This document shows, one piece after another, positions 1 through 64,000 of a stretch of 64,000 nucleotides of DNA. Every line of letters begins with the position of its first letter. Positions within the stretch are counted from its first letter, which is position 1. The stretch lies in the IMG/VR virus record IMGVR_UViG_3300045988_093487; one strand, written 5' to 3'. The notes under the pieces were generated by a model. It was not told the DNA's origin. It searched no databases and saw only the letters and a list, made by a program, of their open reading frames with translations. The position numbers and the translations under genes were made by a program. The stretch comes from a virus.

Positions 1-1
1 T

Positions 2-1123
2 ATGATTATTAACGGTAAACGCGCATTAGCATACGTAACTAAGATTGATGATATCGAACCGTTACAGGGATATGATAGGGTAGAGTACGCTAGAGTAGGG
101 GGATGGGGAGTCATTGTTTCCAAGGCTGACCAGTTTAAGTCCGGAGATAAGTGTGTTTATTTTGAGGTTGACTCTAAGGTAAATGCAGATGACCCTCGGT
201 TCGCTTTTATGGCAAAGCGTGACTATAAGGTTAAGTGCATTAAGATGTGCAAGGTATACTCTCAGGGCTTGATTATGCCTGTGAGTGCATTTGATGAGTT
301 AAAGGATGCAAATATTGGTGACGATGTTACTGATATTTTAAAGGTTCGCTATTCTGTCGAAGAGGATAACGCTCGTAAGTCGGATGTGGCTGAAAAGAAA
401 TTGACTTTCTTCGAGCGTATCAAGAATTTCTTTACTGGCAAGAAGGTAACTAATCCTCGCAAGTTCCCTACTAAGTTTGAGTACGTAAAGAAGTCGGACG
501 AAGAGCGTGTTGAGAATATGCCATTTATTTTGAAGGACAAAGAGCCTTGGATTAAGACCCAGAAGATTGATGGAACTTCTTCTACTTATATCATGGAAAA
601 GAAACCGTTTGGCCGTTGGGAATATTATGTATGTTCTCGCAATGTGCGTCAGCTTGACCGTAATCAGTTCACTTGGCACAATAAGGGCGGTAACGCTGAA
701 TCTAATGTGTACTGGGATATGAACGACAAGTATCATATTGATGAGTTCTTGAAGCGTTACATCAAGGATAATAACCTAAAGTATGCGGCATTGCAGGGTG
801 AAACCGCTGGCCCTAATCTTCAGGGTAATCCTCACAAGTATGGTGAAGTATGTTTCTTTGGTTACAATTTGATTCGTTCTGACGTTGGGCGTATCAATTC
901 TTTGGATGCAAAGAAGATTTGTAATGCTAATGGAATTGATTGGGTTCCTATCGCAGATGAGCATTATATCTTACCCGATGATATGGAGACTTTAAAGCTG
1001 GATGCTGATGGTGAGTGTATTGTTGGCACTGGCTTGCGTGAAGGTTGGGTTTATCGTAGTCTTGACGGTCAGCGCTCTTTTAAGAATGTTAGCCGTAAGT
1101 ATATGATGAAGCATGACGAATAA
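2..1123 (+). CDS. ATP-dependent RNA ligase (Rnl-like nucleotidyltransferase)
   Basis: KxDG adenylation motif (KTQKIDGTSSTY) after an N-terminal domain; ORF starts at window edge; sits in an RNA-repair neighbourhood. Confidence 0.55.
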   Translation: MIINGKRALAYVTKIDDIEPLQGYDRVEYARVGGWGVIVSKADQFKSGDKCVYFEVDSKVNADDPRFAFMAKRDYKVKCIKMCKVYSQGLIMPVSAFDELKDANIGDDVTDILKVRYSVEEDNARKSDVAEKKLTFFERIKNFFTGKKVTNPRKFPTKFEYVKKSDEERVENMPFILKDKEPWIKTQKIDGTSSTYIMEKKPFGRWEYYVCSRNVRQLDRNQFTWHNKGGNAESNVYWDMNDKYHIDEFLKRYIKDNNLKYAALQGETAGPNLQGNPHKYGEVCFFGYNLIRSDVGRINSLDAKKICNANGIDWVPIADEHYILPDDMETLKLDADGECIVGTGLREGWVYRSLDGQRSFKNVSRKYMMKHDE

Positions 1124-1137
1124 TCTAAAATAAGGAG

Positions 1138-1185
1138 AAACGCCGATACTGTCTTTAATGTGAAGAAAAGTCGGCGTTATTTATT
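1138..1185 (+). terminator. rho-independent terminator
   Basis: hairpin aacgccga...tcggcgtt followed by atttatt. Confidence 0.5.
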
Positions 1186-1187
1186 AA

Positions 1188-1415
1188 ATGGCATATTATA
1201 CCTACGAGCAGTTGGTAAATAAGATAAATAATGGCGAAGTAATTTATTTCGTTAATGCTGAATGCGATATTACAGAGTTTTCTTTTGATGGTCATTATAA
1301 AATGACAATATCAAATCTAATGAAAGTTATTTTTAACAAAGAATTAACCGAAGAAGAATTTAATGAACGCTTCACATATTATGTGAGACATTTCAAGATT
1401 GGCGGTAAAAAATGA
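1188..1415 (+). CDS. hypothetical protein
   Basis: 75 aa ORF with ATGA overlap to next gene. Confidence 0.4.
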   Translation: MAYYTYEQLVNKINNGEVIYFVNAECDITEFSFDGHYKMTISNLMKVIFNKELTEEEFNERFTYYVRHFKIGGKK

Positions 1416-1780
1416 ATAATGAAAAGTGTATGAATTGTGGAACTACAGTTGATGTTGAAGGTGTTGATATTTTGCCGCTTAAATATGGCAGTAGGTTTGA
1501 TGGTTGGGGGACGAGAGTTTTTCTCTGTAAGAAATGCTTGAGCGCTAGTCCATTTACTTCTATTGTTGCGGTAACAAACAAGGAACTTTCTGAGAGCAGT
1601 GATGCAACAGACGAAGATTTGCTTGAGTATAAGAATGAAGATGATATGTTTGATTACATCGAGTCCTTATCTCTTGAAAGTCAGGAAAAATTTTTTAACA
1701 GTAACGCTTACGGCGAGTTCTATACAAAACTGTCACCGGCTGTATGGTTGATGGCAGAAAGGAGTAGGGTGAATGGCTAA
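1412..1780 (+). CDS. hypothetical zinc-ribbon protein
   Basis: CxxC...CxxC pairs (CMNCG, CKKC) and an acidic C-terminus. Confidence 0.45.
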   Translation: MNNEKCMNCGTTVDVEGVDILPLKYGSRFDGWGTRVFLCKKCLSASPFTSIVAVTNKELSESSDATDEDLLEYKNEDDMFDYIESLSLESQEKFFNSNAYGEFYTKLSPAVWLMAERSRVNG

Positions 1781-2615
1781 TTATCAGAAAATCTTAGAGA
1801 GATTAAATCGTAGAAAAGACTATATCGAGCTAAATAGAAAATGCAAGGTCGTATTTGTCGGCCTATTTGGTAGTCAGAATTATGGACTTGATGATAACGA
1901 TTCTGACATTGATTGTGTTGTTGTTACAATGCCATCACTCGATGATTTAATTAGTGGTAAAACTGATGTAAAGACACTAACTCAATCAGAGTTCTCATCT
2001 GATTCTTCCGATGATGGTCAGGTAAAGTTGATGGATATTCGTGATTTTGCAAAACAGTTGGCAAAGGGCAGTTTTGTTAATCTTGAGGCGTTATTCTCTG
2101 ATTATGTCATTGTGGATGACTCTTTTAGAGATTTTTATAATGTTAGAAATAAAATTTACGATAGATATATCTGGCATTACCAGAACGCTGTATATGGTGC
2201 TATTCACCATATCTTAAACTACTACGAGATGAACGCTTGCGCTAACGAAGAAAATAAACAGTCAAAGCGTATGTATGAAGCGTTGCGTCTGAAGAATCTT
2301 TATAATCAACTTACGGATAAGAGTGACGTAGAGTCAAATTCGCGTCCAGAATTTTATATTGCCAATTTATCTGAAAGATGTTCTATCGGGAATGTAAAGT
2401 GCGGTGTTCTTGATAGTGCACAGTTTTTTGATAATGTAAAAGATATTGAAGCGCCTAGCACAAAAGAACCAAAGGTAGCGGAGTCTTTGTGTGGATTTAA
2501 CATTCAGATTTTGGCAAATCTTACCATTAAGAATAGTATAACTGGTAATTTGTACAGAAATAATTATGCTGCGAGTTCTGTAAGTTGTGCAAAAACATCA
2601 TACACAACCGCTTGA
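1773..2615 (+). CDS. Pol-beta superfamily nucleotidyltransferase
   Basis: GS-x9-DxD motif (GLFGSQNYGLDDNDSDID) typical of minimal nucleotidyltransferases. Confidence 0.5.
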   Translation: MANYQKILERLNRRKDYIELNRKCKVVFVGLFGSQNYGLDDNDSDIDCVVVTMPSLDDLISGKTDVKTLTQSEFSSDSSDDGQVKLMDIRDFAKQLAKGSFVNLEALFSDYVIVDDSFRDFYNVRNKIYDRYIWHYQNAVYGAIHHILNYYEMNACANEENKQSKRMYEALRLKNLYNQLTDKSDVESNSRPEFYIANLSERCSIGNVKCGVLDSAQFFDNVKDIEAPSTKEPKVAESLCGFNIQILANLTIKNSITGNLYRNNYAASSVSCAKTSYTTA

Positions 2616-2640
2616 CAAAGCTAGAAAGTTTTGATATAAT
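2612..2640 (+). promoter_or_regulatory. sigma70-like promoter (TTGACA, 17 bp spacer, TATAAT)
   Basis: cttgacaaagctagaaagttttgatataat. Confidence 0.55.
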
Positions 2641-2663
2641 AACTACAGAAACGGAGAGATAGG

Positions 2664-3677
2664 GTGAAGTGTAAGACAGTCGATGATGTATTAAAAGCGA
2701 TGTCTGTAGACGATGTATTTACGAACAATCCTTCAATTTTGAAAGCAGAGTATCGTGAATATTTAAAGATGTTTCATCCAGATTTTCACAATGGTGAGAT
2801 GACCTATCAAGAAGTAACCTCAAAAATTGTGATGCTCTATGAAAAGGCCACAGACTTAATCGCTAGAGGTGCATGGGAAGAATCTAATAAGATTCGTTTA
2901 AGCAAACCAAACGGAAAAACGCTTATCGTATCGTATCTGAAAGAATACGGTTTTGAACTTGGAAAGATGTATTTATGTAATAATCATATTGTATATGTCA
3001 TTCCGAGACAACACAAGAAGTATTACGATAACTATATTAGTTCAATTAGATTTTCGTGTCCTAGAGATATGATGCAGAGTGTTGATTACGCGCTACCGCA
3101 TATTGTTCAAAATTTTGAGAACAACGAAGAGTGCGTGATTATCATTAAGCGCGAACATGGCTGTGTTCCTCTTTCTGAGGTATGGAATAATTTCAATAAT
3201 AAGATTCCTATTAAGCACACAGCTTGGGTAATTTCACGCTTACTTAATCTTGCTTGCTTCTTGTCGTATAATAATGTGGTTCACAATGGTATTGACATTA
3301 ACAGTTGTTTTGTTGATATTGAAAAACATGGAATTATGTTATACGGTGGATGGTGGTATACACGCCCTGTTGATGCAAAGATGATTGGTGTTAGCAGCGA
3401 AGTGTATGATGTTATGCCGCCGTCTGCGAAGCGCAACAAGAAATCTAAGAAAAGCACTGATATGGAATGTATTAAGATGCTTGGGATTAAGTTACTTGGA
3501 TGCACTTCAAAAATTTCAGATGCAACAGTTCCAGACCAGATTATGATGTGGTTAAGAACTGGTTCTGGTGAATACCCTCCTACAGAAATGAAAAGATGGG
3601 AAATGTCACTTGACGCAGCATTTGGAAAACGCACGTTTACAAAAATGAATCCAGAAATGGGTAAAATTAAAGTTTAA
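2664..3677 (+). CDS. J-domain-like / kinase-fold-like protein
   Basis: N-terminal HPD motif in a J-domain-like context (KAEYREYLKMFHPDFHNGE); kinase-catalytic-loop-like HNGIDINSCFVD; weak. Confidence 0.35.
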   Translation: MKCKTVDDVLKAMSVDDVFTNNPSILKAEYREYLKMFHPDFHNGEMTYQEVTSKIVMLYEKATDLIARGAWEESNKIRLSKPNGKTLIVSYLKEYGFELGKMYLCNNHIVYVIPRQHKKYYDNYISSIRFSCPRDMMQSVDYALPHIVQNFENNEECVIIIKREHGCVPLSEVWNNFNNKIPIKHTAWVISRLLNLACFLSYNNVVHNGIDINSCFVDIEKHGIMLYGGWWYTRPVDAKMIGVSSEVYDVMPPSAKRNKKSKKSTDMECIKMLGIKLLGCTSKISDATVPDQIMMWLRTGSGEYPPTEMKRWEMSLDAAFGKRTFTKMNPEMGKIKV

Positions 3678-3693
3678 TTATAAGGAGAAAAAT

Positions 3694-4656
3694 ATGGGAT
3701 ATTCACATTGGGACGCATCTAGCTGGGATAGCTATTCTACTCGTAATGTCACTAATAAGACGAGCGTTTCTGGTGGCGGTTCGTCCAGTTTGTATCAGTC
3801 TACGGCCATGCCTGATGACATGAATCCGAAGAATATTACTGTTCGTGAATCTCGTGACAGTAATGATAATCCGAATAGTACGCCTATTATCATTGCGCTG
3901 GATGTCACTGGTTCCATGTCGCCTGTTCTGCGTTCTGTTATTACGAACCTTAATACTCTGATGCAGGAGATTTACAATCGTGGTTCCATTACAGACCCGC
4001 AGGTTTGCTTTATGGCTGTTGGTGATGCTGACTATGACCTCGCACCGCTTCAGGTAAGTCAGTTTGAGAGCGACATTCGCATCGCAGAGGCTTTGCAGAA
4101 GGTGTGGTACGAAGGAAGGGGTGGTGGCAATAGTCAGGAGTCTTATACGCTTCCTTGGTATTTTGCAACCAATTATGTTAGTGCGGATGCAATCGAGAAG
4201 CGCCACAAGAAGGGTATCTTGATTACTATGGGTGACGAGCCGTGTCCTGATAAACTCACTCGCAAGCAGATTCAGAAGGTGTTTGGAACTACTATCGAAG
4301 AGGATAGCATTAGTTCCGAAGAATTGCTGAATGCAGTTAGTCGTGATTGGGATGTTTTCCATCTGATTATCGAGCAGGGCAACTACTATTCTAATCGTTA
4401 TCGTTATCACGATACAAGCCTTGTCGATGATAGCTTTGGTGAACTTCTGGGCGAACGTGCAATCCATGTGTCTGATTACAACAAGATTGCCGAAATTGTT
4501 GTTTCCATTCTGGAAGCACTGGCTGGCAAGGACATTGACGCTATCTGTGATAGCTGGGATGGTTCTACCGGAATCGTTGTCCGTAAGGCTATCGAAGGAC
4601 TGGCAACAACTGGAAATAACACTGCTACCGCAGTCAATGGCTTGGTCGAGTTCTAA
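3694..4656 (+). CDS. von Willebrand factor A (vWA) domain protein
   Basis: MIDAS motif DVTGSMS after an S/T-rich N-terminus. Confidence 0.6.
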   Translation: MGYSHWDASSWDSYSTRNVTNKTSVSGGGSSSLYQSTAMPDDMNPKNITVRESRDSNDNPNSTPIIIALDVTGSMSPVLRSVITNLNTLMQEIYNRGSITDPQVCFMAVGDADYDLAPLQVSQFESDIRIAEALQKVWYEGRGGGNSQESYTLPWYFATNYVSADAIEKRHKKGILITMGDEPCPDKLTRKQIQKVFGTTIEEDSISSEELLNAVSRDWDVFHLIIEQGNYYSNRYRYHDTSLVDDSFGELLGERAIHVSDYNKIAEIVVSILEALAGKDIDAICDSWDGSTGIVVRKAIEGLATTGNNTATAVNGLVEF

Positions 4657-4666
4657 AATCTAACGA

Positions 4667-4700
4667 TTTAGCGTGGAGAAATCCACGCTTTTTATTTTGC
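4667..4700 (+). terminator. rho-independent terminator
   Basis: agcgtggagaaatccacgct hairpin plus ttttattttg. Confidence 0.6.
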
Positions 4701-4708
4701 AAAACCCC

Positions 4709-4737
4709 TTGACTTTTCCTAGCGTCTATGATATAAT
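4709..4737 (+). promoter_or_regulatory. conserved phage promoter (aaaaccccTTGACT, 17 bp spacer, TATAAT)
   Basis: member of a 14-copy promoter family with extended upstream aaaacccc and downstream TAtAGG. Confidence 0.65.
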
Positions 4738-4771
4738 AATGATGTCAAAGATGTTTGACAGGAGGGTTTAT

Positions 4772-6034
4772 ATGGACATTAAGATTGTGATTGGCGCACA
4801 GTATGGTGATGAGGGGAAAGGCAGAACTGTTGACTATTTCACTCGTGAATGCAAGAACGGCGATATGGCTGTTGTGCTCACAAATGGTGGAGCACAGCGA
4901 GGTCATACTGTTGTAAAAGGAGATAAGCGTCACATCTTTCATCATTTCGGTTCTGGAACTATGAACGGCGCTGATACTATTATCAGCGAAATTTTTCAGG
5001 TAAATCCTATGGTATTTTCTACGGAGTGGGATGAACTGCGTGAACTTGGTTTTACTCCGAATGTATATGTCGATGAAAACTGTTTCATTGCTACACCTTG
5101 GGACGCTTTAATTAACCAGTGCTGGGAAACTGCGCTTGGAGACGGTCGTTTCGGTTCTTGCGGTCTTGGTGTCTATGAAGCCATTATCCGTAGCAAAGAG
5201 CCAAAATACGCAATTACTGTAAAAGAGATTCAGAAAGCGAACGAAGAGAATAACTGGATTCCGATTGCAGAAAAGTTGGATATTATTTGTATGGATTATG
5301 TTCCTGCACGTTTACATGAGGTTCTTGATGGCCGTGACATCCCGGAGCAGTTCGTTAGTAACTTTGAGAAAGATTACGTATTGTCTTTTTTGAGCGACTT
5401 GGCCTTCTTTATCAAACACGTTACGGTAAAAAAGTTTACTAAAACAGAGCTTAGTGCAAAATATAAGCGACTTGTGTTTGAAAACGCGCAGGGTCTTGCA
5501 ATTTCGCAGAAATACTACGAGCAAGGTGAGAATACGACTCCGACATATACCGGGCTTAGTTCAGATTTTGATGTTTTAGATGGTTTCGATGTAAAGAGTA
5601 TGGACGAGTTCGACATTGAGATTTGTTATACTACACGTTGGTATACAACTCGACATGGTGCTGGTATTCTTCCGGGCGAGACTGACGTAAATAATCTAAG
5701 CACAAAAATTATTGATAACACAAACGTACACAACGAATGGCAGGGTAGCATTAGATACGCCATGTTTGATGTTGACAGATTTGTTGGTCGCATTATGCGT
5801 GACCTGAGCGTGACACAATTTGTTGAAGGAGACTTCAACTTATCGTTTGCCATCAACGCTGTTGACCAGTGCGATAATAAGAAAATTCATTATATCATGG
5901 ATGGACGTGAAAGCGTGACTGGTGTAATTGATTTCGCAAACGTTATCTCTGAAAATTTCGCATCGTTACCGAATCTTATTTCTCGTTATCTTGGTGCTGG
6001 TGAAGATGCTAGATATACTGCCAACTGTAAGTAA
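4772..6034 (+). CDS. adenylosuccinate synthetase homolog (PurA/PurZ family)
   Basis: GAQYGDEGKGRTVD P-loop, NGGAQRGHTV and HHFGSG motifs of the PurA fold; start placed after the promoter at the RBS caggaggg; the ORF-track start at 4673 lies upstream of the promoter. Confidence 0.7.
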   Translation: MDIKIVIGAQYGDEGKGRTVDYFTRECKNGDMAVVLTNGGAQRGHTVVKGDKRHIFHHFGSGTMNGADTIISEIFQVNPMVFSTEWDELRELGFTPNVYVDENCFIATPWDALINQCWETALGDGRFGSCGLGVYEAIIRSKEPKYAITVKEIQKANEENNWIPIAEKLDIICMDYVPARLHEVLDGRDIPEQFVSNFEKDYVLSFLSDLAFFIKHVTVKKFTKTELSAKYKRLVFENAQGLAISQKYYEQGENTTPTYTGLSSDFDVLDGFDVKSMDEFDIEICYTTRWYTTRHGAGILPGETDVNNLSTKIIDNTNVHNEWQGSIRYAMFDVDRFVGRIMRDLSVTQFVEGDFNLSFAINAVDQCDNKKIHYIMDGRESVTGVIDFANVISENFASLPNLISRYLGAGEDARYTANCK

Positions 6035-6046
6035 GGAGGTATAAAT

Positions 6047-6952
6047 ATGCAGGAGTTTGTTATGTTGGTTGGACTTCCGGCAAGCGGAAAGTCTACCGTA
6101 GCGAATGAGTATATGGGAAAGGGGTATCTCATCTTTAGTTCTGATGCGATTCGCAAGGAACTTTTTGGTGACGAAAATGACCAGACTGACAATAATCTGG
6201 TATTTAATACTCTGCATAATCGCATTCGTACTGCAATGAAAGATGGTTTTAGTGTTGTATATGATGCAACGAATATCAATGCTAAACGGCGTGAAGGATT
6301 CTTACGCGAGATAGCGAAGGTAAACTGTCATAAGCATTGCGTCTTTATGGCTACTCCGTATTCCGTCTGCGTTATGCGCAATCAGAAGCGGGAGCGGAAA
6401 GTCCCCATGTCTGCTATGGAGCGTATGCGTAAGGGAATTGATATCCCGTACTACTTCGAGGGGTGGGACGAAATCACTGTTCGGCGTGTTAAGTTGGTAG
6501 CTCCGTATGAACCGTTTGACCTTGTTGACAGCCTTCTGAATTACAATCAGGAAAATCCGCATCACGAATTTACGCTTGGCGCACACATGAAAGAGGCGTG
6601 GCGTTACGCAGTAAACGAGGAATACGATATGTATGTTCAGTGGGCTGCTCTTGTCCATGATATTGGTAAACCGGCCACTAAGACGTTTACTAAAATGAAT
6701 GGAACAACTGATGGAAGTGCACATTATTACAGTCATCAGAATGTTGGTGCGTATGATTCTTTGTTCTTGAACTATCCGAAAGAAATTACGGACAAAGATA
6801 AACTGCATATTGCAGTTCTTATCAACTACCACATGATTCCCTATACATTTGGCAAGGGTAATATCGGAAAAGATAAGATGCGTGAACGTCTTGGAGACGA
6901 AATCTATAACGAGGTTATGCAAGTGCATAACTGTGATGTAAACGCACATTAA
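6047..6952 (+). CDS. polynucleotide kinase (P-loop) fused to HD-domain phosphohydrolase (Pnkp-like)
   Basis: GLPASGKST...DATN resembles T4 Pnk kinase; C-terminal H...HD...D (HHEF...LVHDIGKP). Confidence 0.6.
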   Translation: MQEFVMLVGLPASGKSTVANEYMGKGYLIFSSDAIRKELFGDENDQTDNNLVFNTLHNRIRTAMKDGFSVVYDATNINAKRREGFLREIAKVNCHKHCVFMATPYSVCVMRNQKRERKVPMSAMERMRKGIDIPYYFEGWDEITVRRVKLVAPYEPFDLVDSLLNYNQENPHHEFTLGAHMKEAWRYAVNEEYDMYVQWAALVHDIGKPATKTFTKMNGTTDGSAHYYSHQNVGAYDSLFLNYPKEITDKDKLHIAVLINYHMIPYTFGKGNIGKDKMRERLGDEIYNEVMQVHNCDVNAH

Positions 6953-6957
6953 AGAAA

Positions 6958-6983
6958 TAACCGCCATTTGGCGGTTAAATACA
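6958..6983 (+). terminator. rho-independent terminator
   Basis: aaccgccatttggcggtt hairpin then aaatac. Confidence 0.5.
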
Positions 6984-7001
6984 TATAAAAGAGGTTGAAA
7001 T

Positions 7002-8207
7002 ATGGCATTAACTTTCTATGATACCAATGCCTTGCTGAGTCTGCGTGAAAGCGCATTTGTTGAGAAATTTGCGTGTTCTCATAAAACGCTTGAGGAAATC
7101 GAGAACATTAAGACATCCGGCAAGAAAGACGATGAAACTAGGTATCGCGCAAGGAAAGTGGCACACGCTTTTCAGGATGGAAACAATTACATCGTTTGCA
7201 ACTACCCTTATGACAGAATTGTTAAGGAATTGGCCGCAAGAGGGCTTGAGGTAACTCCAGACGCAATTATTACAACAGAAGCATATCTGTTAAATTCTGA
7301 AACAGATGATGTCGTTTTTGTTACAGATGATGTAAATTGCTATAACATTGCGAAAAACATCTTTTGTCTAAAGACAGAGACTCTAAATAGCATCAAAGAA
7401 GATATTTACGAGGGATATATTAAGATTAGCGGCACAACTGACGAAATCAATGAGCAGATGGACGTTATTGACATGTCGAAGTTGTATGCCAATGAATATA
7501 TTGTAATTGACGATAAGTCGATTGGCAAAACGAAAGAAATGCGTTTTGATGGTAAAAAATTTGTTGAATTAAAGCTACCACCGTCTGGGTTTATTAAGGG
7601 CAAGAATAGTTTGCAAAGATGCGCGCTTGATGCTTTAAACAACAAGGATATTGACATTGTTGCAATTCTAGGAACGTATGGTTCTGGCAAGTCCTTCTTG
7701 TCTATGCAGATGGGATTGTATGGTGTAAATGAGAAAGGCTATCAGTCCAAAATTCTCGGTGTGCGCGAAGCGCGTGGCGAAGGTAGTGCAGTTGGTTACT
7801 TGCCCGGAGAGTTTGAGCAGAAAGTTGGTGACTTCTTTAAGCCTTTGGAGCAACAGCTAAAGGGCGGTGAGTTCGAGTTGCAGAGTCTAAAGCAGCGTGG
7901 TGTACTTGATGTTCAGATTCCTTATTATCTAAAAGGAACTACTTACGATAGTACCATTATGGTTGTTGACGAAGCAGAGGATTTAACGGAATCACAGTTG
8001 CGTTTGGTTGGCACACGTCTTGGTCAGAACTCGAGAATTTTCTTTTCTGGTGACTATAAGCAGTCTCTAATCAATAAAACTATTAGCAATCCGCTCGTTA
8101 AGATGTGTGATGAATTTAAGGGTAGCCCTAATTTTGCTTGCGTATTTCTTGATACCGATGTTCGTAGTGAAGCATCTAAGATGTTTGCTACTTTGTTTAA
8201 ACAGTAA
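7002..8207 (+). CDS. PIN-domain + PhoH-like ATPase (YlaK-like)
   Basis: N-terminal PIN-like region; Walker A GTYGSGKS; PhoH-like C-terminus. Confidence 0.65.
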   Translation: MALTFYDTNALLSLRESAFVEKFACSHKTLEEIENIKTSGKKDDETRYRARKVAHAFQDGNNYIVCNYPYDRIVKELAARGLEVTPDAIITTEAYLLNSETDDVVFVTDDVNCYNIAKNIFCLKTETLNSIKEDIYEGYIKISGTTDEINEQMDVIDMSKLYANEYIVIDDKSIGKTKEMRFDGKKFVELKLPPSGFIKGKNSLQRCALDALNNKDIDIVAILGTYGSGKSFLSMQMGLYGVNEKGYQSKILGVREARGEGSAVGYLPGEFEQKVGDFFKPLEQQLKGGEFELQSLKQRGVLDVQIPYYLKGTTYDSTIMVVDEAEDLTESQLRLVGTRLGQNSRIFFSGDYKQSLINKTISNPLVKMCDEFKGSPNFACVFLDTDVRSEASKMFATLFKQ

Positions 8208-8214
8208 TTGAATT

Positions 8215-8577
8215 ATGTATTTGCCTAATCATTTTGAAGCTATCGACAAGAGCGTTTTGAATGATAAGGCCAGATATAAAGAAGACTTTGGCGATATGTA
8301 TAGTTTATTGCTGGGTCTTCTTTCTACATCTGGCATCTATCCGAAGCATTCTTTAGATTATAACAAGATAACACTGGAGTTCGACGTAGATAACCGTATG
8401 TTGCAGATTATGATTTCTGACTTGTATGGTATGTATACATACGTAAACTATAACTCCGTAAGTAACGTAGTTACGTTAAATCTAGCTAGTTGGACTACCT
8501 ATGGTAAAATTTACCAGTTAGCCAACGCTATCTACGAATCCTACTTTAGATTGAAGAAAAATTCAAAAACCCCTTGA
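8215..8577 (+). CDS. hypothetical protein
   Basis: 120 aa ORF. Confidence 0.4.
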   Translation: MYLPNHFEAIDKSVLNDKARYKEDFGDMYSLLLGLLSTSGIYPKHSLDYNKITLEFDVDNRMLQIMISDLYGMYTYVNYNSVSNVVTLNLASWTTYGKIYQLANAIYESYFRLKKNSKTP

Positions 8578-8601
8578 CTTTTCTGTTAAAATATGGTATT
8601 A
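8573..8601 (+). promoter_or_regulatory. conserved phage promoter
   Basis: aaaaaccccTTGACT, 17 bp spacer, TATTAT. Confidence 0.6.
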
Positions 8602-8643
8602 TATAGATGTTCCAAAAAATCTTGAATAAAAGGAGAATTGAGA

Positions 8644-8967
8644 ATGGTTGTTAAGGTCGATGAAGCAAAGAAAGCAAACAGAGTCGCGTATACTGAAACA
8701 TGGTATCTCGATAACATTTCGTCAGTGAAATTTTATACACTCCCGACTGATGGTGAAGCTAATATGCCCATTATGGAAGTATACAGCCGTAGCGATAACA
8801 CCATTGATGGAGTTGAGCCACTCAAGTATGTTATGGGTGAGAATCAGCAGAAGGTTACTCTTATGACTGATACTGGGCATATTATAGAAAAATTTGGGTA
8901 CGAAGCTGTTTCTAATGGCTGGGCTGTTCACGATGGGGATGGAAGCCCGATTATGAAATCTAAGTAA
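8644..8967 (+). CDS. hypothetical protein
   Basis: ATG after RBS aaaggagaattgaga; the ORF track starts at an upstream TTG. Confidence 0.45.
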   Translation: MVVKVDEAKKANRVAYTETWYLDNISSVKFYTLPTDGEANMPIMEVYSRSDNTIDGVEPLKYVMGENQQKVTLMTDTGHIIEKFGYEAVSNGWAVHDGDGSPIMKSK

Positions 8968-8986
8968 AAAATATTCTCTAAACCCC

Positions 8987-9015
8987 TTGACAAAATTACA
9001 TTTTTATGGTAAAAT
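8987..9015 (+). promoter_or_regulatory. conserved phage promoter
   Basis: ctaaaccccTTGACA, 17 bp spacer, TAAAAT, followed by the GGTGTTCAAGG leader motif. Confidence 0.55.
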
Positions 9016-9072
9016 ATTGGTGTTCAAGGAGGTGCGAGAACCATAAGGAAAAACGGCTTTTTGACCGCTTTG

Positions 9073-9258
9073 ATGAATTTTGGAGTTAGTGAAAAAGATG
9101 CAACCGATTTTGCTAATAAAGTCATCAATATGGGCGGTAAGGTAAGTTACGAAGGCGCTTATCATACTTGGGAAACCGAAATGATTAAGGCCGGAATCGC
9201 ATCTACAAAAGATAAGATGGTTGCAAAAGATACAATCAGCAATAAATTATTTGGATAA
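9073..9258 (+). CDS. hypothetical small protein
   Basis: short ORF; start uncertain. Confidence 0.3.
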   Translation: MNFGVSEKDATDFANKVINMGGKVSYEGAYHTWETEMIKAGIASTKDKMVAKDTISNKLFG

Positions 9259-9273
9259 AAGGAGTATCTAATT

Positions 9274-10773
9274 ATGGCAAATTTTGCAAATGCAGTTCGT
9301 GAATCTGCACGAATGACTACTACCGCAAATGGAGCAAAGTGCTACAATACCACTGGTAGCAAGATGCTTGACCTGTTCTCTACCGCTGGTGGTATGCGTA
9401 CTCGAATCAACGATGTTCGCGATGCGTTCTCTGCGGCATGGAACGAGAATCCCGAGCTGGCAATTAAGCTGGCTTTCTATTGTCGTGACGTGAGAGGTGG
9501 ACAGGGTGAACGTGACGTTGCACGTGAGATGCTTCGTTGGGTTGCGGAATATCATCCCTCTACCATGCGTAAGAATTTGAAGTTCTTACCTGAGTATGGT
9601 CGATGGGACGATATTTACGTCTTTGTCGGCACTAAGGTCGAGAATGACGTATGGCAGATGGTTCGTGAACAGTTTGCCGAGGACATCAAGAATGTCAATT
9701 CTGGCAAGTCCTGTTCTCTGATGGCTAAGTGGCTGAAGTCCGTCAACACCTCTTCTAAGAAGTCTGTTGAACTTGGTCGTTTGACTGCTCGTAAGCTGGG
9801 GCTGTCTTATATGCAGTATCAGAAAACTCTGGCTAAACTGCGTAAGTACATTAACGTGACCGAGGTTAATATGTCTGCAAACAAGTGGACTGATATTAAC
9901 TACGAGGCCGTCCCTTCTAAGGCAATGACCAACTATCGTAGCGCATTCGCTCGTCACGACCACGAAGGATTTACCGACTATATCAACGCTGTTAAGGCTG
10001 GAGAAAAGACTATTAAATCTAACACTCTGTATCCTTATGACCTTGTGCATCGGTACATGGGCGGTGGTGGCATGGTTTCCTATCGTTCCGGTTACTACAA
10101 CTGCGGTGGTCTGGCAGACAAGGAAGATGCTGTTGTTGAAGCACAGTGGAGGGCACTGCCCAACTACATTGATGGAAACCATAACGTGATGGTTATGGCA
10201 GATACATCCGGTTCTATGCGCGGTCAGCCCATTGAGTCTGCGCTTGGCCTTGCAATGTATTTTGCAGAGCGCAATAGCGGCCCTTATAAGAATCTGTTTA
10301 TGACCTTTAGTACCAATCCTTGTTATGTCACTCTGGATGAACAGAGTATGCTTGGCAATCTGAAGAAGGCCGCAAAAGCTGACTGGATGGGTTCTACCAA
10401 CCTTGAAGCTGCCTTTGCTAAGATTCTCAAGACTGCGACTGACAACCACCTGACTGATGACGAGCTGCCCAAGGCACTTGTTATCATCTCGGATATGCAG
10501 TTCAATAAGTCGTTGATTCAGGGAGACAACTACTTCGACTCTATGAAGAATATGTATGCCGCACATGGTTATACGCTTCCCCATGTCGTGTTCTGGTGCG
10601 TAAATGCTTGGGCTGGTTCTACTCACCACAATAACTATAACGACTATGTTACTGCATTTAGCGGTAATGCCGCAAGCACTTTCCGTGATGTTCTCGGAAC
10701 TATCGGTTATAATGCTTACGAGGCTATGCTGAAGGTTCTGAATGGTGAGCGTTATGCGCAGATTCATGCCTGA
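9274..10773 (+). CDS. vWA-domain protein with TROVE/DUF2828-like N-terminal region
   Basis: MIDAS MADTSGSMRG in the C-terminal half; large N-terminal domain; family assignment from memory, not verified. Confidence 0.5.
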   Translation: MANFANAVRESARMTTTANGAKCYNTTGSKMLDLFSTAGGMRTRINDVRDAFSAAWNENPELAIKLAFYCRDVRGGQGERDVAREMLRWVAEYHPSTMRKNLKFLPEYGRWDDIYVFVGTKVENDVWQMVREQFAEDIKNVNSGKSCSLMAKWLKSVNTSSKKSVELGRLTARKLGLSYMQYQKTLAKLRKYINVTEVNMSANKWTDINYEAVPSKAMTNYRSAFARHDHEGFTDYINAVKAGEKTIKSNTLYPYDLVHRYMGGGGMVSYRSGYYNCGGLADKEDAVVEAQWRALPNYIDGNHNVMVMADTSGSMRGQPIESALGLAMYFAERNSGPYKNLFMTFSTNPCYVTLDEQSMLGNLKKAAKADWMGSTNLEAAFAKILKTATDNHLTDDELPKALVIISDMQFNKSLIQGDNYFDSMKNMYAAHGYTLPHVVFWCVNAWAGSTHHNNYNDYVTAFSGNAASTFRDVLGTIGYNAYEAMLKVLNGERYAQIHA

Positions 10774-10783
10774 TGTTTGACTA

Positions 10784-10815
10784 AACGGTGGCAACACCGC
10801 CACCGTTAATTTTTT
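10784..10815 (+). terminator. rho-independent terminator
   Basis: acggtggcaacaccgccaccgt hairpin plus taattttttaat. Confidence 0.6.
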
Positions 10816-10832
10816 AATCTAAAGGAGAAAAT

Positions 10833-12365
10833 ATGGTTAATCTTTTAGCATTTGTTCCTATTATCGCAATTATCGCTGTAATTGCATTGATTGTTATTGT
10901 TTTCAAGTCTTGCTATAAGAAAGCACCGCCTAATAAAGCGATGGTCATTACTGGGCCGTCTGGTAGCAAGACTGTTCATGGAAAGGCTTGTTTTGTCATT
11001 CCGCTGATTCAGCGTGTTGATTATATGTCCTTGGAGAATATTCAGGTAGATTTTACGTCTCGTGATGAGATTCCCACTAAGGACGCTATCAATATCAATG
11101 TTGATGCGGTTGCTAATATGGCTATTGATACCGACCCGGAGCGTATGGCGGTTGCCGCATCCAAGTTTCTTGGGTATTCTATCGCAGACATCCAGACGAT
11201 TGTTCAGCCTATTTTGGAAGGTAACATCCGCGAAATTATTTCTCAGACTACTCTGAAGGAACTGATTCAGGGAGACAAGAAACAGTTTGCTGAGAAGGTC
11301 ATGGAGAATGTCGCCCCAAACCTCGCAGACCTCGGTTTGAAGCTGACTACGTTTAACATCCAGAACTTCAAGGATAGAAACGGTGTGATTGAGAATCTGG
11401 GCATTGAGAATACTGTTCAGATTTCCAAGGACGCTAAGAAAGCACAGGCACAGGCAAAGGCTGAAATTGCCATTGCAGAAGCAGAAAGCGCACGTGCCGC
11501 AAATGAAGCACAGGTTGTAGCCGATGCTGAAATCGCTCAGAAGCAGAATGAACTGGCTATTAAGAAAGCACAGTTGAAGAAGGTAACAGAAGTTGAACAG
11601 GCTCGTGCCGATGCCGCTCGTGGAATTGAAGCAGAAGAGCAGCGTAAGGCGCAGGAAATTGCAACTGCAAACGCCAACCTTGCTCGTCAGGAAAAGGAAA
11701 TTGAACTGAAGGAACGTGAGGTTGCCATTAAGGAAAAGTCTCTGGAGGCAGAGGTTAAAAAGACCGCAGAAGCAAAGCGTTACGCAGACCAGCAGGCCGC
11801 AGATGCGCATTTGTATACTGTACAGCGTCAGTCCGAGGCTTCACTGTTCGACCGTCAGAAGAAGGCAGAAGCAGAGAAGGTTGAGGCTACCCAGAGGGCA
11901 GAAGCTGAAAAGATTACCTCTGAGGCAAAGCGTATTGCCGCAGAAAACGAAGCCGCTGGTATCAAGGCAAAGGGCATTGCAGAAGCAGAAGCTATTCGTG
12001 CAAAGGCACTGGCAGAAGCAGAGGGTACTCTGAAAAAGGCAGAAGCTATGCGTGAGTACGGTGATGCCGCAACTATGGATATGAAGCTGGCCGTTGCAAA
12101 GGCTTATATCGACAAGTTGCCTGATATTGCCGCCGCAGTTGCCGCACCTATGGCAAATATTGGCAATATCACTATGTATGGCGAGGGTAACACCGCAAAG
12201 CTGACTGGTGACGTTACCAAGACCATGAAGCAGATTACTGATGGCTTTACTGATGCTACTGGTTTCAACCCTATGATGCTGTTGTCTGGCGTTCTGGGTG
12301 GTAAGCTGGCCGCATCTAACAGCGGTTCTACCGTAAACGTCCATGTTGACGGTGATAATCAGTAA
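10833..12365 (+). CDS. SPFH/flotillin-like membrane protein
   Basis: N-terminal TM segment, SPFH-like core, long Ala/Glu/Lys-rich coiled coil typical of flotillins. Confidence 0.65.
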   Translation: MVNLLAFVPIIAIIAVIALIVIVFKSCYKKAPPNKAMVITGPSGSKTVHGKACFVIPLIQRVDYMSLENIQVDFTSRDEIPTKDAININVDAVANMAIDTDPERMAVAASKFLGYSIADIQTIVQPILEGNIREIISQTTLKELIQGDKKQFAEKVMENVAPNLADLGLKLTTFNIQNFKDRNGVIENLGIENTVQISKDAKKAQAQAKAEIAIAEAESARAANEAQVVADAEIAQKQNELAIKKAQLKKVTEVEQARADAARGIEAEEQRKAQEIATANANLARQEKEIELKEREVAIKEKSLEAEVKKTAEAKRYADQQAADAHLYTVQRQSEASLFDRQKKAEAEKVEATQRAEAEKITSEAKRIAAENEAAGIKAKGIAEAEAIRAKALAEAEGTLKKAEAMREYGDAATMDMKLAVAKAYIDKLPDIAAAVAAPMANIGNITMYGEGNTAKLTGDVTKTMKQITDGFTDATGFNPMMLLSGVLGGKLAASNSGSTVNVHVDGDNQ

Positions 12366-12384
12366 TCATTCTCTTTTAGATTCT

Positions 12385-12412
12385 TGCAGGGTGTATGCCC
12401 TGCTTTTATATG
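12385..12412 (+). terminator. rho-independent terminator
   Basis: gcagggtgtatgccctgc hairpin plus ttttat. Confidence 0.55.
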
Positions 12413-12506
12413 GGGTATTAGTCTAACTGGATAAAACATCACTCTCCTAAAGTGAATTTCTCCGTTCGAGTCGGGGATGCCCCACCAAAATTTTTCTTAA
12501 AACCAC

Positions 12507-12535
12507 TTGACAAATCGCAAAAAGTATGATAGAAT
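12507..12535 (+). promoter_or_regulatory. conserved phage promoter
   Basis: aaaaccacTTGACA, 17 bp spacer, TAGAAT, then tataGGTGTTCCAAGGGGAAC leader hairpin. Confidence 0.6.
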
Positions 12536-12573
12536 ATAGGTGTTCCAAGGGGAACAGAAAGAAGGTATATTAC

Positions 12574-12786
12574 ATGAAATGTGACGCTGTAAAAGTACAC
12601 GAGTCGATTCCTATGACACCGAAGCGTCTTTATGAGTGGGCTGTTGCAAACGGTGTTGAAGATTGTCAGATGTATTTTCCGGCAGACGAGTTTATGACCG
12701 ATGTTGACTTGACAATGGATTGTATGCACAAAGAATATCGTGGTTTTGGTAAGAACAAGGAAATGGTAGTTAATATCTGTGGGTAA
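12574..12786 (+). CDS. hypothetical protein
   Basis: ATG downstream of the promoter and leader; 70 aa. Confidence 0.4.
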   Translation: MKCDAVKVHESIPMTPKRLYEWAVANGVEDCQMYFPADEFMTDVDLTMDCMHKEYRGFGKNKEMVVNICG

Positions 12787-13087
12787 TTGTACGATGGTTT
12801 TTGTATATGAACTGAAGTACGCTGATAAACGCAAATTAGTTCCAGTCACAGAGAGTCCGAAGACGAGGACAATTGCTACGGTGATTAACAAAGTTACTGG
12901 AAACGATGTTAAGCGTTTGTATAATCGCCTGAAGCGAAGTGGCAATATGCCACAGATGGAGCATCTAAAAGATGGGAACTACCGTATTATGTATATGGCA
13001 CTGCCTAATGGGTTGAAGTTTGACCCATTCTATAAAGGTGGAACATATTACAGAGGAAGGAGCGTATTTGACCGTGATGACACTTGA
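12779..13087 (+). CDS. hypothetical protein
   Basis: 102 aa ORF overlapping its neighbours. Confidence 0.3.
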   Translation: MGNCTMVFVYELKYADKRKLVPVTESPKTRTIATVINKVTGNDVKRLYNRLKRSGNMPQMEHLKDGNYRIMYMALPNGLKFDPFYKGGTYYRGRSVFDRDDT

Positions 13088-13862
13088 TGATAGAATGAAA
13101 ACTTATTATGAGGGTGCATATCGTGTTTATCTGACGCGGCGTATGCCAGTCATTATCCGAATCGACTCTCGTGCTGGGCACACCTTCACAAAGAATCTGA
13201 AAAAGCCTTTTGATGCAGTTTTCACTGCAACTATGCAGGATACAATGAAGTATCTGTGTGAAAACATTCAGGGCTGTGTAATTGGTTATACGCAGTCTGA
13301 TGAAATTACTTTGTGCCTTGTTGATTATGACAAGCTGGAAACCGATGCTTGGTTTGGTTATAATCTAAACAAGCTGGTAAGCCTTAGTGCATCAATGGCT
13401 ACGTTGGCGTTTAATAAGTATTTTGAACGTAATGCCAATAGAACCCTCACCAAGATGGCATTGTCCTCTGGTGTGAATAAGTTTGAAATTGACGCTTACT
13501 CTGCTACATTGGCAAAGTGTAAAGAAAAGGGTTTGTGCTTCGATTCTCGCGCCTTTAATATCCCGAAGGAAGAGGCATGTAACTGTTTCTTATGGAGACA
13601 GCTTGACGCTTCTCGAAACAGTATTCAGGCGGTCGGTCAGGCAAACTTCTCGCATACTGTTCTGAATGGCAAGAGTACGTCTGAAATTCAGGATATGTTG
13701 ATGACCGAAAAAGGCATCAACTGGAACGACCTTGCGACTGAATTAAAGCGTGGCTCTTGCTGTGTACGAGATGGTAATGGCTGGTCTATTGACCGCGAGA
13801 TTCCTAAGTTTACCGGCGAAGGCCGTGACTATATTGATAAGCTGGTTTTTGTTGGAGAATAA
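13077..13862 (+). CDS. Thg1-like tRNA-His guanylyltransferase / 3'-5' polymerase
   Basis: IRIDSRAGHTFTK...KPFD...GYTQSDEITL matches the Thg1 catalytic core (RxDGRxFHxF, KPxD, YGQSDE); start codon uncertain (13020, 13077 or 13095). Confidence 0.65.
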   Translation: MTLDDRMKTYYEGAYRVYLTRRMPVIIRIDSRAGHTFTKNLKKPFDAVFTATMQDTMKYLCENIQGCVIGYTQSDEITLCLVDYDKLETDAWFGYNLNKLVSLSASMATLAFNKYFERNANRTLTKMALSSGVNKFEIDAYSATLAKCKEKGLCFDSRAFNIPKEEACNCFLWRQLDASRNSIQAVGQANFSHTVLNGKSTSEIQDMLMTEKGINWNDLATELKRGSCCVRDGNGWSIDREIPKFTGEGRDYIDKLVFVGE

Positions 13863-13863
13863 A

Positions 13864-14064
13864 ATGCCTAAATATAGTTTTGATTTTAGGTACGCATACG
13901 GAAGTTGGACATTATGTAATTTGCGTTATGAGCATTATGACATTGATGCCCCTTCTGAAAAGGAAGCATTTAAAATCGCAGAAAAACAGTTCAATGAAAC
14001 GCATAAATCTGCAATATGCGACCTCTATCGTGATAGTGATGGATGGCATAAACTTCTTTGGTGA
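13864..14064 (+). CDS. hypothetical protein
   Basis: 66 aa ORF starting ATGCCTAAATAT. Confidence 0.35.
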   Translation: MPKYSFDFRYAYGSWTLCNLRYEHYDIDAPSEKEAFKIAEKQFNETHKSAICDLYRDSDGWHKLLW

Positions 14065-14339
14065 GTATGAACATTAACATTCCGTTTTCTTGCGGCGATG
14101 TTGTGTACGCTGTAAGACCTAAAAATATGTATAACAAGGAAGCCTATATTTATAAAGGCATTGTTATTTATATTAAAGTCGAGGTTGACCGTGACAATAA
14201 AGCTAAAATTATGGCGCACGTCCGTGACCTCGATGAGACTTTAAGCGTACCTAACATCATCTATCAGAGCAGTGACAGTATCTACGCCACTCTGGATGAA
14301 GCTAGGTCAGCTAATCCAGATGTTCTGATAAAAATTTAA
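14058..14339 (+). CDS. hypothetical protein
   Basis: 93 aa ORF. Confidence 0.4.
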   Translation: MVSMNINIPFSCGDVVYAVRPKNMYNKEAYIYKGIVIYIKVEVDRDNKAKIMAHVRDLDETLSVPNIIYQSSDSIYATLDEARSANPDVLIKI

Positions 14340-14357
14340 AAAATTTCCCAAAACCCC

Positions 14358-14386
14358 TTGACAAATGATAAAAAATCTGGTATAAT
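14358..14386 (+). promoter_or_regulatory. conserved phage promoter driving the tRNA operon
   Basis: aaaaccccTTGACA, 17 bp spacer, TATAAT; leader hairpin GAGGAACgaaaGTTCCTC. Confidence 0.65.
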
Positions 14387-14421
14387 AAGGGTGTCAAGAG
14401 GAACGAAAGTTCCTCAAATAT

Positions 14422-14494
14422 ACGTCGGTAGTTTAACGGTAAAACAATGGCCTCCAAAGCCAGAAGATGATGGGTTCAAATCCCTCCCGGCGTG
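14422..14494 (+). tRNA. tRNA-Trp(CCA)
   Basis: acceptor acgtcgg/ccggcgt; anticodon loop ctCCAaa; GGGTTCAAATCCC T-arm (T-stem weakly paired); no encoded CCA. Confidence 0.55.
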
Positions 14495-14501
14495 TTTATA
14501 T

Positions 14502-14576
14502 GCGCTTATCGTTCAATGGATAGGACAAAACTCTTCTAAAGTTTTTATGTGGGTTCAATTCCTACTAGGCGTACCA
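14502..14576 (+). tRNA. tRNA-Arg(TCT)
   Basis: acceptor gcgctta/taggcgt; D-stem gttc/ggac; anticodon stem aaact/agttt with loop ctTCTaa; T-arm gtggg-ttcaatt-cctac; 3' CCA encoded. Confidence 0.7.
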
Positions 14577-14578
14577 CA

Positions 14579-14662
14579 GACGCATACAGCAATCCATAAA
14601 TTTTAATGGTTTAAAAAGAATGCTTAAAACAATCTTTCACGGTTCGATTCCGTTCTGCGTCT
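14579..14662 (+). tRNA. atypical tRNA-like gene (possible Leu-TAA, non-canonical D region)
   Basis: acceptor agacgca/tgcgtct (7/7) and cggTTCGATTccg T-arm, but about 14 extra nt around the D-arm; candidate anticodon arm gaatg-cttaaaa-caatc. Confidence 0.3.
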
Positions 14663-14739
14663 AATTTTTAGTTATTCTTCATCTTTATCTGAACTCGATA
14701 GACACGAACAGCAACACTTTCTTTGTTCGCGCCACTAAT

Positions 14740-14812
14740 TGCGAATATAGTTTAGATGGTTAGAACGCCACACCAAAATGTGGAGACGTGGGTTCGAGTC
14801 CCACTTATAGTT
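14740..14812 (+). tRNA. tRNA-like element / probable tRNA pseudogene
   Basis: canonical D-arm (tagtttagatggttagaac) and T-arm (gtgggTTCGAGTcccac) but a 6-nt anticodon loop (ccaaaa) and a poorly paired acceptor. Confidence 0.3.
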
Positions 14813-14823
14813 GTGTCTAATAT

Positions 14824-14896
14824 GCCCGGTTAGTCAAGTTGGCTAAGACGAGTGACTCTCAATCACTAGGCGGCAGTTCAATCCTGCCACCGGGTA
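14824..14896 (+). tRNA. tRNA-Glu(CTC)
   Basis: acceptor gcccggt/accgggt; anticodon stem agtga/tcact with loop ctCTCaa; T-arm ggcag-ttcaatc-ctgcc. Confidence 0.6.
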
Positions 14897-14901
14897 CTTT
14901 A

Positions 14902-14929
14902 TGGTCGAGTAGCTCAGTTGGTTAGAGCA
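14902..14929 (+). pseudogene. 5' fragment of a tRNA gene (acceptor + D-arm only)
   Basis: ggtcgagtagctcagttggttagagcag matches the 5' third of the tRNA-Lys and tRNA-Ile genes in this cluster, then diverges; lies next to the endonuclease gene. Confidence 0.45.
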
Positions 14930-14944
14930 GTAAATAAATGAGGT

Positions 14945-15703
14945 ATGAATATGGTAAACTCAAAGATGAAGGGTAATATTGCAGAATCGCGTGTTCTTTA
15001 TGAATTTGTTTAGAGGGGAATACCAGTTTCAATACCTTATGGCGATAATGAACGCTATGATATGATAGCGGAATTTAATGGGAAACTGAACAAGATACAG
15101 ATAAAGTTTTGTAATCAACAGATAGTTGATGGTTCGATAAGTTGCCCATGTTCTAATATAGTGAGTCCATTAACAAAAAGTAAGCACAGGGAATTATATG
15201 TTAATGACGTTGATTATATGGCATTTTACATATATGTATGGGATGTTGCTGTTATAATTCCAACAAGTTACATAGGGAATAGGATTCAGATAAAGATTAG
15301 AAAAGAACGCACAAAGAATAATCAAACTACAGCATCTACTTTTGTTGATGATTTTACATTTGATAAGATTGTTGGTACAGATATTCGTAATGTGATAGAA
15401 GAGCAACAAAATACCTACGAGAAGGCATATAATAGATGTATTGATTGTGGATGTATCATATCTGATAGAGCCGTAAGATGTTTAAAATGCAGAAACTTGA
15501 AGCAATACGAAGAAACAGCGAATCCGAATATGATAGATAGGGATACGCTCAAATCTATGATTAGAAATACACCGTTTAAGCATATTGCATCTATATGTGG
15601 AGTCTCGGATAACTGTATTAGAAATTGGTGTAAAAGGTATAATCTTCCATACCGCACATCTGATATTAAGAAATATACAGATGACGAGTGGAATGATATA
15701 TGA
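14945..15703 (+). CDS. Hjc/PD-(D/E)xK-type homing endonuclease with C-terminal Zn-finger/HTH, containing an in-frame TAG
   Basis: MNMVNSKMKGNIAESRVLYEFV-TAG-RGIPVSIPYGDNERYDMIAEFNGKLNKIQIKF matches Hjc-like nuclease motifs (GxxxE...D...K) across the TAG; CIDCGC...CLKCR zinc finger; the ORF track only shows the part from 15062. Confidence 0.5.
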
Positions 15704-15843
15704 TTTTGTTAGCTAATTACAAAAACAATATCCTACTGACATAATAATACCCATTTTTCGGTTTGGATAACAGCGCATAGGTATAAAAGTCTGTGATTAT
15801 TGGATAGGCTAACAATGACTGCTGGAAAGACAGCGTTTTATAT

Positions 15844-15920
15844 GCGGCAGTAGTTCAACTGGATAGAACAATCGGCTACGAACCGATAGGTTGCGAGTTC
15901 AAGTCTTGTCTGCCGTACCA
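15844..15920 (+). tRNA. tRNA-Arg(ACG)
   Basis: acceptor gcggcag/ctgccgt; anticodon stem atcgg/ccgat with loop ctACGaa; T-arm gcgag-ttcaagt-cttgt; CCA encoded. Confidence 0.7.
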
Positions 15921-16042
15921 GATAAATGAATCTTAAATTACGCTGGACAAAGGATAGCCTTTTATGGGAGACTGTTACGACAGTAACCCTGATTATCGGT
16001 GATGATGCTAACTCATGAGAGTGCGTAAGCCGACATTTATAT

Positions 16043-16118
16043 GTGCGTGTACTCGAATTGGCATAGAGAACGGTCTAAGAAGCCGTGTTTTGTGGGTTCA
16101 AGTCCCACCATGCACACC
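16043..16118 (+). tRNA. tRNA with anticodon AAG (Leu-like, short variable arm)
   Basis: acceptor gtgcgtg/catgcac; anticodon stem acggt/gccgt with loop ctAAGaa; T-arm gtggg-ttcaagt-cccac; A73; CCA encoded. Confidence 0.55.
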
Positions 16119-16122
16119 AGAA

Positions 16123-16243
16123 TACAGTATGGTTTCAATGGTAAAACATCACCCAAATAAGAATGTGTCTATGCAGACATAAGCCGCAACTGTTTTTCTT
16201 AAAAGCCAAGGTGAAGATGTCGGTTCGACCCCGACTGCTGTAT
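16123..16243 (+). tRNA. tRNA-like gene with about 50-nt insertion in the anticodon region
   Basis: perfect acceptor tacagta/tgctgta; D-arm gttt-caatggta-aaac; T-arm gtcgg-ttcgacc-ccgac; the region between D and T arms is about 55 nt too long and contains the hairpin tgtct-atgc-agaca. Confidence 0.35.
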
Positions 16244-16250
16244 TTATTAT

Positions 16251-16326
16251 GCGAGATTAACTCAACTGGAAGAGTGCCACTCTTACAAAGTGGAAGGTAC
16301 AAGTTCGAGTCTTGTATTTCGCACCA
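16251..16326 (+). tRNA. tRNA-Val(TAC)
   Basis: acceptor gcgagat/atttcgc; D-stem actc/gagt; anticodon stem ccact/agtgg with loop ctTACaa; T-arm acaag-ttcgagt-cttgt; CCA encoded. Confidence 0.7.
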
Positions 16327-16413
16327 TACGACAGTTTATAAGCAAAACAAGTTCTGTCGGTGATAAGACAAAAGACTTAATTGGCGGTTGAGTGACCTTA
16401 AACTCACCATTAT

Positions 16414-16529
16414 GGCTGTGTAGCTCAACTGGTAGAGCGCGTAAAACCTATCTATTTTAGATAGTAACAGCTACACATTTTTCCATTATAAGGACGAGGT
16501 TTATGGTTCGAGTCCATACGCAGCCACCA
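16414..16529 (+). tRNA. tRNA-like gene with about 40-nt insertion
   Basis: acceptor ggctgtg/cgcagcc; canonical D-arm tagctcaactggtagagc; T-arm tatgg-ttcgagt-ccata; CCA encoded; extra hairpin tatcta-tttt-tagata between the D and T arms. Confidence 0.35.
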
Positions 16530-16585
16530 GAAAATCTAAAAGAAGGGAAATGAATCCGATGCAGTAGATTGATAATAACAATCCA

Positions 16586-16822
16586 ATGGTTTTCTTTCAA
16601 ATGTTGGGTGAAGTTGCTGGTGACAACATCATGAGCAAGATTTCCCGACTAAAGATTGGTGAAGAAAACGGAATTGTTACTTTATATCTAAGAGATGAAC
16701 GCGAACCGTTCAACGATAGTGAACTTAGACAGCTAAAATACATCTTAGAAAGATGGTATGATATAATTTCTTTTAGGCGTGAAGATAGGCTTACTATGTT
16801 AGATATGAAGGTAAGAAAATGA
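16586..16822 (+). CDS. hypothetical protein inside the tRNA cluster
   Basis: 78 aa ORF; start uncertain. Confidence 0.3.
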   Translation: MVFFQMLGEVAGDNIMSKISRLKIGEENGIVTLYLRDEREPFNDSELRQLKYILERWYDIISFRREDRLTMLDMKVRK

Positions 16823-16920
16823 CCCTCCTTTATTTTTATATATAAAAAGACACATCCAGCAAACTTTTATTAAATTTTGAGTAGCCTTATGGTTCAATTT
16901 TTAATGTGTCTTTTAGATTT

Positions 16921-17008
16921 GCCAGTGTAGTTCAGTTGGTAGAACGCGGGTTTTGTAATCCCGATGCCGAAAGGGTTCTCGCAGGTTCAAGTCCTGTCAC
17001 TGGCTCCA
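16921..17008 (+). tRNA. tRNA with anticodon TGT (Thr-like) and a 17-nt variable region
   Basis: acceptor gccagtg/cactggc; D-arm gttc-agttggta-gaac; anticodon stem cggg(t)/(t)cccg with loop ttTGTaa; T-arm gcagg-ttcaagt-cctgt; CCA encoded. Confidence 0.5.
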
Positions 17009-17009
17009 T

Positions 17010-17085
17010 GCCACTTTAATTCAGTAGATAGAATGATGCGTTCGTACCGCATACGTCGTAGGTTTAATTCCTACAGGTGGCTCCA
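17010..17085 (+). tRNA. tRNA-Thr(CGT)
   Basis: acceptor gccactt/aggtggc; D-stem attc/gaat; anticodon stem atgcg/cgcat with loop ttCGTac; T-arm gtagg-tttaatt-cctac; CCA encoded. Confidence 0.7.
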
Positions 17086-17222
17086 ATCGCACCTATACCG
17101 TGGTAGAATAGGTATAGGCAAGTATTTTAACTACCGTGTCCATAGAGTTAATGGACTTGGGAGGTACTGACAAGACAGAAGAGCAAGTACCATGCACGTG
17201 GGCGGGTATTCGTGCTTTCATT

Positions 17223-17300
17223 TGCGTTCGTAGCTCAGTTGGTTAGAGCAATCGCCTTTTAAGCGATGGGTCGGGAGTTCGAGTCTCTTCGGGCGCACCA
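17223..17300 (+). tRNA. tRNA-Lys(TTT)
   Basis: acceptor gcgttcg/cgggcgc; D-arm tagctcagttggttagagc; anticodon stem atcgc/gcgat with loop ctTTTaa; GTTCGAGTC T-loop; CCA encoded. Confidence 0.7.
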
Positions 17301-17453
17301 CGCGGTAAGTAGTTTTCGAGTTGCGACTATTGTAGCTGGTATTCGTAAAAAATATAGTAAATGCGTGATATGACAGTATGCCGTGTTTGTGTTAAGGAAC
17401 AAGCACATTGCGGATAAACCGATGACTGCTGGAAAGACAGCAATTTATGTTTC

Positions 17454-17530
17454 CATAGCTCAGTTGGTTAGAGCGCAATCCTGATAAGATTGAGGTCGAA
17501 TGTTCAATTCATTCTGGAAACACCACTTAT
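17454..17530 (+). tRNA. tRNA-Ile(GAT)
   Basis: acceptor gtttcca/tggaaac; anticodon stem caatc/gattg with loop ctGATaa; T-arm gaatg-ttcaatt-cattc; CCA encoded. Confidence 0.7.
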
Positions 17531-17648
17531 TTTTGAAGTATTATAAAGATACTTTGAAATCTGATAGAAAATATCGTGTATTCACTAGGTATGAAACCGC
17601 TGGATGCAACGATACTCGCGTTATGCCTTTAGTAATCAAGGCATAATA

Positions 17649-17739
17649 TGTGGTAGTACCCAAGAGGTTGAAGGGGCTTGCTTGGAAAGCAAGTAGGCGG
17701 CGTATACCGTGCAGGGGTTCAAATCCCTTCTACCACGCC
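17649..17739 (+). tRNA. tRNA-Ser(GGA), type II
   Basis: perfect acceptor gtggtag/ctaccac; 3-bp D-stem; anticodon stem cttgc/gcaag with loop ttGGAaa; 19-nt variable arm; T-arm agggg-ttcaaat-ccctt; G73 and CCA encoded. Confidence 0.7.
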
Positions 17740-17866
17740 ACGACCGTAAAGATGAACAAAATAGAGCATACGGTGTTACAAAACCGTCTCGGAGTGATTG
17801 TACCACAGGGAGATTTAACGGAGTATATGCTCGATGTGTGGTTCGCAAAACCTAAATTGCAAATGT

Positions 17867-17941
17867 GCGTCATGCGCCAGACGGCTAGGCGAGAGACTGC
17901 AAATCTCTTTTAGATTGGTTCGACTCCAATATGACGCTCCA
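17867..17941 (+). tRNA. tRNA-Cys(GCA)
   Basis: acceptor gcgtcat/atgacgc; anticodon stem agaga/tctct with loop ctGCAaa; T-arm attgg-ttcgact-ccaat; CCA encoded. Confidence 0.7.
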
Positions 17942-18200
17942 GTAAATGAGAATCAAAGCGGACTGGTAAAGGGATGCCTTTAGGAGCAGACCGAACTGTT
18001 GTGATAGATGTACACTATCACGCTTTGCGGTGCTCTGATTAGTGGTTTTGATGCCAACAATGGTGTTCGCGCCACCCCATCATTTATCCTCAAGCTGGCT
18101 TGAGAAACGATACTCGGAAGGGTATCACGCCCCACCGTGGGAGAAAGCGGTAGTCCGGGTCGGGACTAGAGAATACGACCACGCGATATTTGATGGATGG
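17942..18200 (+). other. about 260-nt structured non-coding region after the tRNA cluster
   Basis: no credible ORF; several perfect hairpins (gtgatag-atgtaca-ctatcac, ctcaagc-tgg-cttgag, tagtcc-gggtcg-ggacta); GC-richer than its surroundings. Confidence 0.3.
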
Positions 18201-18201
18201 G

Positions 18202-18240
18202 AACGAGTGAGTACGATTCGTTCCCAATTTTTATTATTTA
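18202..18240 (+). terminator. rho-independent terminator ending the tRNA operon
   Basis: gggaacgagtgagtacgattcgttccc hairpin plus aatttttattattt. Confidence 0.65.
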
Positions 18241-18258
18241 TGAATAGGAGATGGTTGC

Positions 18259-18970
18259 ATGAAGAAACTGCTAGGAGCTATCATTGCTTTGCTTACAACA
18301 TTCGCAATAATTTGCGCTGTGGCAGTTCCGTCAAAGGCGGCAGATTTTAGTGACAAGTTTGAATTATACGAATCGTGGAATAACAATCTAAAAGTATATA
18401 CAAGAGAAGTGAGCGAGGAACTTGATGTTCCGTATTCTGCGTTAGTTGCTATTATCTATCACGAGTCAAGATTTAAGAACGATGTTGGCACAAGCTATAT
18501 TGGCCTAATGCAAGTTGGATGTACGTCAGATATTTTGAATTTTCTTTCAAATAATGGACTAAAAACATCTAAGAAAGGTTTGTATAACCCAGAGACAAAC
18601 ATTAGAGCTGGTGCATTGATTCTTAGATACGCAATGGATAAAGCCACAAATATGGAAGATGCGTTCTATATTTATACTTGCGGCGAGGGTGCTGTAAAAA
18701 AGCGAAAGGCGAACGGTCAGAAGAAAAATAAAGCTACTATTGAAATTACAGAGCTTTATTACGAATATTCTGAATACTTTGCTGAATAGGGTAAATCTGA
18801 TTATCGACAGTTCCTATTAGATGAACTAAATGGGGTTCAGTCAGAACTCGACGAGACGAACGGTTTGCTTCAGTCTTGTGAAGTGTATCAGTCCGACTAT
18901 TACAACCAGCAGTTGTTGTTTATAGAGCAAAAGATAGACTTCATAAATTCTGAATTAAAAAATTTAGAAT
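18259..18970 (+). CDS. lytic transglycosylase (SLT domain) with signal peptide; in-frame TAG at 18787-18789 then a 60-codon extension
   Basis: signal peptide MKKLLGAIIALLTTFAIICAVA; SLT motif ESRFKNDVGTSYIGLMQV; after the TAG the frame stays open for 60 codons (GKSDYRQFLLDELNG...ELKNLE) to a TAA at 18968-18970, just before the next promoter. Confidence 0.55.
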
Positions 18971-18976
18971 AACCTC

Positions 18977-19005
18977 TTGACTTCTTGAATCCGGGATGGT
19001 ATACT
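18977..19005 (+). promoter_or_regulatory. possible promoter overlapping a terminator hairpin
   Basis: cctcTTGACT, 17 bp spacer, TATACT; the -10 lies in the loop of the hairpin ccgggatgg...catcccgg. Confidence 0.35.
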
Positions 19006-19040
19006 ACTACTAGGTAGTAATCATCCCGGATTTTTTCTTT
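18986..19040 (+). terminator. rho-independent terminator
   Basis: atccgggatgg...catcccggat 9-10 bp stem followed by tttttt. Confidence 0.6.
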
Positions 19041-19060
19041 AAGAAATTTTCCAAAACCCC

Positions 19061-19089
19061 TTGACTTTGGCCGGTTTCTATGCTATAAT
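19061..19089 (+). promoter_or_regulatory. conserved phage promoter
   Basis: ccaaaaccccTTGACT, 17 bp spacer, TATAAT tAG. Confidence 0.65.
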
Positions 19090-19144
19090 ATAGACAGTCG
19101 AAAGGCAATAAAACAAAAACAAAAGAACTAAAGGAGAAAAAATT

Positions 19145-19483
19145 ATGAAGCTGAAGGTTTATGAGAATCACAATCGCGTTATCGCTCTGGGTCACGAGTT
19201 TGGCAAGCGTATCAAGGTGATGGCTGTGTGTCACGCAGAGGATACCTTTGACGCGGACTTCGGTAAGAAGCTGGCAGAGTTCAAGTACAAGATTGCCAAG
19301 AAGGATGCTAAGATTGCAGAGCACAAGCGTTATATCAAGGCACTGAAAGCCGCCATTGCCGAATGTGAGCATGAGATTGCGGCACAGGAGGCCGCAATCG
19401 TTCTCGTGACCGAGAACCGCGATAAGGTTGTCGCAGATAAGGACGCATTTATTGCGACCAAGTATGTACACAACGAGGGGTAA
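19145..19483 (+). CDS. hypothetical coiled-coil protein
   Basis: 112 aa ORF with good RBS aaaggagaaaaaatt. Confidence 0.5.
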   Translation: MKLKVYENHNRVIALGHEFGKRIKVMAVCHAEDTFDADFGKKLAEFKYKIAKKDAKIAEHKRYIKALKAAIAECEHEIAAQEAAIVLVTENRDKVVADKDAFIATKYVHNEG

Positions 19484-19582
19484 TTACCCCTTATACATAA
19501 TAGGTGTTTAGATGAGATATTTAGGTGGTAAGAGTAGAATCGCAAAAGATATTTCAGATTATATCAATTCAGTGATAGGAAA

Positions 19583-19596
19583 TCGTGATTTTATCC
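19583..19596. repeat. left inverted repeat of the methyltransferase-1 invertible segment
   Basis: tcgtgattttatcc; its partner at 19716-19731 is the reverse complement apart from a 2-bp (ta) insertion. Confidence 0.65.
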
Positions 19597-19715
19597 GGTA
19601 ACTGCCTTCCGGCCTGAACATCTCGCCACATGGCGATTAAATACGGGTGCGCGTCATTAAGAATTTTGTGATTTGCATTGACACGTGACTCGATAGAACA
19701 GCTACCGCAAAACAA
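19597..19715. other. invertible segment (about 119 bp) inside the methyltransferase-1 coding sequence
   Basis: bounded by inverted repeats; encodes the methyltransferase motif I region on the opposite strand. Confidence 0.6.
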
Positions 19716-19731
19716 GGATATAAAATCACGA
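19716..19731. repeat. right inverted repeat of the methyltransferase-1 invertible segment
   Basis: ggatataaaatcacga, reverse complement tcgtgattttatatcc. Confidence 0.65.
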
Positions 19732-20197
19732 AGTCAACATACGATTACGTGAAAGCACACAAAGACGAAGACCCCGGATTAACCGGATATGTTGGTTTTG
19801 CGTGTAGTTATTCTGGCAAGTGGTTCGGTGGTCTTGCGAGAAATAAGCGCGGTGAAGATTTCTGTGCTGGTGCAAATCACAGCATTTATCGTGACCTAAA
19901 TGGTTTGAAAAACGCGGAGTTCTTGTGTGGCGATTATCGAGATGTATCAATCCCGGACGATTCGGTTGTATATTTAGACCCGCCATACAAAGGAACTACT
20001 GGATATTCTACTGGTGATTTTGACCATGAAGCGTTTTGGGAATATGTAAGAGAACTTTCAAAAAGATGCACAGTTCTTGTAAGCGAAGAGACTGCTCCTG
20101 ATGATTTTGCCTGTGTCTGGTCTAAACAGATTGCAAGACAGGTAGATGTGCGGCAAGGTCGAGTCTATAAAACTGAAAAATTATTTTCCAAAACCAC

Positions 20198-20226
20198 TTG
20201 ACAAATTTCCAGAAATTTGGTATAAT
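20198..20226 (+). promoter_or_regulatory. conserved phage promoter
   Basis: ccaaaaccacTTGACA, 17 bp spacer, TATAAT atAG. Confidence 0.65.
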
Positions 20227-20270
20227 ATAGTTGTTCGATTTATTCTATATACATACAAGAGGTAATTTAC

Positions 20271-21278
20271 ATGGCATTTAATTTTAGTGTACAAGAGGCT
20301 GTACGTGAGAAGATTGCTGTCAAGATTGCGCTGATGGGGCCTAGTGGATGCGGCAAGAGTTATTCTGCACTGCGTTTGGCAACTGGTATGATTGACGAAA
20401 TGCGTAAGCGGGATGTTCTTGAGGGAACGAACGGCAAGATTCTCTTCGCAAACACGGAAGGCCCTCGTGGTCGGTACTACGCAAAGGAGTTTAAGTTTGA
20501 CATTGTTGACTTGAATCCTCCTTATAACCCCGAACTGTTTATTGACCTTATCAATTTTGCAGTTCAGAACAAGTATTCCGTCCTTGTCATTGATAGTTCT
20601 TCGGCGGAATGGGAAGGTCGCGGCGGTTGTCTTGACTTGCAACAGCAGTTTGGTGGAAACTATCAGGCGTGGGCAAAGGTTACTCCTCGCCACGACAAGT
20701 TCATCGACACGATGGCATATTCTCCTATCCATATCATCAGCACGATGCGCGGGAAAGACCAATATGAGCTGGATAAGGATGACCGTGGCAAGGTGACTGT
20801 CAAGAAGTTGGGCGTTGGTGCAAAACAGCGTGATGGTTTTGAGTATTACTTCACTACTACATTCCTGATTGACCGTGATAGCCACATGGCGAAGTGCGAG
20901 AAGGATAATACCCATATCTTCGAGAACGAAGGAACTACTATCCTTGACGAAAGCCACGGCTCCAAGATTATTGACTGGGCAAACGATGGAGCGGATGACA
21001 ACTCTTACGCTGGCAATTATAATCCGGTAAAGGCAGAAGTTCCTGTTGGTAATCCTGCGACAGTCGGCAAAGCATCTGATTCGGAGATTGCGTCAGACAT
21101 TGAATCTATCGCAAGTCTGATTGAAGCACTCAAAACTAAGGGTGTTGACCGTATGGACATTGCAAAGGCTATTTCTAAGCATCACATCGTAAATGGCAAG
21201 CCTGTTGCAAACTACAACACTATCACTGATAGTAAGGTATCAAAGGCTGTTATTGCAGAATTGGAGAGTTTGGCATAA
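20271..21278 (+). CDS. Sak4-like / AAA_24-type RecA-fold ATPase
   Basis: Walker A LMGPSGCGKS; Walker B-like VLVIDSS; sits beside SSB and a nuclease; acidic C-terminal tail. Confidence 0.55.
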   Translation: MAFNFSVQEAVREKIAVKIALMGPSGCGKSYSALRLATGMIDEMRKRDVLEGTNGKILFANTEGPRGRYYAKEFKFDIVDLNPPYNPELFIDLINFAVQNKYSVLVIDSSSAEWEGRGGCLDLQQQFGGNYQAWAKVTPRHDKFIDTMAYSPIHIISTMRGKDQYELDKDDRGKVTVKKLGVGAKQRDGFEYYFTTTFLIDRDSHMAKCEKDNTHIFENEGTTILDESHGSKIIDWANDGADDNSYAGNYNPVKAEVPVGNPATVGKASDSEIASDIESIASLIEALKTKGVDRMDIAKAISKHHIVNGKPVANYNTITDSKVSKAVIAELESLA

Positions 21279-21484
21279 TGAAAAGCGCTTACCTTTCTGG
21301 TAGACAGATTGCAAAGATTATCTTGATGGAAGCTGTGAATGGTAATATCAAGTATAGTCGTTACATTTACAGACTTAGCTCTTCTGCTGACGCAACACAG
21401 AAAGCAATGGAGGAACTTGCAACACACAAGTTTACCAATGCGGGTCAGTTGAAGAAATATCTTGAAACGTATGTTATTTTCTAA
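21278..21484 (+). CDS. hypothetical protein
   Basis: 68 aa ORF, start overlaps the upstream stop (ATAATG). Confidence 0.4.
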   Translation: MKSAYLSGRQIAKIILMEAVNGNIKYSRYIYRLSSSADATQKAMEELATHKFTNAGQLKKYLETYVIF

Positions 21485-21503
21485 TCTAAAGGAGATTTAA
21501 TAC

Positions 21504-21920
21504 ATGGTAAATAATGTTGTTATTATGGGTCGTATGGTTCGTGACCCGGAACTGCGTCAGCTTGATAACGGTACTAGCGTAACCACTTTTAGTGTCGCAG
21601 TTGACCGTAATTATGTTGACAAGACCACCAACGAACGTCAGGCAGATTTTCTGAATGTCGTTGCTTGGCGGCAGACAGCGGATTTCGTCTGCAAGTATTT
21701 CCATCAGGGTGATATGATTGCCATTGAGGGTTCTTTGCAGTCTCGGAAGTATACCGACAAGGACGGAAATAATCGCATTGCGATTGAGATTGTTGCAAGC
21801 AATGTATCGTTCTGTGGCGGTAAGAATAGCGGTAATACAAATACCGCAACTACCAATGACGCTCCTGCGACTATGGTAGCAAATGCTCCCTCTGAGGACA
21901 ATGACGAACTGCCGTTCTGA
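21504..21920 (+). CDS. ssb: single-stranded DNA-binding protein
   Basis: OB-fold N-terminus MVNNVVIMGRMVRDPELRQLDNGTSVTTFSVAV, W/F residues, acidic tail ending DELPF. Confidence 0.75.
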   Translation: MVNNVVIMGRMVRDPELRQLDNGTSVTTFSVAVDRNYVDKTTNERQADFLNVVAWRQTADFVCKYFHQGDMIAIEGSLQSRKYTDKDGNNRIAIEIVASNVSFCGGKNSGNTNTATTNDAPATMVANAPSEDNDELPF

Positions 21921-21937
21921 TAACTAAAATATGATTT

Positions 21938-21978
21938 ATGGGGCGAGCGGTTGCGCTCCGCCCCATTTTTATTATAAG
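21938..21978 (+). terminator. rho-independent terminator
   Basis: ggggcgagcggttgcgctccgcccc hairpin plus atttttatt. Confidence 0.65.
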
Positions 21979-22001
21979 GGTGAATTAACAAATGGATATG
22001 A

Positions 22002-22783
22002 ATAAGAATGCGTAGGTCAACATATACTCCTTTTCAAAGTTAAAAAGTTTCTTCAATTGTAAGTATTACTATTATCTCCATTATTTTGATGATATGAAAA
22101 TGATTCCAGAATCACATGGTACAAGCGAATTTGGGTCATATATGCACAAGATATTAGAGATGTATGGAAAAGGCGAACTTGATATATATGATATGCTTTC
22201 GTATTATGAGAAGCATTATGCAGAGAATGTAACATCTACTTTTACTTTGCAGATGAAAAAGAACTTCTCAAGGGATATGGGGTATAAATATTACAAAGAT
22301 GGCTATGATTTTCTAAGTAATTTTACAGGTTTTGATTTTAAGATTTTAGAAACTGAAAAACATTTTGAACTACCTTTCAAAGATAAATTTAGATTGCAAG
22401 GCCAAATAGACGTTATTGCAGAAAACGATGATGGTTTACTGATTATTGATTATAAATCTAAAGGAAATTGGAAGAGCAAAGCAGAGCGTGTCGAATATGA
22501 AAAACAGTTGTATTCATACGCTTGGGCAATGAAGCAAATATATGGTGAATATCCGAAAAAGATGGCTTTCTTTATGTTTAGATTAAACAAATGGACATGG
22601 GTTGATTTCGACGAGAATAGGCTAAATGAAGTCTTAAATTGGATAGAATCAACTGTTGATGAGATAGAGAGCGAATTTGAGTTCAAGCCTATTACCCAAG
22701 AGAATAATGGGGTATTCGATTTCTATTGTAACAATTTCTGTGATTTTCGCCATCAATGTCCTTATGGACAATTAACTAATTAA
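22002..22783 (+). CDS. Cas4/RecB-like PD-(D/E)xK exonuclease with 4-Cys cluster; in-frame TAG at codon 8
   Basis: C-terminal CNNFCDFRHQCPY plus N-terminal SFFNCKYYYYLHY give the Cas4-type cysteine arrangement; QIDVI...DYKS nuclease core; the N-terminal Cys is only reachable from ATG 22002 through the TAG at 22023-22025, with no alternative start codon in between; the ORF track shows only the part from 22094. Confidence 0.6.
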
Positions 22784-22797
22784 GGAGAAAGATTTGC

Positions 22798-24786
22798 ATG
22801 AGTGAACTTCTGGATAAAATTATTGAAGCAAAAGGAGTTCTTGGTGATAGACAAGCAGAGATTATCGCAGAAGGCTATCCGCTTGAAGAGTGGAATCCAG
22901 AGAAAGGCTCTGCAAAATCTATCTTCAATGCTAACGACAATAATCCTTCAATGATGTGGATGAAAAAGGACTATTACTTTAAGGACTTCTCCACTGGTAA
23001 GGTATTCGGTATCTTGGACTATTATATGTACAAGTTTGGTGAACCTTACATGAAGGCAGTTAAGCGTTTGTTAGACGAGACAAAAGTAAAATACGACCCA
23101 TCTCTGTTTAGTTTTACAGCGCCAACTGAACAGAAGGATTATTTCAAGAACTTCAGATACCCTAAAGTTGAAGATGATATTTCCGGTGTTGCGTTGGAAT
23201 ATATGGCGAAGCGCGGTATTTCCGAGGAGACGTGTCGATATGTTGGTCTTGGTTCTGATATGCATGGGAACGTTGCATATCAGTTTAGGGATTTGACCGG
23301 ACGTGTTGTTACAGTTAAATATCGTCCTAGTCATGCAATTAAGAGTGGCGAACCGAAATATTTCTATCAGAAAAATGCTGATACTTGCCCTATTCTTTAT
23401 AACATTAACAAGATTGATGTAACACAGCCGCTTTTGTTGACAGAGGGTATGAACGATACTATGGCCTGTATTGAGGCTGGCTTCAAAAACGTCGTAAGTA
23501 TTCCATCTGGCGCGAATGATGATAACTGGATTAACTTTAACTATGAGTTCTTAGACCAGTTTGAAGATATTATCCTTTGGTTTGATAACGATGATGCTGG
23601 CGAAAGTGGTATGAAGAAAGCCATTCCTCGCCTTGGTGAATATCGTATTAAGATTGTCAAACCTACGGAGGATGATGAAGACGCGGTTTATAATTACTAT
23701 CACAGCTTTAATGAGAATGTAGATATTCGTAAAACCGATGCGAATAATGTTTTGTTGGCTTGTGGTAGCGCAAGAATCCTCGCGTTGATTAACTCTGCCG
23801 AAGAAATTCCTATGGAAAGCGTTATCGACCTGATGGACGTTGAGGAATTTGATATTGAACAGACTGAATATATTCCGAGCGGTATCAATTCGCTCGATAG
23901 ACAGATTTACGGTTTCATTGACGGAACATTGAACATCTGGACTGCCTACTCGGGTGTTGGCAAAACCACTATGATTTCGCAGTGTTGTGTTCTTGAAGCT
24001 ATTGACCGTGGCGAAAGCGTATTCTGGTTTAATGCCGAATCAACTACAAGCCAGATGTTAAACTGGGTTTTGGCGCAGGCGGCTGGCAGACAACATTCTG
24101 TCGAATATACTGGGGCAAATGGTTTTCAGTATTACAAACCTACTCCACAGGCAACACAGGCTATTAAGCAATACTACGCAAAGAAAATCTTTGTTTATGA
24201 CAACTTGCTTTTGTCGAATCCCGACATGGTGTTTGATAAGATGAAGTACATTTACAAAAGATGCGGTACAAAGGTATTTATCCTTGATAACTGGCTGTGC
24301 TTGAATTTCCGTGGTATTTCTGATACAGAAGTGACTGGCATTCAGGTTGACTTTATGAATAAATTGATTCATTTTACAAAACAGAATGGATTGGAAGTTC
24401 ACCTTGTTTGCCATCCTCGTAAGCAACAGGCTGGTATTCCTCTTTCCGAGTATGAGATTCTTGGCACATCTAACATTGTTAATATGGCTGATAGAATCTA
24501 CGGGCTTGAGAAGGTTTGGGATAATGATTTGAAGGCACAGGGATACGACAGACAGTTCACAGTTTTTAAGGATAGAACGCTTGGTATTCATGGTGAAAGA
24601 ATTGGTCTTAGATATGACCGCGTAACTCGCCGCCTGTATGGTGACGGTGATGATAGATTCAAGCAGTATTCTTGGGATAAAGGCTTGATTAGATACAACA
24701 GCCCGATTTTTGGTAAGAACGGCTTGCTTGTTGGTGATAGAGTTCTTGATTACGAACAAGCCGCCGCTAATAATACTCCGTATTGA
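22798..24786 (+). CDS. DNA primase-helicase (TOPRIM primase + DnaB-like helicase)
   Basis: TOPRIM LLLTEGMNDTMACIEAGFKNVVSIPSGANDD; Walker A GVGKTTMISQ; helicase motifs in the C-terminal half. Confidence 0.65.
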   Translation: MSELLDKIIEAKGVLGDRQAEIIAEGYPLEEWNPEKGSAKSIFNANDNNPSMMWMKKDYYFKDFSTGKVFGILDYYMYKFGEPYMKAVKRLLDETKVKYDPSLFSFTAPTEQKDYFKNFRYPKVEDDISGVALEYMAKRGISEETCRYVGLGSDMHGNVAYQFRDLTGRVVTVKYRPSHAIKSGEPKYFYQKNADTCPILYNINKIDVTQPLLLTEGMNDTMACIEAGFKNVVSIPSGANDDNWINFNYEFLDQFEDIILWFDNDDAGESGMKKAIPRLGEYRIKIVKPTEDDEDAVYNYYHSFNENVDIRKTDANNVLLACGSARILALINSAEEIPMESVIDLMDVEEFDIEQTEYIPSGINSLDRQIYGFIDGTLNIWTAYSGVGKTTMISQCCVLEAIDRGESVFWFNAESTTSQMLNWVLAQAAGRQHSVEYTGANGFQYYKPTPQATQAIKQYYAKKIFVYDNLLLSNPDMVFDKMKYIYKRCGTKVFILDNWLCLNFRGISDTEVTGIQVDFMNKLIHFTKQNGLEVHLVCHPRKQQAGIPLSEYEILGTSNIVNMADRIYGLEKVWDNDLKAQGYDRQFTVFKDRTLGIHGERIGLRYDRVTRRLYGDGDDRFKQYSWDKGLIRYNSPIFGKNGLLVGDRVLDYEQAAANNTPY

Positions 24787-24798
24787 TGAGGTGATGTA

Positions 24799-26456
24799 AT
24801 GGCAAACTATACAGTCTACCACTTACATACTATGCTGAGTAATGCGGTCACGAACATTGACTCAGTTACTACATATAAGCAGTACATAGAAAAGGCAAAG
24901 GCGTGTGGAATGACTGCTATGGCCTTTTCAGAGCATGGTAATATCTTTGAATGGGTTCATAAAAAAGATGCCATTGAGGCCGCTGGCATGAAATATATTC
25001 ATGCCATGGAAGCATACCTTACCGAGCGTATTCCAGACGAGGGTGAGGAAAAGATTCGTGATAATTACCACTGCGTTTTGATTGCTAGAAACTGGGAGGG
25101 TGTTAAGGAACTTAACGTCTTGCAGGGTAAGGCATTTAATCGTGTTGACGGTCATTATTACTATGCACCTCGAATTACGTTCGCTGAACTGTTCTCCACG
25201 AGTAATAATATTATTATTACCACTGCCTGTGTTGCGTCTGCATTGTGTAGAGGAACCGAAAGCGCAAAGGAATCTTATCTTAGATTCTTAACAAGGCATA
25301 AAGATAGATGTTTCTTGGAAGTCCAGCACCATAATACGCAGAAGCAGTTTGAGTATAATAGATACTTGGCGAATCTGTCCAAGGAAACTGGTCTTAGATT
25401 GATTGCTGGTACTGATACCCACTGTTTGAACGCGGAGCATGAACTTGGCCGTAGCGCACTACAGCGTGGCAAGGGCGTTTTCTTCGATGATGAAGTCGGT
25501 TGGGATTTAACATGGAAAACCTACGATGAACTTGTCGAGGCATACAGAACACAAGATGCTCTCAGTGAAGAGGAATATATGTCTGCAATCAATAACACAA
25601 ATGTTATGGCAGATATGATTGAAACCTTTGAGCTTGATAGAAGTTTCAAGTACGCAAAGATTTACGATGATGGCGAGAAAGTCCTTCGTGAAAAGTTGTT
25701 TGCACCAGAAACTATCGAACCGATTATCAAAGAGGGATTTTCAAGAGAAGAAGTAACTGCGCGTTTGGAGCAGGAAATTGACACTTTTAAGGCTTTGAAT
25801 GCGACTGACTTTATTCTTCTCGAAGACCATATTGTGCGTTGGGAACATTCGCATGATATGTGGCAAGGCCCTGCACGTGGAAGCGCCGCTAGTTCCTTGG
25901 CTTTGTACGCTTTGGGTGTGACAGAAGTAAACCCATTGAAATATGGATTTTATTTCTGGCGATTCATGGATAAATCTAAGTACAGCTTGGCTGACGTTGA
26001 TATGGATAACTCGGCAAAAGACCGTGATAAATTGAAGTTTTGGATGTTGAACGACCACCTAGACCTTCCGAATGTCAAGACTTGCGAAATTATTACGTTC
26101 AACACAATCGCATTAAAGGGTGCAATTCGTGATATCGGACGTGGATTGGATATGCCTTTGGATGAGGTTGATACGATTGCAAAGGCCGTTCATGAAGTAG
26201 CAGTCGATGAAGAAAAGATTGTTACTATTGATGATAGCTGGCGTAAGAAATATCCAGAGCTGTTCAAGTATGTTGATATTGTTATTGGCACTATCGTTAG
26301 TATCGGTTCTCATCCGTCTGGTGTTGTTGTTTCTGACCATGACATTGAATCAGAATTTGGTCTGTGTTATCTAAAAGATGACCCCTATCCTGTCTCCTGC
26401 ATCAATATGAAGGAACTTGATTCCCTTAATTTTACCAAACAGGATGCCCTTGGGTA
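24799..26456 (+). CDS. dnaE: DNA polymerase III alpha (DnaE-type), exon 1 (PHP domain and start of palm)
   Basis: PHP motifs YHLHTMLS and FSEHGN; ends ...NFTKQDALG at a 5' splice site cttgggT|. Confidence 0.75.
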
Positions 26457-26681
26457 AACAATCCTGCCCAAGTAAAAGCGAGTTATATGCTGGGAAGTGC
26501 TTAGAGCCTCAGTTACCAAAGTGTGACAATACTGAGGATTGCACAATCAGCAGGCACGATAAGTTCTGCCTCAACGACTATGGGAATATCCCAACTGTCA
26601 TAGAGTGATTTATGACAGTAACCTCGCTGAAATGATATAGTCTGGTCTGCATTTAATAGTGCAGAGTCAAGCAGAAATGAC

Positions 26682-26710
26682 TTGACATTTTGTTTGCTTT
26701 CTGATATAAT
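26682..26710 (+). promoter_or_regulatory. conserved phage promoter inside the intron, upstream of the endonuclease ORF
   Basis: gaCTTGACA, 17 bp spacer, TATAAT atAtG. Confidence 0.55.
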
Positions 26711-26782
26711 ATATGTAAAGGTGGTGATTGTATGGCGAAAGCAAGATATACGAAAGTGTAGTTCTATAATGAAATACTCCGG

Positions 26783-27799
26783 TTGTATAAAGAGTATGGC
26801 GAGATAAACCAAAATATCTACGCAAAACACACAAGTCTTGATGTTAGCTTTAGACAGTATTGTAATAAGTACGGTGGATTAAAGCAGATATGTAAAGACC
26901 TTGGAATAGAGTATAGCTATTATAATGAAGTTTCCAAAGAGCAAGCGCTTGAACGTGGGCGAATGTTGTTAGAGCAATATGGATTCTTGCGAAAGGAACT
27001 TTGTCAAAAGAACGGAATATCATCTAGTACAGTTGCGAAACTGTTTGGAAGTTATCAAAACTTTTATAAGGAAGTTGGATATAACACAGACTTTCGTAGA
27101 GATGTTCCAGTTGAAGATGTAAGAAAAGATATACTCGAATTTATAACCGAAACTGGTTCTAAGTCAATTACAGACTACAAGAAAGCGCATCGGTATTCAC
27201 AATCTATAATTGATAGATGTGGTGGGTGGCATACAATTCTTGTTGATATTGGAGTAGAACCAAAGAAATGGCGTAATGGTAAAGACAATATAATCAAACA
27301 GACACGTGAATTGATAAACAAATATGGTTATCTGTCAAGTAAACTAATAGAAGATAATTGCGATTTTACTTTGCAAGCGTTGGAGTATTACTTAGGAAAC
27401 GCTGATAGTATTTGCAAATATTTCGGTAATGAGCATTTATTTGACTACGGCAGAAGTAGTCAAGAACTCAGAATAGCAGAGTTACTCAAAGATATTCTAG
27501 GTGTCGGGAATTTTTCACGTGAAGTTACATGGGATTGGTTGTTGTCAGACAGCGGCAATCATCTGTATGTGGACTTTTATATTGATTCTTTAAAAGTTGC
27601 GATAGAATATGACGGTGAGCAACACTACAAATACGTTGAAAGGTTTCATAGAAATTATGATGGGTTTCTTGAATATCAGCGTAGAGATAATATAAAGAGT
27701 TCGTTGCTTGCAGAACATAACATCAAACTTATTAGAATATCATATACGCAAGAAATATCAGAAAAATATCTAAGAGATATATTAAGCAAACAAAATTAA
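26783..27799 (+). CDS. intron-encoded homing endonuclease (PD-(D/E)xK / Vsr-like C-terminal domain with N-terminal HTH repeats)
   Basis: C-terminal YVDFYIDSLKVAIEYDGEQHY nuclease-like motif; 3-4 N-terminal helix-turn-helix repeats; lies entirely within the dnaE intron. Confidence 0.55.
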   Translation: MYKEYGEINQNIYAKHTSLDVSFRQYCNKYGGLKQICKDLGIEYSYYNEVSKEQALERGRMLLEQYGFLRKELCQKNGISSSTVAKLFGSYQNFYKEVGYNTDFRRDVPVEDVRKDILEFITETGSKSITDYKKAHRYSQSIIDRCGGWHTILVDIGVEPKKWRNGKDNIIKQTRELINKYGYLSSKLIEDNCDFTLQALEYYLGNADSICKYFGNEHLFDYGRSSQELRIAELLKDILGVGNFSREVTWDWLLSDSGNHLYVDFYIDSLKVAIEYDGEQHYKYVERFHRNYDGFLEYQRRDNIKSSLLAEHNIKLIRISYTQEISEKYLRDILSKQN

Positions 27800-27809
27800 C
27801 AAAATTACG

Positions 27810-29344
27810 TGGATAATGTTGGTATCATCAATGAAACCTGTAAGTTGGCTGGTATCGAGAGATTATCGCCAAAAACGATTGACTTTGAGGATGATGCAGT
27901 TTGGAATAGTATCAAGGAAGATACATCTTTGATTTTTCAGATGAACTCCAACTATGGTCAACGCACAGTTGATAAGATGTTATCACCAGAGGTTTACAGT
28001 AAGATTAAGAAGCAGATTCCTAATATGACACGTTTGGATTTGCTGACATTCATCAATGCTCTTATTCGTCCTTGTGGTAAGGGAGTTTATGATGATGCGA
28101 CGAACGGTATCGTATCTAAAACAGGAATTAAAGAGATTGATAATTTGCTTGGCTCTTCTATGGGCTATGCAATTATGCAAGAGCCTCAGATGGCTTTTGT
28201 TCAGGAGTTCTGTGGTTACGATTTCTTGAGAGCTGATAAGCTCCGTAAGATTATCGGTAAGAAACTTGGTACACGCGACCAGCTTCCTATTATTAAGGAA
28301 GGCTGGGAAAAGAACGCAAAGGTCAAATATCATTTAACTGATGAGCAATCTGACAAGATTATCAATCCGTTCTTACAGTGTATCCTTGATGCTACACGGT
28401 ATTCGTTCTCACTGGTTCATAGTTTGAGCTATTCTTGTATTAGTTATGAATGTGCATATCTGCGTTATCATTATCCATTACAGTATTTGACCTCTTGCCT
28501 TAACGCATGGAACGGTGATGACAACAAGACAGCAGAAGCTATTGAGTACGCAAATAGTCGCAAGGTAAAAATTCTTGCGCCTAAGTTCAGACATGCAAAG
28601 GCAGAATACTTCTATGACCTTGCTACGAACAGTATTTATAAGGGTACGAGCAGTATCAAGGGATTGAATGCAGGATATTCTGATTTCTTGTATTCTTTGA
28701 AGGATAACACTTATAAGACATTCACTGACCTGTTGTATGATATTCAGGCATCGGGTATGCCTCGTGACCAAGTTGAAACTTTGATTAAACTTGATTACTT
28801 TGAAGAGTTCGGTACTTGTAGAGAGTTGGTAACAATCTTTAAGCAGTTCCAGTTCTTTAAGAAGGGCGAAGCGAAAACGATTGCTAAGAGTAAGATTCCA
28901 GACGAGATTACAATGAACATTATTAAGCGCAATGCTAACGAAACCGAGAAGCAATTCAATAAGTTAAATTGTCATAATATCTTGAACGAGATTGAACAGT
29001 ATATTATGACTATGAATCTTGGTGATGTTGACATCAAAACCAAGATTGCTAATCAGCTTGAATATATGGGTTACATTGGTATTAAGACTGACAAATCCGA
29101 AGATAGACCTAAGATTGTTATTCTTGAGATGAAGGTCATGAAACAGCGTGAATCTGTTGAGCCTTGGGGAGTTATCATTGATGCGCAGTCCATTGGTTCT
29201 GGTAAGCGTAGTTCTTATACAGTTCCTTACAAACTGTATAAGAAATGCAAGTTCAATAAGAATGATGTAATTAAGATTCGTGATTGGTATAAGAACAAGC
29301 GTGGTTACTTCTATATTACTGATTATGAATTTGTGGTTATGTAA
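27810..29344 (+). CDS. dnaE: DNA polymerase III alpha (DnaE-type), exon 2
   Basis: continues DnaE palm/fingers homology (NVGIINETCKLAG...); the first codon is completed by the last nucleotide of exon 1. Confidence 0.7.
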
Positions 29345-29355
29345 GGAGATGTTTT

Positions 29356-29592
29356 ATGTGGTTACTTTGTAGCGTATCAGATAATGAGCTTTTTGCTCCA
29401 ATTGTTTGTAGCTCTAAAGAGATTGCGTTAAGAAAGATGGATTGGAACGTCAATCTTATCCTTAATGATTTAGATAATGACAATGTTGATTATGATACGC
29501 ATGTTGGTTCTGATGGGTTAAGCTATCAGATTGTATGTGACGACAATGTTTGGACTTGGAAGATTTTCCATTTGAAAATGAAGGTGGCGTAA
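29356..29592 (+). CDS. hypothetical protein
   Basis: 78 aa ORF. Confidence 0.4.
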   Translation: MWLLCSVSDNELFAPIVCSSKEIALRKMDWNVNLILNDLDNDNVDYDTHVGSDGLSYQIVCDDNVWTWKIFHLKMKVA

Positions 29593-29593
29593 A

Positions 29594-29857
29594 ATGAAGG
29601 TAGAAATTTCTTACGATAAGATTGAGACGCTTGATGGGAAAAAGGTGAAACTTGACGTTGACAAGATTCTGTCACGTAAGTTGTCTGTTGCAGATAGATT
29701 TAGAAAGTTCTTGCTAAAGAATAGGGATGTTGTGTTTACTGCGGTTGACACAAAGAAGGGTACTAAGTTTACTGGTATTGCTTACGAACTAGCAGAAGAC
29801 AGCTCTCCTGTTAAGTGGTTATTTTACGCTGATGATTTAATTGCTGTTGAGGGGTGA
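29594..29857 (+). CDS. hypothetical protein
   Basis: 87 aa ORF. Confidence 0.4.
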   Translation: MKVEISYDKIETLDGKKVKLDVDKILSRKLSVADRFRKFLLKNRDVVFTAVDTKKGTKFTGIAYELAEDSSPVKWLFYADDLIAVEG

Positions 29858-30360
29858 TTGTTATACATAAGGTTATTGTTATCAATGGTATGCCGAGAAG
29901 CGGCAAAGACACTTTTGTATCGTTCGCCAGCAAATATGCTACAACTACTAATTTTTCAAGCGTTGACTTCGTAAAAGATGTAGCGCGGTTCGCTGGATGG
30001 AATGGCGAGAAAGACCCAAGGTCGCGTTTGTTTCTCAGTAAGCTAAAGGAACTGCTTGCTGAATATGACGATATCCCATATAAGAAAATTACAGAAGAGA
30101 TTCACTGGTTTAAAAACCAGCCAGAACAGGAGCTTCTGTTTATACATATCAGAGAGCCGGGGGAGATTGCACGTATTGTAAGAGACTTCGGTGCAATGAC
30201 AGTTTTAGTTAAACGTTCCAACAATCAGCAAGTTGTATCTAATGATTCTGATAAATACACGGAATCTTATAATTACGATTTTGTTTTGAATAATGATAGT
30301 GACCTTGATGCTTTAGATGCAAAAGCAAGAGGTTTTGTAAACTATTTAAAAAGAGGCTAA
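29854..30360 (+). CDS. deoxynucleoside monophosphate kinase (T4 gp1-like)
   Basis: VINGMPRSGKDT P-loop resembles T4 dNMP kinase (LSGVKRSGKDT). Confidence 0.5.
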   Translation: MIVIHKVIVINGMPRSGKDTFVSFASKYATTTNFSSVDFVKDVARFAGWNGEKDPRSRLFLSKLKELLAEYDDIPYKKITEEIHWFKNQPEQELLFIHIREPGEIARIVRDFGAMTVLVKRSNNQQVVSNDSDKYTESYNYDFVLNNDSDLDALDAKARGFVNYLKRG

Positions 30361-30371
30361 GGAGTATAACG

Positions 30372-30884
30372 ATGGTTAAGTTTGAAAAGATTAGTTATGA
30401 GCAGTTTGAAAAAGATTATGTCGCAATTTTCGGTGATGAAATTGAAAAAGGCTGTATCAGGAATATCTATGACAGTTTGAGACTTCCGAGACGTAGCACT
30501 ACAGGTTCTTGCGGTTATGATTTCTTTAGTCCATTCGAGTTCATTCTTGAAGAGCCTAACGCAGAGCTTATTATTCCAACTGGTATTCGTGCGATTATGG
30601 ACGATGATAAGTTCTTGATGATTGCTCCTCGTAGTGGTCTTGGAACTAGGCACTATATGCGTCTTGCCAATACTATCGGTATCGTAGACAGCGACTATTC
30701 TAAGTCTGATAACGAAGGTCATATCTTTATTAAGTATCGTCTTGAAAATCACAACTCTGATAGTGTAAATGTAAAAACTGGAATGGCTATTGCACAGGGT
30801 ATCTTTATGAATTATCTAAAGACGAATGACGATGATGCGGATGGCGTTCGTAATGGTGGATTTGGTAGCACTGATAAAAAGTGA
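30372..30884 (+). CDS. dut: dUTPase (dUTP diphosphatase)
   Basis: motifs RRSTTGSCGYD, APRSGLG and GIVDSDY. Confidence 0.7.
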   Translation: MVKFEKISYEQFEKDYVAIFGDEIEKGCIRNIYDSLRLPRRSTTGSCGYDFFSPFEFILEEPNAELIIPTGIRAIMDDDKFLMIAPRSGLGTRHYMRLANTIGIVDSDYSKSDNEGHIFIKYRLENHNSDSVNVKTGMAIAQGIFMNYLKTNDDDADGVRNGGFGSTDKK

Positions 30885-30893
30885 GGTGTCTAA

Positions 30894-31352
30894 ATGCAGA
30901 ATGAGTTAAAGAACATTGAGAAACTTAAACCTTGGGAGTTTCTCAAGAAATACTGTTTCCCTTGGCTTGGTGCAGAAGTAGATTACCCGGATTTGTTCGG
31001 AAAATATGGGATGACATACTGTGGAATCGGAGATAAGTGGTGTTGGTATTCAGAAAAAGATGCTCGTGTTCTGAATGATACAAACTGGGATAAGAGTCGA
31101 ACTTATTGTAAAGTAACTGACGTTACCTTTGAAGAAGCATATAAGATGGTGGCACTTACTACTGCTTATTGGCAACCTATGCACAATAAGCAGTCTAAAG
31201 AATATCAGGAATACGAACGGCTTGACATGATTCGTAGACTGTTTATGCGTCATCCAGAACAGAGGGCTGAATATTTCAAAGAATGCCCAGACGAGAAAGA
31301 CGTATATTATAAGAGATTCCCGGAGGAAAAGGCACTATATGAAACTGAGTAA
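30894..31352 (+). CDS. hypothetical protein
   Basis: 152 aa ORF. Confidence 0.4.
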   Translation: MQNELKNIEKLKPWEFLKKYCFPWLGAEVDYPDLFGKYGMTYCGIGDKWCWYSEKDARVLNDTNWDKSRTYCKVTDVTFEEAYKMVALTTAYWQPMHNKQSKEYQEYERLDMIRRLFMRHPEQRAEYFKECPDEKDVYYKRFPEEKALYETE

Positions 31353-31890
31353 TTTCTTTTTACATTTAAAGAAAATTCTTGTTCATAAGTATTGGGTATT
31401 TTACTTCTGTTGTAAGGCTGGTATTCCTTGGCAGGGAATTACACATGACCTTAGTAAATTCTCGCCGGTCGAGTTTTGGGAAAGTGTAAAATATTATCAG
31501 GGCAATAGAAGTCCCATTGACGCTTGTAAGGAAGAGAATGGTTACTCTATGGCGTGGCAACACCATAAAGGACGCAACCCGCATCATTATGAGTATTGGC
31601 AAGATAACTTTGATAAAGGTGGGGAACCGTTAAAGATGCCATATAAATACGCACTTGAAATGGTGTGTGATTATCTTGGTGCAGGACGAGCATATATGGG
31701 CAAATCTTTTACATTAGATAAAGAATGGCAATGGTGGCTTGGCAAGTGCTCCAAGCCTATTGCGATGCACCCACAGACTAAGAAGTTTGTAAATAGTATG
31801 CTTTGGGAGATTAAAGAAGATAATTCTTATGACGCACTAAAGGATTACTCACGTGCAATCTATGATAACGCTAATATTGATTGGAGCTGA
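31339..31890 (+). CDS. hypothetical protein
   Basis: 183 aa ORF. Confidence 0.4.
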   Translation: MKLSNFFLHLKKILVHKYWVFYFCCKAGIPWQGITHDLSKFSPVEFWESVKYYQGNRSPIDACKEENGYSMAWQHHKGRNPHHYEYWQDNFDKGGEPLKMPYKYALEMVCDYLGAGRAYMGKSFTLDKEWQWWLGKCSKPIAMHPQTKKFVNSMLWEIKEDNSYDALKDYSRAIYDNANIDWS

Positions 31891-31948
31891 TTTTTTGATT
31901 GATGTCAAATCTTATGTTTAGAAGCGAAAGACGGATATACAAGATTAT

Positions 31949-32683
31949 TTGTCTAAAACAAAGCCGTCGAGGGATACACTCGTAATAATCCAGTTTGGAG
32001 ACAATCCGGCAAGCAATGCTTATGTAAATGGAAAGATACGTGATTGCGAAGAAGTTGGATTGCGCACGATAATATATAAACTTCCAGTAGATACGGAATA
32101 TGCAGAAGCGTTGAGAATTTTAATAATGTCGCAAGAAAATTCAAAGGTCGCTGGTGTTATAGTTCAGTTACCTGTTCCAGAACATCTAAAAGGAATTGCG
32201 ACACATATTAAACCAGAATTTGACGTTGATGGTTTTTTACCTAATACTAAGTTTGTCCCTGCAACTCCTAAAGGGGTAATTGAGTTATTGGATAACGAAC
32301 TCAATTATAATTTCGTTGGGAAAGTTTGCACAGTAATTGGCAAAAGCCACATAGTTGGTGAACCGTGTGCAAATTTAATTAAAGGACGTGGGGCAACAGT
32401 AATTTGGTGTGATAGCCATACAGTTGATTTAAAAAAATGGTGTTTACAATCAGATTTAATTGTGACAGCCACTGGTAGACCGGGGCTAATTACACCAGAT
32501 ATGATTAGGCCAGAAACCGTAGTGATTGATGTCGGGATTACTCGTGGTGGTGATGGTAAGTTGTGCGGTGATGTTGATAAGTCTTGTTACTCTGATGATG
32601 CGCTAATTACACCAGTGCCCGGTGGCGTAGGACTTCTTACACGAGTTGCATTACTTGAAAATTTAGTATATGAGGTGAAATGA
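31949..32683 (+). CDS. folD: bifunctional methylenetetrahydrofolate dehydrogenase/cyclohydrolase
   Basis: VQLPVP, DVDGF, TPKG, GKSHIVGEP, TATG, PVPGGVG motifs; the N-terminus appears short and the only in-frame start is TTG. Confidence 0.65.
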   Translation: MSKTKPSRDTLVIIQFGDNPASNAYVNGKIRDCEEVGLRTIIYKLPVDTEYAEALRILIMSQENSKVAGVIVQLPVPEHLKGIATHIKPEFDVDGFLPNTKFVPATPKGVIELLDNELNYNFVGKVCTVIGKSHIVGEPCANLIKGRGATVIWCDSHTVDLKKWCLQSDLIVTATGRPGLITPDMIRPETVVIDVGITRGGDGKLCGDVDKSCYSDDALITPVPGGVGLLTRVALLENLVYEVK

Positions 32684-33051
32684 TGACAGTAACACAGGAA
32701 CACATAAATAATCTGCTCGATACAGCGGAAGTAAAAGAAATTGTCGTATTTGATAAGTGTTTGATTTGCGCTTACAAGTTGGAGAACGACTTCGTGATTG
32801 TTGAATCAAGCGCATGTGTTGACCCAAAGAATTTTGACTTAGATGTTGGTCGAAAGATTTGTCGTGAACACGTTGAGAGCAAACTCTGGGAACTTGAAGG
32901 CTATGTGCTTCAGCAGAAGGCTGCTAAAGCCACCCAGAGACGTTCCCCGGAGGCTGTAAAGAAATCCATCGAGGAATTGTCCCCGGAGGCTAGAGCTGTC
33001 TATGAGACGCTATTAGGTCAGCTCAAGGAAAAGTACCCTGTGAATATCTAA
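32680..33051 (+). CDS. hypothetical protein
   Basis: 123 aa ORF. Confidence 0.4.
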   Translation: MMTVTQEHINNLLDTAEVKEIVVFDKCLICAYKLENDFVIVESSACVDPKNFDLDVGRKICREHVESKLWELEGYVLQQKAAKATQRRSPEAVKKSIEELSPEARAVYETLLGQLKEKYPVNI

Positions 33052-33067
33052 AAATTTTCTGAAACCC

Positions 33068-33096
33068 CTTGACAAATCAAGGGGTTTCTGTTATAC
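33068..33096 (+). promoter_or_regulatory. conserved phage promoter with -35 in a hairpin loop
   Basis: gaaaccccTTGACAaatcaaggggtttc is a 9-bp inverted repeat around the -35; 17 bp spacer; TATACT atAGG. Confidence 0.55.
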
Positions 33097-33118
33097 TATA
33101 GGTAGTAAATTTTAGGAG

Positions 33119-33304
33119 GCTATTGCCATGACTCATGTAACCGATGCTGAACGCTATCTGGCAGAATTGAAAAGTGCAATGGACTACTACGGCAATGTGC
33201 TCGATAAGCAGCCCGGCAGTAACCATGACGCATACGTTAAGTATGATGTTGCACGATGCCAGTATAACGCCGCAAAGAAAATGATGGAACTTATGAAGAG
33301 GTAA
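33119..33304 (+). CDS. hypothetical small protein
   Basis: 58 aa ORF with RBS taggaggctattgcc. Confidence 0.35.
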   Translation, partial: AIAMTHVTDAERYLAELKSAMDYYGNVLDKQPGSNHDAYVKYDVARCQYNAAKKMMELMKR

Positions 33305-33307
33305 AAT

Positions 33308-33580
33308 ATGATTGTAGAGAAAACCTTTATTGATGCTATCAACTACGCGAAAAAGAGTGGCGTTATGATTCGGCCAGAATACTGGAGCCTTTGGATTCGG
33401 TATGTTAAGTCTAAAGGTGGATTTTTCTGGTGTGATAAAAATGGTGGAATCACCCAAGACCGTGGCCTCGATAAGAGCGTAGTGGTCTGTGATAAAATTC
33501 TTGATGTTACCAGATGGGAGTTTATGTGTGATGAGCTTGTTGATGATACGGAGGACAGCAATGACAGAAACCGAGTATAA
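33308..33580 (+). CDS. hypothetical protein
   Basis: 90 aa ORF. Confidence 0.35.
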   Translation: MIVEKTFIDAINYAKKSGVMIRPEYWSLWIRYVKSKGGFFWCDKNGGITQDRGLDKSVVVCDKILDVTRWEFMCDELVDDTEDSNDRNRV

Positions 33581-33770
33581 TCAGCTCGTTTTAGATTTGG
33601 CAAACGAGTCGGAAGATACGCTGTATTTTATGTTCAGAAATTCTATTCGTCAGATTAAATTCACAAATCCTTATGAAAATGATTATCACTACGTTGTCGC
33701 GCGACATAACGCAATCTGTGAGGCATTTAAGAAAAAGACTGGACATAACATTTTGGAGGACTTTTGCTGA
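33489..33770 (+). CDS. hypothetical protein
   Basis: 93 aa ORF overlapping the previous gene. Confidence 0.3.
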   Translation: MIKFLMLPDGSLCVMSLLMIRRTAMTETEYNQLVLDLANESEDTLYFMFRNSIRQIKFTNPYENDYHYVVARHNAICEAFKKKTGHNILEDFC

Positions 33771-34432
33771 TGATTAACGTAGGAAATGATTGGCAACCGT
33801 TCTTTGATACAGAACAGCAAAAACCATTTTATAAGAATCTAAAGAGATTTCTTGCACAGGAATATGCAACAAAGACGATATATCCACCGATGCAAGACAT
33901 TTTTAAGGCGTTTGAATTAACGCCTATACATAATACAAAAGCGGTAATAATCGGTCAAGATTGTTACCACGGCGAAGGACAAGCTATGGGATTGTCATTT
34001 TCTGTAAGAAATGGTGTATACCCAACACCGCCATCTTTGAAGAATATCCAAAAGGAACTCAATTCAGAGACTGTTGAGCGTAGTGAATGGTCGCAAGATT
34101 TGACAAGGTGGGCAGAACAAGGTGTATTGCTGTTAAACACGATTCTTACAGTTAGACAGCACGAACCTCTTTCACACGCAAATCAGGGTTGGGAAATACT
34201 GACCGATGACGCAATTAAAGAGTTAGAGAAATATGACCAACCTATCATTTACTTATTATGGGGCAAGAATGCCGGGTCTAAAAAGAATCTAATTACAAAT
34301 CAAAATCATAAATTCCTAGAATCTGCGCATCCGTCACCGCTAAGTGCAAACCGTGGCTTCTTTGGTAACGGTCACTTCGCAAAAGCGAATAAGTTTTTGA
34401 TTGAGAATGGCTTAGAGCCAGTAAGGTGGTAA
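33764..34432 (+). CDS. ung: uracil-DNA glycosylase (family 1)
   Basis: motifs GQDCYH, LLLNTILTV, LLWGKNA and HPSPLSA. Confidence 0.75.
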   Translation: MLMINVGNDWQPFFDTEQQKPFYKNLKRFLAQEYATKTIYPPMQDIFKAFELTPIHNTKAVIIGQDCYHGEGQAMGLSFSVRNGVYPTPPSLKNIQKELNSETVERSEWSQDLTRWAEQGVLLLNTILTVRQHEPLSHANQGWEILTDDAIKELEKYDQPIIYLLWGKNAGSKKNLITNQNHKFLESAHPSPLSANRGFFGNGHFAKANKFLIENGLEPVRW

Positions 34433-34436
34433 TTCT

Positions 34437-34952
34437 ATGAAGTATATGGGAAGCAAGGCAAGAATTGCAAAAGACATTTGCCCGATTATTCAGTCGTTTA
34501 TTGACAAGAGTGGCGCATACGTGTATATCGAAGGATTCGTTGGCGGCGCAAACATAATTGATAAAATCAACTGCGATATACGTCATGGAATTGATAAGAA
34601 TAAATATCTTATTGCACTTTTGAAATACGTCGCCAATGGTGGCGAATTACTTGGTAGAGTATCTAAAGATACGTATACCGAAGTAAAACAGAATAAAGAT
34701 AATTACCCGAACTGGCTTGTTGGTAATGTTGGATTTCTTGCATCTTACAACGGTAAGTTCTTTGATGGCGGTTATGCAAACACCGTAATTGAGCATACTA
34801 AATACGGTGATAAAGTCCGTGACTATTATCAAGAAGGAAAGAGAAATCTTGAACAGCAAGCACCGAATCTAAAGGATATTATCTTTACGTCAGGTGATTT
34901 TCTCGAATTATGGAAGAGCTTCGTCGGTCAAAAGGAAGTAGTTTTTTATTAA
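34437..34952 (+). CDS. Dam-like DNA adenine methyltransferase, N-terminal 171 codons only (OFF; C-terminal catalytic part lies inverted downstream)
   Basis: MKYMGSKARIAKDI, FVGGANI (motif I), SYNGKFFDGG; stops at KEVVFY just before the expected DPPY motif. Confidence 0.7.
   Translation: MKYMGSKARIAKDICPIIQSFIDKSGAYVYIEGFVGGANIIDKINCDIRHGIDKNKYLIALLKYVANGGELLGRVSKDTYTEVKQNKDNYPNWLVGNVGFLASYNGKFFDGGYANTVIEHTKYGDKVRDYYQEGKRNLEQQAPNLKDIIFTSGDFLELWKSFVGQKEVVFY
34937..34950. repeat. left inverted repeat of the methyltransferase-2 invertible segment
   Basis: agtagttttttatt; perfect reverse complement at 35191-35204. Confidence 0.7.
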
Positions 34953-35190
34953 ATATATCCCAAAGCCTTACCAATTACAAATAGCTTCTCGGTAGGATAT
35001 TCACGACCAGTTGCGCTGATTGTTCTTGCAACTTTCTTTTCCCAAATACAAGTAAAATCATCCGGCATCCATTGTTCACTAACGATGACGATGTTGTTCT
35101 TACTAAGTTCCCTGCAAATATCATAGAATTTATCGTAATCAAATCCCTTTGATACATCATACTTTGTAGTATTTAAGTAAGGAATATCAA
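34951..35190 (-). other. invertible segment carrying the methyltransferase-2 C-terminal catalytic region (minus strand in this assembly)
   Basis: minus-strand translation FDIPYLNTTKYDVSKGFDYDKFYDICRELSKNNIVIVSEQWMPDDFTCIWEKKVARTISATGREYPTEKLFVIGKALGYI aligns with the methyltransferase-1 C-terminus (LDPPYKGTTGYSTGDFDHEAFWEYVRELSKRCTVLVSEETAPDDFACVWSKQIARQVDVRQGRVYKTEKLFS); inversion fuses in frame ...KEVVFYFDIPY... Confidence 0.7.
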
Positions 35191-35204
35191 AATAAAAAAC
35201 TACT
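35191..35204. repeat. right inverted repeat of the methyltransferase-2 invertible segment
   Basis: aataaaaaactact. Confidence 0.7.
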
Positions 35205-35224
35205 ATTATTAAAGGAGTAAAAAT

Positions 35225-35524
35225 ATGGACGATTTTGAAAAGAAGATGCTATCTAAGATTGATAGCGGCGAGTCACTTACAAGTAACGAGTTAAGTAAAC
35301 TTGTATATGGTTATGACATCGACACGCAGGAAGGTGACGATGGACGATGGGTTAGAAGTATGTACACAGTTGTTGAACTCGGTGGACGGCACTTCGGCAT
35401 CAGTTGGTTTAAGGGTCTGACAGAGTATCAGGATAGTGAATTTGATTATCAGCCAGAAGAGGTCGAGAGACACGAAAAGGTAATTACCGTTACAGAGTGG
35501 TTGCCTATTAAGAGAGGTAATTGA
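35225..35524 (+). CDS. hypothetical protein
   Basis: 99 aa ORF with RBS aaaggagtaaaaat. Confidence 0.45.
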   Translation: MDDFEKKMLSKIDSGESLTSNELSKLVYGYDIDTQEGDDGRWVRSMYTVVELGGRHFGISWFKGLTEYQDSEFDYQPEEVERHEKVITVTEWLPIKRGN

Positions 35525-35814
35525 TTATGCCCGAAAAAGTGAATTTAGGTTCTGTTGAACCCGGAACGTTATTCAAGTTTAAGGGCGAGTATTATCTTCG
35601 GATTGTAACGCATCCGTACACTTGTAACTGTATTAAAATGGGTAAGTTTGATGTTTGTGAACTCGCACCCGGACTTTTAGTTGAAAGCAACAAGAATTGG
35701 CAGCTTAGACCAGAGTTATTTGCTATGCTCTGCTATCCGGGCGATACGCAAGAAATGGTAGATGTTTGGCAGAAACACCTAAAAGAAGTCGAAAATAAAA
35801 GTTCGGAGGGTTAA
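35521..35814 (+). CDS. hypothetical protein
   Basis: 97 aa ORF. Confidence 0.4.
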   Translation: MIMPEKVNLGSVEPGTLFKFKGEYYLRIVTHPYTCNCIKMGKFDVCELAPGLLVESNKNWQLRPELFAMLCYPGDTQEMVDVWQKHLKEVENKSSEG

Positions 35815-35815
35815 T

Positions 35816-36145
35816 ATGGTGAGAGTATTTATTAGCCAGCCGATGCGAGGTAAGACAAGCGAACAGATTCGCACCGAACATAATGAGTGGGCAGATAGAT
35901 TAGGTAAGTTATCTAATGAGGAGATTGAAGTAATGGATACAATCTTCGATGATTTAGATAATGAAGACCCAGCGACACCATTAAAGTGTCTTGGAATGTC
36001 GCTCTATATGATGGCAGATGCAGATATGGTAGTATTCTTGCCCGGATGGTCTAGTGCGCGTGGTTGTAAAATTGAGCACGAGTGTGCTGTAGCTTATAAA
36101 AAGAAGATTATTGATTACGATAACTGGGATGATTTGGAGGTATAA
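35816..36145 (+). CDS. nucleoside 2-deoxyribosyltransferase / DNPH1-like protein
   Basis: ADMVVFLPGWSSARGCKIEHECAVAYKKKII matches the ADxVV...G.S.G...E.G.A...KpI signature of this fold. Confidence 0.45.
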   Translation: MVRVFISQPMRGKTSEQIRTEHNEWADRLGKLSNEEIEVMDTIFDDLDNEDPATPLKCLGMSLYMMADADMVVFLPGWSSARGCKIEHECAVAYKKKIIDYDNWDDLEV

Positions 36146-36147
36146 AT

Positions 36148-36408
36148 ATGGCGGCAGAAGTAAATGTTGTTTTAGATTTAAGTGTAAAAGAAGTAAAGTT
36201 TGAAGATGTTGTTGTTGGCGGTGTTTTTGAAAAAGACGGTGCATATTATATGAGAATTAAGCCGCAATTTGGCGTTAATGCACTAAAAATTTATTCTCCG
36301 AAGTCCAAAACAGATGAAGCTACAGACAGCGATGTATTTACTACGGTTTTGTTCCCTTTTAAGAGCGAAGTTATTCCACATGATTCTACTTTAAATATTG
36401 AGGTATAA
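36148..36408 (+). CDS. hypothetical protein
   Basis: 86 aa ORF. Confidence 0.4.
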   Translation: MAAEVNVVLDLSVKEVKFEDVVVGGVFEKDGAYYMRIKPQFGVNALKIYSPKSKTDEATDSDVFTTVLFPFKSEVIPHDSTLNIEV

Positions 36409-36410
36409 TA

Positions 36411-36893
36411 ATGACTAAGAAAAATAGTAATCCTGTTGCAAATTTTAATATGCCTAGCAAGATGAGTTCCAGTGATATGTTTATGGCTATTTGCGATAAG
36501 AATATGGGAGTATCACAGACTGATGCTTGCTTTAAAAAGACTGGGAGATTTAAAACGAATTTTAATGGTGACTTACTGATTGATGGCGAAAAGAAGCATC
36601 TTGATGTGAACTTTGAAAGAAAAGTGAAAAATCCCACTACAACAGTTTCCATTACGAAGAACTCTGCCGAAATCGGCAATCCTTATTTGGCAGCTTTACA
36701 GGCAACTATATGGGTGGTCTGGGGAATTATTTGTAAATACACAGCCAATGGATATGATACCACTATTGGTGACGCAGACATTGAGTATACAAAACTTGAA
36801 AATGGCGAATACGACGTAAAGGCTATTGTTAATTGTGCTCTTGTAAAGGACGGTGTTAGAATCAATGAATGTGGAACTGATAAACGTAGATGA
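36411..36893 (+). CDS. hypothetical protein
   Basis: 160 aa ORF. Confidence 0.4.
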   Translation: MTKKNSNPVANFNMPSKMSSSDMFMAICDKNMGVSQTDACFKKTGRFKTNFNGDLLIDGEKKHLDVNFERKVKNPTTTVSITKNSAEIGNPYLAALQATIWVVWGIICKYTANGYDTTIGDADIEYTKLENGEYDVKAIVNCALVKDGVRINECGTDKRR

Positions 36894-37569
36894 GGCTAAA
36901 AATGTTTGGAAAACATGGTCTGAAGTTGCATCGGTCTGTTATGATTCCAAGGTAAAAAATCCAGAGGTTATAGGTAAGCATTGTTTTTTGTCTGGGCATT
37001 TTTCTGGGAGTCGTGGCGTGTACTTCATCTTTAAAATTACAGACTGTCCTCGTTTTGTGATTGACCAGCTAGTGAGGCATGAAACAGGCGTTTTCAAAAA
37101 TGTTCAGAGCTTTAGATATGTGAACAAGAATAATTTTGGTTATCAGATTCCGATTGAAATTAAGGATAATCCAGAATTACTCAATAAATATAATGAACAC
37201 ATGGCTAAAACTGTCGAACTTTATGATGAGATTGACGGGTATGTTAAATCTAAGGGTAGACCTAAAGAACGCGCAAACGAACAGGCGCGATACGTATTGC
37301 CAATGAGTACGTATTCCGCTGTTTGCATTGGATTTACACTTGAAGCACTCATTCATTATATGGGATTGCGACTTTGTACGAGAACCGAAGAGGTTCATCG
37401 AGAATTAGCATCTAAGATGCGTTACGCTGTATGCGATGCAATCCCAGATATTGGCGGCTATCTCGTTCCTCAGTGCGATAGACTGTTGTACTGCCCGGAA
37501 TCCAAATGTTGTGGTAGGCATCCAAAGAAAAGCGATGTAGAAAAAATGCTTTACTCTACTGAAGTGTAA
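36853..37569 (+). CDS. thyX: flavin-dependent thymidylate synthase (ThyX family)
   Basis: RHETGVFKNVQSFRY matches the ThyX signature RHRxxxxxxxSxR; EALIHYMGLRLC helix. Confidence 0.65.
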   Translation: MLESMNVELINVDEAKNVWKTWSEVASVCYDSKVKNPEVIGKHCFLSGHFSGSRGVYFIFKITDCPRFVIDQLVRHETGVFKNVQSFRYVNKNNFGYQIPIEIKDNPELLNKYNEHMAKTVELYDEIDGYVKSKGRPKERANEQARYVLPMSTYSAVCIGFTLEALIHYMGLRLCTRTEEVHRELASKMRYAVCDAIPDIGGYLVPQCDRLLYCPESKCCGRHPKKSDVEKMLYSTEV

Positions 37570-37595
37570 TATTGAAAATTTTACCCGGAAAGCCC

Positions 37596-37624
37596 TTGAC
37601 TTTTCCGGGTATTTTTGCTATAAT
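37596..37624 (+). promoter_or_regulatory. conserved phage promoter with -35 in a hairpin loop
   Basis: tacccggaaagccCTTGACttttccgggta is a 10-bp stem with the -35 in its loop; 17 bp spacer; TATAAT atAG. Confidence 0.55.
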
Positions 37625-37652
37625 ATAGTTACGGAATGGAGGTTAGATTGAT

Positions 37653-37925
37653 ATGTTCGGGTTAGTGCCGTTATTACTTATACTATATATTGGAGTCGGT
37701 TCAATATACTTTCTCGAATGCTTTCCAGATATTTATACTGAATACGGACTATGGCAATATGATGGGGTAAAAGAGCTTGCTGTCGTTTCTTTTTTTGTTA
37801 TCTTTTGGTTGCCGTACCTTGTATTGTTTAAAATAATAATTGGCTGGACTATTGACGCGATATGTAATATTATATTGAGTAATCAGGTTGATAATGATGG
37901 ATTTGAAAAAGAAGATTTTGAATAA
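37653..37925 (+). CDS. hypothetical membrane protein
   Basis: two predicted TM helices. Confidence 0.4.
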   Translation: MFGLVPLLLILYIGVGSIYFLECFPDIYTEYGLWQYDGVKELAVVSFFVIFWLPYLVLFKIIIGWTIDAICNIILSNQVDNDGFEKEDFE

Positions 37926-37934
37926 AGAGGAAGG

Positions 37935-38420
37935 TTGACTATAAATATGCAGAATGTTATTAACCGTTTCGATGGCGAGTATTTCTTTTTGAGCAACTTC
38001 TATCAGTGTCCGGTAACTTATGATGGAATTGCTTATGGCAGTTCTGAGGCGGCTTTTCAGGCGCAGAAAACTTTGGATATTGAAAAGCGTAAGTATTTTG
38101 CGACACTTGACCCGTCTAAATCTAAACGTGAGGGTCGTCGCCTTGTTGATTTACGTTCAGACTGGGATGATGTAAAAGACAAAGTGATGTACGAGATTGT
38201 TATGGCGAAGTTCATCCAGAATCCCAAGCTGGCCGATAAACTGTTAGCAACTAAGGGAATGACTTTAGTTGAGGGCAACAGTTGGAATGACCGTTATTGG
38301 GGTATGGATTACGAATGTACTGTTGGTCGTAATCAGCTTGGCAAAACTCTTATGCTTGTTCGTGAGAATATTTATATGATTCGTATGATGCACGATAGCG
38401 AGAACGAATCTATTTCGTGA
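37935..38420 (+). CDS. NADAR-domain protein (YbiA-like)
   Basis: EYFFLSNFY...SSEAAFQAQK...WDDVKDKVMYEIVMAKFIQNPKL...LVEGNSWNDRYWG. Confidence 0.7.
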   Translation: MTINMQNVINRFDGEYFFLSNFYQCPVTYDGIAYGSSEAAFQAQKTLDIEKRKYFATLDPSKSKREGRRLVDLRSDWDDVKDKVMYEIVMAKFIQNPKLADKLLATKGMTLVEGNSWNDRYWGMDYECTVGRNQLGKTLMLVRENIYMIRMMHDSENESIS

Positions 38421-38430
38421 GGAGGAAAAT

Positions 38431-38970
38431 ATGAGTTATCCCGATTTCAAGGTAATGAGCCGTTATGTGCTAGAAGATTACCTTATGAACCCGGACAATG
38501 TTGAAACCCTCGTAGTCTCTATTACTGATATTGGCGCACCTCTTGCTGGTGATGATTGTGAAAAAGACAACATCCACTTTCTTAGACTACAGTTCAACGA
38601 TTGCGAAGTTAGTACGAAGTGGGAAACCGCAATGTCTGACGAACAGGGCGAAGAAGTAGCGAAGTTTATCAAGAAATGGATGATGAAGGTATACGTTGAA
38701 AAAATCATCGTTCAGTGTGAGGCTGGTTGTAGTCGTTCTGCCGGTGTATGTGCGGCAATCATGAAGTATATCACTGGTGACGATATGTCTATTTTTCGTA
38801 GTCCTAAGTATAGTCCGAATATGAACTGCTATCGTATGGTCTATAATGCTCTTTTTAATTCAACCCCTGACGAAGCTGAGTTAAAGAAGAAGGCTAAAAT
38901 TAGTGACGCAATGTATTTTGCGGATGGCTCTGAGTGGGATTATTTTGGTGGAAAGGTTATAAGGGAATGA
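38431..38970 (+). CDS. Cys-based protein phosphatase (CX5R, dual-specificity/tyrosine phosphatase-like)
   Basis: VQCEAGCSRSAG active-site loop. Confidence 0.55.
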   Translation: MSYPDFKVMSRYVLEDYLMNPDNVETLVVSITDIGAPLAGDDCEKDNIHFLRLQFNDCEVSTKWETAMSDEQGEEVAKFIKKWMMKVYVEKIIVQCEAGCSRSAGVCAAIMKYITGDDMSIFRSPKYSPNMNCYRMVYNALFNSTPDEAELKKKAKISDAMYFADGSEWDYFGGKVIRE

Positions 38971-39611
38971 TTAGTTATTGCTTCTTTTGGATTTACTCGA
39001 TTTTTGGCTTTCTTCCGGCTGTTGTTGCACTTTTCATGTGTAATTTTTCAAAGTCGTATGTAGTCGTAGTTATCGTCTGGTTTATTTTATTACTGATTAG
39101 AGTATCGCCTACCGGGTCACAGGTTCCTCAGTATAGAGCCTTTTGTAAATATAGATTGCATTGCCCGGATGAGCTTCTTCCTAAGATGAAGTATACACAA
39201 ATTAAACAGTTGTTATCCGTTAAAGAACTTTGTGCAGATTTTGACTATGTTAGCTGTGATTACTGTGCAGATAAATTTGTATACGATGATTATTATGACT
39301 GGTCTTGTAAAGATATGAGACATAATTTTGTAATTTGTCATATTGCTAGTAAAAACAATAACTATGTCGTTTTAAATCCAGCAACATATTTTGATTACTT
39401 CGCAATGTGTTTGGCTATCAGTAAGGGTTTGAAAAGTCTGTGTGCGACAGAAACGGTTGATGCACAGTTAAAAAATCTAAAAGACATTAGAGAAGTTGTC
39501 CGTGAGGTGCAAGATAGAGAAGTAGCAAAGATGCGAGACGTTGCGTCAGAAAATAGAGAAATTGAAAATCGTATTCTAAACGATAGAAGGGTTAAGATAA
39601 AACAAAAATGA
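38934..39611 (+). CDS. hypothetical membrane/coiled-coil protein
   Basis: N-terminal TM segments and a C-terminal charged coiled coil. Confidence 0.4.
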   Translation: MGLFWWKGYKGMISYCFFWIYSIFGFLPAVVALFMCNFSKSYVVVVIVWFILLLIRVSPTGSQVPQYRAFCKYRLHCPDELLPKMKYTQIKQLLSVKELCADFDYVSCDYCADKFVYDDYYDWSCKDMRHNFVICHIASKNNNYVVLNPATYFDYFAMCLAISKGLKSLCATETVDAQLKNLKDIREVVREVQDREVAKMRDVASENREIENRILNDRRVKIKQK

Positions 39612-40099
39612 ATTGCAATACTGCTGTCATAAAGGTAAACGAGCTTTTGGAGAAGTTTATTGGTGGGGAGATTTTCTTTGACCAGCTTGACGACTCGGTT
39701 AGAACGAGTAAAGAAATCCTTGAAGCAATCTATAATGATGTTAAGGCGAGGTATCCTCACAATAAATATAAGTATGTTGTAACTGGTAAAACCGGCATTG
39801 CATATTTCAATTATGGTTTTACTACAGACCTGATTGTTCCGGGTGGCTTACGTAAATCTAATACGAGGTTAGACCTTTCTGAATATGTAAAAGCTGGCGA
39901 AAATTACGTTCTTATTGATGATTCCTATTTTATGGGGCGCACAGAGGCCGTTATTCGGAAAGCGCTCAATGAGTGTGGTGCTAGTTTAGCTGGAACGCTT
40001 GTCTTCTATGACGGTTGTATTGAGAAGCGTCCTTGGGTGACTTCTATGTATCGTTACTACGATAACTACGATGTTTTAGGTAATAGATTGGAGAAATAG
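39608..40099 (+). CDS. phosphoribosyltransferase-like (type I PRT fold) protein
   Basis: YVLIDDSYFMGRTEAV resembles the PRPP-binding loop; ends in TAG with TGA two codons later. Confidence 0.45.
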   Translation: MNCNTAVIKVNELLEKFIGGEIFFDQLDDSVRTSKEILEAIYNDVKARYPHNKYKYVVTGKTGIAYFNYGFTTDLIVPGGLRKSNTRLDLSEYVKAGENYVLIDDSYFMGRTEAVIRKALNECGASLAGTLVFYDGCIEKRPWVTSMYRYYDNYDVLGNRLEK

Positions 40100-40101
40100 T
40101 T

Positions 40102-40365
40102 ATGAAGATTAAGATTGATTTTATCGTTGAAAACAGTATGGATGCCGCGCAGATTGACGAAAATTTACGTAACGCAATCGCTGCTGGTGTTCCTGAGACT
40201 ACGGTTGCTGGGCAGATTCGTGACGAGTTTAAGCGGATGTTTTCTAGCATGATGATGGGAAATGACATTAACGGTAAGCCTGTTACTGCCGATGTTGTAG
40301 GCGTAGAAGTGTTTGCAAACTCCGATGATACTTCCGTATTTTCTGAATGGCACAAGGAGGACTAA
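40102..40365 (+). CDS. hypothetical protein
   Basis: 87 aa ORF. Confidence 0.4.
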   Translation: MKIKIDFIVENSMDAAQIDENLRNAIAAGVPETTVAGQIRDEFKRMFSSMMMGNDINGKPVTADVVGVEVFANSDDTSVFSEWHKED

Positions 40366-40554
40366 ATGGGCGAGTGGTATATTGTTCGTGGGAATATGGA
40401 CGATGGGTGTAAGAAGTATTCCACAAGAGTTATCGTTTGTGCTGATACTGTAAAAGAAGCACAAATGAAGGCAAAGAATCATTTGGAAACTGATGCTGAT
40501 TGCTTATTCGTGCCTGCCGATGTAAGCCGCCTTGATGAGAATAAGGTATACTGA
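40366..40554 (+). CDS. hypothetical protein
   Basis: 62 aa ORF with RBS aaggagga. Confidence 0.4.
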   Translation: MGEWYIVRGNMDDGCKKYSTRVIVCADTVKEAQMKAKNHLETDADCLFVPADVSRLDENKVY

Positions 40555-40556
40555 TT

Positions 40557-40919
40557 ATGGAAAATTTTGATATTAGCAAAATCACTATGAGTAAGGTGTA
40601 TCTTGATGAATATAAGGTAAGTCCATATTCAGAAGAACTTACTTATACGCTCGTCAATGGTGATGGTGATGATAGGGGCGGCAGTAGAGTATTGCGCTTT
40701 ACCGATAATGGCACGTGGTCATTATGTGATAAGGACGCGGCTATCGTCCGTAACCATGTCTTTTTAGAGTCTTGGAATGGTGATAGGATTCTTAACGCCA
40801 TTTTTTACGATGAGCATATCGCCGCAGTAAAGATTCATGATGATTGGATTCCTCTTAGTGACTGGGGCAATTCGTGCATCTGCTTTAGAATGGGCGTGGA
40901 GTGCGCTGGAAACAACTAA
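40557..40919 (+). CDS. hypothetical protein
   Basis: 120 aa ORF. Confidence 0.4.
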   Translation: MENFDISKITMSKVYLDEYKVSPYSEELTYTLVNGDGDDRGGSRVLRFTDNGTWSLCDKDAAIVRNHVFLESWNGDRILNAIFYDEHIAAVKIHDDWIPLSDWGNSCICFRMGVECAGNN

Positions 40920-40927
40920 TAGTTGTA

Positions 40928-40960
40928 AGACTGGAGATTTCTTCCAGTCTTTTTCTTTAG
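40928..40960 (+). terminator. rho-independent terminator
   Basis: agactggagatttcttccagtct hairpin plus ttttcttt. Confidence 0.65.
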
Positions 40961-40967
40961 ATTCCCC

Positions 40968-40996
40968 TTGACTTTTCTTACTTTGTGTGGTATAAT
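40968..40996 (+). promoter_or_regulatory. conserved phage promoter
   Basis: attccccTTGACT, 17 bp spacer, TATAAT attGG. Confidence 0.6.
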
Positions 40997-41021
40997 ATTG
41001 GTATAAGAAAGATAGATAGTA

Positions 41022-42011
41022 ATGGAGGATATTATGGACTGGATAACGATGATTGTATGTATCATTGGGATTGTTTTCGTTGTTGGAATGCTTGTTGCAA
41101 TTATCACCGATTCTGTAAAATCATCTTGGTACGATGATGCAAGAGACTCGGATTATGCACCCGAAAAGAAAAGGCCAATCAATCATATAGATAAAGAATT
41201 GGACGACAAACGTGTTGATTATCTTCTTTGCATGAGAGACATAGGCATCATCAGTAGTGACAATGTTTCCAATTCTATGCATAAAATTGACGAGTATCTT
41301 ACTTCGTATAAACTTGAGCAATTTAACCGTTTCTATACTGTTTATTGCAGGGAACTTAGTGATATACTAAAAAAGATTAAAGATTGTAAATGTTCCTCTT
41401 TATATTATAGCCTTGTGACAGAAACTAGAACAACATACGGCAGTATCTTCTCTAAAATGCTTGCAGATGTAGAAGCGTTTATTAAAAATAATTCAGCTTC
41501 TGTCGCAGATATTGAAGGCATCAAGAATTTTGCTAAAATCAATGGTGACTTTGATGAGAACTATAAAGCAGAAGCAGTCAGCAAGCCGATTGATGATGCA
41601 GACGTGGTTCTCACCCCTACTACTTCAGCAGTAGAAAATACACAGCTTACAAAAGAACTGGAAAAGTGCAGAGCAGAAGCCAAAAAGCATTGTGAAAAAA
41701 GATATAATGTTGATGTCGCACAAGCAAAGCTGAAAAGCGATTTGGAACAACTTAACGAAGCGATTTACTATCAAGAACTTGCTGGTCGTAACGGTGCTAC
41801 GAACGATGATACCTTGAAGTTGATGCGTGAGACTCGTCACGAGATTATTAAATATGTCGCCGACTGGGGGATTGAACACTATAATGACCACGACCTTTAT
41901 TGTTGGGGAATCCCAATCGACGACTACCTCAAAAATTGGAAAGCTGAACTTGACTATGCGCACAACATGTACTCTGATGAATCGGATGGAATAGTGTATG
42001 AAAGTTTATAA
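41022..42011 (+). CDS. hypothetical membrane-anchored protein
   Basis: N-terminal TM helix and a long helical region. Confidence 0.45.
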   Translation: MEDIMDWITMIVCIIGIVFVVGMLVAIITDSVKSSWYDDARDSDYAPEKKRPINHIDKELDDKRVDYLLCMRDIGIISSDNVSNSMHKIDEYLTSYKLEQFNRFYTVYCRELSDILKKIKDCKCSSLYYSLVTETRTTYGSIFSKMLADVEAFIKNNSASVADIEGIKNFAKINGDFDENYKAEAVSKPIDDADVVLTPTTSAVENTQLTKELEKCRAEAKKHCEKRYNVDVAQAKLKSDLEQLNEAIYYQELAGRNGATNDDTLKLMRETRHEIIKYVADWGIEHYNDHDLYCWGIPIDDYLKNWKAELDYAHNMYSDESDGIVYESL

Positions 42012-42210
42012 AGTTATTGACAAATTACAGAAACTTGCAAAAGATAATCCTGAGCAGGAAATCACAATCGAGACTGGCAAACATCGCTCGTATAAATGTC
42101 CACACTGTGGAAAAGAAGCTGCTTGGGTACAAGAGCTTGCAACGTGTAAGCTCAGTGACGCTATCATTTACGAAGGTTTTGACGGAACAATCGTGATTGA
42201 TACAGAGTGA
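41998..42210 (+). CDS. hypothetical Cys-containing small protein
   Basis: 70 aa ORF with CPHC motif. Confidence 0.35.
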   Translation: MKVYKVIDKLQKLAKDNPEQEITIETGKHRSYKCPHCGKEAAWVQELATCKLSDAIIYEGFDGTIVIDTE

Positions 42211-42219
42211 GGTGGTTTT

Positions 42220-42402
42220 ATGGATTTCTCTGATATTTTCTTTATGGTAGCTATCTTTAGCGTTATAGCGATTGTAGCATTGCTTGAGCTTTATGGTTTG
42301 GTAATGTGGGCGATTCCCCGTGGTTTATTTACCACTGCTTTATACACACTTGGATGTTTAGCGGCAGATTCTTTTGTCGCCGGATTTATAACAATAGCAT
42401 AA
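42220..42402 (+). CDS. hypothetical small membrane protein
   Basis: 60 aa ORF with two TM helices. Confidence 0.35.
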   Translation: MDFSDIFFMVAIFSVIAIVALLELYGLVMWAIPRGLFTTALYTLGCLAADSFVAGFITIA

Positions 42403-42413
42403 TAGGAGGTAAG

Positions 42414-42794
42414 ATGATTAAAAAGCGTATCACATTGTCAGATTGGACATATATTGGTAAGTATAACAACTGTGTAGAATGGGGGCGAAAGCTCTGCGAC
42501 TACTATCTTATCTTAGATGAGGATAAGGCATTATATAGAAAACAGGAAATTAAAACTTGGTTTTATGCGATTATATTCATTCCAGTTTGTTTAATCAATT
42601 TTGTTCTCTGTATTATAGATGGCGGCTTAGTTGAGTTTGAACTTCCTTATAAAACTACTGATAAGACGTATCTGGGTATGCAGAAAGATAAAAATACGAT
42701 AAGTTGTCCTACTCATGGCATATCTTATGAAAGGGCTAAAGAGATTTGGAATAAGTATGACAAGGGGGCAAGATGGAGATTTATAGAGAAGTAA
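42414..42794 (+). CDS. hypothetical membrane protein
   Basis: ATG after RBS aataggaggtaag; the ORF-track start at 42306 is unlikely. Confidence 0.4.
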   Translation: MIKKRITLSDWTYIGKYNNCVEWGRKLCDYYLILDEDKALYRKQEIKTWFYAIIFIPVCLINFVLCIIDGGLVEFELPYKTTDKTYLGMQKDKNTISCPTHGISYERAKEIWNKYDKGARWRFIEK

Positions 42795-42848
42795 TTGGTG
42801 TTGTTATTAGCATTTTTATTCTTGGCGGACTTTTAGGAATCGGCTATA

Positions 42849-43121
42849 TTGGTTTTCATATTGTCGTTGATATTTTTGAATGGGTATGGCCGTTTTAAGG
42901 TAATAATGTATATGGAAACATACGAAAAGATGAAACAGCTTCTTCGGCAGAGAATGGAAGAAATGCTTTTAAACGGCGTTTCTCCATTTGATATCGTAGA
43001 TGCACTACTCGGCGATATGACTATGGATGTTTGTCATAACCTGTATTCAGCAAAAGATATGAAAGAAATTTCACATCCATACAAACGAGATTATGGTCAC
43101 TATTTTTTAGATAAAATCTGA
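42849..43121 (+). CDS. hypothetical protein
   Basis: 90 aa ORF. Confidence 0.3.
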   Translation: MVFILSLIFLNGYGRFKVIMYMETYEKMKQLLRQRMEEMLLNGVSPFDIVDALLGDMTMDVCHNLYSAKDMKEISHPYKRDYGHYFLDKI

Positions 43122-43172
43122 CTTTTGTGTAAGTAAAAATAACGTAGGTACGTTAAAAATTTAGGATAAATT

Positions 43173-43358
43173 ATGGAATATCGTGAAAAATCTAAGATTG
43201 TTGGTATATACAGAGGAAAATTTGTGTGTCCGGGCTGTGAGAGTGGTGGAATGCTATTTAGCAAGGATGGTATACCAAATAACTTCTGTGGGAGATGTGG
43301 ACAGAAACTGGATTGGTTCAACAAAGATAACAAGCCTATTTATAAGTTGAAGCTGTAA
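43173..43358 (+). CDS. hypothetical zinc-ribbon protein
   Basis: CPGC...CGRC. Confidence 0.4.
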   Translation: MEYREKSKIVGIYRGKFVCPGCESGGMLFSKDGIPNNFCGRCGQKLDWFNKDNKPIYKLKL

Positions 43359-43374
43359 AGGTGGGAAAATTGTT

Positions 43375-43824
43375 ATGGGATGCTTTTCTTGGATGAGAGC
43401 GGATAAAACTACGAAACGAAGTAATATTGTGGATGGTGATAGTTACAAAATCCTTATTCCTAAAGAGTTCGGTGGTGGATTTATTAAAGACCACTATCAG
43501 GGGTATGGTGAGGTTCTTTGGGACACCAAAGATAACATGGCTGACCTCTACGGTATTCTTGCATATTGGAATAAATGTGATGGTATGATTTACGATGGTG
43601 ACGAATATCCGTCTACTATGAAGAATATTCTTATTAAGGGTAAGACCAGCAATAGCAATAATCGTTGGCGTGGTATTAACATCGGTTGTCTTAACGGCGA
43701 TATTGATAGACTCAAATATCCATTGAAGCTCGTTTCTGCATCGTACAAAGGGACTTACGAGGATTGCGAAGGGCGAAGCTATAGTGACCCAAATCAGGGA
43801 TTCTTCAAGACTTACTGGGAATAA
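43375..43824 (+). CDS. hypothetical protein
   Basis: 149 aa ORF. Confidence 0.4.
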   Translation: MGCFSWMRADKTTKRSNIVDGDSYKILIPKEFGGGFIKDHYQGYGEVLWDTKDNMADLYGILAYWNKCDGMIYDGDEYPSTMKNILIKGKTSNSNNRWRGINIGCLNGDIDRLKYPLKLVSASYKGTYEDCEGRSYSDPNQGFFKTYWE

Positions 43825-43836
43825 CGGAGATAATAT

Positions 43837-44022
43837 ATGAGAATTTTAGTAAATGGTGACAACAGAAATCGCATTACATTTGCCTGCCGTGGTTGTGGAT
43901 GTATTTATCAAATGAACCTTGATGAAGTTACAGTACAAATTTGTTATAGCCCTTATCCTGATGTATATAAGAGCAACTGTCCAGAATGTGGTTATGACAA
44001 TGTGGTAAGGCGTGGTGTATGA
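43837..44022 (+). CDS. hypothetical zinc-ribbon protein
   Basis: CRGCGC...CPECG. Confidence 0.4.
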   Translation: MRILVNGDNRNRITFACRGCGCIYQMNLDEVTVQICYSPYPDVYKSNCPECGYDNVVRRGV

Positions 44023-44084
44023 GAGCAAGAGAAAATGATTTACCGACCCAGATAGCTAGGATGTTAAAATGTCATGTATGAGGT

Positions 44085-45272
44085 ATGTGTAAAGTGGGAT
44101 ATACTGCAATTATTGTAGCCGGAGATTTTGGCAATGATGGCAAAAAGTCTGGTTTGGCAAACAAGTGTTATGATATCTTAAAAAATGATAGTCGTATAGA
44201 AAGTGTGCTGTTATTCAATGGTGGCGATTATGATGAGATTCAAAATATTTTGAATTTAATCAACAAAAAGCATTATGATTTTGTTTTTTGGTGGCCCAAT
44301 ATTGATAACAGCTTCGTAAAAAATAGGAACGTAAAAGATTACGACCCGTTTACAATGCTTGTCACATCTAAGAGAGATGATGCTGACAAATATTCATTCC
44401 AAGAACTTCTGCAAAGAACTATTTCTGTAAAGGCAAACCTGTCATTTAAGTTTAAGAGAACAGATAGTGGGCTTTTCAATATTATGATATTCGACACACT
44501 TGGTTCTGTGTGGTATGACGGAACGGATATTGAACTTGCCATGCAAATCTGTATGGATAGGTTAATTTTTCTTAAATCTATGACACGACAAAATACAACG
44601 CAATCTATCACAGATAAGGGTCTTATTTTGTCGTGGTATTTTGACCAGTTTAAACAAAATGAGTATAAATCGGATAGAGTTATTGATATTCCAGATGAGA
44701 ACGATTTTGTTGATACAGTAAAAAGATATGCTACAAAATTCCAAGAGTTTATGCCGACAGATTGCGTAACAACACGTTTTGTCGGTAACGCTAGTTTACG
44801 AAAGTTGCCGCCGCAAGTTGGACGATGCGGAAAGGGTATGCCGAGTTTTAGAAAAAATGGGTATATTTTCGTATCTAAGCGTAATATTGATAAACGATTT
44901 ATCACACTTGAAAATTTCGTTCCGGTATATATGGATAACGATAAACTTATGTATTGTGGTACAGAGAAGCCGTCTGTTGACACACCTGTGCAGATGTTGC
45001 TCTATAATAAGTATATCAATATAAACTACATTCTTCATAGTCATTGTTACATTAAAAATGCGCCGTTTACAAAATCTGCGATTCCGTGTGGCGCTATAGA
45101 AGAGGCCAGAGAAATTGAAAGTGTGTTGACTGATACAACAAAGACGTTTTATGCAGTCAATCTTATCGGACACGGCTCTATCGTGATGTGGAATAATATG
45201 GCAGATTTCCATTCCGTCTACGAAAAAGGTTTGATATACTATAAACGTACATTACCAGAGATTATGTTTTAA
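44085..45272 (+). CDS. hypothetical protein (395 aa)
   Basis: long ORF with no motif I can name. Confidence 0.45.
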   Translation: MCKVGYTAIIVAGDFGNDGKKSGLANKCYDILKNDSRIESVLLFNGGDYDEIQNILNLINKKHYDFVFWWPNIDNSFVKNRNVKDYDPFTMLVTSKRDDADKYSFQELLQRTISVKANLSFKFKRTDSGLFNIMIFDTLGSVWYDGTDIELAMQICMDRLIFLKSMTRQNTTQSITDKGLILSWYFDQFKQNEYKSDRVIDIPDENDFVDTVKRYATKFQEFMPTDCVTTRFVGNASLRKLPPQVGRCGKGMPSFRKNGYIFVSKRNIDKRFITLENFVPVYMDNDKLMYCGTEKPSVDTPVQMLLYNKYININYILHSHCYIKNAPFTKSAIPCGAIEEAREIESVLTDTTKTFYAVNLIGHGSIVMWNNMADFHSVYEKGLIYYKRTLPEIMF

Positions 45273-45289
45273 GGAGTGTTATATAGAGC

Positions 45290-45613
45290 ATGAGAAAGAA
45301 TCCAGATAGCCTCCTCTATTATGTTTGTAAAACAAAACAGTCAACACAAAATAGAAGTTATGCAATTCACTTGTTAAAACTTGGTTATGGAATTACTGTC
45401 TATCGTGGAAGTATTCGTGGTGACAGTCGCATTGAATATTGGATGAGATATTTACCAAAGAAAACTAGGCTACACTATTGTATTCAATACGAGGCAATGG
45501 ACGTAAACACGATTATCGGTGAAATTTGGGACAAACATCGTAATTGTTCTGTTTACTGTCGTATGCCAACCACAAAAGAAGTGAAATATCTAAAGAATTA
45601 TAGAGTGGAGTAA
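45290..45613 (+). CDS. hypothetical protein
   Basis: 107 aa ORF. Confidence 0.4.
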   Translation: MRKNPDSLLYYVCKTKQSTQNRSYAIHLLKLGYGITVYRGSIRGDSRIEYWMRYLPKKTRLHYCIQYEAMDVNTIIGEIWDKHRNCSVYCRMPTTKEVKYLKNYRVE

Positions 45614-45615
45614 TT

Positions 45616-45936
45616 ATGCAATATTATATTAGTACAGTTCCTCTTAACACGGATGTTTGGTGTGTCGGATTCAAATTTGGCAGAAACAAAATCACAGTAA
45701 ACAGGCCACCTGTTCTTGGTAAAGTAAATAATCGCAATTGGAACGCTTGCTTTGTTCCGAATGGTAAAAAGGAGCGTTTTTCTGCTAGTAATTATCTGTA
45801 TTATGATAATTACGATGAGGCTGTGACAAAGTACAACTGGCTTATTAACGAATATGTACGGAGGTTTAGTGGATTTATCGAAGATGTAAGTGCGCACTTT
45901 ATTAAAAATGAAGAGGGTGAGGTGATTTTTGAATGA
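45616..45936 (+). CDS. hypothetical protein
   Basis: 106 aa ORF. Confidence 0.4.
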   Translation: MQYYISTVPLNTDVWCVGFKFGRNKITVNRPPVLGKVNNRNWNACFVPNGKKERFSASNYLYYDNYDEAVTKYNWLINEYVRRFSGFIEDVSAHFIKNEEGEVIFE

Positions 45937-55510: not shown

Positions 55511-56140
55511 TTATCTAACAAACATTGCTTTCCAAGTATTCATACCTACAATTCCATCGGCAGTTAGATTATGTGCTCTCTGGAATTTTTTTACCTCATC
55601 TTCAGTGTTCTTTCCAAATTGACCATCAATAGGTATACCAAGTTTCTTTTGAACGAATTTTACAGCACTTGCTTTACCAACATTCGTTCCGCGTTTGATA
55701 ATTGGCATTAGGTCAACTCTATAATATTCGTATACGCCAGCTCTTGCACAAAGCCAAAATGTTTCTCTTGGTCTGGTATCAACATGGATAAAGTTCGTGT
55801 TACCGTAGTAGTACACTCCAACACCATTCGTGATAGTTTGTGCGTAATATGCCAATTCAACAGCGGAAACACCAGCAATCTGGATATCTGCCGCCATACC
55901 TTTTACATGATAGGAACCAGCAGAACCACCGACCCTGCGGTTATGCTCTGGGGTACGATATGCAGAATTTATTACAACCGGCTTACCAAAATAGTCACGG
56001 ATTTTTTGTAGAACTTCAACGAGAGCTGTATCAATAAGAACGGAGTCAGAACCATCCTTACAGGCGAACTCTTTTACAGTAAAATTTGTAGATAATTTTG
56101 TATTACCGTGTTCCTTTAGACTGTATGTTTTAACAGCCAT
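55511..56140 (-). CDS. endolysin: M15 peptidase (VanY-like) with C-terminal peptidoglycan-binding domain
   Basis: SAYRTPEHNRRVGGSAGSYHVKGMAADIQI (M15 zinc peptidase); C-terminal FQRAHNLTADGIVGMNTWKAM (PG_binding_1-like). Confidence 0.7.
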   Translation of the reverse strand: MAVKTYSLKEHGNTKLSTNFTVKEFACKDGSDSVLIDTALVEVLQKIRDYFGKPVVINSAYRTPEHNRRVGGSAGSYHVKGMAADIQIAGVSAVELAYYAQTITNGVGVYYYGNTNFIHVDTRPRETFWLCARAGVYEYYRVDLMPIIKRGTNVGKASAVKFVQKKLGIPIDGQFGKNTEDEVKKFQRAHNLTADGIVGMNTWKAMFVR

Positions 56141-56583
56141 TATACCATCCCTTTCTTAGATAAATAATATTTAGGTTTTTCTTCGTGGAACAAGAAGTAT
56201 CTTAAATAATCGTCAACGATAATAGCAACGATGCATAAGAAAAACCACAGAATAGTAAACGGTAAGCAAATCTAACCAAGAATATTAAATGGTAGATTTG
56301 AATAATCCCAAATGTGAAGACCCAGAAATAGATTTAGTATAATTCCTGCGATAAACTCACAACACGTTACAACAAGTGCACCAATTATAGACTGTTTCCA
56401 AATTTCCATTTTCCAAGGTAGATAATTATTTAATCCACCAATGACAACAAAACAAAAACCTCCAAGAACGCCCATTGTCCAATGAGTATGTCCGCGACAA
56501 AGCATCTCTATTCCGCAATATGCAAAACCACCAATTAAAAACAAGATTATAATTTTAAGTGATTCTTTTGCAAGATTTCTCAT
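56141..56583 (-). CDS. membrane protein with in-frame TAG; readthrough form ends in a TAATG overlap with the endolysin start
   Basis: 103 codons, TAG at 56272-56274, then 43 more in-frame codons including a TM helix (ICLPFTILWFFLCIVAIIV) ending at TAA 56140-56142, which overlaps the endolysin ATG. Confidence 0.55.
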
Positions 56584-56592
56584 ACAATCACC

Positions 56593-57228
56593 TTATTCAT
56601 ATTTAATCTCAATATTGTCAACTTCATTTTTAGATTTGCATTCTTTAATTTTTACTTCAATATCTTGTTGCTTAGATACTATTGGTTTTACATATTTAAC
56701 AATAGCGAGAGACAGCGCCGCAAGATTTTCGTAAGTCCACGCCCTACATCTATCTCCTGTTGTATTCCATGTAAGTTCCATAGGTTCCCCGATTGTAGAT
56801 GAAATTTGATAGGCGGCAAGGTTGCTTGTCAATAGCGCTTGTTTTTCTTCTGTAACAGAATAATATTCTCCATCAATCCATTGGAGTGGATGAGACGCAA
56901 GATACTCTTTAAGGTCGGTTTTGGATTTTGCGATTTTAGTATTTTTAATTTCGTTTAGTTTTGCTTCTAGCTCTTCTGCTGTATATAAGATGTATTTTTG
57001 AATTGGGATTTCTTCATCCCAAGCTCCTTTTGCTTCTACCGCTTCAACATCAACAATTTTTTTTACATCTTTGCCGCCATTTGGATATTCGGCAATGGTT
57101 TCATAATGAAATTTTTCTTTTACTTCATCAACTTTGTCATGGTGGATTGTTTTAATGTCATTTATAAGATATCCAAGTTCAAGATTAGGGTTGAAAATTT
57201 CATTCCCAGTTTCATCAATTATTTCCAT
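56593..57228 (-). CDS. hypothetical protein (structural?)
   Basis: 211 aa ORF. Confidence 0.45.
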   Translation of the reverse strand: MEIIDETGNEIFNPNLELGYLINDIKTIHHDKVDEVKEKFHYETIAEYPNGGKDVKKIVDVEAVEAKGAWDEEIPIQKYILYTAEELEAKLNEIKNTKIAKSKTDLKEYLASHPLQWIDGEYYSVTEEKQALLTSNLAAYQISSTIGEPMELTWNTTGDRCRAWTYENLAALSLAIVKYVKPIVSKQQDIEVKIKECKSKNEVDNIEIKYE

Positions 57229-57256
57229 TTTCTTCTCCTTTCTTCGGTTTTCCGGT

Positions 57257-58054
57257 TTACGCTACCACATGCCCAGTGTCGTCCACCGTCGCGTCCTGCG
57301 GCAGAATTATACAGGGGCGGATACCAGCCAAGTCGTAGCAGGCGAAAGTACTCCGGTCGCCAACGGAGTCGATAGTAATGGCATATCCACTGTCGGCACA
57401 GAATGGAGAGCGGAGCCACCAGTATGTGGCAGAGCCGTCGAGGAATGCGATACGCTTAGAATCCGAGCTATCATCCGCACAGCCCTTGAAATAGGCCAGC
57501 TCCGCACCTTCGCCGCTCGGCATATAGGGGAAGTTGAAACTCGTTTCGGTCGCACTGAGCAGGAAAATCTTCGCAGACAGGCCGTTCGAGCCGCTGGTGA
57601 CAATCGTAGACGTGTTGCCGCCTTTGCGGTACGGGAGCTTTACCTGCTTGATGGCGTTCTTGATGTTCGGCTCGAGAAGGTTTAGGAATGTGCTGTTCAG
57701 GTAGGAGTGGATGGTGCTGTTGGCGTAGTCGTTAGTGCCCGAACTACGCCACTGGCTGTTTTCGTAGATGTCTTTCATCAGCAGCCACGTGCCATTGCAG
57801 CTTGCGTCATAAATACCAGCATCCGGAATGCCCTGATGCACCACCAGCCAGTCGTAGTCCTTGCCGCTCACGGCGATTTTGACGGTCTTACCCACTTCGT
57901 AGCCGCCAAGCAGCGTGCCGCGCTGATACCACAATCTAGCAACCCCATTCACACCAATGTATGCCTTCTGGACTTGACGTGCTTTACCGTCTACTCCGAT
58001 ATACATCTTGGAGATGCTTTTCGCCACCCCCCCAATTCCGATATATGCACTCAT
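57257..58054 (-). CDS. putative receptor-binding protein with DUF1566/C-type-lectin-like C-terminus; candidate DGR target
   Basis: C-terminal ATYWWLRSPFCADSGYAITIDSVGDRSTFACYDLAGIRPCIILP resembles the DUF1566 ending (YW..S...A...G...VRP); the whole gene is far more GC-rich than the phage; GC-driven overlapping ORFs in other frames are artefacts. Confidence 0.5.
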   Translation of the reverse strand: MSAYIGIGGVAKSISKMYIGVDGKARQVQKAYIGVNGVARLWYQRGTLLGGYEVGKTVKIAVSGKDYDWLVVHQGIPDAGIYDASCNGTWLLMKDIYENSQWRSSGTNDYANSTIHSYLNSTFLNLLEPNIKNAIKQVKLPYRKGGNTSTIVTSGSNGLSAKIFLLSATETSFNFPYMPSGEGAELAYFKGCADDSSDSKRIAFLDGSATYWWLRSPFCADSGYAITIDSVGDRSTFACYDLAGIRPCIILPQDATVDDTGHVVA

Positions 58055-58070
58055 ATTGATTACCCCCTGT

Positions 58071-58730
58071 TTATCCTGAAATTGCAGTCGTCAATTTCCC
58101 TGCAATCACCTGTATCTGAGCATTCGCAGCAGTCAAAATATTTTCTACGTTTGTCTGCAAGTCAGAAGGCAACGTATCACCATACCGAATTGCAGAAATA
58201 GTTTCAATTTTATCCTCTCGTTTAATCCATTGACGTAATGCATTACAATATGTCGTTTGCTGAGTAACAAAACCTTTTGCGGCGATGTATAGTTCCATTA
58301 TATCAGAAGCACTATACATTTCGCATGGTTCACCATCTGCATGGTATGGGTATTCAGTCGCTCCAAGAGTGATTGCAGAAAAGATTCCGTCAATATTAGT
58401 TTGGTCATTTGCTGTTAAACTAAAATGTTTCTTACCAACACTTAGCTCGACATCAACACCGCTGTATATTACTTGTTCACAAATAGACGACATTTCGTCT
58501 AGCTTACTCTGACGTACTTCGTCAATGGTTGGCTCTACAGATTCTGGTTCTAGCGTAGGTTCCGGGACTTCTCCATATTCGTAGACAGTGTAGTATCCAT
58601 TATCCATGGAAATGCCCCAATACTTTTCGCCGGGTTTAGCAGAACCATTATGTTCATCCACCGCACTCTCAATGGAAGAATAATCCGCATTTTTAATCTC
58701 AACCTTATAGTTTGGGATAATTTTATCCAT
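58071..58730 (-). CDS. hypothetical protein (structural?)
   Basis: 219 aa ORF with RBS aaggagg. Confidence 0.45.
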   Translation of the reverse strand: MDKIIPNYKVEIKNADYSSIESAVDEHNGSAKPGEKYWGISMDNGYYTVYEYGEVPEPTLEPESVEPTIDEVRQSKLDEMSSICEQVIYSGVDVELSVGKKHFSLTANDQTNIDGIFSAITLGATEYPYHADGEPCEMYSASDIMELYIAAKGFVTQQTTYCNALRQWIKREDKIETISAIRYGDTLPSDLQTNVENILTAANAQIQVIAGKLTTAISG

Positions 58731-58745
58731 AACTCAAACACCTCC

Positions 58746-58979
58746 TTACGAATAAACGAACAAGACTGTATCGGTCTCCAAAGGGCTTCCGGCTCCGGGG
58801 TCAGATGTCTATGCCTTGAATTTAAAATTATTTACATTATCAATAGATTCTACATTGATTGTTCCATCGCTTTCTACATTTATTCCCTTACCTATTTTAA
58901 CCCCGCCAATATCCTCTTTGGTTGCAGGGGAAAGGGCCATATATCCACCTATAGACGTTGGGCCATAAGCCATATTCAT
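58746..58979 (-). CDS. small tail-fibre-like protein with in-frame TAG
   Basis: MNMAYGPTSIGGYMALSPATKEDIGGVKIGKGINVESDGTINVE shares the GGVKVGSGLTVDADGTLS motif with the large fibre; TAG at 58809-58811, then 20 codons ending at a TAA that overlaps the next gene's RBS (TAAGGAGG). Confidence 0.4.
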
Positions 58980-59104
58980 TCCTCCTTTTATTATATTTAA
59001 TTTTTATTATAATGTAATTTAAACAAATCATAAAATAATCATCGAAAAACAATAAGACCGCGTTTTGATGGGTGCTACAAATGGGAGTTATGGAAACGTA
59101 TAAA

Positions 59105-62100
59105 TTAACCAACTCTTTTCCAGATGTGCACATAGTAGGCGGCGGGCTGCACGGTATAGCTGCGACCGTAGATTGAGTTCGAGCGGGAAGCATCAAAGTA
59201 AACATCATACGTCGAACCTGACGTACCACTGTAGCCACCCCAAGAAGTATTGATTTCTACGAATTTTAAAGCTCCCGATGATTTCAAAGACGCTTTTGAA
59301 CCACGGAATGGGGAGGACTCTGCGGTTGCTTCTATTAAGCTGCCCGTGATGTTCGGCAGTCCGGCCTCCACCGTGCTTCCCGCTGTGTAGCCTGTGCCAG
59401 CACCCATCAGCACGCGGTTAAATGCAATCTCCTGCCATGTACCGCCGAACAGTGCGGCGGGACTGGTAGTGCTGACTGTTTGAAAAATACTGCCCACCGG
59501 GTAGGCAGACAGGCCGCTGTCCGCAGAAAGTGTTCCGTCCGCATCGACCGTCAGACCGCTGCCCACCTTCACGCCGCCCAGCGTGGTGGCGGTGGCAGCA
59601 GGGAGGGTGTATTCCTGAGCATCAGCACTCAATACACCTTTATTAGAAACTTTTAGCCCCTCTCCTACAATGATGCCACCTAGCTCTGTCGTCGTTGCAG
59701 GGGGCAGCATTGCTCCACCAATAGGGGTTTGACCAAAACTCATAAGGATATCTTCTCGGATAATGTAATAAAAAGCTTTAATAGATTCCGTTGGGATGTT
59801 ACGAGCACGGATTCTCAAATAATTAGGTAATGATTCTGTTGAAGTAAAATAACATTTTTTAGCGACTACATTACTATCTGGTGCAATGACAAGTGCAACA
59901 CAATCACTTCCTGTAATTCCTGTAGCTACAATGTCAATATAATTCGGATATGCAGAGTTACTATCTTGGTTCCATCCAGTTGTGGGAATCGTAATAGATA
60001 CAAGATTTATTTTTTCTGCTGCCTCATAACCAAGTGCTCCGTCAACGTTGTCTTTTATTAAACTAATCAAGCCTTTATTACCAACTGTAATATTGTCTCC
60101 AATTTGTACAATACCGGCATTAGTTCTCGTAGCATAATTAGTGTCTGTAACAACGCTTGTTTTAGAATAAGGAGTGATAGCTTGGTCAACAGAGGGGGCA
60201 TTTGCGGAGTATTTTAATACATATCCCCAATTGTCTTTTTTAGCTATAGATACATTGATAATAGAATTAAAGAATGTAGAGTCCGTGTTTATCCATAGTT
60301 CTGCATTACTCTGACCGTTTCCACCCGATGTTGGGATTAAATAGAAAAACTCTTTTTTTGTTGAATTGTTTTCGATATCTACATCGGAAGATTTTAGCTT
60401 ATCATCATACATAATATAAGAGAAAATGTAGGCTGTAGACAAATCGTTACTATTTGTTTGTGCTAAGTCATGGATGAATAATGTAATATTCTTACTATAA
60501 GCGACAGAGTTATTTTCTGTTGAAACAATTGTAGGACAGTTAATCTCAATTTTTATTAAATCACCGTCTGATGTGTTAGAAATGTTTCCTACATGAAACC
60601 ATGTTTGTCCGGTTACAGTAGACGCAGGGATGGTTTCTGTTAATATATATCCTTTTGGAGCAGCGCCGTCAATTGTGCTCGTCTCATTATTGCCCTTTGT
60701 GATGATGATTTTATCCCCTGTTGGACGCAAATCTTTGATGTACGTCGCATCTATTTGTTGACCAATAGAGTCATTTGTTGCGCTGTCTGCGCTAGTCGCA
60801 GTGTCAGCGTTACCAGTTAGATTACCAACAAACTTAGCATCACCGCTCATAGTAATGTCGCCAGTCATTGTACCGCCACTAAGTTTCAACGTGCCAACTA
60901 ATGCGTTTGCTACATTAGTCTCGCTTGTTTTAGCATTAGTTTCACTAATCTTCGCTTTATCTTCAGATGCCTTTGCTGCGTTTTGACTTACAAGAGCAGC
61001 GGCGGCAGATGCTGCGGCATCATTAGCAGATTGCTGTGAATTATCCGCATAGCTACTTGCGTTCTGTTCTGAAGCAGCAGCGTTAGTCTCGCTTGTTTTA
61101 GCATTAGTTTCACTAATCTTCGCTTTATCTTCAGATGCCTTTGCTGCGTTTTGACTTACAAGAGCAGCGGCGGCAGATGCTGCGGCATCATTAGCAGATT
61201 GCTGTGAATTATCCGCATAGCTACTTGCGTTCTGTTCTGAAGCAGCAGCGTTAGTCTCGCTTGTTTTAGCATTAGTTTCACTAATCTTCGCTTTATCTTC
61301 AGATGCCTTTGCTGCGTTTTGACTTGCAAGAGCAGCGGCGGCAGATGCAGCGGCATCATCAGCAGATTGCTGTGAATTATCCGCATAGCTACTTGCGTTC
61401 TGTTCTGAAGCAGTTGCGTTTATTTCTGATTGCTTTGCCGCCTTTTCTGATGCCAATGCTTTGGTTTCACTGGTTTTAGCAGCATTTTGAGAATTTAAAG
61501 AGGCTTGTGCCGAATTTGCAGAATCACTTGCAGAACTAGCCGAATCATCAGCGCTTGTCTTAGATGCGTTTTCTGAAGCTTTCGCGTTTTGTTCCGAAAT
61601 CTTAGCATTAGCTTCTGATGTAGCAGATGCAGTCTATGAAGCCTTTGCTTTATTTGCACTATCCGCTGCATTTGTCTCCGATGTCGCGGCATTCTGCTCA
61701 GACTGTTTAGCATTAGCTTCAGAAGTAGCGGCGGCTTGTGCAGATTTTTGAGCAGCAATCTGATAATTATGTGCATTTATTTCAGATTGTCTAATACTCT
61801 CAGCGGAAGCAGCGGCGGCATCTTTATATGCGTTTGCGTTAGCTTCAGAAGCGGCTGCATTACTAGCTGATACGGCTGCTGCATTTTTATAACTTTCTGC
61901 ATTGACTTCAGAAGCCTTTGCGTTGTCTTCAGACTTCTTAGCGGCCTCGGCAGCATTCATAGCGTCATCGTGGTAGCTACCAATTATTTTTTGGAATGTT
62001 GCAATAGCATCTGTCCAAACATCTGGATTTTTTGATGCAGAACCAACATCGAGCAGTCCTTTTTCGATATTCAAAACCTATGGTTTTGTATGTAAAATAT

Positions 62101-62461
62101 ACTAACCTTCTTCTGCCGCATCAGTAATGCGCCCATCATATATAGAAATATCATAAGTCAAAGTACCACTCGCGGCAGTTGCCTTTTGACTTAAATACCA
62201 AGGGAATATAATATATCTTTTTTCTCCATCAGTCTTAACTTCGCGAGTGTCGGAAAAGAAAGTATCAAATTGACCAAGAGCATTAACATACCGAATAGCT
62301 AAGATTTTATCTGTAATATCAACATCATCAATAACAGCCGGAATCTTAAACTTCAGAATACGCGAGTCGTTATCGTCAACAACAGCGATATTTTCCGTTG
62401 CGCATGGTACAATATCTCTATTTCTAATTTCAAAAATATATGAACTCAAATATTTCACCAT
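59105..62461 (-). CDS. tail fibre protein (about 1119 codons) containing three in-frame TAG codons
   Basis: ORFs 62102-62461, 61634-62074 and 59105-61456 are all in one frame, separated only by TAG codons at 62102-62104, 62078-62080 and 61634-61636; the Ala/Ser-rich repeat sequence continues unbroken across the 61634 TAG; no ATG or usable RBS exists for the internal segments; start ATG 62461 has RBS gaagga. Confidence 0.65.
60915..61420 (-). repeat. three near-identical tandem 168-bp (56-aa) repeats inside the tail fibre gene
   Basis: period 168 bp from ttagtctcgcttg at 60915, 61083 and 61251; encodes ASEQNASSYADNSQQSANDAAASAAAALVSQNAAKASEDKAKISETNAKTSETNAA three times. Confidence 0.8.
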
Positions 62462-62477
62462 CCTTCAAAAATATAAT

Positions 62478-62510
62478 TAGCATCCTCTAAACGAGGATGC
62501 CAACAGTTTA
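62478..62510 (-). terminator. rho-independent terminator (minus strand)
   Basis: minus-strand hairpin gcatcctcgtttagaggatgc followed by taattatattttt. Confidence 0.6.
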
Positions 62511-62515
62511 CTCTT

Positions 62516-62663
62516 AGATAAACTTTTCACCAGTAATATATTCATACTCTTCTGGAGTAATCCATCCCTTAGTGGTCACATTGTAAACCATCTGCTTAGT
62601 CCAGAATCCAGAATCGTAGTAATATTTAGCCTTCTTGCCATGAACGGACAATTCCATATCAGT
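62516..62663 (-). CDS. XkdX-like small phage protein
   Basis: 48 aa MTDMELSVHGKKAKYYYDSGFWTKQMVYNVTTKGWITPEEYEYITGEKFI with the XkdX-like ITxEEY..ITGE ending; family assignment from memory. Confidence 0.4.
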
Positions 62664-62671
62664 CATATATT

Positions 62672-62837
62672 AGTCCTCCATTCCTACTTCATCAGAAGCA
62701 ACTGCGTCAGTTGGCAAATCAATATCAGACATCACGGCAATATACTCAATCAGTGATTGCTGATTGCTAATCTGTGCATTACGATATTCTGCCATTTTCT
62801 CCTCATGAGGAGACATGATTGCCTTTTCAAATACCAT
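62672..62837 (-). CDS. hypothetical small protein
   Basis: 55 aa ORF between the reverse transcriptase and the XkdX-like gene. Confidence 0.3.
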
Positions 62838-62841
62838 AATT

Positions 62842-63888
62842 CTACCTCCATAATTCGTAATAGAATTGATTCATCCTTTGTATTAGCTTATATGAATTAC
62901 CATGTTCTGCATGAGCAACCCAACAGCTATAACATTGGTCTATCTTTTCTTTAGTTCTACGACCTTTTACAACAAGTTTAACCATTTTGCGCAATTTACG
63001 CTTTTCGTTCTTAACATTATCACCAAGAATTGACATAACAACTTTGCCAGTTTCAGTAAGCCTGAACTTAAATCCCAAGAAAGGAATACCCTGACCAACT
63101 CTATACAGTTTAGTTTTCTTAGGATGTAGTTCAAGACCAATTTTAGCTAATTCTTCTTGAATCTCGTGCATACACTTAATCAAGTAATTTCTGTCGTGAT
63201 GAATAAGAACAAAATCATCCATATATCTGATATAATACTTAATGTGCATACGTTCTTTAATCTTATGGTCAAGTTTATCCAGAACAGAAATGCCAGCAAT
63301 CTGAACGACTTGGCTACCGGGATTATACCCGGTATCACCGAGATATTGTTCATTTAATATTCTACAGACTCTATCTGCATATTCTGCTGGTAATTTCTCT
63401 CTAAACAAGGCATTTGTTGTATCGTGCCGCATATTATCATAATAGTGTTTAATGTCGCATTGAAGAACCCAAGCATCAAGACCGTTCTTTCTATAGCATC
63501 TTTGCAGATGACATTTTAAACGACCTCTAGCAAAATCAGTTCCTTTTCCTTTTTGACAAGCACAATTATCATAAATAAAACTTCGAGTCATTAACGGATA
63601 CACTATATTGTCATTAAGGCTACGTTGATACACTCTGTCTCTAAAAGCTATGCTTACAGCAATTCTTTCTTTTGGATGAGTGATATGAACCGTCTTAGTC
63701 GGGCGAGGTTGGTATGTTCCGTCTGCTAGTTGCTTTTCCAATTTAAGAACCTGTTCAATTCCATGAATATAGAAATTAGCAACAGATTCTTTCCAGCTAA
63801 CATTTTTCTTACACTTATATAAAGAATCAAGTAGGTGCTCGAAGTCTAGGACATTTACTACTTGATTCGATTCCTAATTGTTACTCAT
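62842..63888 (-). CDS. reverse transcriptase, DGR-type, with in-frame TAG at codon 5
   Basis: GTYQP, RIAVSIAFRDRVYQRSL, QCDIKHYYDNM (motif A), GYNPGSQVVQIAGI (SQ variant of the QGxxxSP motif, the DGR hallmark), YIRYMDDFVLI (YxDD); the conserved N-terminus LDFEHLLDSLYKCKK... is reachable only from ATG 63888 through the TAG at 63874-63876; the ORF track starts at an internal TTG; the gene ends with TAG at 62842-62844 and a TGA 5 codons later. Confidence 0.65.
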
Positions 63889-64000
63889 TAAACTTTGACC
63901 CAACAACTAAACTAAGCCGTATATAGGCGTACTGGCTCGAAAGCCAACGCCATCGGCATAGAGTGGTTTAGTTATCTTTTATAATTTTTAAAGCAAGATA

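Follow-up and report, generated by a model that had tools for sequence, protein, structure and literature searches.

The locus described here raises the question of whether a viral methyltransferase gene that is cut in two, with its catalytic end on the opposite strand, is the product of random damage or one position of a switch. The gene, referred to as M1, occupies positions 34437-35204 of the window, that is, the whole stretch of 64,000 nucleotides analysed from IMG/VR virus record IMGVR_UViG_3300045988_093487, and its sequence predicts an orphan Dam-family (D12) N6-adenine DNA methyltransferase. A preliminary description had proposed programmed ON/OFF inversion rather than random damage, and the comparative data favour this proposal: both forms are common and interleaved, the inverted segment is intact in the OFF state, contigs end at the repeats, the repeat arms co-vary and the same genome has a second switch. 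With a probability of about 0.8, the phage has two orphan Dam-family genes with segments bounded by inverted repeats, which are flipped often, reversibly and independently of each other; a dedicated recombinase and a bet-hedging function are parts of this reading which we infer.

The source of the window is a tailed phage of the human gut with a genome of ~113-118 kb, some of its relatives reaching ~150 kb. Its host is probably a Firmicute, likely one of the Lachnospiraceae or an Enterocloster-like bacterium, and the phage is common and widespread in public human-gut metagenomes. No relative of a tail-fibre protein was found in IMG/VR. Both M1 and the second gene, M2, are in the OFF state within the window (Table 1).

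Table 1. Features of the two switches and of the neighbouring recombination module; positions are those of the window
Feature	Coordinates	Strand	Remarks
M2 5′ stub, OFF state	19512..19601	+	MRYLGGKSRIAKDISDYINSVIGNRDFIR, then stop; stop two codons past left arm
M2 left repeat arm TCGTGATTTTAT	19583..19594	+	within coding sequence
M2 invertible block, 125 bp	19595..19719	-	encodes residues ~29-70
M2 right repeat arm ATAAAATCACGA	19720..19731	+	within coding sequence
M2 3′ part with DPPY	19720..20201	+	
Phage recombination module	20271..22783	+	directly downstream of M2
Sak4-like AAA_24	20271-21278	+	
SSB	21504-21920	+	
PD-(D/E)XK nuclease	22094-22783	+	
M1 5′ part, OFF state	34437..34952	+	171 aa ending KEVVFY, then stop; PF02086 match at residues 3-89
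M1 left repeat arm AGTAGTTTTTTATT	34937..34950	+	within coding sequence, codons for VVFY
M1 invertible block, 240 bp	34951..35190	-	encodes C-terminal 80 aa, FDIPY...KALGYI
M1 right repeat arm AATAAAAAACTACT	35191..35204	+	

The 5′ part of M1 holds motif I (FVGGA) and the target-recognition region. Its ORF was reproduced as first described, and the break does precede the catalytic motif; this motif, however, is DIPY and not the DPPY that had been expected there. The stop codon of the OFF state, TAA, is created at the junction of repeat and block, with the last base of the left arm completing it. Catalytic motif IV and the remainder of the catalytic domain lie on the minus strand of the block, and the missing C-terminus was recovered from that strand as reported, since the minus strand of 34949-35206 reads IVVFYFDIPYLNTTKY...KALGYI-stop, uninterrupted by stops. 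The arms, likewise found again, form a perfect 14-bp inverted repeat 240 nt apart, and no further copy of the 14-mer is present in the window, even at two mismatches. In the ON state the right arm covers the final two bases of the stop codon and 12 nt beyond, and the ribosome-binding site of the following gene (35225) comes shortly after it. Inversion of the block in silico gives a single ORF of 251 aa with both junctions in frame, in agreement with the earlier claim of a complete protein.

The reconstructed protein matches PF02086 (D12 class MTase) with 28 bits against a cut-off of 22, over residues 3-200, while its match to the NCBIfam Dam model is weak (30.9 bits against a cut-off of 114.85). 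It has 1,874 homologues at E<=1e-10, and among the 120 listed the PF02086 domain is present in all except the truncated P0005. The motif IV of this predicted enzyme differs from the canonical DPPY, which occurs in 108/118 of the full-length (>=200 aa) homologues among those 120; DIPY occurs in 9/118, mostly the closest relatives, and is conserved in Enterocloster phages too. A megablast search of the M1 locus against 50,697 phage records gave no match, and a distant search of phage records returned Enterocloster phages only, in which the homologue is colinear. The Enterocloster homologue is split at a T7 run; this might represent the same idea realised by slippage, or else an error of sequencing. 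No match to M1 was obtained with phmmer against PDB sequences.

Public human-gut assemblies contain M1 in both orientations, with 124 distinct intact (ON) and 45 distinct truncated (OFF) sequences. The 251-aa and 171-aa forms were both found in independent assemblies (Logan, MEGAHIT, SPAdes, JGI and NCBI TPA), and a lineage of 88% identity similarly has members of 250 and 170 aa. ON and OFF sequences are interleaved in the M1 tree, which includes at least six ON/OFF pairs with 100% identical N-terminal halves. A closer comparison is provided by the OFF locus L087, whose 1,068-nt haplotype (500 nt to the left, 268 nt of arms plus block and 300 nt to the right) is that of seven ON loci except for orientation. 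Its 268-bp segment, when reversed, is 100% identical to those of L095-L098 and L002, and in the closest pair, L087 and L096, the surrounding genomes are 99.2-99.8% identical. All 12 OFF loci (12/12) keep an intact reading frame of 84-85 codons in the block, and the view of truncated M1 as a decaying pseudogene was rejected on these grounds. The inversion is clade-specific, as all of the more distant IMG/VR homologues (76/76) are colinear. N-terminal halves of M1 can fall to 84-88% identity while the block is ~96% identical, a mosaicism observed at this locus. A metagenome scan with the 17-mer GGAAGTAGTTTTTTATT was unspecific, the phage accounting for 1/120 loci, in the ON state.

The preliminary description had also pointed to a paralogous methyltransferase at 19749-20201. 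A second methyltransferase is indeed encoded there, although the interval is merely the 3′ part of a gene at 19512-20201 which is itself split by inversion. This gene, M2, is again predicted from its sequence to be an orphan Dam-family (D12) N6-adenine DNA methyltransferase. Its arms form a perfect 12-bp inverted repeat exactly at the breakpoints, and the minus strand of its block includes the AdoMet-binding motif I (FCGSCS). When flipped in silico, M2 yields a protein of 229 aa which scores 70.7 bits against PF02086 and contains both FCGSCS and DPPY, the latter being present in 117/117 full-length homologues among those listed. In the OFF state, gene callers show the 3′ part as an ORF of 150-184 aa. 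The M2 switch had been missed in the preliminary description, as had the candidate tyrosine recombinase elsewhere in the genome.

Both orientations of M2 are again found in public data, where ON clusters have 154 and 98 members and predominantly OFF clusters have 51, 51 and 24. For the 98-member ON cluster 14 members were listed; two of them are truncated, one of which, a form of 142 aa, was confirmed as OFF. Each of the four block haplotypes was seen in both orientations (4/4). With most haplotypes the OFF translation ends two codons past the arm; in the variant P0316 the frame stays open across the flipped block and gives a protein of 229 aa. A third design is found in an M2 lineage of 74% identity (M2b), which possesses a 15-19-bp repeat with the left arm in the 5′ UTR, so that the flip takes with it the ribosome-binding site, the start codon and approximately the first 70 codons; it was seen ON (L222) and OFF (L223, L224). 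Genomes in the states OFF/OFF, ON/ON and M2-OFF/M1-ON were all found, which shows the states of M1 and M2 to be independent.

At least nine contigs end or start exactly at positions defined by the repeats. For four of these the end point is the final base of the M1 left arm (L090, L109, L226, L227) and for one that of the right arm (L091), three end at arm + 16, equal to k-1-14 for k=31 (L004, L006, L111), and two begin with the first base of the M2 right arm (L110, L111). L111 is unbroken for the ~16 kb between the M1 and M2 switches and is broken at both. Such breaks at the arms are the expected signature of both orientations within one sample, and the contig-end positions are indirect evidence that the two may co-exist there. 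A practical consequence is that assemblies break at the switches and gene callers label such genes as truncated, 'hypothetical' or partial methylases.

By itself, the M1 repeat is only mildly unusual, since 100 first-order Markov simulations lead one to expect 0.17 perfect inverted repeats of >=14 bp with a spacer of 30-600 nt in a 64-kb window. The case is decided by the position of the repeat, exactly where the inverted segment of the gene begins and ends, and by the comparative data. Only two inversions, those of M1 and M2, separate the window from 49 related loci. The other perfect repeats of >=12 bp in the window, among them two of 12 bp at 16532/16909 (365-nt spacer) and 30766/31357 (579-nt spacer), are not accompanied by an inversion in the related loci which cover them. 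The M1 repeat is perfect in 32/32 loci with both arms, even beside diverged sequence. Its arms read AGTAG.../...CTACT in most lineages and AATAG.../...CTATT in two others, and both arms always change together; this covariation of the outermost positions fits a crossover region of 6-8 bp no better than it fits pairing over the entire repeat. The variant P0145, which reads KEAVFY, is an example of an arm mismatch. One representative of a 70%-identity lineage without the M1 repeat was examined and its gene is intact. Within a single phage clade the switch has evolved in no fewer than three designs, and its arms co-vary, which makes selection for invertibility itself likely.

The M1 and M2 repeats have different sequences, with only ...TTTTAT in common at their inner end, which was considered too weak for a shared motif. 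Across the three repeat types (M1, M2 and M2b), the inner ends share only G(A/T)TTTT..AT, and no conserved extended recombinase-binding site or flanking half-sites were found. The sequence ATATTCC, located 3-4 nt inside both M1 arms, was dropped as a possible recombinase site as it is not conserved in a lineage of 78% identity.

The statement that no invertase is visible in the window holds for the 33 larger ORFs scanned (150-782 aa, Pfam); nor was an invertase present among the Pfam-annotated called genes of homologous contigs. In particular, no serine recombinase (PF00239-type) was detected in either set, nor in 30 ORFs over positions 2231-51130 of a 113-kb relative. A tyrosine recombinase is, however, encoded by relatives outside the region of the window, so that a search beyond it, as envisaged in the preliminary description, did identify a candidate, though not of the serine type in the parts inspected (the 113-kb relative beyond its first ~2.2 kb, and all but ~27-35 kb of the relatives of 148-150 kb). 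This Xer-like protein of 359 aa, encoded at L117:1172-2251, matches PF00589 (47 bits) and PF13495, and plausible catalytic residues R, HxxR, W and Y could be read by eye in GSRKQE, HAARHRY, GWES and VSVYSD. Its gene adjoins neither switch and lies ~46 kb from M1, beside a RecU-like resolvase in the relatives. No match to it was found with phmmer among PDB sequences.

The candidate is 99.4-100% identical in five IMG/VR relatives, and one exact sequence of it is present on 117 contigs, the longest being 117,996 and 105,786, as for the M1-bearing contigs; co-occurrence with M1 is based on the five IMG/VR contigs and on these matching sizes. A scan of 185,579 species genomes found none with an integrated copy; its sole return was a contig of 4.7 kb from the bin of a Bacteroidales MAG, which gives neither a prophage nor a reliable host. 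The family is widespread in large Firmicute siphophages, such as the Tsamsa and SPbeta groups, which are not known to have such switches. The relative with a 65%-identical recombinase (L119/L120) is absent from the contigs which carry M1- or M2-like genes. The Xer-like protein is put forward only as a candidate for the invertase of the switches.

According to the proposed mechanism, recombination between two arms would flip the segment between them, one orientation giving an intact gene (ON) and the other placing an essential part on the wrong strand (OFF), this part being catalytic motif IV for M1 and the AdoMet-binding motif I for M2. The repeated occurrence of both orientations on otherwise identical sequence and the maintenance of the arms were observed. 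The flips would presumably be catalysed by a site-specific recombinase, for which the Xer-like enzyme of the phage would be the best candidate.

Four other explanations were considered. An assembly artefact or a one-off inactivating rearrangement leaving a pseudogene has nothing in its favour beyond the single window on its own. The 12-14-bp repeats are shorter than any k-mer used, these being 31 for Logan and 119-141 for MEGAHIT (from the names k119_, k127_ and k141_), and the two forms come from five sources and several assemblers; the undegraded OFF blocks and the ON/OFF pairs of identical sequence refute a pseudogene, and the explanation retains practically no weight. An old two-allele inversion polymorphism under selection, spread by homologous recombination during co-infection with no active switching, could draw on the mosaicism around M1, and two co-existing strains could also produce contig breaks. 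It predicts fixed differences between ON and OFF blocks, yet identical haplotypes occur both ways at M1 and at M2, and two distinct strains would be expected to break the ~16 kb of L111 elsewhere than at the switches. The co-varying arms and three independent designs also argue for selected invertibility, and we regard such a polymorphism as very improbable.

The remaining two explanations accept recurrent flipping and differ as to its agent. Flips might occur without a dedicated invertase, by pairing of the short repeats, with selection keeping both states; they could arise by template switching during replication or by annealing through the Sak4-like/SSB/PD-(D/E)XK proteins with RecU-like resolution, the part of this module in flipping being hypothetical. 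This is unlikely in our judgement, even though several features suit it: neither sequence nor position is constant across the three repeat types, the M2 left arm originated at separate sites in two of the lineages, the outermost arm positions co-vary as if whole repeats paired or heteroduplex repair homogenised them, and the genes required are at hand directly downstream of M2 and, for the resolvase, in the relatives. Homology of 12-14 bp, on the other hand, normally gives very low recombination rates, whereas both states are frequent here and the many assemblies which break at the repeat imply sizeable minorities within samples. In addition, TTTTAT at the inner boundary of all three repeat types hints at a common recognised core, and the two other 12-bp repeats named above are uninverted in relatives, a weak test given that inversion there would probably be lethal. 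Alternatively, the phage may contribute only the repeats and an invertase of the host may act on them, which would account for the lack of a recombinase gene beside either switch or within the window. Gut bacteria have many invertases, and among these are known global ones that act in trans. In Bacteroides thetaiotaomicron alone there are 56, their targets unassigned (bioRxiv 10.1101/2023.03.11.532203). The phage clade nevertheless has a tyrosine recombinase of its own, which is extremely conserved and shows no sign of serving in integration, and a host enzyme appears rather improbable.

A close parallel is offered by the intragenic and partially intergenic invertons of gut bacteria reported by Chanin et al. 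in 'Intragenic DNA inversions expand bacterial coding capacity' (bioRxiv 10.1101/2023.03.11.532203). These also have short inverted repeats inside or at the edge of coding sequence, take a 'premature stop' form (as M1 and M2) or a 'recoding' form (as the M2 variant P0316), and are mostly without an assigned invertase. By these terms M2 is fully intragenic, while M1, with its right arm over the stop codon, and M2b, with its left arm in the 5′ UTR, are partially intergenic. The bacterial cases are chromosomal whereas M1 and M2 reside in a virus, in which two paralogues of one genome are each switched and a sister lineage shows a third design. The main text of that study does not contain the terms 'methyltransferase' or 'methylase', and none of its three mentions of 'phage' concerns phage genomes.

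Inversion between inverted repeats also alters the methylation state of the genome in the Type I R-M 'epigenetic invertons' of Streptococcus pneumoniae, Bacteroides fragilis and Mycoplasma, where hsdS is shuffled, usually by a tyrosine recombinase, and target-recognition modules are swapped between hsdS genes so that the motif changes (PMC4948785, PMC7641763, PMC7672463). Here, in contrast, a single-polypeptide orphan Dam-family enzyme is made or broken without an alternative cassette, and the beneficiary would be the phage instead of the host cell. Phasevarions share with M1 and M2 the stochastic ON/OFF switching of a DNA methyltransferase, but they are bacterial Type III mod and Type I genes which switch by slippage of simple sequence repeats and not by inversion (PMC7383803). 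The classical invertible segments of phages, Mu G/Gin and P1 C/Cin, are similarly phage-borne and give two phage subpopulations; they act on tail-fibre genes and host range and use an adjacent serine invertase, sites of ~26 bp, an enhancer and Fis (van de Putte and Goosen, 1992). With M1 and M2 no serine recombinase was found, the sites are of 12-19 bp and the targets are methyltransferases.

A further likeness exists to fimS of E. coli, which has 9-bp inverted repeats and is flipped by the tyrosine recombinases FimB/FimE. As in the present case, very short perfect repeats surround a few hundred bp, and in fimS a tyrosine recombinase flips the segment at high frequency. The fimS segment, however, carries a promoter and has adjacent recombinase genes, whereas here coding sequence is inverted and the putative recombinase is encoded at a distance of tens of kb. 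In the literature searched, viral cases appear only as tentative 'potential viral invertons' without methyltransferases, and our literature search found no description of an inversion switch of a phage methyltransferase.

The usual view of phage-encoded orphan methyltransferases is that they protect constitutively against the restriction enzymes of the host. DNA which is methylated becomes, in its turn, a target for methylation-dependent nucleases. The purpose of the switches may be bet-hedging of the methylation state of the phage, in which methylation would protect the DNA from the restriction-modification systems of the host and its absence would protect it from methylation-dependent restriction, with two switches allowing up to four epigenetic states. 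The full proposal, that this is the first described virus to phase-vary its own epigenetic marks, by toggling two methyltransferases independently with an Xer-like invertase and hedging through up to four progeny types, is put forward tentatively and is given somewhat less than an even chance. If true, one phage lineage would constantly release progeny of up to four methylation types and so hedge between hosts with classical restriction-modification and hosts with methylation-dependent restriction. A heritable, reversible ON/OFF switch would keep both options open in one phage lineage, and two independent switches would multiply the states.

The preliminary description held that M1, a D12/Dam-family methyltransferase gene, is split in the window into a plus-strand ORF of 171 residues ending in KEVVFY and a C-terminus encoded directly downstream on the minus strand, with a perfect 14-bp inverted repeat bounding the reversed block. 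This observation is confirmed, and each element was reproduced. Reversal of 34951-35190 in silico joins both junctions in frame as one ORF of 251 aa (about 250 aa had been stated), which Pfam assigns to the D12-class N6-adenine methyltransferases (28 bits, threshold 22). The arms are perfectly complementary with a spacer of 240 nt, and the 14-mer has just two copies within the window, even with two mismatches tolerated. In the split (OFF) form, the stop codon arises directly at the junction of arm and block. The catalytic motif, expected to be DPPY, is DIPY, a variant found mainly in the closest relatives of M1 and in Enterocloster phage homologues. By chance, a window should contain 0.17 repeats of comparable size and spacing, and the repeat alone is therefore little proof of a switch.

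Coordinates of the methyltransferase switches and of further features of the window (L222 and L223 are related public contigs)
Feature	Coordinates	Strand	Remarks
M1 5′ part, OFF form	34437-34952	+	ORF of 171 aa, ending ...GQKEVVFY (stop)
M1 left arm	34937-34950		AGTAGTTTTTTATT; coding (VVFY)
M1 C-terminal part	34949-35206	-	open frame, reads IVVFYFDIPYLNTTKY...KALGYI (stop)
M1 right arm	35191-35204		AATAAAAAACTACT; overlaps stop codon in intact form
M2 arms	19583-19594 and 19720-19731		perfect 12-bp repeat TCGTGATTTTAT
M2 block	19595-19719	-	125 bp; residues ~29-70, including AdoMet-binding motif FCGSCS
Switch of 74%-identity M2 lineage	L222:9973-10223; L223:2711-2962
Perfect 13-bp inverted repeat	51223-51311		spacer 63 nt
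Perfect 13-bp inverted repeat	14681-15297		spacer 591 nt
DnaE polymerase, split	24799-29344		552-aa and 511-aa ORFs
338-aa ORF splitting DnaE	26783-27799		weak homing-endonuclease repeat match
tRNA cluster	12412-17941		13 genes, ORF-poor stretch
Tail-fibre-like ORF	59105-61456	-	783 aa
Tandem repeat within tail-fibre-like ORF	60915-61418		168-nt unit, three copies (100%, 100%, 97% identical)
Reverse transcriptase (RVT_1)	62842-63741	-	63.6 bits; beside DUF6273 tail-module genes
GIY-YIG nuclease + Rep3_N replication-initiator domains	52208-53242		single ORF
SPFH/Band-7 proteins	10833-12365 and 53973-54830		two proteins

A search of the reconstructed enzyme against 5.8 billion proteins returned both forms of M1, namely the intact (ON) 251-aa protein (P0001, 99% identity, a cluster of 124 distinct sequences) and the 171-aa protein (P0005, 98% identity, 45 distinct sequences), while an 88%-identity lineage has 250-aa plus 170/171-aa forms. 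Sources included Logan, ENA (MEGAHIT and SPAdes assemblies), JGI/IMG and NCBI among others, with record names denoting human-gut metagenomes. An assembly artefact was ruled out as the origin of the inversion, because the repeat is shorter than every k-mer used. A neighbour-joining tree built from the N-terminal 171 residues has ON and OFF forms interleaved in all its parts; no fewer than six ON/OFF pairs are identical across this half of the protein. The OFF locus L087 and seven ON loci have one common haplotype of 1,068 nt (500 nt to the left, both arms and block, and 300 nt to the right); its 268-bp segment is 100% identical, in reverse orientation, to that of five ON loci, and around the segment its genome is 99.2-99.8% identical to that of L096, the closest ON locus. 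All 12 OFF loci keep an uninterrupted block of 84-85 codons, so the OFF copies are not decaying. These comparisons provide evidence for M1 flips that would be both recent and recurrent. The reading of M1 as a programmed ON/OFF switch rather than random damage is supported by the presence of both forms in public assemblies and by the intact OFF blocks.

The M1 arms are perfect in 32/32 loci containing both, and are still perfect in a lineage whose sequence immediately outside the left arm is unalignable. In two lineages, that of P0003 (ON, 78% identity) and the P0157 sub-lineage (OFF), the left arm reads AATAGTTTTTTATT and the right arm AATAAAAAACTATT, one and the same substitution being present in both, coding in the left (V to I) and non-coding in the right. 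On this evidence, the M1 repeat is maintained. No repeat occurs at the M1 site of the 70%-identity P0004 lineage, the sole representative examined being intact, and the more distant IMG/VR homologues are all colinear (76/76). In contig L107 (ENA NODE_157, 112,680 bp; 19643-21514), M1 is a 623-aa protein with an intein (Intein_splicing and LAGLIDADG matches), which keeps both arms and is in the ON orientation. In Enterocloster phage CB473P3 (OP172757.1, L001:3295-3350), annotation divides the colinear M1 homologue into two overlapping ORFs, since its coding strand is frameshifted within a T7 run (GGCAAATTTTTTTGGTGG); with one T removed, ...GKFFGGYPRGF would be restored. Either a sequencing error or phase variation by slippage in this enzyme family could account for the frameshift, and three sister phages gave matching hits.

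M2 is a second gene of the same family, and starts at 19512 but as it stands meets a stop after 29 codons (MRYLGGKSRIAKDISDYINSVIGNRDFIR). The preliminary description took 19749-20201 to be a paralogous methyltransferase; the sequence is indeed that of a methyltransferase, but it is just the 3′ part of a gene (19512-20201) that is itself split by an inversion. With the block flipped, M2 encodes a 229-aa enzyme with DPPY (PF02086, 70.7 bits). In public data, two clusters are ON (154 and 98 members) and three predominantly OFF (51, 51 and 24 members), the representatives of the latter having as their N-terminus the block read in antisense. Among the loci examined, 4/4 block haplotypes were found in both orientations, and, apart from orientation, L108 (M2 ON) and the window (M2 OFF) do not differ in the block or in the 72 nt and 300 nt that adjoin it. 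The variant P0316 lacks a stop in the flipped block, and gene calling gives it as a 'recoded' protein of 229 aa.

A third design is present in a 74%-identity M2 lineage, whose right arm occupies the homologous gene position and whose left arm is in the 5′ UTR, ahead of the ribosome-binding site. Its repeat is AAAAATTGATTTTAT(TAGA), of 15-19 bp, and the segment that flips, about 220 bp long, comprises the start codon with its ribosome-binding site and roughly the first 70 codons. The ON state was seen in L222, the OFF state in L224 and in L223, a SPAdes contig of 101 kb. The arm has an internal dyad, ATAAAA-AATTGA-TTTTAT.

The states of M1 and M2 were scored in genomes with the window's exact DnaE fragment and in IMG/VR relatives. 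Both genes are OFF in the window and in ENA contig k119_15915 (probably the source of the window), and ON/ON and M2-OFF/M1-ON genomes were likewise found, the two states being independent of each other. Against 49 related loci, the M1 and M2 segments were the sole inversions; the two perfect 13-bp inverted repeats elsewhere in the window lie outside the regions covered by these loci.

Contig ends at the switches indirectly suggest mixed orientations within samples. In a k=31 de Bruijn graph, as derived here, both orientations force a branch at the arm end and 16 bases (k-1-14) past it, and a single orientation gives no branch there. Contigs L090, L109, L226 and L227 end on the last base of the M1 left arm, at least L004, L006 and L111 end 16 bases past it, and L091 terminates on the last base of the right arm. 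In two sibling samples of the P0157 sub-lineage, contigs stop on the arm's last base, and L110 (SPAdes) and L111 (Logan) begin exactly where the M2 right arm does. L111 is unbroken for ~16 kb between both switches and broken at each, indirectly and more simply explained by one strain heterogeneous at both than by two strains.

Pfam searches of the 33 larger window ORFs (150-782 aa), and precomputed Pfam annotation of homologous contigs, gave no serine or tyrosine recombinase in the window, in keeping with the preliminary description; directly 3′ of M2 are encoded a Sak4-like protein, an SSB and a PD-(D/E)XK nuclease. A search of the rest of the genome had also been proposed there, and of 30 ORFs scanned at 2231-51130 of a 112,960-bp IMG/VR relative, one encodes a tyrosine recombinase and none a serine recombinase. 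This protein (359 aa, PF00589 and PF13495) is encoded directly after a RecU-like resolvase, has the putative catalytic residues as read by eye, and is 99.4-100% identical across five relatives. One exact sequence occurs on 117 contigs, the longest of which match the longest M1-bearing contigs in size. Among 185,579 species genomes, none was found to hold an integrated copy, which argues weakly against an integrase role.

We tentatively put at roughly 45-50% the probability that this conserved recombinase is the invertase of M1 and M2; against the link, its family is common in large Firmicute siphophages, its gene is not adjacent to the switches, and the repeats have only ...TTTTAT in common. 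Inversion driven by repeat pairing, independent of a recombinase, seems unlikely: arms that co-vary at their outermost positions point to pairing along the entire repeat, but the apparently high frequency of both states favours an enzyme. That a host-encoded invertase flips the segments is more improbable still.

In relatives, DnaE is intact (1,063 aa, L087), carries an intein (1,482 aa, L003) or has a different insert, of 278 aa (L002). The RVT_1 and DUF6273 cassette, probably a diversity-generating retroelement, also occurs at L114:6445-9620 and is absent from L113 and L115. Relatives of 148-150 kb in IMG/VR extend at least 8 kb past window position 1 (L214:1-8228, L216:1-8228), or ~35 kb judged from contig sizes, and the added DNA has phage genes, among them those for an isochorismatase-family protein and an ATP-dependent ligase. 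Many contigs of 113-118 kb stop within ~12 nt of window position 1. Contig L209 encodes the anaerobic ribonucleotide reductase NrdD (167-2254) and an 817-aa protein matching the RdRP family PF05183 (4106-6559), which may be a single-subunit RNA polymerase like the YonO of SPbeta-type phages.

Classical invertible segments of phages are tail-fibre switches with serine invertases. In gut bacteria, intragenic invertons of premature-stop and recoding types have been described (Chanin et al., bioRxiv 10.1101/2023.03.11.532203), and the P0316 variant of M2 is likewise recoded. Inversion-driven epigenetic switching is known for bacterial Type I hsdS genes (PMC4948785, PMC7641763 and PMC7672463), and 'potential viral invertons' were proposed in 2026, only tentatively and without methyltransferases. 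No description of inversion-switched phage methyltransferases was found in the literature searched. The finding goes beyond the preliminary description, which concerned M1 only, in that this genome has two switches and a sister lineage a third design.

No restriction gene adjoins M1 or M2 and the enzymes are therefore regarded as orphan. Phage Dam-like enzymes usually protect against host restriction, and methylation exposes DNA to methylation-dependent restriction. With both enzymes reversibly switched, the methylation state would vary among the progeny; an alternative role of methylation by M1 and M2 may be the regulation of phage functions.

What the first reader, a model, noticed from the sequence alone, without database searches (positions are those of the whole stretch)
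56141..56583. TAG readthrough of a lysis-cassette membrane protein ends in a TAATG overlap with the endolysin start
- The 103-aa membrane protein ORF upstream of the endolysin ends with TAG at 56272-56274.
- The frame then stays open for another 43 codons encoding a further transmembrane helix (ICLPFTILWFFLCIVAIIV...).
- It terminates at a TAA at 56140-56142 whose last A is the A of the endolysin ATG. This is the classic TAATG translational-coupling junction.
- A junction placed this precisely is hard to explain unless the TAG is translated.
Basis: seen in the sequence. Interest (0 to 1): 0.75.

Follow-up and report, generated by a model that had tools for sequence, protein, structure and literature searches.

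The report
Amber codon read as glutamine
The TAG inside this phage lysis-cassette membrane gene is almost certainly a glutamine codon, because this gut phage lineage uses TAG as a sense codon in its late genes; that is a known phenomenon, here probably served by an unusual five-armed suppressor tRNA encoded elsewhere in the genome.

Summary
A 103-codon ORF (56583->56275, minus strand) ends in TAG at 56274-56272. The frame stays open for 43 more codons to a TAA at 56142-56140, which overlaps the endolysin ATG.

- **Homology crosses the TAG.** Pfam PF06541 and PHROG 20274 both match through it. All 120 homologues listed have Gln at that column.
- **The gene is not a special case.** The same window has three in-frame TAGs in the tail fibre, one in a small tail ORF, one in an SLT gene and probably one in a reverse transcriptase.
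- **TAG swaps with Gln codons.** In close relatives these sites align only with TAG, CAG or CAA (53 of 53 aligned codon pairs). Relatives' tail genes hold up to six TAGs each.
- **TAG is rare as a terminator.** Where it does end a gene, a second stop follows within 1-4 codons.

This is amber-to-glutamine recoding of late genes (code 15), as already described for gut phages. It is not gene-specific readthrough.

No suppressor tRNA lies in the window. Relatives' contigs covering the missing part of the genome carry a conserved 97-98-nt, five-arm tRNA with a CUA anticodon and a tRNA-Gln-like acceptor stem. ARAGORN misses or mislabels it.

Verdict: a real, ordinary member of a known kind. The odd suppressor tRNA is worth following up.

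The parts
56140..56583 (-). Full-length gene for a PF06541 (ABC_trans_CmpB-like) multi-pass membrane protein: 147 sense codons plus TAA, with TAG as codon 104
   Evidence: Translation. Pfam match at 49.4 bits against a 25.9 cut-off, covering residues 37-122. PHROG 20274 E = 2e-40 over residues 19-145. The 120 best homologues listed (of 890 with E<=0.001) are 138-251 aa long, nearly all 138-152 aa, and run uninterrupted.
56272..56274 (-). In-frame TAG, read as Gln, at the invariant Gln of the LGQICLPF motif just before the last transmembrane helix
   Evidence: 120 of 120 homologues have Q here. Relatives carry TAG, CAG or CAA at this codon. Six TAG-bearing alleles show 3 synonymous and 1 non-synonymous variants downstream, with no frameshifts or extra stops.
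56138..56142 (-). TAATG junction: the TAA of the membrane-protein gene overlaps the ATG of the endolysin
55511..56140 (-). Endolysin (Peptidase_M15_3 plus PG_binding_1), with no in-frame TAG
55182..55493 (-). 103-aa hydrophobic protein downstream of the endolysin (phrog_34925); possible holin; no TAG
59105..62461 (-). Tail-fibre gene of 1118 codons that standard code splits into three ORFs. In-frame TAGs at 62104-62102, 62080-62078 and 61636-61634
   Evidence: In L029 the first and third sites are CAG and the second is TAG. Across relatives all three align only with TAG or CAG. PHROG tail-fibre matches span the third TAG.
58746..58979 (-). 77-codon tail-associated ORF with TAG at 58811-58809. 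The 20-codon extension closes the gap to the next gene
   Evidence: The site is CAG in L003 and in two other relatives.
62827..63888 (-). Reverse transcriptase of a diversity-generating retroelement. Possible in-frame TAG at 63876-63874 (codon 5). A TAG at 62844-62842 is followed four codons later by TGA
   Evidence: Relatives have TAG where the window has CAA at two other RT codons.
18259..18972 (+). Lytic transglycosylase (SLT) gene with in-frame TAG at 18787-18789 and a 60-codon coiled-coil-like extension
   Evidence: The TAG is kept in five relatives and the final stop position is conserved although the codon differs, TAA versus TGA. The extension is homologous and continuous in MT835481.1.
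12412..17941 (+). Cluster of 13 tRNA genes, none with a CUA anticodon, plus a degenerate tRNA-like element at 14741-14812

Best explanation
The window comes from a large gut phage of Firmicutes, about 115 kb as usually assembled and about 150 kb with a further 43-kb segment. Its late genes use TAG as a minor glutamine codon.

**What the gene encodes.** The gene upstream of the endolysin encodes one 147-aa PF06541-type protein whose strongest hydrophobic segment (residues 99-132) lies mostly after the TAG. Codon 104 (TAG) stands for the invariant Gln of the LGQICLPF motif.

**How TAG is decoded (inferred).** A phage-encoded amber suppressor tRNA lies about 33 kb upstream of window position 1, on the early-gene strand. 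It is a 97-98-nt tRNA-Gln-like molecule with a CUA anticodon and an extra stem-loop. Host enzymes presumably charge it with Gln.

**Consequence (inferred).**
- Before the suppressor accumulates, ribosomes stop at TAG. The tail fibre (three TAGs) cannot be made, and the membrane protein is truncated to 103 aa without its last helix.
- Once the suppressor is abundant, full-length proteins appear.
- Ribosomes that finish the 147-aa ORF terminate on the TAATG and can re-initiate on the endolysin. The endolysin also has its own ribosome-binding site.

**Shown:** the TAG is in-frame in a conserved gene. TAG is equivalent to CAG/CAA across relatives. Recoding is confined to late-type genes. The CUA tRNA exists, shows covariation, and sits in relatives' contigs.

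**Inferred:** the same tRNA is present in the window's own genome. It is charged with Gln. Recoding has a timing or lysis-gating role.
For: 1. Pfam and PHROG matches run through the TAG.
2. The TAG column is Q in 120 of 120 homologues.
3. The TAG is kept in six distinct alleles from independent assemblies. The region downstream is still under purifying selection, with 3 synonymous and 1 non-synonymous variants and no indels or stops.
4. The window holds more in-frame TAGs: three in the tail fibre, one in orf77, one in SLT and one possible in the RT.
5. Codon-level comparison with relatives gave 29 TAG:TAG, 17 TAG:CAG and 1 TAG:CAA pairs, plus 6 pairs where the window has CAA/CAG and the relative has TAG. 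There were no other pairings (examples).
6. Relatives' tail genes carry up to six in-frame TAGs each.
7. TAG makes up 7 of 97 Gln-type codons in the late genes of the window. It ends only 2 of 77 plus-strand genes. One of those is the SLT case and the other is followed by TGA one codon later. The RT TAG is followed by TGA after four codons.
8. The plus-strand block encodes replication and nucleotide-metabolism functions in standard code.
9. A tRNA with anticodon loop CUCUAAA or UUCUAAC sits next to tRNA-Gln(CUG) in 12 contigs of the homologous region. Its Rfam tRNA score is 42.3 bits against a 29-bit gathering threshold.
10. Four structurally distinct sequence types (five with the G73/A73 difference) of that tRNA show compensatory changes in all five helices. 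U33-C34-U35-A36-A37 is invariant, as are U1-A72, G2-C71 and G10. Position 73 is G or A.
11. The 148.6-kb contig that physically links the window-like sequence to this region extends 16,672 nt beyond L086. The distance predicted from L088/L099 to their contig end is 16,616 nt.
12. Published work describes the same pattern: late and lysis genes recoded, including a transmembrane protein of a lysis cassette and a holin. Metaproteomics has confirmed code 15 in other phages (10.1101/2021.08.26.457843, PMC10607447, PMC9523058).
Against: - No suppressor tRNA lies in the 64-kb window.
- No canonical suppressor tRNA lies in the roughly 113-kb contigs of relatives.
- The candidate CUA tRNA was seen only on separate contigs of about 43 kb from other samples. 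Its presence in the window's own genome rests on synteny and contig-length arithmetic.
- The tRNA is non-canonical, with five arms. ARAGORN misses it or calls it Val(aac). Its function as a decoder and its amino-acid identity are untested.
- A long extra arm is a hallmark of Ser, Leu and Tyr tRNAs in bacteria.
- Recoding is sparse, at about 7% of Gln codons in late genes, and the major capsid gene of relatives has none. A strong timer role is therefore not demonstrated.
- The endolysin and the downstream hydrophobic protein have no TAG. The endolysin has its own SD-like sequence, so lysis is not strictly gated.
- One TAG in a relative aligns with Tyr in another relative.
Confidence: 0.85

Rival explanations
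1. Gene-specific programmed readthrough. A leaky TAG in this one gene gives two isoforms, a 103-aa product and a minor 147-aa product, through near-cognate decoding by ordinary tRNA-Gln. The extension would serve to couple endolysin translation.
For: - The junction with the endolysin ATG is exact.
- The phage lineage encodes ordinary tRNA-Gln(UUG) and tRNA-Gln(CUG). From established knowledge, these are the near-cognate readers of UAA and UAG when over-expressed.
- Recoding is sparse.
Against: - TAG occurs in-frame in at least four other genes of the window. One essential tail-fibre gene has three, which low-efficiency readthrough could not sustain.
- TAG and CAG swap freely between close relatives.
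- There is no stimulatory RNA structure downstream (z = -0.11), and the TAG sites share no common sequence context.
- A dedicated CUA tRNA is conserved in the lineage.
- The TAG sits at an invariant residue inside a conserved motif. It is not at a domain boundary as in known readthrough extensions.
Confidence: 0.06
2. Nonsense mutation, decaying gene or assembly error. The 103-aa ORF would be a truncated remnant and the downstream 43 codons untranslated.
For: CAG to TAG is a single transition, and a Gln column is exactly where such a mutation would arise. Gene callers in public collections call only the 103-aa product.
Against: - The same TAG is present in six alleles from independent samples and assemblers. 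The downstream frame is intact and changes there are mostly synonymous.
- Many other late genes, including essential ones, carry TAGs at Gln positions.
- The terminating TAA still lands on the endolysin ATG.
Confidence: 0.02
3. TAG is a sense codon but stands for an amino acid other than Gln. Candidates are Ser, Leu or Tyr, because the CUA tRNA has a long extra arm like bacterial class II tRNAs, or pyrrolysine.
For: The candidate suppressor has a 17-19-nt extra stem-loop in the variable region. From established knowledge, SerRS recognises a long variable arm independently of the anticodon. One TAG in relative L042 aligns with Tyr in L043.
Against: - All 53 aligned codon pairs involving TAG are TAG, CAG or CAA, with none to TCG, TTG or TAY.
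- The column is invariant Q in 120 homologues.
- The acceptor stem has U1-A72, G2-C71, G3-C70 (C3-G70 in one of the five types) and G73/A73, plus G10. From established knowledge these match the E. coli tRNA-Gln identity set.
- The D arm resembles the neighbouring tRNA-Gln(CUG).
- No pyl genes were seen in any fetched locus, and the tRNA does not have the compact tRNA-Pyl shape.
Confidence: 0.05

Closest known systems
Code-15 (TAG to Gln) stop-codon-recoded gut phages: crAss-like phages and the gemstone clades of Borges et al. (10.1101/2021.08.26.457843), confirmed by metaproteomics in Peters et al. (PMC9523058)
   Same: - In-frame TAGs at Gln positions in structural and lysis genes.
- Replication genes in standard code.
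- TAG depleted as a terminator.
- A suppressor tRNA encoded in the standard-code part of the genome.
- A transmembrane protein of the lysis cassette among the recoded genes.
- A predicted standard-code Firmicutes host.
   Different: - Recoding here is sparse, at about 7% of Gln codons in the late genes of the window.
- The lysis enzyme itself is not recoded.
- The candidate suppressor is a five-arm tRNA that standard finders miss.
- No release factor or aminoacyl-tRNA synthetase gene turned up in the partial annotation of the fetched loci (Pfam labels on called genes; PHROG scans of selected window ORFs).
- Assignment to a named clade was not tested. The roughly 150-kb size, TAG use and Firmicutes host resemble the published 'Sapphire' description.
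phAss-1 / proposed Phassvirus (PMC10607447)
   Same: A human-gut phage of about 136 kb with many tRNAs, TAG to Gln in 41 ORFs including tail fibre and holin, and no dedicated synthetase.
   Different: phAss-1 has two or three canonical tRNA-Sup(CTA) genes found by tRNAscan-SE and far denser recoding, at 28% of ORFs. No sequence relationship to this window was detected in the GenBank phage searches.
E. coli supE (glnV) amber suppressor tRNA-Gln(CUA)
   Same: A tRNA-Gln body with G36 changed to A, giving a CUA anticodon. It has the U1-A72, G2-C71, G3-C70 acceptor stem and inserts Gln at UAG.
   Different: supE is a canonical 75-nt cloverleaf and a weak suppressor, because GlnRS reads G36. The phage tRNA carries an additional conserved hairpin whose 7-nt loop (CUCUGAC or GUCUGCA) repeats the U-CUG of a tRNA-Gln anticodon loop.
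Programmed stop-codon readthrough (Q-beta A1 protein, murine leukaemia virus gag-pol)
   Same: A stop codon inside a longer functional reading frame, with a C-terminally extended product.
   Different: Those are single, low-efficiency events that depend on local context or structure and give two functional isoforms. Here the TAGs are many, interchange with CAG, sit at conserved Gln positions and lack a downstream structure.

Membership tests
Stop-codon-recoded phage, TAG to Gln (genetic code 15) | Several genes with conserved homologues are interrupted by in-frame TAG and become full-length when TAG is read as sense | tested here: met
   CmpB-like protein, tail fibre (three TAGs), orf77 and SLT, with the RT possible. 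Family matches span the TAGs.
Stop-codon-recoded phage, TAG to Gln (genetic code 15) | In-frame TAGs align with Gln (CAA/CAG) in homologues | tested here: met
   120 of 120 homologues have Q at the CmpB column. All 53 codon pairs are TAG, CAG or CAA.
Stop-codon-recoded phage, TAG to Gln (genetic code 15) | Recoding concentrated in late (structural and lysis) genes, with replication genes compatible with standard code | tested here: met
   All in-frame TAGs lie in the minus-strand late block, apart from the SLT gene. Primase, helicase, polymerase and related genes are intact in code 11.
Stop-codon-recoded phage, TAG to Gln (genetic code 15) | TAG avoided as a true terminator | tested here: met
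   TAA 59, TGA 24 and TAG 6 in a rough gene map. Four of the six TAGs are in-frame cases, and the other two have a second stop 1 or 4 codons later.
Stop-codon-recoded phage, TAG to Gln (genetic code 15) | A phage-encoded suppressor tRNA with a CUA anticodon | tested here: inconclusive
   Absent from the window. Present as a non-canonical 97-98-nt tRNA in 12 relatives' contigs of the syntenic early region. Linkage to the window's own genome is inferred from 148-kb contigs.
Stop-codon-recoded phage, TAG to Gln (genetic code 15) | Peptides with Gln at TAG positions | not testable with these tools
   This needs proteomics or metaproteomics.
Programmed gene-specific stop-codon readthrough | A single leaky stop with a stimulatory context or downstream RNA structure, and an extension that is an accessory domain | tested here: not met
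   There are many TAGs in different contexts. The fold downstream of this TAG is no better than shuffles. The TAG lies inside a conserved motif of a single-domain family.
Pyrrolysine decoding of UAG | pylTSBCD genes and UAG at positions not conserved as Gln | tested here: not met
   No Pyl-related Pfam families appear among the called genes of the fetched loci. The TAG sites are Gln positions.
Pfam PF06541 (ABC_trans_CmpB, putative membrane protein) | Score above the curated gathering threshold over the domain | tested here: met
   49.4 bits against 25.9. The match is only this long when the TAG is read through. All 120 close homologues carry PF06541.
Holin | A small membrane protein that permeabilises the membrane to release endolysin, with experimental or family-level annotation | not tested
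   PHROG 20274 has no known function. Position next to the endolysin is the only argument. The 103-aa protein at 55182-55493 is an equally good holin candidate.
tRNA (Rfam RF00005), for the candidate suppressor in relatives | Covariance-model score above gathering, with the cloverleaf helices supported by covariation | tested here: met
   42.3 bits against 29. Acceptor, D, anticodon and T helices, and the extra arm, all show compensatory changes among five sequence types.

The most novel reading that the evidence does not exclude
The amber codons of this phage, including the one in the lysis-cassette gene, may be decoded by a previously undescribed kind of suppressor tRNA. It is a five-arm tRNA-Gln derivative. 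The normal anticodon arm carries CUA. A second, conserved hairpin in the variable region displays a copy of the tRNA-Gln anticodon loop (U-CUG).

That second loop could act as a decoy identity element. It would let the host's Gln-charging machinery (GlnRS, or non-discriminating GluRS plus GatCAB) accept a tRNA whose real anticodon has lost G36.

If true, it would explain how a phage gets efficient Gln insertion at UAG without its own synthetase. It would also help explain why suppressor tRNAs go undetected in most recoded phage genomes.
Probability: 0.2. Interest if true: 0.7.

Novelty: new member of a known kind. Interest (0 to 1): 0.4.

Why it matters
**Annotation.** Every public gene call seen for this lineage truncates the membrane protein to 103 aa, splits the tail fibre into three ORFs and leaves false intergenic gaps. 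Translation table 15, or a mixed-code caller, is needed.

**Biology.** This is one more independent case where a membrane protein of a lysis cassette and the tail genes depend on a code switch. That fits the published idea that recoding delays late and lytic functions.

**The most useful by-product.** The candidate suppressor is a conserved tRNA with a CUA anticodon and an extra Gln-anticodon-like arm, and ARAGORN fails on it. [quoted passage not shown] This gives a concrete example to test.

Tried and rejected
- **ARAGORN at relaxed thresholds** on the window and about 30 loci produced hundreds of implausible calls. They included 'tRNA-Stop(tta)' at window 14716-14812, whose drawn structure has a mismatched anticodon stem. 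I rejected these as noise.
- **The Rfam tRNA-like hit at 14741-14812** has a bad acceptor stem and no CUA, so it is not a suppressor.
- **The late-strand tRNA cluster upstream of the head genes** holds Met, Asn, Gln(UUG), Pro, Asp, Ala, Leu, Ser and Ser, with no suppressor.
- **The odd tRNAs 'Asn(att)' and Ile(tat)** in L088/L099 are not CUA.
- **GenBank phage searches** found no close relative that could supply a complete annotated genome.
- **Two scans of 185,579 bacterial genomes** for the two main sequence types of the CUA tRNA found nothing, so there is no host or prophage lead.
- **A downstream RNA structure as a readthrough stimulator** was not found.
- **A DGR template repeat inside the window** was not found. 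It lies just past position 64000, judging from relative L042.
- **Stop-to-stop ORF totals under alternative codes** were uninformative for so sparse a recoding.

Full report
**1. The observation.** On the minus strand, an ATG at 56583 opens a reading frame that meets TAG at 56274-56272 after 103 codons. The frame continues for 43 codons and ends at TAA 56142-56140. The last base of that TAA is the first base of the ATG of a 209-aa endolysin.

The endolysin has Peptidase_M15_3 and PG_binding_1 domains. It is followed by a 103-aa hydrophobic protein at 55182-55493 (phrog_34925).

An open 43-codon extension is not significant on its own. One search lists about a hundred pairs of open stretches of at least 40 codons each, in one frame and separated by a single stop.

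**2. The downstream codons belong to the same protein.** With the TAG masked, the 147-aa product matches Pfam PF06541 (ABC_trans_CmpB) over residues 37-122 at 49.4 bits, against a cut-off of 25.9. It matches PHROG 20274 over residues 19-145 with E = 2e-40. Both matches cross codon 104.

A database search found 890 homologues. The best 120 are 138-251 aa long, nearly all 138-152 aa, and uninterrupted. In their alignment the TAG column is Q in 120 of 120, inside an almost invariant LGQICLPF motif. The query carried Q at that position, which could bias word seeding slightly, but it cannot create an invariant column.

A hydropathy scan places the most hydrophobic segment at residues 99-132, mostly after the TAG.

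**3. Not an error and not a dead gene.** Two IMG/VR contigs and several ENA and Logan contigs from different samples carry the same TAG. Six distinct TAG-bearing alleles exist. Downstream of the TAG they differ by three synonymous and one non-synonymous codon variants, with no indels or extra stops. That is much like the upstream part, which has 9 synonymous and 4 non-synonymous variants. More distant relatives have CAG or CAA at the site.

**4. The gene is not a special case.** The window contains further in-frame TAGs.

- **Tail fibre.** Standard code splits it into ORFs of 119, 146 and 783 aa. It is one frame of 1118 codons (62461->59105) with TAGs at 62104-62102, 62080-62078 and 61636-61634. 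The last one lies in the middle of an alanine/serine-rich repeat that continues without a start codon for 60 codons.
- **Small tail ORF (58979->58746).** It has a TAG at 58811-58809, and the extension closes the gap to the next gene.
- **Reverse transcriptase.** It probably starts MSNN-TAG-ESNQ. It ends with TAG followed by four codons and then TGA.
- **SLT gene on the plus strand (18259-18789).** It continues for 60 codons after a TAG. That extension is present in one continuous ORF in the distant relative MT835481.1.

**5. Comparative test of the meaning of TAG.** I aligned the late genes of the window codon by codon with every fetched relative of at least 75% identity. Every pair in which either codon is TAG was one of these: TAG:TAG (29), TAG:CAG (17), TAG:CAA (1), or window CAA/CAG against relative TAG (6). 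No other codon was ever paired with TAG.

For example, contig L029 has CAG at two of the three tail-fibre sites and TAG at the third. L003 has CAG at the orf77 site.

In relatives, the structural genes upstream of the window's end carry many more TAGs. A 640-aa tail protein has six, a 1282-aa tail protein has six and the tape-measure protein has two. The major capsid gene has none.

Within the window, TAG makes up 7 of 97 Gln-type codons in late genes. It appears as a terminator in only 2 of 77 plus-strand genes. One is the SLT case and the other is followed by TGA one codon later.

The plus-strand block encodes primase-helicase, a split PolIII-alpha-like polymerase, PhoH, RNA ligase, CCA-adding enzyme and similar proteins, all intact in standard code.

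This is the signature of TAG-to-Gln recoding of late genes.

**6. Who reads TAG?** The window has 13 tRNA genes and none has a CUA anticodon. I therefore reconstructed the rest of the genome from relatives.

Most assemblies give a contig of 113-116 kb that ends about 65 nt before window position 1. Two IMG/VR contigs of about 149 kb and one ENA scaffold continue further.

Walking through the late arm found a second tRNA cluster but no suppressor. That cluster holds Met, Asn, Gln-UUG, Pro, Asp, Ala, Leu and two Ser.

Walking the other way led into a segment of about 43 kb that most assemblers output as a separate contig. It contains a third cluster: Glu, His, Gln-CUG, Leu, Leu, a ROOL RNA, Ile, Gly and sometimes Tyr.

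Directly after tRNA-Gln(CUG), Rfam's tRNA model scores 42.3 bits on a 97-nt sequence that ARAGORN does not call. In divergent relatives ARAGORN calls it Val(aac).

**7. Structure of the candidate suppressor.** Its anticodon arm is GCGCU-CUCUAAA-AGCGU, so the anticodon is CUA. Twelve contigs carry it, in five sequence variants, four of them structurally distinct.

- All five helices show compensatory changes: acceptor, D, anticodon, an extra arm and T.
- U33-C34-U35-A36-A37 never changes.
- U1-A72, G2-C71 and G10 are invariant. G3-C70 is present in four of five types. Position 73 is G or A, and CCA is encoded.
- From established knowledge, these acceptor features are the identity set of bacterial tRNA-Gln.
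- The extra arm is a 5-6-bp stem with a 7-nt loop, CUCUGAC or GUCUGCA. The loop repeats the U-CUG of a tRNA-Gln anticodon loop.

The gene lies on the same strand as the early genes, about 33 kb upstream of window position 1.

The 148.6-kb contig runs 16,672 nt beyond the last piece I could fetch. The distance predicted from the overlapping relatives to their common contig end is 16,616 nt.

The sequence is absent from 185,579 representative bacterial genomes.

**8. Mechanism.** The shown and inferred steps are as follows.

- **Shown:** TAG is a sense codon equivalent to CAG/CAA in this lineage's late genes. Codon 104 of the membrane protein is one such codon.
- **Inferred with good support:** the decoder is the phage's own CUA tRNA, charged with Gln by host enzymes.
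- **Inferred from the published model** (10.1101/2021.08.26.457843): before the suppressor accumulates, the tail fibre cannot be completed and the membrane protein is truncated before its last helix. Late functions are thereby delayed.

The TAATG overlap means that only ribosomes that read through the TAG reach the endolysin start by coupling. However, AGAAAGG nine bases upstream of the ATG is a plausible independent ribosome-binding site. The endolysin and the downstream hydrophobic protein also have no TAG. Any gating of lysis is therefore partial at most.

**9. Rivals.**

- **Gene-specific programmed readthrough.** Contradicted by the many TAGs, the TAG/CAG swaps, the position of the TAG inside a conserved motif, and the lack of a downstream structure (z = -0.11).
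- **Nonsense mutation or artefact.** Contradicted by six conserved alleles and by the other recoded genes.
- **A different amino acid.** Ser, Leu or Tyr via the long extra arm, or pyrrolysine, is not excluded biochemically. It is contradicted by the exclusively Gln codon partners and by the Gln-like acceptor stem. One TAG-to-Tyr alignment between two relatives is a single-base non-synonymous change under either code.

**10. Comparison with what is known.** The phenomenon is established.

- Borges et al. describe TAG- and TGA-recoded gut phages with recoded structural and lysis genes, including a transmembrane protein of a lysis cassette. [quoted passage not shown]
- Peters et al. confirmed code 15 by metaproteomics (PMC9523058).
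- Babkin et al. describe phAss-1, which has a TAG-containing holin and canonical tRNA-Sup(CTA) genes.

The present case is a new member of that kind. It stands apart in its sparse recoding and its unusual candidate suppressor. Two full-text searches did not turn up a description of a five-arm CUA tRNA with a second anticodon-like loop. That is not proof of novelty.

**11. Verdict.** The finding itself is an ordinary instance of a known code change, so its interest is moderate. The non-canonical suppressor tRNA found in relatives deserves separate follow-up.

Noticed in passing
L099:2787-2883 (also L100, L104, L106-L114); outside the window, about 33 kb upstream of window position 1 by synteny: A conserved 97-98-nt five-arm tRNA. 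It has a CUA anticodon, a tRNA-Gln-like acceptor stem, and an extra hairpin whose loop repeats the U-CUG of a Gln anticodon loop. ARAGORN misses it or labels it Val(aac). All helices covary among five sequence types.
   Followed up: yes
L099:4046-4609: A ROOL RNA (Rfam RF03087, 320 bits) sits inside the tRNA cluster that holds the CUA tRNA, in the early region of relatives.
   Followed up: no
window 62827-63888 (-), 57257-58054 (-); L042:7898-8019 and 8644-8765: A diversity-generating retroelement. The reverse transcriptase has a YMDD motif. In relative L042 a 122-nt template repeat differs from the C-terminal variable repeat of a DUF6273 protein at 18 positions, 17 of them template adenines. 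In the window the template repeat would lie just past position 64000.
   Followed up: partly
window 4673-6034 (+): An adenylosuccinate-synthetase-family gene matches the PHROG annotated as the PurZ-type enzyme (phrog_1211). This hints that the phage may replace adenine with 2-aminoadenine in its DNA.
   Followed up: no
window 9274-10773 (+), 14845-14950 (+); L072:884-984: A Ro60/TROVE-like RNA-binding protein (phrog_850, DUF2828/DUF7788). There are also sub-threshold Y-RNA-like (YrlA) matches next to tRNA genes, at 41.7 bits in L072 and 19.5 bits in the window.
   Followed up: no
window 14741-14812 (+): A tRNA-like element (Rfam tRNA, 43.6 bits) that ARAGORN does not call. It has a mismatched acceptor stem and an odd anticodon loop (CCAAAA), and it is conserved in relatives. 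It is probably a degenerate tRNA.
   Followed up: partly
window 24799-26457, 26783-27799, 27809-29344 (+): The PolIII-alpha-like DNA polymerase is split into two ORFs that match consecutive parts of one PHROG. A 338-aa ORF of unknown function lies between them and may be a mobile insertion.
   Followed up: no
window 2-1123, 1773-2615, 49346-50812 (+); L047:6396-7618: A set of RNA and tRNA repair or translation-related genes: RNA ligase, RlaP and CCA-adding enzyme in the window, and YqeY (GatB-like domain) and peptidyl-tRNA hydrolase PTH2 just upstream of the window in relatives.
   Followed up: no
window 40097-40105 (+) and 62827-62844 (-): The two TAGs that look like true terminators are backed up by a second stop 1 and 4 codons later (TAG TTA TGA, and TAG plus NYGI then TGA). 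This is expected if TAG termination is unreliable late in infection.
   Followed up: yes
window 60915-61418 (-): Three tandem copies of a 168-nt unit (100%, 100% and 97% identical) inside the tail-fibre gene. They encode a 56-aa Ala/Ser/Asn-rich repeat, and the copy number differs among relatives.
   Followed up: partly
L099:8817-8896 (also L088:617-696, L090, L091): An unusual 80-86-nt tRNA with anticodon AUU, an extended acceptor stem, a 4-bp T stem and an enlarged variable region. It stands apart from the main clusters in the early region.
   Followed up: no
window start; L048-L052 ends; L099/L100 ends: Independent assemblies break at the same two places: about 65 nt upstream of the RNA ligase gene, and about 11 kb upstream of the HU gene. 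They yield contigs of roughly 115 kb and 43 kb. This suggests repeats or strain-variable junctions there.
   Followed up: partly

Follow-up and report, generated by a model that had tools for sequence, protein, structure and literature searches.

The DNA analyzed here is a window of 64,000 nt from the virus record IMGVR_UViG_3300045988_093487, in which positions 57257-63888 had been flagged as a possible diversity-generating retroelement (DGR). This block holds a reverse transcriptase (RT) gene, a long tail-fibre ORF, and a gene for a 265-aa protein, all on the minus strand (Table 1). Two small ORFs lie between the RT gene and the fibre ORF, one of 55 aa (62670-62837) and one of 50 aa (62514-62666). 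The latter is XkdX-like, although its match to TIGR01669 (8.6e-4) was under the curated cut-off.

Table 1. Features of the locus within the window.
Feature	Positions	Strand	Basis
DGR RT gene, start ATG at 63888	62827..63888	-	RVT_1, PHROG 1423, FP_Brigit RT, 8ub7_A, neighbouring template and variable repeats
In-frame TAG, RT codon 5 (M-S-N-N-TAG-E-S-N-Q...)	63874..63876	-	8/8 RT-bearing sequences
3' part of DGR RNA spacer (non-coding, template repeat to RT)	63889..64000	-	identical to L003:8462-8573
Interrupted stem-loop in spacer	63916..63957	-	conserved and covarying in ten RT relatives
In-window part of 3.5-kb DGR cassette	62505..64000	-	present or absent among related phages
Tail-fibre ORF, 1118 codons with TAG as sense	59105..62461	-	joins three standard-code ORFs
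265-aa distal tail protein, DUF6273 C-lectin-like domain (predicted)	57257..58054	-	Pfam DUF6273, PHROG 10993, Brigit homology
Segment equivalent to a variable repeat, residues ~205-252	57299..57442	-	alignment to Brigit variable repeat

The first-pass annotation had called a DGR-type RT at this locus, and our searches agreed with it. The RT matched Pfam RVT_1 (2.7e-17, profile search) and PHROG 1423, reverse transcriptase (1.7e-71). It was 32% identical to the DGR RT of the phage FP_Brigit (E=2e-53), and its closest solved structure was 8ub7_A (E=3.2e-20), with an alignment starting at residue 8. From its length (328 aa) and the entry series 8ub7-8ube, we took 8ub7_A to be bRT. The YMDD motif was present, while the GxxxSQ motif reads GSQVVQ, with the serine replaced by valine and the glutamine conserved. 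When relatives of this RT were inspected, 41 of 48 had the layout of a variable repeat (VR), a template repeat (TR), and the RT.

The TR had been reported as absent from the 64 kb, and an adenine-tolerant scan and a repeat search of the window found none. It had been proposed that the TR might lie past position 64000, by the RT start, and this was found to be the case in the related contig L003. L003 overlaps the window by 12 kb, with 100% identity over 61083-64000 and 99.95% elsewhere, and differs within this otherwise matching overlap by having one copy fewer of a 168-nt fibre repeat. It extends beyond position 64000 and carries a canonical DGR with a target gene, an accessory Avd gene, a TR, and an RT. 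IMG/VR gave nothing that extends the sequence further upstream, either with a late protein or with a 26-mer. The TR (L003:8268-8389, window-equivalent 64073-64194) occupies nucleotides 73-194 beyond the window end, and the VR is at L003:7522-7643 (window-equivalent 64819-64940). TR, Avd and VR were read from other assemblies, and their assignment to the window rests on the near-identity of L003 to it. On the minus strand, the element would consist of a 402-aa DUF6273/C-lectin target with a 122-nt VR at its end, the 147-aa Avd, a 122-nt TR, a 184-nt structured spacer, and the RT, of which the window contains the RT (63888 to 62827) and the final 112 nt of the spacer.

TR and VR of L003 are 85% identical. 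The changes from TR to VR were ten A>T, four A>G and three A>C, with a single T>C located at the 3' edge; inside the repeat, 17 of 17 differences were at TR adenines. Seven related contigs carried seven distinct VRs, while their TRs were adenine-rich and nearly invariant, and each VR departed from the TR of its own contig almost exclusively at adenines. Two near-identical strains, L005 and L009, were compared: their VRs differed at 19 of 122 nt (15.6%), against 6 of 1077 nt (0.6%) upstream of the VR, which makes the VR 28-fold more divergent than the remainder of the 402-aa gene. Between-strain sequence differences of this kind show diversification in the lineage, not activity of this particular genome. 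The DGR is apparently active and belongs to an uncultured gut phage.

The true target is the 402-aa gene, which lies outside the window, upstream of Avd. Its product matched DUF6273 (C-lectin; 2.7e-11), and the VR spans its last 44 codons. This gene was the sole adenine-tolerant VR match of the local TR. When the whole window was scanned with the TR for a second VR, the best match had 11 non-A mismatches in 50 nt, equal to the matches of shuffled TRs. A hairpin with a 13-bp stem and a 4-nt loop follows 24 nt past the VR and is conserved in the seven contigs. An Avd gene was not evident in the window, as had been stated before, and was found just outside it, at L003:7793-8236. The 147-aa product matched PHROG 3206, 'Avd protein of DGR' (1.2e-8, residues 2-144); the PHROG profile alone found it, while Pfam, NCBIfam and a sequence search of the PDB gave no match.

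The spacer between TR and RT contains an interrupted stem-loop that reads GCCG-AU-GGCGU-UGGCU-UUCG-AGCCA-GU-ACGCC-UAUAUA-CGGC. In an alignment of ten RT relatives, 93.8% of the cells were compatible with pairing, compared with 29-52% when the partners were slid by 1-3 columns. Compensatory changes occurred in 13 of the 16 pairs, and none of 500 shuffles reached as many. The region of TR and spacer matched no family in Rfam. In position and shape, the stem-loop resembles the stem in the BPP-1 spacer that binds bRT (bioRxiv 10.1101/2023.10.23.563531), and by this analogy it is probably where the RT binds the DGR RNA.

In L004 and L002, 43 bp stand in place of L003:6423-9958, between flanks that otherwise agree at 97-98% identity. 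The DGR forms a cassette of 3.5 kb that brings an extra target gene of its own and that some near-identical phages have and others lack. The part of the cassette in the window contains the RT and the 55-aa and 50-aa ORFs.

Translation of the late genes depends on the reading of TAG. The fibre ORF merges three standard-code ORFs ('119-aa', '146-aa' and '783-aa') via the TAG codons at 62104-62102, 62080-62078 and 61636-61634, and its C-terminal part matches Gp10_C. The first two TAGs are conserved in eight of eight strains, and the third is CAG (Gln) in the seven other strains. In-frame TAGs were also found in the RT and in the 56-aa and 103-aa ORFs of the window, and in late ORFs of L003:3200-5800. 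As a terminator, TAG was found in 2 of 52 early ORFs, both with a back-up stop or a coding-like extension. These sequence patterns show that TAG is read as a sense codon throughout the late genes. Since three independent sites with TAG in the window and L003 have CAG in other strains, the codon is most likely decoded as glutamine. ARAGORN, run on the window and 22 loci (L003, L058 and others), and Rfam, run on the window, gave no amber suppressor tRNA(CUA) in ~80 kb; the same is reported for some recoded phages (PMC10607447). The window contains 13 tRNAs and one tRNA-like element (14741-14812). The latter was rejected as a CUA suppressor because of its 6-nt anticodon loop (CAA-like) and poor acceptor stem.

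The RT gene itself is affected by this recoding. With the standard code, the RT ORF covers 62842-63741(-), but its frame runs upstream to the ATG at 63888, the end coordinate of the flagged block. The standard-code 'stop' at 62844-62842 is TAG too, and the next stop is the TGA at 62829-62827. The TTG at 63741 was rejected as the actual start codon, since residues 8-50 align with bRT and with the Brigit RT as homologous sequence; the alignment to the Brigit RT begins upstream of this TTG. No ATG, GTG or TTG occurs between the TAG at codon 5 and residue 50. Because of the in-frame TAG at codon 5, translation of the RT would require that TAG be decoded as an amino acid. This TAG was kept in all eight RT-bearing sequences (the window, L003, L005, L009, and L010-L013), while codons 2-3 varied (MSNN, MNNN, MDNN).

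The codon-5 TAG may serve as a translational gate on mutagenic retrohoming. With such a gate, synthesis of the RT would have to wait until the phage has made the infected cell read TAG as Gln, at a late stage of infection in which progeny genomes exist. The idea is based on the conservation of the codon-5 TAG in all eight RT-bearing sequences compared, as opposed to the three other TAG sites that alternate freely with CAG. We consider this reading of the amber codon unlikely, and a rewriting of the 265-aa gene in trans by a Brigit-type DGR of the same host less likely still.

The same codon could mean that the system is a dead relic, with an RT pseudogene cut by a premature TAG and VR differences that are old. 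The standard code indeed strips the RT of its first 49 residues, a stretch with homology to bRT's N-terminal region, and the ~80 kb gave no suppressor tRNA. However, TAG is plainly sense in the late genes and avoided as a terminator in the early genes, and the codon-5 TAG persists while adjacent codons change. The RT is otherwise intact, including YMDD, the TRs are nearly invariant and still adenine-rich, and the VR is far more divergent than the rest of its gene between two near-identical strains. We therefore regard a relic as very unlikely.

The gene for which the locus had been flagged is the 265-aa gene. The C-terminal part of its product reads ...YWWLRSPFCADSGYAITIDSVGDRSTFACYDLAGIRPCIILP..., and it had been described as ending in a DUF1566/C-type-lectin-like motif. 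The C-lectin fold was right but the family was not: the protein matched Pfam DUF6273 (3e-33), a structurally related fold, and PHROG 10993 (1.5e-53). A structure model (pLDDT 68) matched the Lcl C-terminal domain, TvpA and C-type lectin domains. The gene is GC-rich, as noted before, with 55-56% G+C against ~33-40% in its flanks. Compared with the C-lectin part of the DGR target of FP_Brigit, it is 89% identical in DNA (57405-57811) and 70% in protein. The gene is of foreign, Faecalibacterium-phage-like origin, its lectin domain having been acquired by horizontal transfer from a target of this type. The architecture usual for DGR variable regions was thus seen correctly as far as the scaffold is concerned, but the gene is not a variable gene of the local element.

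One explanation for this scaffold is diversification of the 265-aa gene in trans. Its source could be a second TR within the remaining ~35 kb of this genome, or else a Brigit-type DGR carried by a prophage that shares the host. Besides the high DNA identity that the gene has with the Brigit target as far as the VR, the alleles of L004 and L007 share the 3' end of the Brigit VR, CGCCCCGCTTTGAT. Against the Brigit TR, the segment 57299-57442 differs at 20 of 30 adenines and at 28 of 98 other bases, an enrichment at adenines. The entropy among 70 homologues was highest at residues 211-243, equivalent to the VR, so that hypervariability across the family sits at VR positions. The 28 non-adenine mismatches, however, exclude the Brigit TR as the template of this segment, and variation among five strains was not concentrated at TR-adenine positions (Fisher p=0.2). 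Homologues of the gene in two unrelated prophages had no RT or TR within 10 kb. An adenine-tolerant scan (at most 3 non-A mismatches per 60 nt) of the whole window in both orientations found no partner of 57200-59800, and the same scan of L003, L004, L062, L065 and L066 found no TR for the 3' end of the gene; no cognate TR was found in the ~80 kb of genome examined (window and L003). Diversification in trans is therefore very improbable.

The original proposal was that the C-terminus of the 265-aa protein (57257-57420) is the VR rewritten by the local RT. In favor of it, the gene's scaffold fits and a true DGR target is homologous to it; the VR-equivalent residues are the most variable among its 70 homologues, and bins 661-780 showed slightly higher variation between strains (16 and 14 sites per 60 nt). 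The other bins, however, were almost equally variable (13, 13 and 12 sites), and focal hypervariability among close strains was absent, with variable sites spread over the whole gene and no enrichment at TR-adenine positions. A search for a near-repeat of 57260-57420 beyond position 64000 had been suggested, but the TR found there was no more similar to 57257-57480 than expected by chance, and it pairs with the 402-aa gene only. The large fibre had been named as a second place to look, and its C-terminus showed no similarity to the TR either. Phages lacking the RT cassette (L004, L007 and L008) retain the 265-aa gene with similar variation. The proposal is thus highly improbable. It is almost inconceivable that the RT belongs to another class (a retron, a group II intron or a defence-associated RT): NCBIfam gave matches to group II RT/maturase (92.6 against a 300-bit cut-off), Drt3a and retron St85, but all were far below their cut-offs, whereas the best structure is the 328-aa RT of the series 8ub7-8ube, the FP_Brigit DGR RT is homologous, TR, VR and Avd adjoin the gene, and TR-VR pairs accompany most of its relatives.

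We concluded with high confidence that the RT is part of a real phage DGR and that the 265-aa gene is a related C-lectin gene, not the DGR target. Because a VR scaffold is kept but no cognate TR is present here, the 265-aa gene is not diversified by the local element; an orphan or relic VR scaffold is the description that suits it best. Its product may be a second C-lectin receptor-binding protein. By analogy with the DGR family, a complex of RT and Avd would bind the TR-spacer RNA, reverse transcription would misincorporate nucleotides randomly opposite TR adenines, and the resulting cDNA would replace the VR. The outcome would be the diversification of 14 AAY codons in the ligand-binding face of a putative accessory virion protein.

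Earlier publications describe both DGRs with DUF6273 targets and DGR RT genes with amber codons, and the present findings leave the known DGR mechanism unchanged. What they add is one more well-documented, apparently active DGR of the gut virome, in an uncultured phage of ~100 kb that uses TAG as sense. They also illustrate three pitfalls in DGR calling. The TR, Avd and VR were concealed by the window edge; a C-lectin homologue that retains a relic VR scaffold served as a decoy; and standard-code ORF calls shortened the RT and divided the fibre into three ORFs.

The prototype, the BPP-1 DGR (mtd-avd-TR-brt), shares with the present element the gene order of target (VR), avd, TR, spacer and RT. 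Adenine-specific differences between TR and VR, the position of the VR at the 3' end of a receptor-binding gene with C-lectin fold, a hairpin directly after the VR, and a structured spacer with a long interrupted stem before the RT are also common to both, and the local RT aligns end to end with 8ub7_A, taken as bRT. The two differ in the target domain (DUF6273 here, Mtd in BPP-1), in the local Avd, which is detectable through a PHROG profile only, and in the RT, with its GSQVVQ motif in place of GxxxSQ and its in-frame TAG. The host here would be a gut Firmicute-type organism, in contrast to Bordetella.

FP_Brigit, a Faecalibacterium phage, has a DGR target described as 'Hoc-like' or tentaclin (PMC5883640, PMC10743442), with four Ig-like domains after the VR part (PMC10743442). 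The 265-aa gene resembles the N-terminal C-lectin (DUF6273) domain of this target, VR scaffold included; the RTs are homologous, and the Avds fall in one PHROG. The Brigit order, however, is avd(TR)-RT-target, and its VR is near the 5' end of the coding sequence for a 617-aa protein. The 265-aa gene, which has no cognate TR, also has no Ig domains and encodes an N-terminal anchor of another kind, in which a YIG motif is repeated. The local TR and VR are unrelated in sequence to those of Brigit. A DNA search of a phage collection, including 25 kb of the early region, gave no match except the Brigit-derived segment.

TAG-recoded phages are known from the gut (bioRxiv 10.1101/2021.08.26.457843; PMC10607447), and seven RT genes with an amber codon have been reported in TAG-recoded Zeta crAss-like phages (PMC12386605). 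Like those, the present phage, a gut phage of ~100 kb, treats TAG as sense and has a DGR cassette among its late or structural genes, an amber codon in the RT gene, a C-lectin target, and early genes largely without in-frame TAG. Unlike them, its promoters and gene content look Firmicute-type.

The late and structural genes at 55-64 kb form a block on the minus strand (table). The first-pass annotation had suspected a diversity-generating retroelement (DGR) from the reverse transcriptase (RT), had found no template repeat (TR) in the window and had proposed that it might lie just past position 64000. All three points were borne out. A repeat search and a scan permitting unlimited mismatches at one base detected no template-like repeat of 57200-59800 in the window, and the TR was found beyond its end in a longer contig.

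Eight contigs were retrieved by exact-protein look-up with the 119-aa ORF (62102-62461). One of them, L003 (ENA ERZ27250578 k119_15915, 115,939 bp), was 100% identical to the window over 61083-64000 and 99.95% identical over the remaining overlap; the two are essentially the same phage. L003 differs in a 168-nt tandem repeat of the tail-fibre gene (60915-61418; 56 aa, rich in Ala/Ser/Asn/Glu), of which the window has three copies and the otherwise identical L003 one fewer, two. Window coordinates X convert to L003 coordinates as 8462 + (64000 - X). A canonical DGR, with TR, variable repeat (VR) and accessory gene (Avd), was found directly past the window end in L003, L005 and L009.

Features of the DGR and of the neighbouring late genes, with examples of the early promoter-like repeats
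Feature	Window or window-equivalent position	L003 position	Strand	Remarks
Target gene	64809-66017	6445-7653		402 aa, DUF6273
VR	64819-64940	7522-7643		
147-aa ORF (Avd)	64226-64669	7793-8236		
TR	64073-64194	8268-8389		
TR-RT spacer, 3' part	63889-64000			
Interrupted stem-loop	63957-63916			UUCG loop
RT start	63888	8574		ATG
RT ORF	62842-63741		-	ORF finder call, start TTG at 63741
Two small ORFs, long fibre gene, DUF4376 proteins	55-64 kb block		-	
265-aa gene	57257-58054		-	Pfam DUF6273
Holin-like and M15 endolysin genes	55-64 kb block		-	
Promoter-like repeats (examples)	4694-4738, 12487-12545, 20178-20236		+	

In L003, the changes from TR to VR were A>T (10), A>G (4) and A>C (3), with a single T>C at the 3' edge, and the TR read in the VR frame contains 14 AAY codons. 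The entire 147-aa protein matched PHROG 3206, 'Avd protein of DGR' (1.2e-8), and gave no match in Pfam, NCBIfam or PDB sequence searches. A hairpin with a 13-bp stem and a 4-nt loop, 24 nt 3' of the VR, was kept in seven contigs. The seven contigs L003, L005, L009 and L010-L013 carried seven distinct VRs and nearly invariant TRs, and each VR departed from its own TR almost solely at adenines. Between the target genes of L005 and L009, 19 of 122 nt differed in the VR, against 6 of 1077 nt in the remainder. A TR-VR pair in the order VR-(Avd)-TR-RT was also present in 41 of 48 RT relatives in IMG/VR, and four of the other seven have too little upstream flank for testing. We concluded that the DGR is real, canonical and apparently active.

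The DGR cassette spans 3.5 kb (L003:6423-9958, extending to window position 62505) and holds, besides target, Avd, TR and RT, a 55-aa ORF and an XkdX-like ORF. In L002, L004 and comparable contigs, 43 bp stand in its place (L004:9916-9958), between flanks that are 97-98% identical. Judged from these contigs, the whole DGR is an insertion/deletion polymorphism of phages sharing 97-98% identity elsewhere. The first ~30 codons of the DGR target (L009:6436-6527) shared 84% DNA identity with L009:14330-14421, where a 629-aa gene with a GDSL-lipase domain begins, close to the lysis genes; the two proteins may have a common N-terminal virion-docking module.

The 265-aa gene had been put forward as the variable gene of this DGR, a claim that failed: the only adenine-tolerant match of the TR was the 402-aa gene, and alignment of the TR with the flagged segment scored at chance level. 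It is this gene, a DUF6273 paralogue lying past the window end, that is the true target. The 265-aa protein ends in YWWLRSP...GIRPCIILP, and its Pfam family is DUF6273 (3e-33) instead of the proposed DUF1566; the gene has 55-56% G+C between flanks of ~33-40%. Its DNA at 57405-57811 was 89% identical to a 'Hoc-like' gene of Faecalibacterium phage FP_Brigit, whose annotated DGR (TR L001:9967-10094, VR L001:7902-8029) shows 13 A>G, 1 A>T and 1 C>T differences between TR and VR. Since the FP_Brigit VR aligns with residues ~205-252 of the 265-aa protein, the annotation had recognised a true VR scaffold, though one unlikely to work as a VR here. Use of DUF6273 as a C-lectin DGR target, FP_Brigit included, has been published (PMC10743442).

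The FP_Brigit TR was rejected as template of the flagged segment, which mismatches it not only at 20 of its 30 adenines but also at 28 of the 98 remaining bases, a pattern that fits a diverged relic. Among five strain alleles, variable sites were spread gene-wide with no focal hypervariability and no enrichment at TR-adenine positions (p=0.2). Three phages without the RT cassette retain the gene. Homologues number more than 5000, and many are 264-268 aa long; across the family, the highest-entropy residues are VR-equivalent (211, 218, 220-224, 227-231, 235-243) and interleaved with invariant ones. In two unrelated prophages, a homologue closes the tail module, and neither RT nor TR lies within 10 kb of it. 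From these comparisons, the flagged gene is best described as an orphan or relic VR scaffold from a Faecalibacterium-phage-like source. No second VR was found in the window, where the best TR match had 11 non-A mismatches per 50 nt, within the shuffled-TR range. The C-terminal end of the fibre (59105-59750), with GC up to 55% against ~36% for the genome, suggests a second receptor-binding module gained by horizontal transfer; this end neither resembled the TR nor matched any record in the phage collection.

The RT frame is open upstream of the ORF finder's TTG as far as the ATG, with an in-frame TAG at codon 5 (63876-63874). No ATG, GTG or TTG occurs between this TAG and the TTG at codon 50, so the RT must be translated through the TAG. 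The residues between TAG and TTG are homologous to the N-terminus of the FP_Brigit DGR RT, and the RT aligned from residue 8, N-terminal residues included, with the 328-aa RT of PDB entries 8ub7-8ube (E=3.2e-20). The search output names no organism for this chain, and we take it to be bRT of the Bordetella phage. The codon-5 TAG was present in 8/8 sequences checked, in which codons 2-3 differ, and no TAG was seen near the RT start in relatives at 67% identity or less.

In-frame TAGs were not confined to the RT. The '119-aa', '146-aa' and '783-aa' ORFs are a single frame, 62461-59105, interrupted by three TAGs alone; with TAG as sense, the joined tail-fibre ORF, 59105-62461(-), has 1118 codons. 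The 56-aa and 103-aa ORFs likewise run on past TAG, and in upstream late ORFs of L003 in-frame TAGs are numerous and are the sole stop codons. The region concerned covers 55182-63888 (minus strand) and L003:1-8462. The first two fibre TAGs were conserved in 8/8 strains; the third (61636-61634) occurred only in the window and L003 and was CAG in seven other strains. The phage thus reads TAG as a sense codon, most likely for Gln, since CAG stands in other strains at three independent sites where the window and L003 have TAG. Among 52 early ORFs, just 2 terminate at TAG: in one a TGA comes a single codon later, and in the other 60 coding-like codons follow. More speculatively, the conserved amber codon could confine production of the RT to the late, recoded stage of infection.

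Searches over the ~80 kb seen turned up no suppressor tRNA(CUA). A tRNA-like element at 14741-14812(+), detected by Rfam (43.6 bits) but missed by ARAGORN and lying inside a cluster of 13 tRNAs, was dismissed as an amber suppressor for its 6-nt anticodon loop and mismatched acceptor stem, and is probably a degenerate tRNA. The early region (window 1-2615 and, off the position-1 end of the window, L058:1-10000) encodes a set related to RNA/tRNA repair or translation: RNA ligase, PTH2 peptidyl-tRNA hydrolase, YqeY/GatB-like protein, DNA ligase and CCA-adding enzyme, joined by Thg1 in a relative. These functions may bear on the phage's change of decoding. At least 10 promoter-like repeats, AAAACCCCTTGAC(A/T)...TGGTATAAT, precede early genes over 2588-53497(+), and their conserved upstream AAAACCCC element reaches past the -35 box.

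There is published precedent for every component of this DGR. Late-gene stop-codon recoding in phages (bioRxiv 10.1101/2021.08.26.457843), recoded phages without suppressor tRNAs (PMC10607447) and amber codons inside DGR RT genes (PMC12386605) have also been reported. The spacer between TR and RT was compared in ten relatives with RTs 47-67% identical to that of the window. In these author-picked sequences, from which the stem-loop model was itself derived, 93.8% of cells paired, against 29-52% with partners shifted by 1-3 columns, and 13 of 16 pairs showed compensatory changes, values matched by 0 of 500 shuffles. The spacer of Bordetella phage BPP-1 holds an element bound by its RT, bRT (bioRxiv 10.1101/2023.10.23.563531). 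Like that element, the stem-loop of the window lies directly before the RT and has a long stem with interior loops, and we infer from this likeness that the two would be functionally equivalent.

Follow-up and report, generated by a model that had tools for sequence, protein, structure and literature searches.

How a phage could express a tail-fibre gene whose frame is crossed by three TAG codons is the question raised by one locus in IMGVR_UViG_3300045988_093487, a 64,000-nucleotide stretch of DNA (hereafter, the window) from an uncultured human-gut tailed phage with a genome of ~115 kb. On the minus strand, positions 62461 to 59105 form a single frame of 1119 codons that holds three in-frame TAGs and no TAA or TGA before its terminal TAA (59105-59107). 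An earlier, sequence-only reading had described three ORFs here that share one frame and are split only by TAGs, and our translation of window:59105-62461 bears this out. Since the other two frames of the same interval hold 39 and 113 TAA and TGA codons, an open frame of this length is far beyond chance. That reading was also right that the Ala/Ser-rich repeat runs across the TAG at codon 276 (...ANKAKAS-TAG-TASATSE...) and that only TTG starts can be proposed for the downstream pieces, as the code-11 ORF finder splits the gene into 62102-62461 (ATG), 61634-62074 (TTG), and 59105-61456 (TTG). Its further claim that these downstream pieces possess neither an ATG nor a usable ribosome-binding site stood only in part: in-frame ATGs exist at codon 168 (61960) and next at codon 532, but they lie 40 and 256 codons beyond the TAGs, and no Shine-Dalgarno sequence precedes the first of them (upstream, CCACGATGACGCT).

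We propose that the fibre is one gene read through its TAGs and that the phage follows genetic code 15, with TAG specifying glutamine instead of stop; from sequence comparisons, we put the probability of this at roughly 0.93. The ribosome would then insert an amino acid at each of the three TAGs to yield an 1118-aa fibre protein. The features that bear on this reading are collected in Table 1.

Table 1. Features of the window discussed in the text, with the evidence or remarks attached to each.
Feature	Position	Strand	Evidence or remarks
Tail-fibre gene, 1118 aa + TAA	59105..62461	-	Translation, homologues, PHROG profiles, dN/dS
Fibre, N-terminal anchoring domain	aa 1 to ~140	-	
Fibre, TAG codon 120	62102..62104	-	CAG in L001 and L006; Gln in distant uninterrupted P0126-P0130
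Fibre, TAG codon 128	62078..62080	-	TAG in all close relatives; Ala in distant uninterrupted homologues
Fibre, TAG codon 276, within Ala/Ser-rich repeat	61634..61636	-	CAG in L001 and L006
Fibre, Ala/Ser-rich coiled-coil with three 168-nt tandem repeats	60915-61418	-	
Fibre, central domains, then C-terminal receptor-binding region		-	Weak Gp10_C match, 30.2 bits
Fibre peptides around TAG sites (predicted, table 15)			…AEEGQYILHTKPQVLNIEK… and …ANKAKASQTASATSEANAK…
PF06541 membrane protein, holin-like position adjoining endolysin	56140..56592	-	In-frame TAG at aa 104
DGR-type reverse transcriptase	62827..63888	-	TAG codon 5 (MSNN-TAG-ESNQ…); second TAG 5 codons before TGA
SLT transglycosylase	18259..18972	+	TAG codon 177, then conserved 60-codon extension
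PDDEXK_5 endonuclease	14945..15703	+	TAG codon 23
tRNA array, 13 canonical tRNAs	12412..17941	+	None with anticodon CUA
Insertion-bearing tRNA genes, conserved, 34-49 nt in anticodon loop	16122-16244, 16414-16526	+	Within tRNA array
Degenerate tRNA-like elements	14578-14663, 14741-14812	+	Within tRNA array

The gene was identified as a tail fibre by matches to several PHROG tail-fibre families and by its position in a tail/baseplate-lysis module, where its neighbours are XkdX, DUF4376 tail-fibre-like proteins, a holin-like protein, and an endolysin. The earlier view that it is a single gene running through three TAGs is upheld by four kinds of evidence. Segments two and three match successive stretches of the same PHROG tail-fibre profiles, and in this frame all segments show purifying selection, with dN/dS of 0.12-0.20. 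Many proteins of 300-1000 aa also begin with the N-terminal domain, and distant fibre homologues of 240-949 aa that share it are uninterrupted across both N-terminal TAG positions (…SQYILHTKPATF…). Among closer relatives, L001 and L006 carry CAG at codons 120 and 276 while keeping TAG at 128. The same three TAGs recur in other human-gut samples, in five independent assemblies (L002, L003, L004, L005, and L007), which excludes sequencing error, and some Logan contigs' gene calls join the fibre pieces into single genes, fitting an alternative-code model. If the standard code held and the TAGs were real stops, the products would be three small proteins, each made separately, or just the first 119 aa. 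The ORF finder and the gene calls of several assemblies do yield pieces of 119, 146, and 726 to 783 aa, and a suppressor tRNA was not found. However, the pieces lack starts with an ATG and a Shine-Dalgarno sequence near their beginnings, the 7-codon piece between TAG 120 and TAG 128 is too short for a gene, two of the sites are CAG in relatives, the distant homologues are single proteins, and the tape measure and baseplate genes of relatives are TAG-interrupted in the same way, so that we consider true stops extremely unlikely.

The identity of the inserted residue is suggested by the codons found opposite TAG in related late-gene loci, which were TAG in 224 cases, CAG in 154, CAA in 77, and all others together in 89. 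When the two codons of a pair differed, the partner of TAG was CAG or CAA in 231 of 320. Since CAA is two mutations away from TAG, the pairing of TAG with glutamine codons reflects amino-acid equivalence and not mutational proximity. By this comparison, TAG and the glutamine codons CAG and CAA replace one another freely from strain to strain, and the three fibre TAGs are almost certainly read as glutamine. Codon 128 would not by itself name the residue, given the alanine of distant homologues, although homology extends on either side of the TAG. The assertion that this phage decodes TAG as an amino acid is sustained by relatives and homologues; its description as direct evidence is not, as the basis is comparative. 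The same data bear on whether the TAGs could be nonsense mutations in pseudogenes of a decaying or defective phage, which is how the premature stops seen in several genes under code 11 might be read. We find this scarcely credible, since the in-frame stops are always TAG and never TAA or TGA, the sites are kept across samples, dN/dS is ~0.15 downstream of the TAGs, their partners are glutamine codons, two-step CAA included, and dozens of human-gut samples contain near-identical contigs.

Beyond the fibre, TAG is nearly absent as a terminator in the window. The stops of 78 plus-strand ORFs were TAA in 47, TGA in 28, and TAG in three. These three comprise a spurious ORF that overlies tRNA genes, the read-through gene for SLT, and an ORF with TGA as its next codon. 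TAG ends at most 1 of ~85 genes, the one followed by TGA, and there is no unambiguous case. A comparison of coding density under alternative codes, which the sequence-only reading had proposed, gave a gain with TAG as sense only: late-region density rose from 83.2% under code 11 to 91.9% with TAG as sense, compared to 83.3% with TGA and 84.2% with TAA as sense, and in relatives reading TAG as sense raised it from 82-86% to 93-96%. Moreover, 73 TAG sites compared with 616 CAG sites showed no special sequence context, which favours general reassignment over signal-dependent read-through. TAG might instead be a leaky stop, where near-cognate read-through of low efficiency sets the dosage by yielding mostly truncated products and a small amount of full-length fibre. 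Such a device would need no suppressor tRNA, in keeping with the failure to find a tRNA(CUA), and the phage lineage encodes a tRNA-Gln(UUG); glutamine is the usual near-cognate insertion at UAG under limiting RF1. On the other hand, losses would compound over three TAGs within a single essential structural gene, relatives such as L010 hold many more TAGs in late genes, the sites lack a read-through context, and TAG has been removed from terminator positions genome-wide, as reassignment predicts and leaky stops do not. We therefore judge a leaky stop very unlikely and favour reassignment of TAG to glutamine.

Other TAG-interrupted genes in the window are consistent with this reassignment. At the TAG site of the PF06541 membrane protein, glutamine is found in 120 of 120 homologues (LLGQICLPF motif), and when glutamine is inserted in the PDDEXK_5 endonuclease, the Pfam match spans the TAG and covers profile positions 2-137 of 138. 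In the relative L033, the SLT extension carries two further TAGs where the window has glutamine codons. By analogy with the recoded phages of Borges et al. (10.1101/2021.08.26.457843), genes that the standard code can express would be translated first, and amber suppression switched on in the infected cell would then make the TAG-bearing structural and lysis genes translatable, unlocking the late fibre, tape measure, baseplate, and holin-like genes. Since such genes would be translatable only after suppression is on, we propose that their TAGs may act as a timing lock. A strict rule of TAGs in late genes only fails, since the plus-strand SLT and PDDEXK_5 genes also carry them. For annotation, table 15 is needed, as table 11 fragments the fibre, tape measure, baseplate, holin-like, reverse transcriptase, and other genes, and mis-calls the receptor-binding protein as three ORFs.

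What might decode TAG was addressed by searching for a tRNA(CUA) with ARAGORN (default, relaxed, and intron modes), the Rfam tRNA model, and a custom anticodon-loop scan. A phage suppressor tRNA(CUA), which is frequent though not universal in code-15 phages, was found neither in the 64-kb window nor in loci of relatives that cover most of the rest of the ~115 kb genome, and the custom scan for YU-CUA-RN loops between 5-bp stems gave no tRNA-like match. The window and relatives hold ~23 tRNA genes in total, none with a CUA anticodon, including a second array in relatives (Met, Asn, Gln-UUG, Pro, Asp, Ala, Leu, Ser, and Ser) that was reached by walking IMG/VR relatives and ENA/Logan contigs; the start of contig 122016 matches the RNA-ligase gene over 77 nt. 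A "tRNA-Stop(tta)" called at 14716-14812 by relaxed ARAGORN was rejected as a spurious parse, its acceptor stem being broken, and single-segment excision by hand from the insertion-bearing tRNAs never gave a canonical CUA loop. Rfam reported no Theta (HDV-like) ribozymes in the tRNA region, and the window ORFs scanned included no RF2 or GlnRS gene, and no RF2/aaRS "code-change module" was seen. Candidate decoders are a non-canonical or processed phage tRNA, a tRNA-Gln that would read UAG as a near-cognate once RF1 is neutralized, and a suppressor encoded in unsampled sequence.

The first two candidates correspond to a tentative idea, which we consider unlikely, that the lineage recodes TAG to glutamine without a canonical amber-suppressor tRNA. 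By one route, an insertion-bearing tRNA (16122-16244 or 16414-16526) or a degenerate tRNA-like element could serve as an unconventional decoding RNA, matured by the phage's RNA toolkit of RNA ligase, PNK-like kinase, Thg1-like enzyme, and CCA-adding enzyme. By the other, host RF1 would be neutralized and tRNA-Gln would then read UAG. If true, either route would offer a concrete, tractable model for the ~60% of TAG-recoded phages where no suppressor tRNA has been found. Published surveys explicitly call open the question of how TAG is decoded without an evident suppressor tRNA, and this lineage is a clean case for asking it.

The recoding of TAG to glutamine here is a further example of a phenomenon already documented in gut phages. 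Borges et al. (bioRxiv 10.1101/2021.08.26.457843) described TAG-recoded gut-phage clades, such as Garnet, Topaz, and Agate, with Firmicutes-infecting clades among them, and, among TAG-recoded genomes, detected a suppressor tRNA for TAG in only 40%, so the missing suppressor tRNA here has precedent. Like those phages, ours is a low-GC gut phage with TAG in structural and lysis genes, depletion of TAG stops, and exchange of TAG with glutamine codons; unlike them, its lineage has no close GenBank phage relative, and no RF2/aaRS module was seen in the window. Code-15 crAss-like phages likewise use TAG for glutamine in late genes (Yutin et al., PMC7886860), and metaproteomics has confirmed that crAss-like TAGs are translated as glutamine (Peters et al., PMC9523058). 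However, crAss-like phages are podovirus-like and infect Bacteroidota, whereas in the window phage the tape measure is long and the XkdX/fibre module is of a kind typical for tailed phages of Firmicutes. Code 15 and many tRNAs are shared by Lak megaphages, and the "enigmatic" conserved introns of some Lak tRNA genes (Devoto et al., PMC6784885) resemble the insertions in the window's two tRNA genes; Lak phages are ~540 kb, infect Prevotella, and possess suppressor tRNAs and RF2, neither of which was found for our ~115-kb phage. The ~136-kb human-gut phage phAss-1, of the proposed Phassvirus, carries TAG in 41 ORFs, structural ones included, but has three suppressor tRNA genes (Babkin et al., PMC10607447), where we found none; no match in our phage searches was attributable to phAss-1.

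Against GenBank phages, megablast with the fibre and with window 20-44 kb and tblastn with the fibre N-terminal domain gave no match, and the best primase-helicase match was at 37% amino acid identity. A word-indexed protein search with the fibre N-terminus returned only same-lineage code-11 fragments. The set of recoded phages gains a lineage that is widespread in the human gut and absent from the GenBank phage collection searched. Judged by XkdX, PF06541, and an M15 endolysin that carries PG_binding_1, its host is probably a Firmicute. When bacterial genomes were searched with the terminase, the sole match was a 2.3-kb contig from the bin of a Bacteroidales MAG, and this says nothing about the host.

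The reverse transcriptase next to the fibre raised the idea that a diversity-generating retroelement diversifies the fibre, which we rejected since there is no VR within the window and the VR lies in a DUF6273 gene outside it. Both TR and VR sit just beyond the window, past 64000. In the near-identical contig L002, a VR is found at 7727-7848 and its TR at 8473-8594, and 17 of the 17 internal mismatches between them fall at TR adenines.

Minus-strand translation of 62461-59105 yielded a single frame of 1119 codons and confirmed the observation of the sequence-only reading: TAG interrupts the frame at codons 120, 128, and 276, no other stop occurs before its end, and a terminal TAA closes it at 59105-59107. 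Since the two alternative frames of the same stretch hold 39 and 113 TAA and TGA codons, chance does not explain so long an open frame. An ORF finder run under the standard bacterial code (code 11) returned 62102-62461 (ATG), 61634-62074 (TTG), and 59105-61456 (TTG), which is exactly the split into three adjacent, TAG-separated ORFs that had been described. The accompanying claim that the downstream segments have no ATG or usable ribosome-binding site held only in part, as in-frame ATGs are present at codons 168 (61960) and 532, but they lie far from the segment starts, and the ATG at codon 168 has no Shine-Dalgarno sequence. Fibre length differs between strains (1119 vs 1061-1062 codons) because they carry different numbers of copies of a 168-nt tandem repeat (60915-61418).

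Features discussed in the text, in window coordinates
Feature	Position	Strand	Remark
RNA ligase	2-1123	+	
RlaP nucleotidyltransferase	1773-2615	+	
AAA_33/KTI12-like kinase	6035-6952	+	
Thg1-like enzyme	13020-13862	+	
Degenerate tRNA-like element	14578-14663	+	
Degenerate tRNA-like element	14741-14812	+	
PDDEXK_5 endonuclease	14945-15703	+	TAG at codon 23
tRNA gene with anticodon-loop insertion, Gly(acc) reading	16122-16244	+	Rfam 29.1 bits; 55 nt where 6 expected
tRNA gene with anticodon-loop insertion, Glu(ttc) reading	16414-16526	+	Rfam 45.9 bits; 51 nt where 11 expected
tRNA-Thr(UGU)	16921-17008	+	88 nt
SLT transglycosylase	18259-18972	+	TAG at codon 177
DNA polymerase III alpha, two ORFs	24790-26457, 27800-29344	+	
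355-aa ORF	26732-27799		
CCA-adding enzyme	49346-50812	+	
M15 endolysin with PG_binding_1	55514-56155	-	
PF06541 membrane protein	56140-56592	-	TAG at residue 104
DUF4376-like	56596-57228	-	
DUF6273	57260-58054	-	
DUF4376	58074-58730	-	
Fibre	59105-62461	-	between XkdX and DUF4376
Fibre TAG, codon 276	61634-61636	-	in-frame
Fibre TAG, codon 128	62078-62080	-	in-frame
Fibre TAG, codon 120	62102-62104	-	in-frame
Terminator-like hairpin	62476-62504	-	
XkdX	62517-62666	-	
DGR-type reverse transcriptase	62827-63888	-	

We found that the same three TAGs occur in five independent human-gut assemblies (L002, L003, L004, L005, and L007), which excludes sequencing error. In L001, a 97% identical IMG/VR relative on a contig of 148.6 kb, and in the Logan contig L006, codons 120 and 276 are CAG, while codon 128 is TAG in both. 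An exhaustive HMMER search returned 246 relatives of the 119-aa first segment at E <= 0.001, most of which have this domain, often N-terminal, as part of a protein 300-1000 aa long. Distant homologues of 58-61% identity run uninterrupted (P0126, 281 aa; P0127, 686 aa; P0129, 949 aa; and P0130, 574 aa), and their …SQYILHTKPATF.V.EGLLDTG… aligns with …EG-TAG-YILHTKP-TAG-VLNIEKGLLDVG… in the window. Segments 2 and 3 match successive stretches of the same PHROG tail-fibre profiles, such as positions 94-221 and 179-326, respectively, of phrog_1419. Estimated by the Nei-Gojobori method for the window against L001, dN/dS is 0.15 upstream of the first TAG, 0.20 from TAG 128 to TAG 276, and 0.12 downstream of TAG 276, and therefore every segment is translated in this frame. 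The homologues, the PHROG profiles, dN/dS, and CAG in relatives thus support the proposal that the pieces form one fibre gene in which TAG encodes an amino acid.

Sequence comparisons across the genome indicate that TAG is a sense codon genome-wide and identify Gln as the encoded amino acid. The in-frame TAG of the PF06541 protein falls within its Pfam match, and Gln occupies this column (motif LLGQICLPF) in 120/120 homologues retrieved (61-93% identity); a few of the closest may be code-15 translations, in which TAG is read as Gln, but Gln is invariant out to the most distant. In five groups of related late-gene loci, whose codon pairs are not phylogenetically independent, TAG lay opposite TAG 224 times, CAG 154 times, CAA 77 times, and all other codons 89 times, with GAA the commonest of these others (n=14). 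TAG thus interconverts with both CAG and CAA, and since CAA is two substitutions away from TAG, this signal reflects amino-acid equivalence and not mutational neighbourhood. Signal-dependent read-through would be an alternative, but the sequence context is the same at 73 distinct TAG sites and 616 CAG sites, which argues against it. The coding-density comparison between codes that had been proposed also gave a gain specific to TAG: for the late region (coding strand), density rose from 83.2% under code 11 to 91.9% with TAG as sense, compared to 83.3% with TGA and 84.2% with TAA as sense, and in the relatives it rose from 82-86% to 93-96%.

Individual genes show the same pattern. The DGR-type reverse transcriptase begins MSNN-TAG-ESNQ…; its conserved RT N-terminus follows this TAG, and under the standard code the earliest start is 79 codons in. 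With Gln inserted, the PDDEXK_5 endonuclease matches profile positions 2-137 of 138 (75 bits). The SLT transglycosylase most likely runs on for 60 codons past its annotated end at TAG, as 12 nucleotide differences in this extension between the window and the relative L033 change only 3 residues, two of them by Gln↔TAG exchange. This gene is annotated everywhere as 176 aa, and the L033 extension has two further TAGs where the window has Gln. The stops of 78 greedy plus-strand ORFs were TAA (47), TGA (28), and TAG (3), the last ending a spurious ORF over tRNA genes, the SLT read-through gene, and 39608-40099, where a TGA follows one codon later.

The window encodes 13 canonical tRNAs (12.4-17.9 kb), and relatives carry a second array upstream of terminase (Met, Asn, Gln(UUG), Pro, Asp, Ala, Leu(UAG), Ser, and Ser). 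ARAGORN (default, relaxed, and intron modes), the Rfam tRNA model, and a custom anticodon-loop scan found no amber-suppressor CUA anticodon in the window, in relatives' loci that, beyond the part equivalent to the window, tile ~51 kb of IMG/VR contig 094428 (115 kb), or in ten further tRNA-array variants, a search that covered all but ~33 kb of the 148-kb relatives and, of the window's own genome, the 64 kb of the window. Likewise, neither RF2 nor an aaRS was found among the scanned window ORFs or the annotations of related contigs. The absence of a suppressor has precedent, since one was detected in only 40% of TAG-recoded phages (Borges et al., 10.1101/2021.08.26.457843), and its absence in a well-sampled, tRNA-rich genome bears on an acknowledged gap in the understanding of TAG decoding by such phages.

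Four odd tRNA-like genes are present in the window and conserved in the relatives compared, and hand inspection yielded no canonical CUA loop from any of them. Two bear anticodon-loop insertions and were missed by both default ARAGORN and the whole-window Rfam run, while in intron mode ARAGORN interprets one as Glu(ttc) with an intron of 34 nt and the other as Gly(acc) with an intron of 49 nt. The former has perfect acceptor, D, and T arms, encodes CCA, and is kept in 10/10 relatives; the latter has all three arms intact. The code-15 Lak phages (PMC6784885) likewise have 'enigmatic' tRNA introns. The two degenerate elements fill a gap of 247 nt, itself conserved, that separates tRNA-Arg(UCU) from tRNA-Glu(CUC). 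One combines a good acceptor stem and a good T arm with an aberrant D region, and the other has a 6-nt anticodon loop and three acceptor-stem mismatches; in L033, the latter occurs in a variant form whose loop is CTACAAA. tRNA-Thr(UGU) has a variable loop with ~15 extra nt, an unusual trait among class I tRNAs. Five RNA/tRNA repair or maturation genes (RNA ligase, RlaP, kinase, Thg1-like, and CCA-adding enzyme) are clustered in the window, and relatives also encode PTH2 and a protein with a YqeY/GatB-like domain, upstream of the point where the window starts (L012).

TAG→Gln recoding itself is already well known, having been established in crAss-like phages, with metaproteomic confirmation (PMC9523058), Lak phages (PMC6784885), phAss-1 (PMC10607447), and many further gut phage clades (10.1101/2021.08.26.457843), and the pattern described here matches these published phages. 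Gene calls on some Logan contigs already join the fibre pieces into single genes, which suggests that their callers apply an alternative code. The lineage is present in IMG/VR and many gut assemblies, and the GenBank phage collection holds no close relative (best primase-helicase match, 37% aa identity). In the two-phase model, standard-code-compatible genes are expressed first, and the establishment of amber suppression then allows the translation of late genes that contain TAG (Borges et al., 10.1101/2021.08.26.457843). The phage of the window would follow the same early/late scheme. Since TAG also occurs in a few plus-strand genes (SLT and PDDEXK_5), this partition is not strict.

The fibre gene belongs to a minus-strand tail-to-lysis module that begins with XkdX and ends with the M15 endolysin. 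A strong terminator-like hairpin (GCATCCTC…GAGGATGC, then a T-run) separates XkdX from the fibre start, so the fibre may have its own promoter or need antitermination. Further upstream, the reverse transcriptase and a template/variable repeat (TR/VR) pair just past 64000 constitute a diversity-generating retroelement (DGR). In the near-identical contig L002, these 122-nt repeats lie at 7727-7848 (VR) and 8473-8594 (TR), and 17/17 of their internal mismatches fall at TR adenines. A DUF6273 gene encoding 402 aa carries the VR at its 3' end, and a second DUF6273 gene, in the window, shows no VR.

Elsewhere, the DNA polymerase III alpha gene is parted into two ORFs by a 355-aa ORF that may be a homing endonuclease and may contain a TAG at codon 10, near its own start. 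Outside the window, an 853-aa protein encoded upstream of the late genes in a relative (L027, 6307-8865) has a DADFDGD motif that recalls NADFDGD, the catalytic motif of β' in multisubunit RNA polymerases, and the protein may be a YonO-like phage RNAP. At window position ~1, immediately before the RNA-ligase gene, several independent assemblies break, and one IMG/VR contig starts with 77 nt that duplicate the 5' part of this gene (L013, L014, and L026), so that a genome terminus or a repeat may lie here.

Follow-up and report, generated by a model that had tools for sequence, protein, structure and literature searches.

In-frame TAG codons in a retroelement reverse transcriptase gene and TAG-to-glutamine recoding of the late genes of a human gut phage

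Stop-codon recoding of late genes (genetic code 15) is established in gut phages, including the crAss-like phages, Lak, phAss-1 and the clades described by Borges et al., who found suppressor tRNAs for TAG in just 40% of the TAG-recoded genomes, a difficulty that other authors report as well. Amber codons have also been reported in seven retroelement reverse transcriptase (RT) genes of Zeta crAss-like phages, where they hamper the detection of the retroelements (PMC12386605). Both an alternative code and amber codons in such RT genes are already known, and neither biological point made below is new in kind.

We analysed a stretch of viral DNA of 64,000 nucleotides (IMG/VR record IMGVR_UViG_3300045988_093487; the window from here on), the right-hand 64 kb of a tailed gut phage of about 116 kb found in human gut metagenomes. 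Like the TAG-recoded gut phages, it carries in-frame TAG in structural and lysis genes, its early genes are compatible with the standard code, TAG stands for glutamine and is seldom a terminator, and no suppressor tRNA was detected, which is typical of the group. In contrast to phAss-1, which has three CUA suppressor genes, the two tRNA arrays of this clade show none, and unlike known recoded phages it has a late region resembling that of Bacillus phage SPbeta (a YonO-like RNA polymerase, PF05183, and YonJ, YonG and YonD domains). The GenBank phage collection that we searched held no close annotated relative; the best nucleotide match covers 5% of the queried 9-kb late region (window 55000-64000), and the identity of the primase-helicase to GenBank phages does not exceed 37.5%.

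Two known systems bear on the retroelement itself. As in the Zeta crAss-like phages (PMC12386605), the RT of a diversity-generating retroelement (DGR) contains in-frame TAGs in a TAG-recoded phage, and tools that assume the standard code miss or truncate the gene. The phage lineage, however, is a different one, and the host phylum probably differs as well because of a gene link to a Faecalibacterium phage and the SPbeta-like genes. With the retroelement of Bordetella phage BPP-1 our locus shares the parts and their order, adenine-specific mismatches between the repeats and an RT that aligns over its full length. It differs in its target, a DUF6273 protein matching a family of Hoc-like head decoration proteins where BPP-1 has the tail-fibre tip protein Mtd, and in the recoded TAGs of its RT gene.

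The reverse transcriptase and its retroelement

The RT gene begins with ATG at 63888-63886 on the minus strand, followed by AGT AAC AAT (S N N) and then by TAG, which agrees with the original prediction of an ATG four codons upstream of a TAG at 63874-63876. The far end of the gene is also as first described, with a second in-frame TAG at 62844-62842, the sense codons N Y G I, and TGA as the fifth codon after it. This TGA is probably the true terminator, to judge from the sequences of relatives, because the close homologues P0001 and P0002 are translated with Q in place of the TAG and TAA closes all other late genes once TAG is read through. From the first TAG up to TTG 63741 (codon 50) there is no ATG, GTG, TTG or CTG in frame, and the lack of a standard start in this interval had been correctly noted; the possible starts there are two ATT codons (codons 41 and 44). 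Inspection of the sequence before ATG 63888 revealed no clear ribosome-binding site. The frame behind the first TAG encodes ESNQVVNVLDFEHLLDSLYKCKKNVSWK... and includes the YMDD that had been pointed out as well as GYNPGSQVVQIAGI; its first 44 codons correspond to the conserved N-terminus of the enzyme.

The enzyme had been called a DGR-type RT, with HMM classification against retron and group II enzymes proposed as a check. Its top match among solved structures is 8ub7_A, a structure with the sequence of the Bordetella phage retroelement RT, both when the RT is used as a profile (E 2e-30, positions 4-341, N-terminus included) and when it is used as a single sequence (E 3e-20, residues 8-343). 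The match to a group II intron maturase is weaker (E 8.5e-21) and begins only at about position 47. Against the NCBIfam models for group II intron, retron and defence RTs the protein lies far under every curated cut-off: TIGR04416 gives 93 bits where the cut-off is 300, and the retron and Drt models are likewise far below theirs. Matches to Pfam RVT_1 and PHROG 1423 were also found. By these comparisons the RT belongs to the retroelement clade and not to the group II intron, retron or defence RTs, and the DGR assignment is upheld both by the 8ub7_A match and by the template repeat, Avd-family gene and target gene upstream. The sequence GYNPGSQVVQIAGI, which the original prediction had taken as an SQ-containing motif 4, is present, but the argument built on it holds only in a loose sense, as the canonical glutamine of GxxxSQ is Q196 and not that of the S192-Q193 pair that had been singled out. 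The motif reads GSQVVQ in the window and GSLTSQ in BPP-1; the last Q of the window motif (Q196) matches the glutamine of the Bordetella motif in the alignment, and the Ser before it is replaced by Val. In the related enzyme of loci L003 and L001 the same motif is GGQPSQ.

The other parts of the retroelement lie just past position 64000, in L002, a 115.9-kb ENA contig that extends the window (window 64000 corresponds to L002 8838, at 100% identity, and at 100% across the RT region). The cassette runs from the target gene with its variable repeat through a hairpin, an accessory gene, the template repeat and a spacer to the RT, with all parts on the RT strand and upstream of the RT (Table 1). The Avd-like accessory protein had no match in Pfam or among the sequences of solved structures. 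Over 122 nt the variable repeat shows 18 mismatches to the template repeat, of which 17 fall on template adenines. Within the cassette in-frame TAG is confined to the RT; the target and accessory genes have none. Judged by the sequence of these parts, the RT belongs to a complete diversity-generating retroelement. It would copy the template repeat into cDNA with errors at adenines, and the error-bearing cDNA would then rewrite the C-terminal variable repeat of the 402-residue DUF6273 protein.

We also considered the window itself as a source of these parts. Aligned locally, the 112 nt that precede the RT (63889-64000) had no repeat partner within the window, and a template repeat inside the window was rejected after neither these 112 nt nor the C-terminus of the in-window DUF6273 gene yielded one. 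The latter gene (57257-58054) was also rejected as the target of this template, alignments of its C-terminus giving nothing.

A different retroelement RT is found in L001 (13637-14851) and L003 (13597-14886), at another position, after the tail fibre, with two in-frame TAGs in L001 and nine in L003; in both loci a DUF6273 gene occupies the place of the window's RT. The retroelement RT thus differs in both identity and position, and cassettes have therefore been swapped within the clade.

Table 1. Coordinates of the RT gene, the retroelement cassette and the TAG-containing late genes of the window
Feature	Position	Strand	Details
DGR RT gene, full length	62827-63888	minus	353 sense codons, ATG 63888 to TGA 62829-62827; two in-frame TAGs, predicted to be read as Gln
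In-frame TAG, RT codon 5	63874-63876	minus	Predicted Gln; seen in the sequence; retained in L002, L004, L005 and L006
In-frame TAG, RT codon 349	62842-62844	minus	Predicted Gln; close homologues P0001 and P0002 carry Q there
Tail-fibre gene	59105-62461	minus	1,118 codons; TAGs at 62104-62102, 62080-62078 and 61636-61634
Lysis-region membrane protein gene (PF06541)	56140-56583	minus	One in-frame TAG, 56274-56272
Small late gene	58746-58979	minus	One in-frame TAG, 58811-58809
Target gene	L002 6821-8029	RT strand	402-aa DUF6273 protein; matches 'Hoc-like head decoration' family
Variable repeat	L002 7898-8019	RT strand	C-terminus of target; ends 10 nt before the target stop codon
Hairpin	L002 8037-8066	RT strand	Perfect, 13 bp with 4-nt loop; 7 nt past the stop codon of the target gene
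Avd-family accessory gene	L002 8169-8612	RT strand	147 aa; PHROG 3206 'Avd protein of DGR', E 1.2e-8, full length
Template repeat	L002 8644-8765	RT strand	73-194 nt past the end of the window
Spacer, template repeat to RT	3' part (112 nt) 63889-64000	minus	About 185 nt in all

TAG codons in the late genes

The plus strand of the window, from position 1 to about 55.1 kb, carries early genes (replication genes, 13 tRNAs and tRNA-repair enzymes), and the lysis, tail-fibre and retroelement genes occupy the minus strand between 55.2 and 64.0 kb. In-frame TAG occurs in four late genes of the window, the RT among them (Table 1). Under the standard code the tail-fibre gene falls into three pieces (62102-62461, 61634-62074 and 59105-61456), all in one frame and separated only by TAG; its Ala/Ser/Asn-rich repeats continue straight across a TAG, and its TAGs align with CAG in relatives. 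A similar picture emerges for the lysis-region membrane protein, in which the PF06541 match (residues 37-122) spans the TAG at codon 104, a codon present as TAG in all five relatives. The next 8.8 kb of L002 add five more late genes with 14 in-frame TAGs in 2,712 codons, among them six in a 640-codon gene and two in a 1,089-codon gene. Across about 5,500 late-gene codons this makes 21 in-frame TAGs, and the pattern recurs in more distant relatives (54-60% protein identity).

Terminators present the other side of this usage. With TAG read through, 17 of the 18 late genes stop at TAA and one, the RT, at TGA. The 82 plus-strand reading frames stop at TAA (49), TGA (30) or TAG (3), and read-through would extend only one of them, by 61 codons. 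TAG is avoided as a terminator in this phage, and the early genes are readable with the standard code.

A low abundance would suffice for an RT, and a dedicated suppressor tRNA was not found in the loci searched, both of which would suit a leaky stop that is weakly read through, giving trace amounts of the enzyme with no true reassignment of the codon. Structural genes that are needed in bulk, such as the tail fibre and the 1,089- and 640-codon genes, speak against this reading: a single one has as many as six TAGs, and weak read-through of structural genes with several TAGs would leave almost no product; moreover, TAG makes up about 10% of the glutamine-type codons in the late genes. We therefore regard a leaky stop as very improbable.

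The TAG at codon 5 is found in independent assemblies of four samples (L002, L004, L005 and L006), and in L005 the codons ahead of it are altered (AGT to AAT and AAC to AAT, turning MSNN into MNNN) with the TAG retained. An assembly error as the source of this TAG is excluded, the four assemblies being independent and the neighbouring codons variable. If the TAG were instead a real nonsense mutation, the RT would be a pseudogene and the retroelement dead, and standard-code translation from the ATG does halt after four codons. Such a mutation, however, would sit badly with a TAG kept in four assemblies while its flanking codons change synonymously or conservatively, with an RT that is otherwise free of frameshifts and further stops and keeps every family-invariant residue, with twenty other in-frame TAGs in clearly essential late genes, and with a variable repeat that diverges from its template specifically at adenines. 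There is next to no chance that the gene is dead.

Homologues of the enzyme bear on where translation starts. The query was the read-through RT protein (353 aa, with Gln at both TAGs), for which 3,613 homologues were found; the best of them, with lengths of 340-397 aa, align to 95-100% of it. When 16 of the 3,613 were aligned, the full-length proteins had their Met about 8-15 residues ahead of the block VIGFDALYESM.KCKKGV.WK, and the start position that this implies matches ATG 63888 exactly. Six invariant residues (S22, C26, V30, W32, K33 and S35) lie upstream of TTG 63741, and the database protein P0001, which has 137 member sequences, reads MNNNQESNQ across the TAG codon. The homologue coverage, the Met positions and the invariant residues bear out the conserved N-terminus that the original prediction had placed behind an in-frame TAG. 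It had also named an outcome that would refute it, initiation at TTG 63741 with a shorter but functional enzyme. This TTG is the nearest canonical start past the TAG, and standard-code gene callers give a 299-aa product, but a working enzyme begun there, or at one of the rare ATT codons, would lose its start region: from TTG 63741, 49 residues would go, including the six invariant positions, and the lost segment is matched by the N-terminus of the Bordetella RT. Aligned full-length homologues begin ahead of the conserved block, no ribosome-binding site precedes TTG 63741, and such a start would leave the TAGs of the other late genes unexplained, so that a downstream start is hardly credible.

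The identity of the encoded amino acid follows from related phages. The TAG codons of L002, aligned in five related contigs, appear as TAG 63 times, CAG 19 times, CAA five times and other codons seven times, the change being to a glutamine codon (CAG or CAA) in 24 of 31 substitutions. The RT of the related phage L003 has three of its nine TAGs at family-invariant glutamines, in DRVVqR (Q88, window numbering) and GGqPSqY (Q193 and Q196), and the L001 orthologue has Gln at all three. Comparison of these sequences shows that TAG stands for glutamine in the late genes. Some Firmicutes read UAG as pyrrolysine, and an amino acid other than glutamine, for instance pyrrolysine from a Firmicutes host, is an exceedingly unlikely reading, given the exchange of TAG with CAG or CAA and its place at three invariant glutamines of the RT family.

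We consider it very likely, from the sequences compared, that recoding is the explanation: the late genes would read TAG as glutamine (code 15), and the RT would thus be an intact DGR polymerase of 353 aa. The original prediction left the cause of the TAG unstated; the cause appears to be a genome-wide TAG-to-glutamine recoding of the late genes and not something specific to the RT. On the evidence of the related genes the RT gene is intact, the 'stop' near its start being an ordinary glutamine codon of the recoded late genes, and the protein is predicted to have 353 residues because TAG is a sense codon there. Translation would run from ATG 63888 through Gln5 and Gln349 to the TGA. The TAG at codon 5 may also delay synthesis of the RT until the infected cell decodes TAG, which would be late in infection.

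The search for a TAG decoder

Decoding of TAG would depend on a decoder factor, which was not found in the loci searched. No tRNA with a CUA anticodon was found in the 13-tRNA array of the window (ARAGORN with default and relaxed settings; Rfam with gathering and E-value thresholds), in the same 13-tRNA array of three relatives, in a second array of nine tRNAs that lies shortly upstream of the late genes (Met, Asn, Gln(UUG), Pro, Asp, Ala, Leu, Ser and Ser), or in any other fetched related locus. A scan for the pattern of a CUA anticodon loop with a T-loop behind it likewise found none in about 0.93 Mb of fetched loci, nor in L049-L057. The searches included ARAGORN with introns allowed and covered about 23 kb of this exact phage via its relatives only. 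The two arrays hold 22 tRNA genes called by ARAGORN (13 and nine), in addition to an interrupted tRNA-Ile. A gene for a release factor or a glutaminyl-tRNA synthetase was also absent from the precomputed Pfam annotation of the fetched loci, in which window 32-42 kb is unannotated.

It seems rather doubtful that the clade makes TAG a glutamine codon without any CUA-anticodon tRNA gene. Two routes to it are conceivable. Host release factor 1 might be disabled and a glutamine tRNA might read UAG by near-cognate pairing, the candidates being the phage tRNA-Gln(UUG), whose gene lies a short way upstream of the late genes, or the tRNA-Gln(CUG) of the host. Alternatively, the decoder might be made by RNA processing, the phage having a large tRNA toolkit and at least one interrupted tRNA gene.

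The genes of this tRNA and RNA-repair toolkit (window 2-8207, 13020-13862 and 49346-50812, plus strand) encode an RNA ligase, an RlaP nucleotidyltransferase, a KTI12/AAA_33 kinase-like protein, PhoH, a Thg1-like enzyme and a CCA-adding enzyme. The interrupted tRNA gene (window 16414-16529, plus strand) matches the Rfam tRNA model at 45.9 bits but has 51 nt where the model expects 11; removal of 40 nt (16443-16482) leaves a perfect 76-nt tRNA-Ile(UAU) with CCA. The insertion interrupts the anticodon stem in its 5' strand, forms a 7-bp hairpin of its own and is kept in the relatives L022 and L046-L048. Two degenerate tRNA-like elements stand between tRNA-Arg(UCU) and tRNA-Glu on the plus strand, one at 14578-14663 (22.9 bits with Rfam) and the other at 14741-14812 (43.6 bits, with a 6-nt anticodon loop and three acceptor-stem mismatches). 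These two elements and the interrupted gene were considered as hidden suppressors and rejected, none of them being able to present CUA and the third being the interrupted tRNA-Ile(UAU). The tRNA-Thr(UGU) of the window (16921-17008, plus strand), which is also found in relatives, has 88 nt and a long variable arm, a feature unusual in a threonine tRNA. Between the tRNA-Gln and tRNA-Pro of L062 there is a match to YrlA, a Y RNA-like family (11971-12070), with 39 bits, under the cut-off of 69; the window encodes a DUF2828/DUF7788 protein at 9274-10773.

Genome context and implications

Several further features of the genome were seen in the course of the analysis. Positions 57201-58000 and 59201-59600 of the window form islands of 52-62% G+C against 33-39% in most neighbouring intervals. 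The first is a gene for a 265-aa DUF6273 protein, the DNA of which is 89% identical over 407 nt to a Hoc-like gene of the Faecalibacterium phage FP_Brigit, and the second is the C-terminus of the tail fibre. Their composition and matches suggest that the islands may be recently exchanged receptor-binding modules, which would hint at the host. Also inside the tail-fibre gene, a 168-nt unit occurs in three tandem copies (100%, 100% and 97% identical; window 60915-61418), of which L002, otherwise identical, has one fewer. The DNA polymerase III alpha gene (window 24799-29344, plus strand) is split between two frames, one of 552 aa and the other of 511 aa, which flank a 338-aa frame of unknown function.

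Roughly the first 110 nt of the window, which include the start of the RNA-ligase gene (window 2-1123), recur as L062 1-127 in the opposite genome orientation. There the repeat opens contigs of 51-56 kb that bear the other arm of the genome, and many independent assemblies break at this place, which points to either a short inverted repeat at the ends of the genome or a branch in the assembly. The relatives L012 and L013 instead run on into 8.6 kb of additional early genes, including those for DNA ligase, YqeY and PTH2. The other arm (L062 5989-8442 and 14108-16398) encodes a YonO-like RNA polymerase (PF05183) and YonJ, YonG and YonD domain proteins; it also has genes for ClpP, an HU-like protein and an anaerobic ribonucleotide reductase, with a late-gene set like that of SPbeta.

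The clade would be a reasonable one in which to study how TAG is decoded where a suppressor tRNA has not been found, a gap shared with published surveys, because its relatives supply parts of the genome unseen in this phage. For annotation, the standard code gives the RT as a fragment of 299 aa (263 aa in L005) and the tail fibre in three pieces, and the retroelement is easily missed; translation of the late genes with code 15 recovers all three. The phage adds a gut lineage of about 116 kb with SPbeta-like late genes to those known to be TAG-recoded, and its retroelement would provide a hypermutation enzyme that requires the recoded state for its synthesis.
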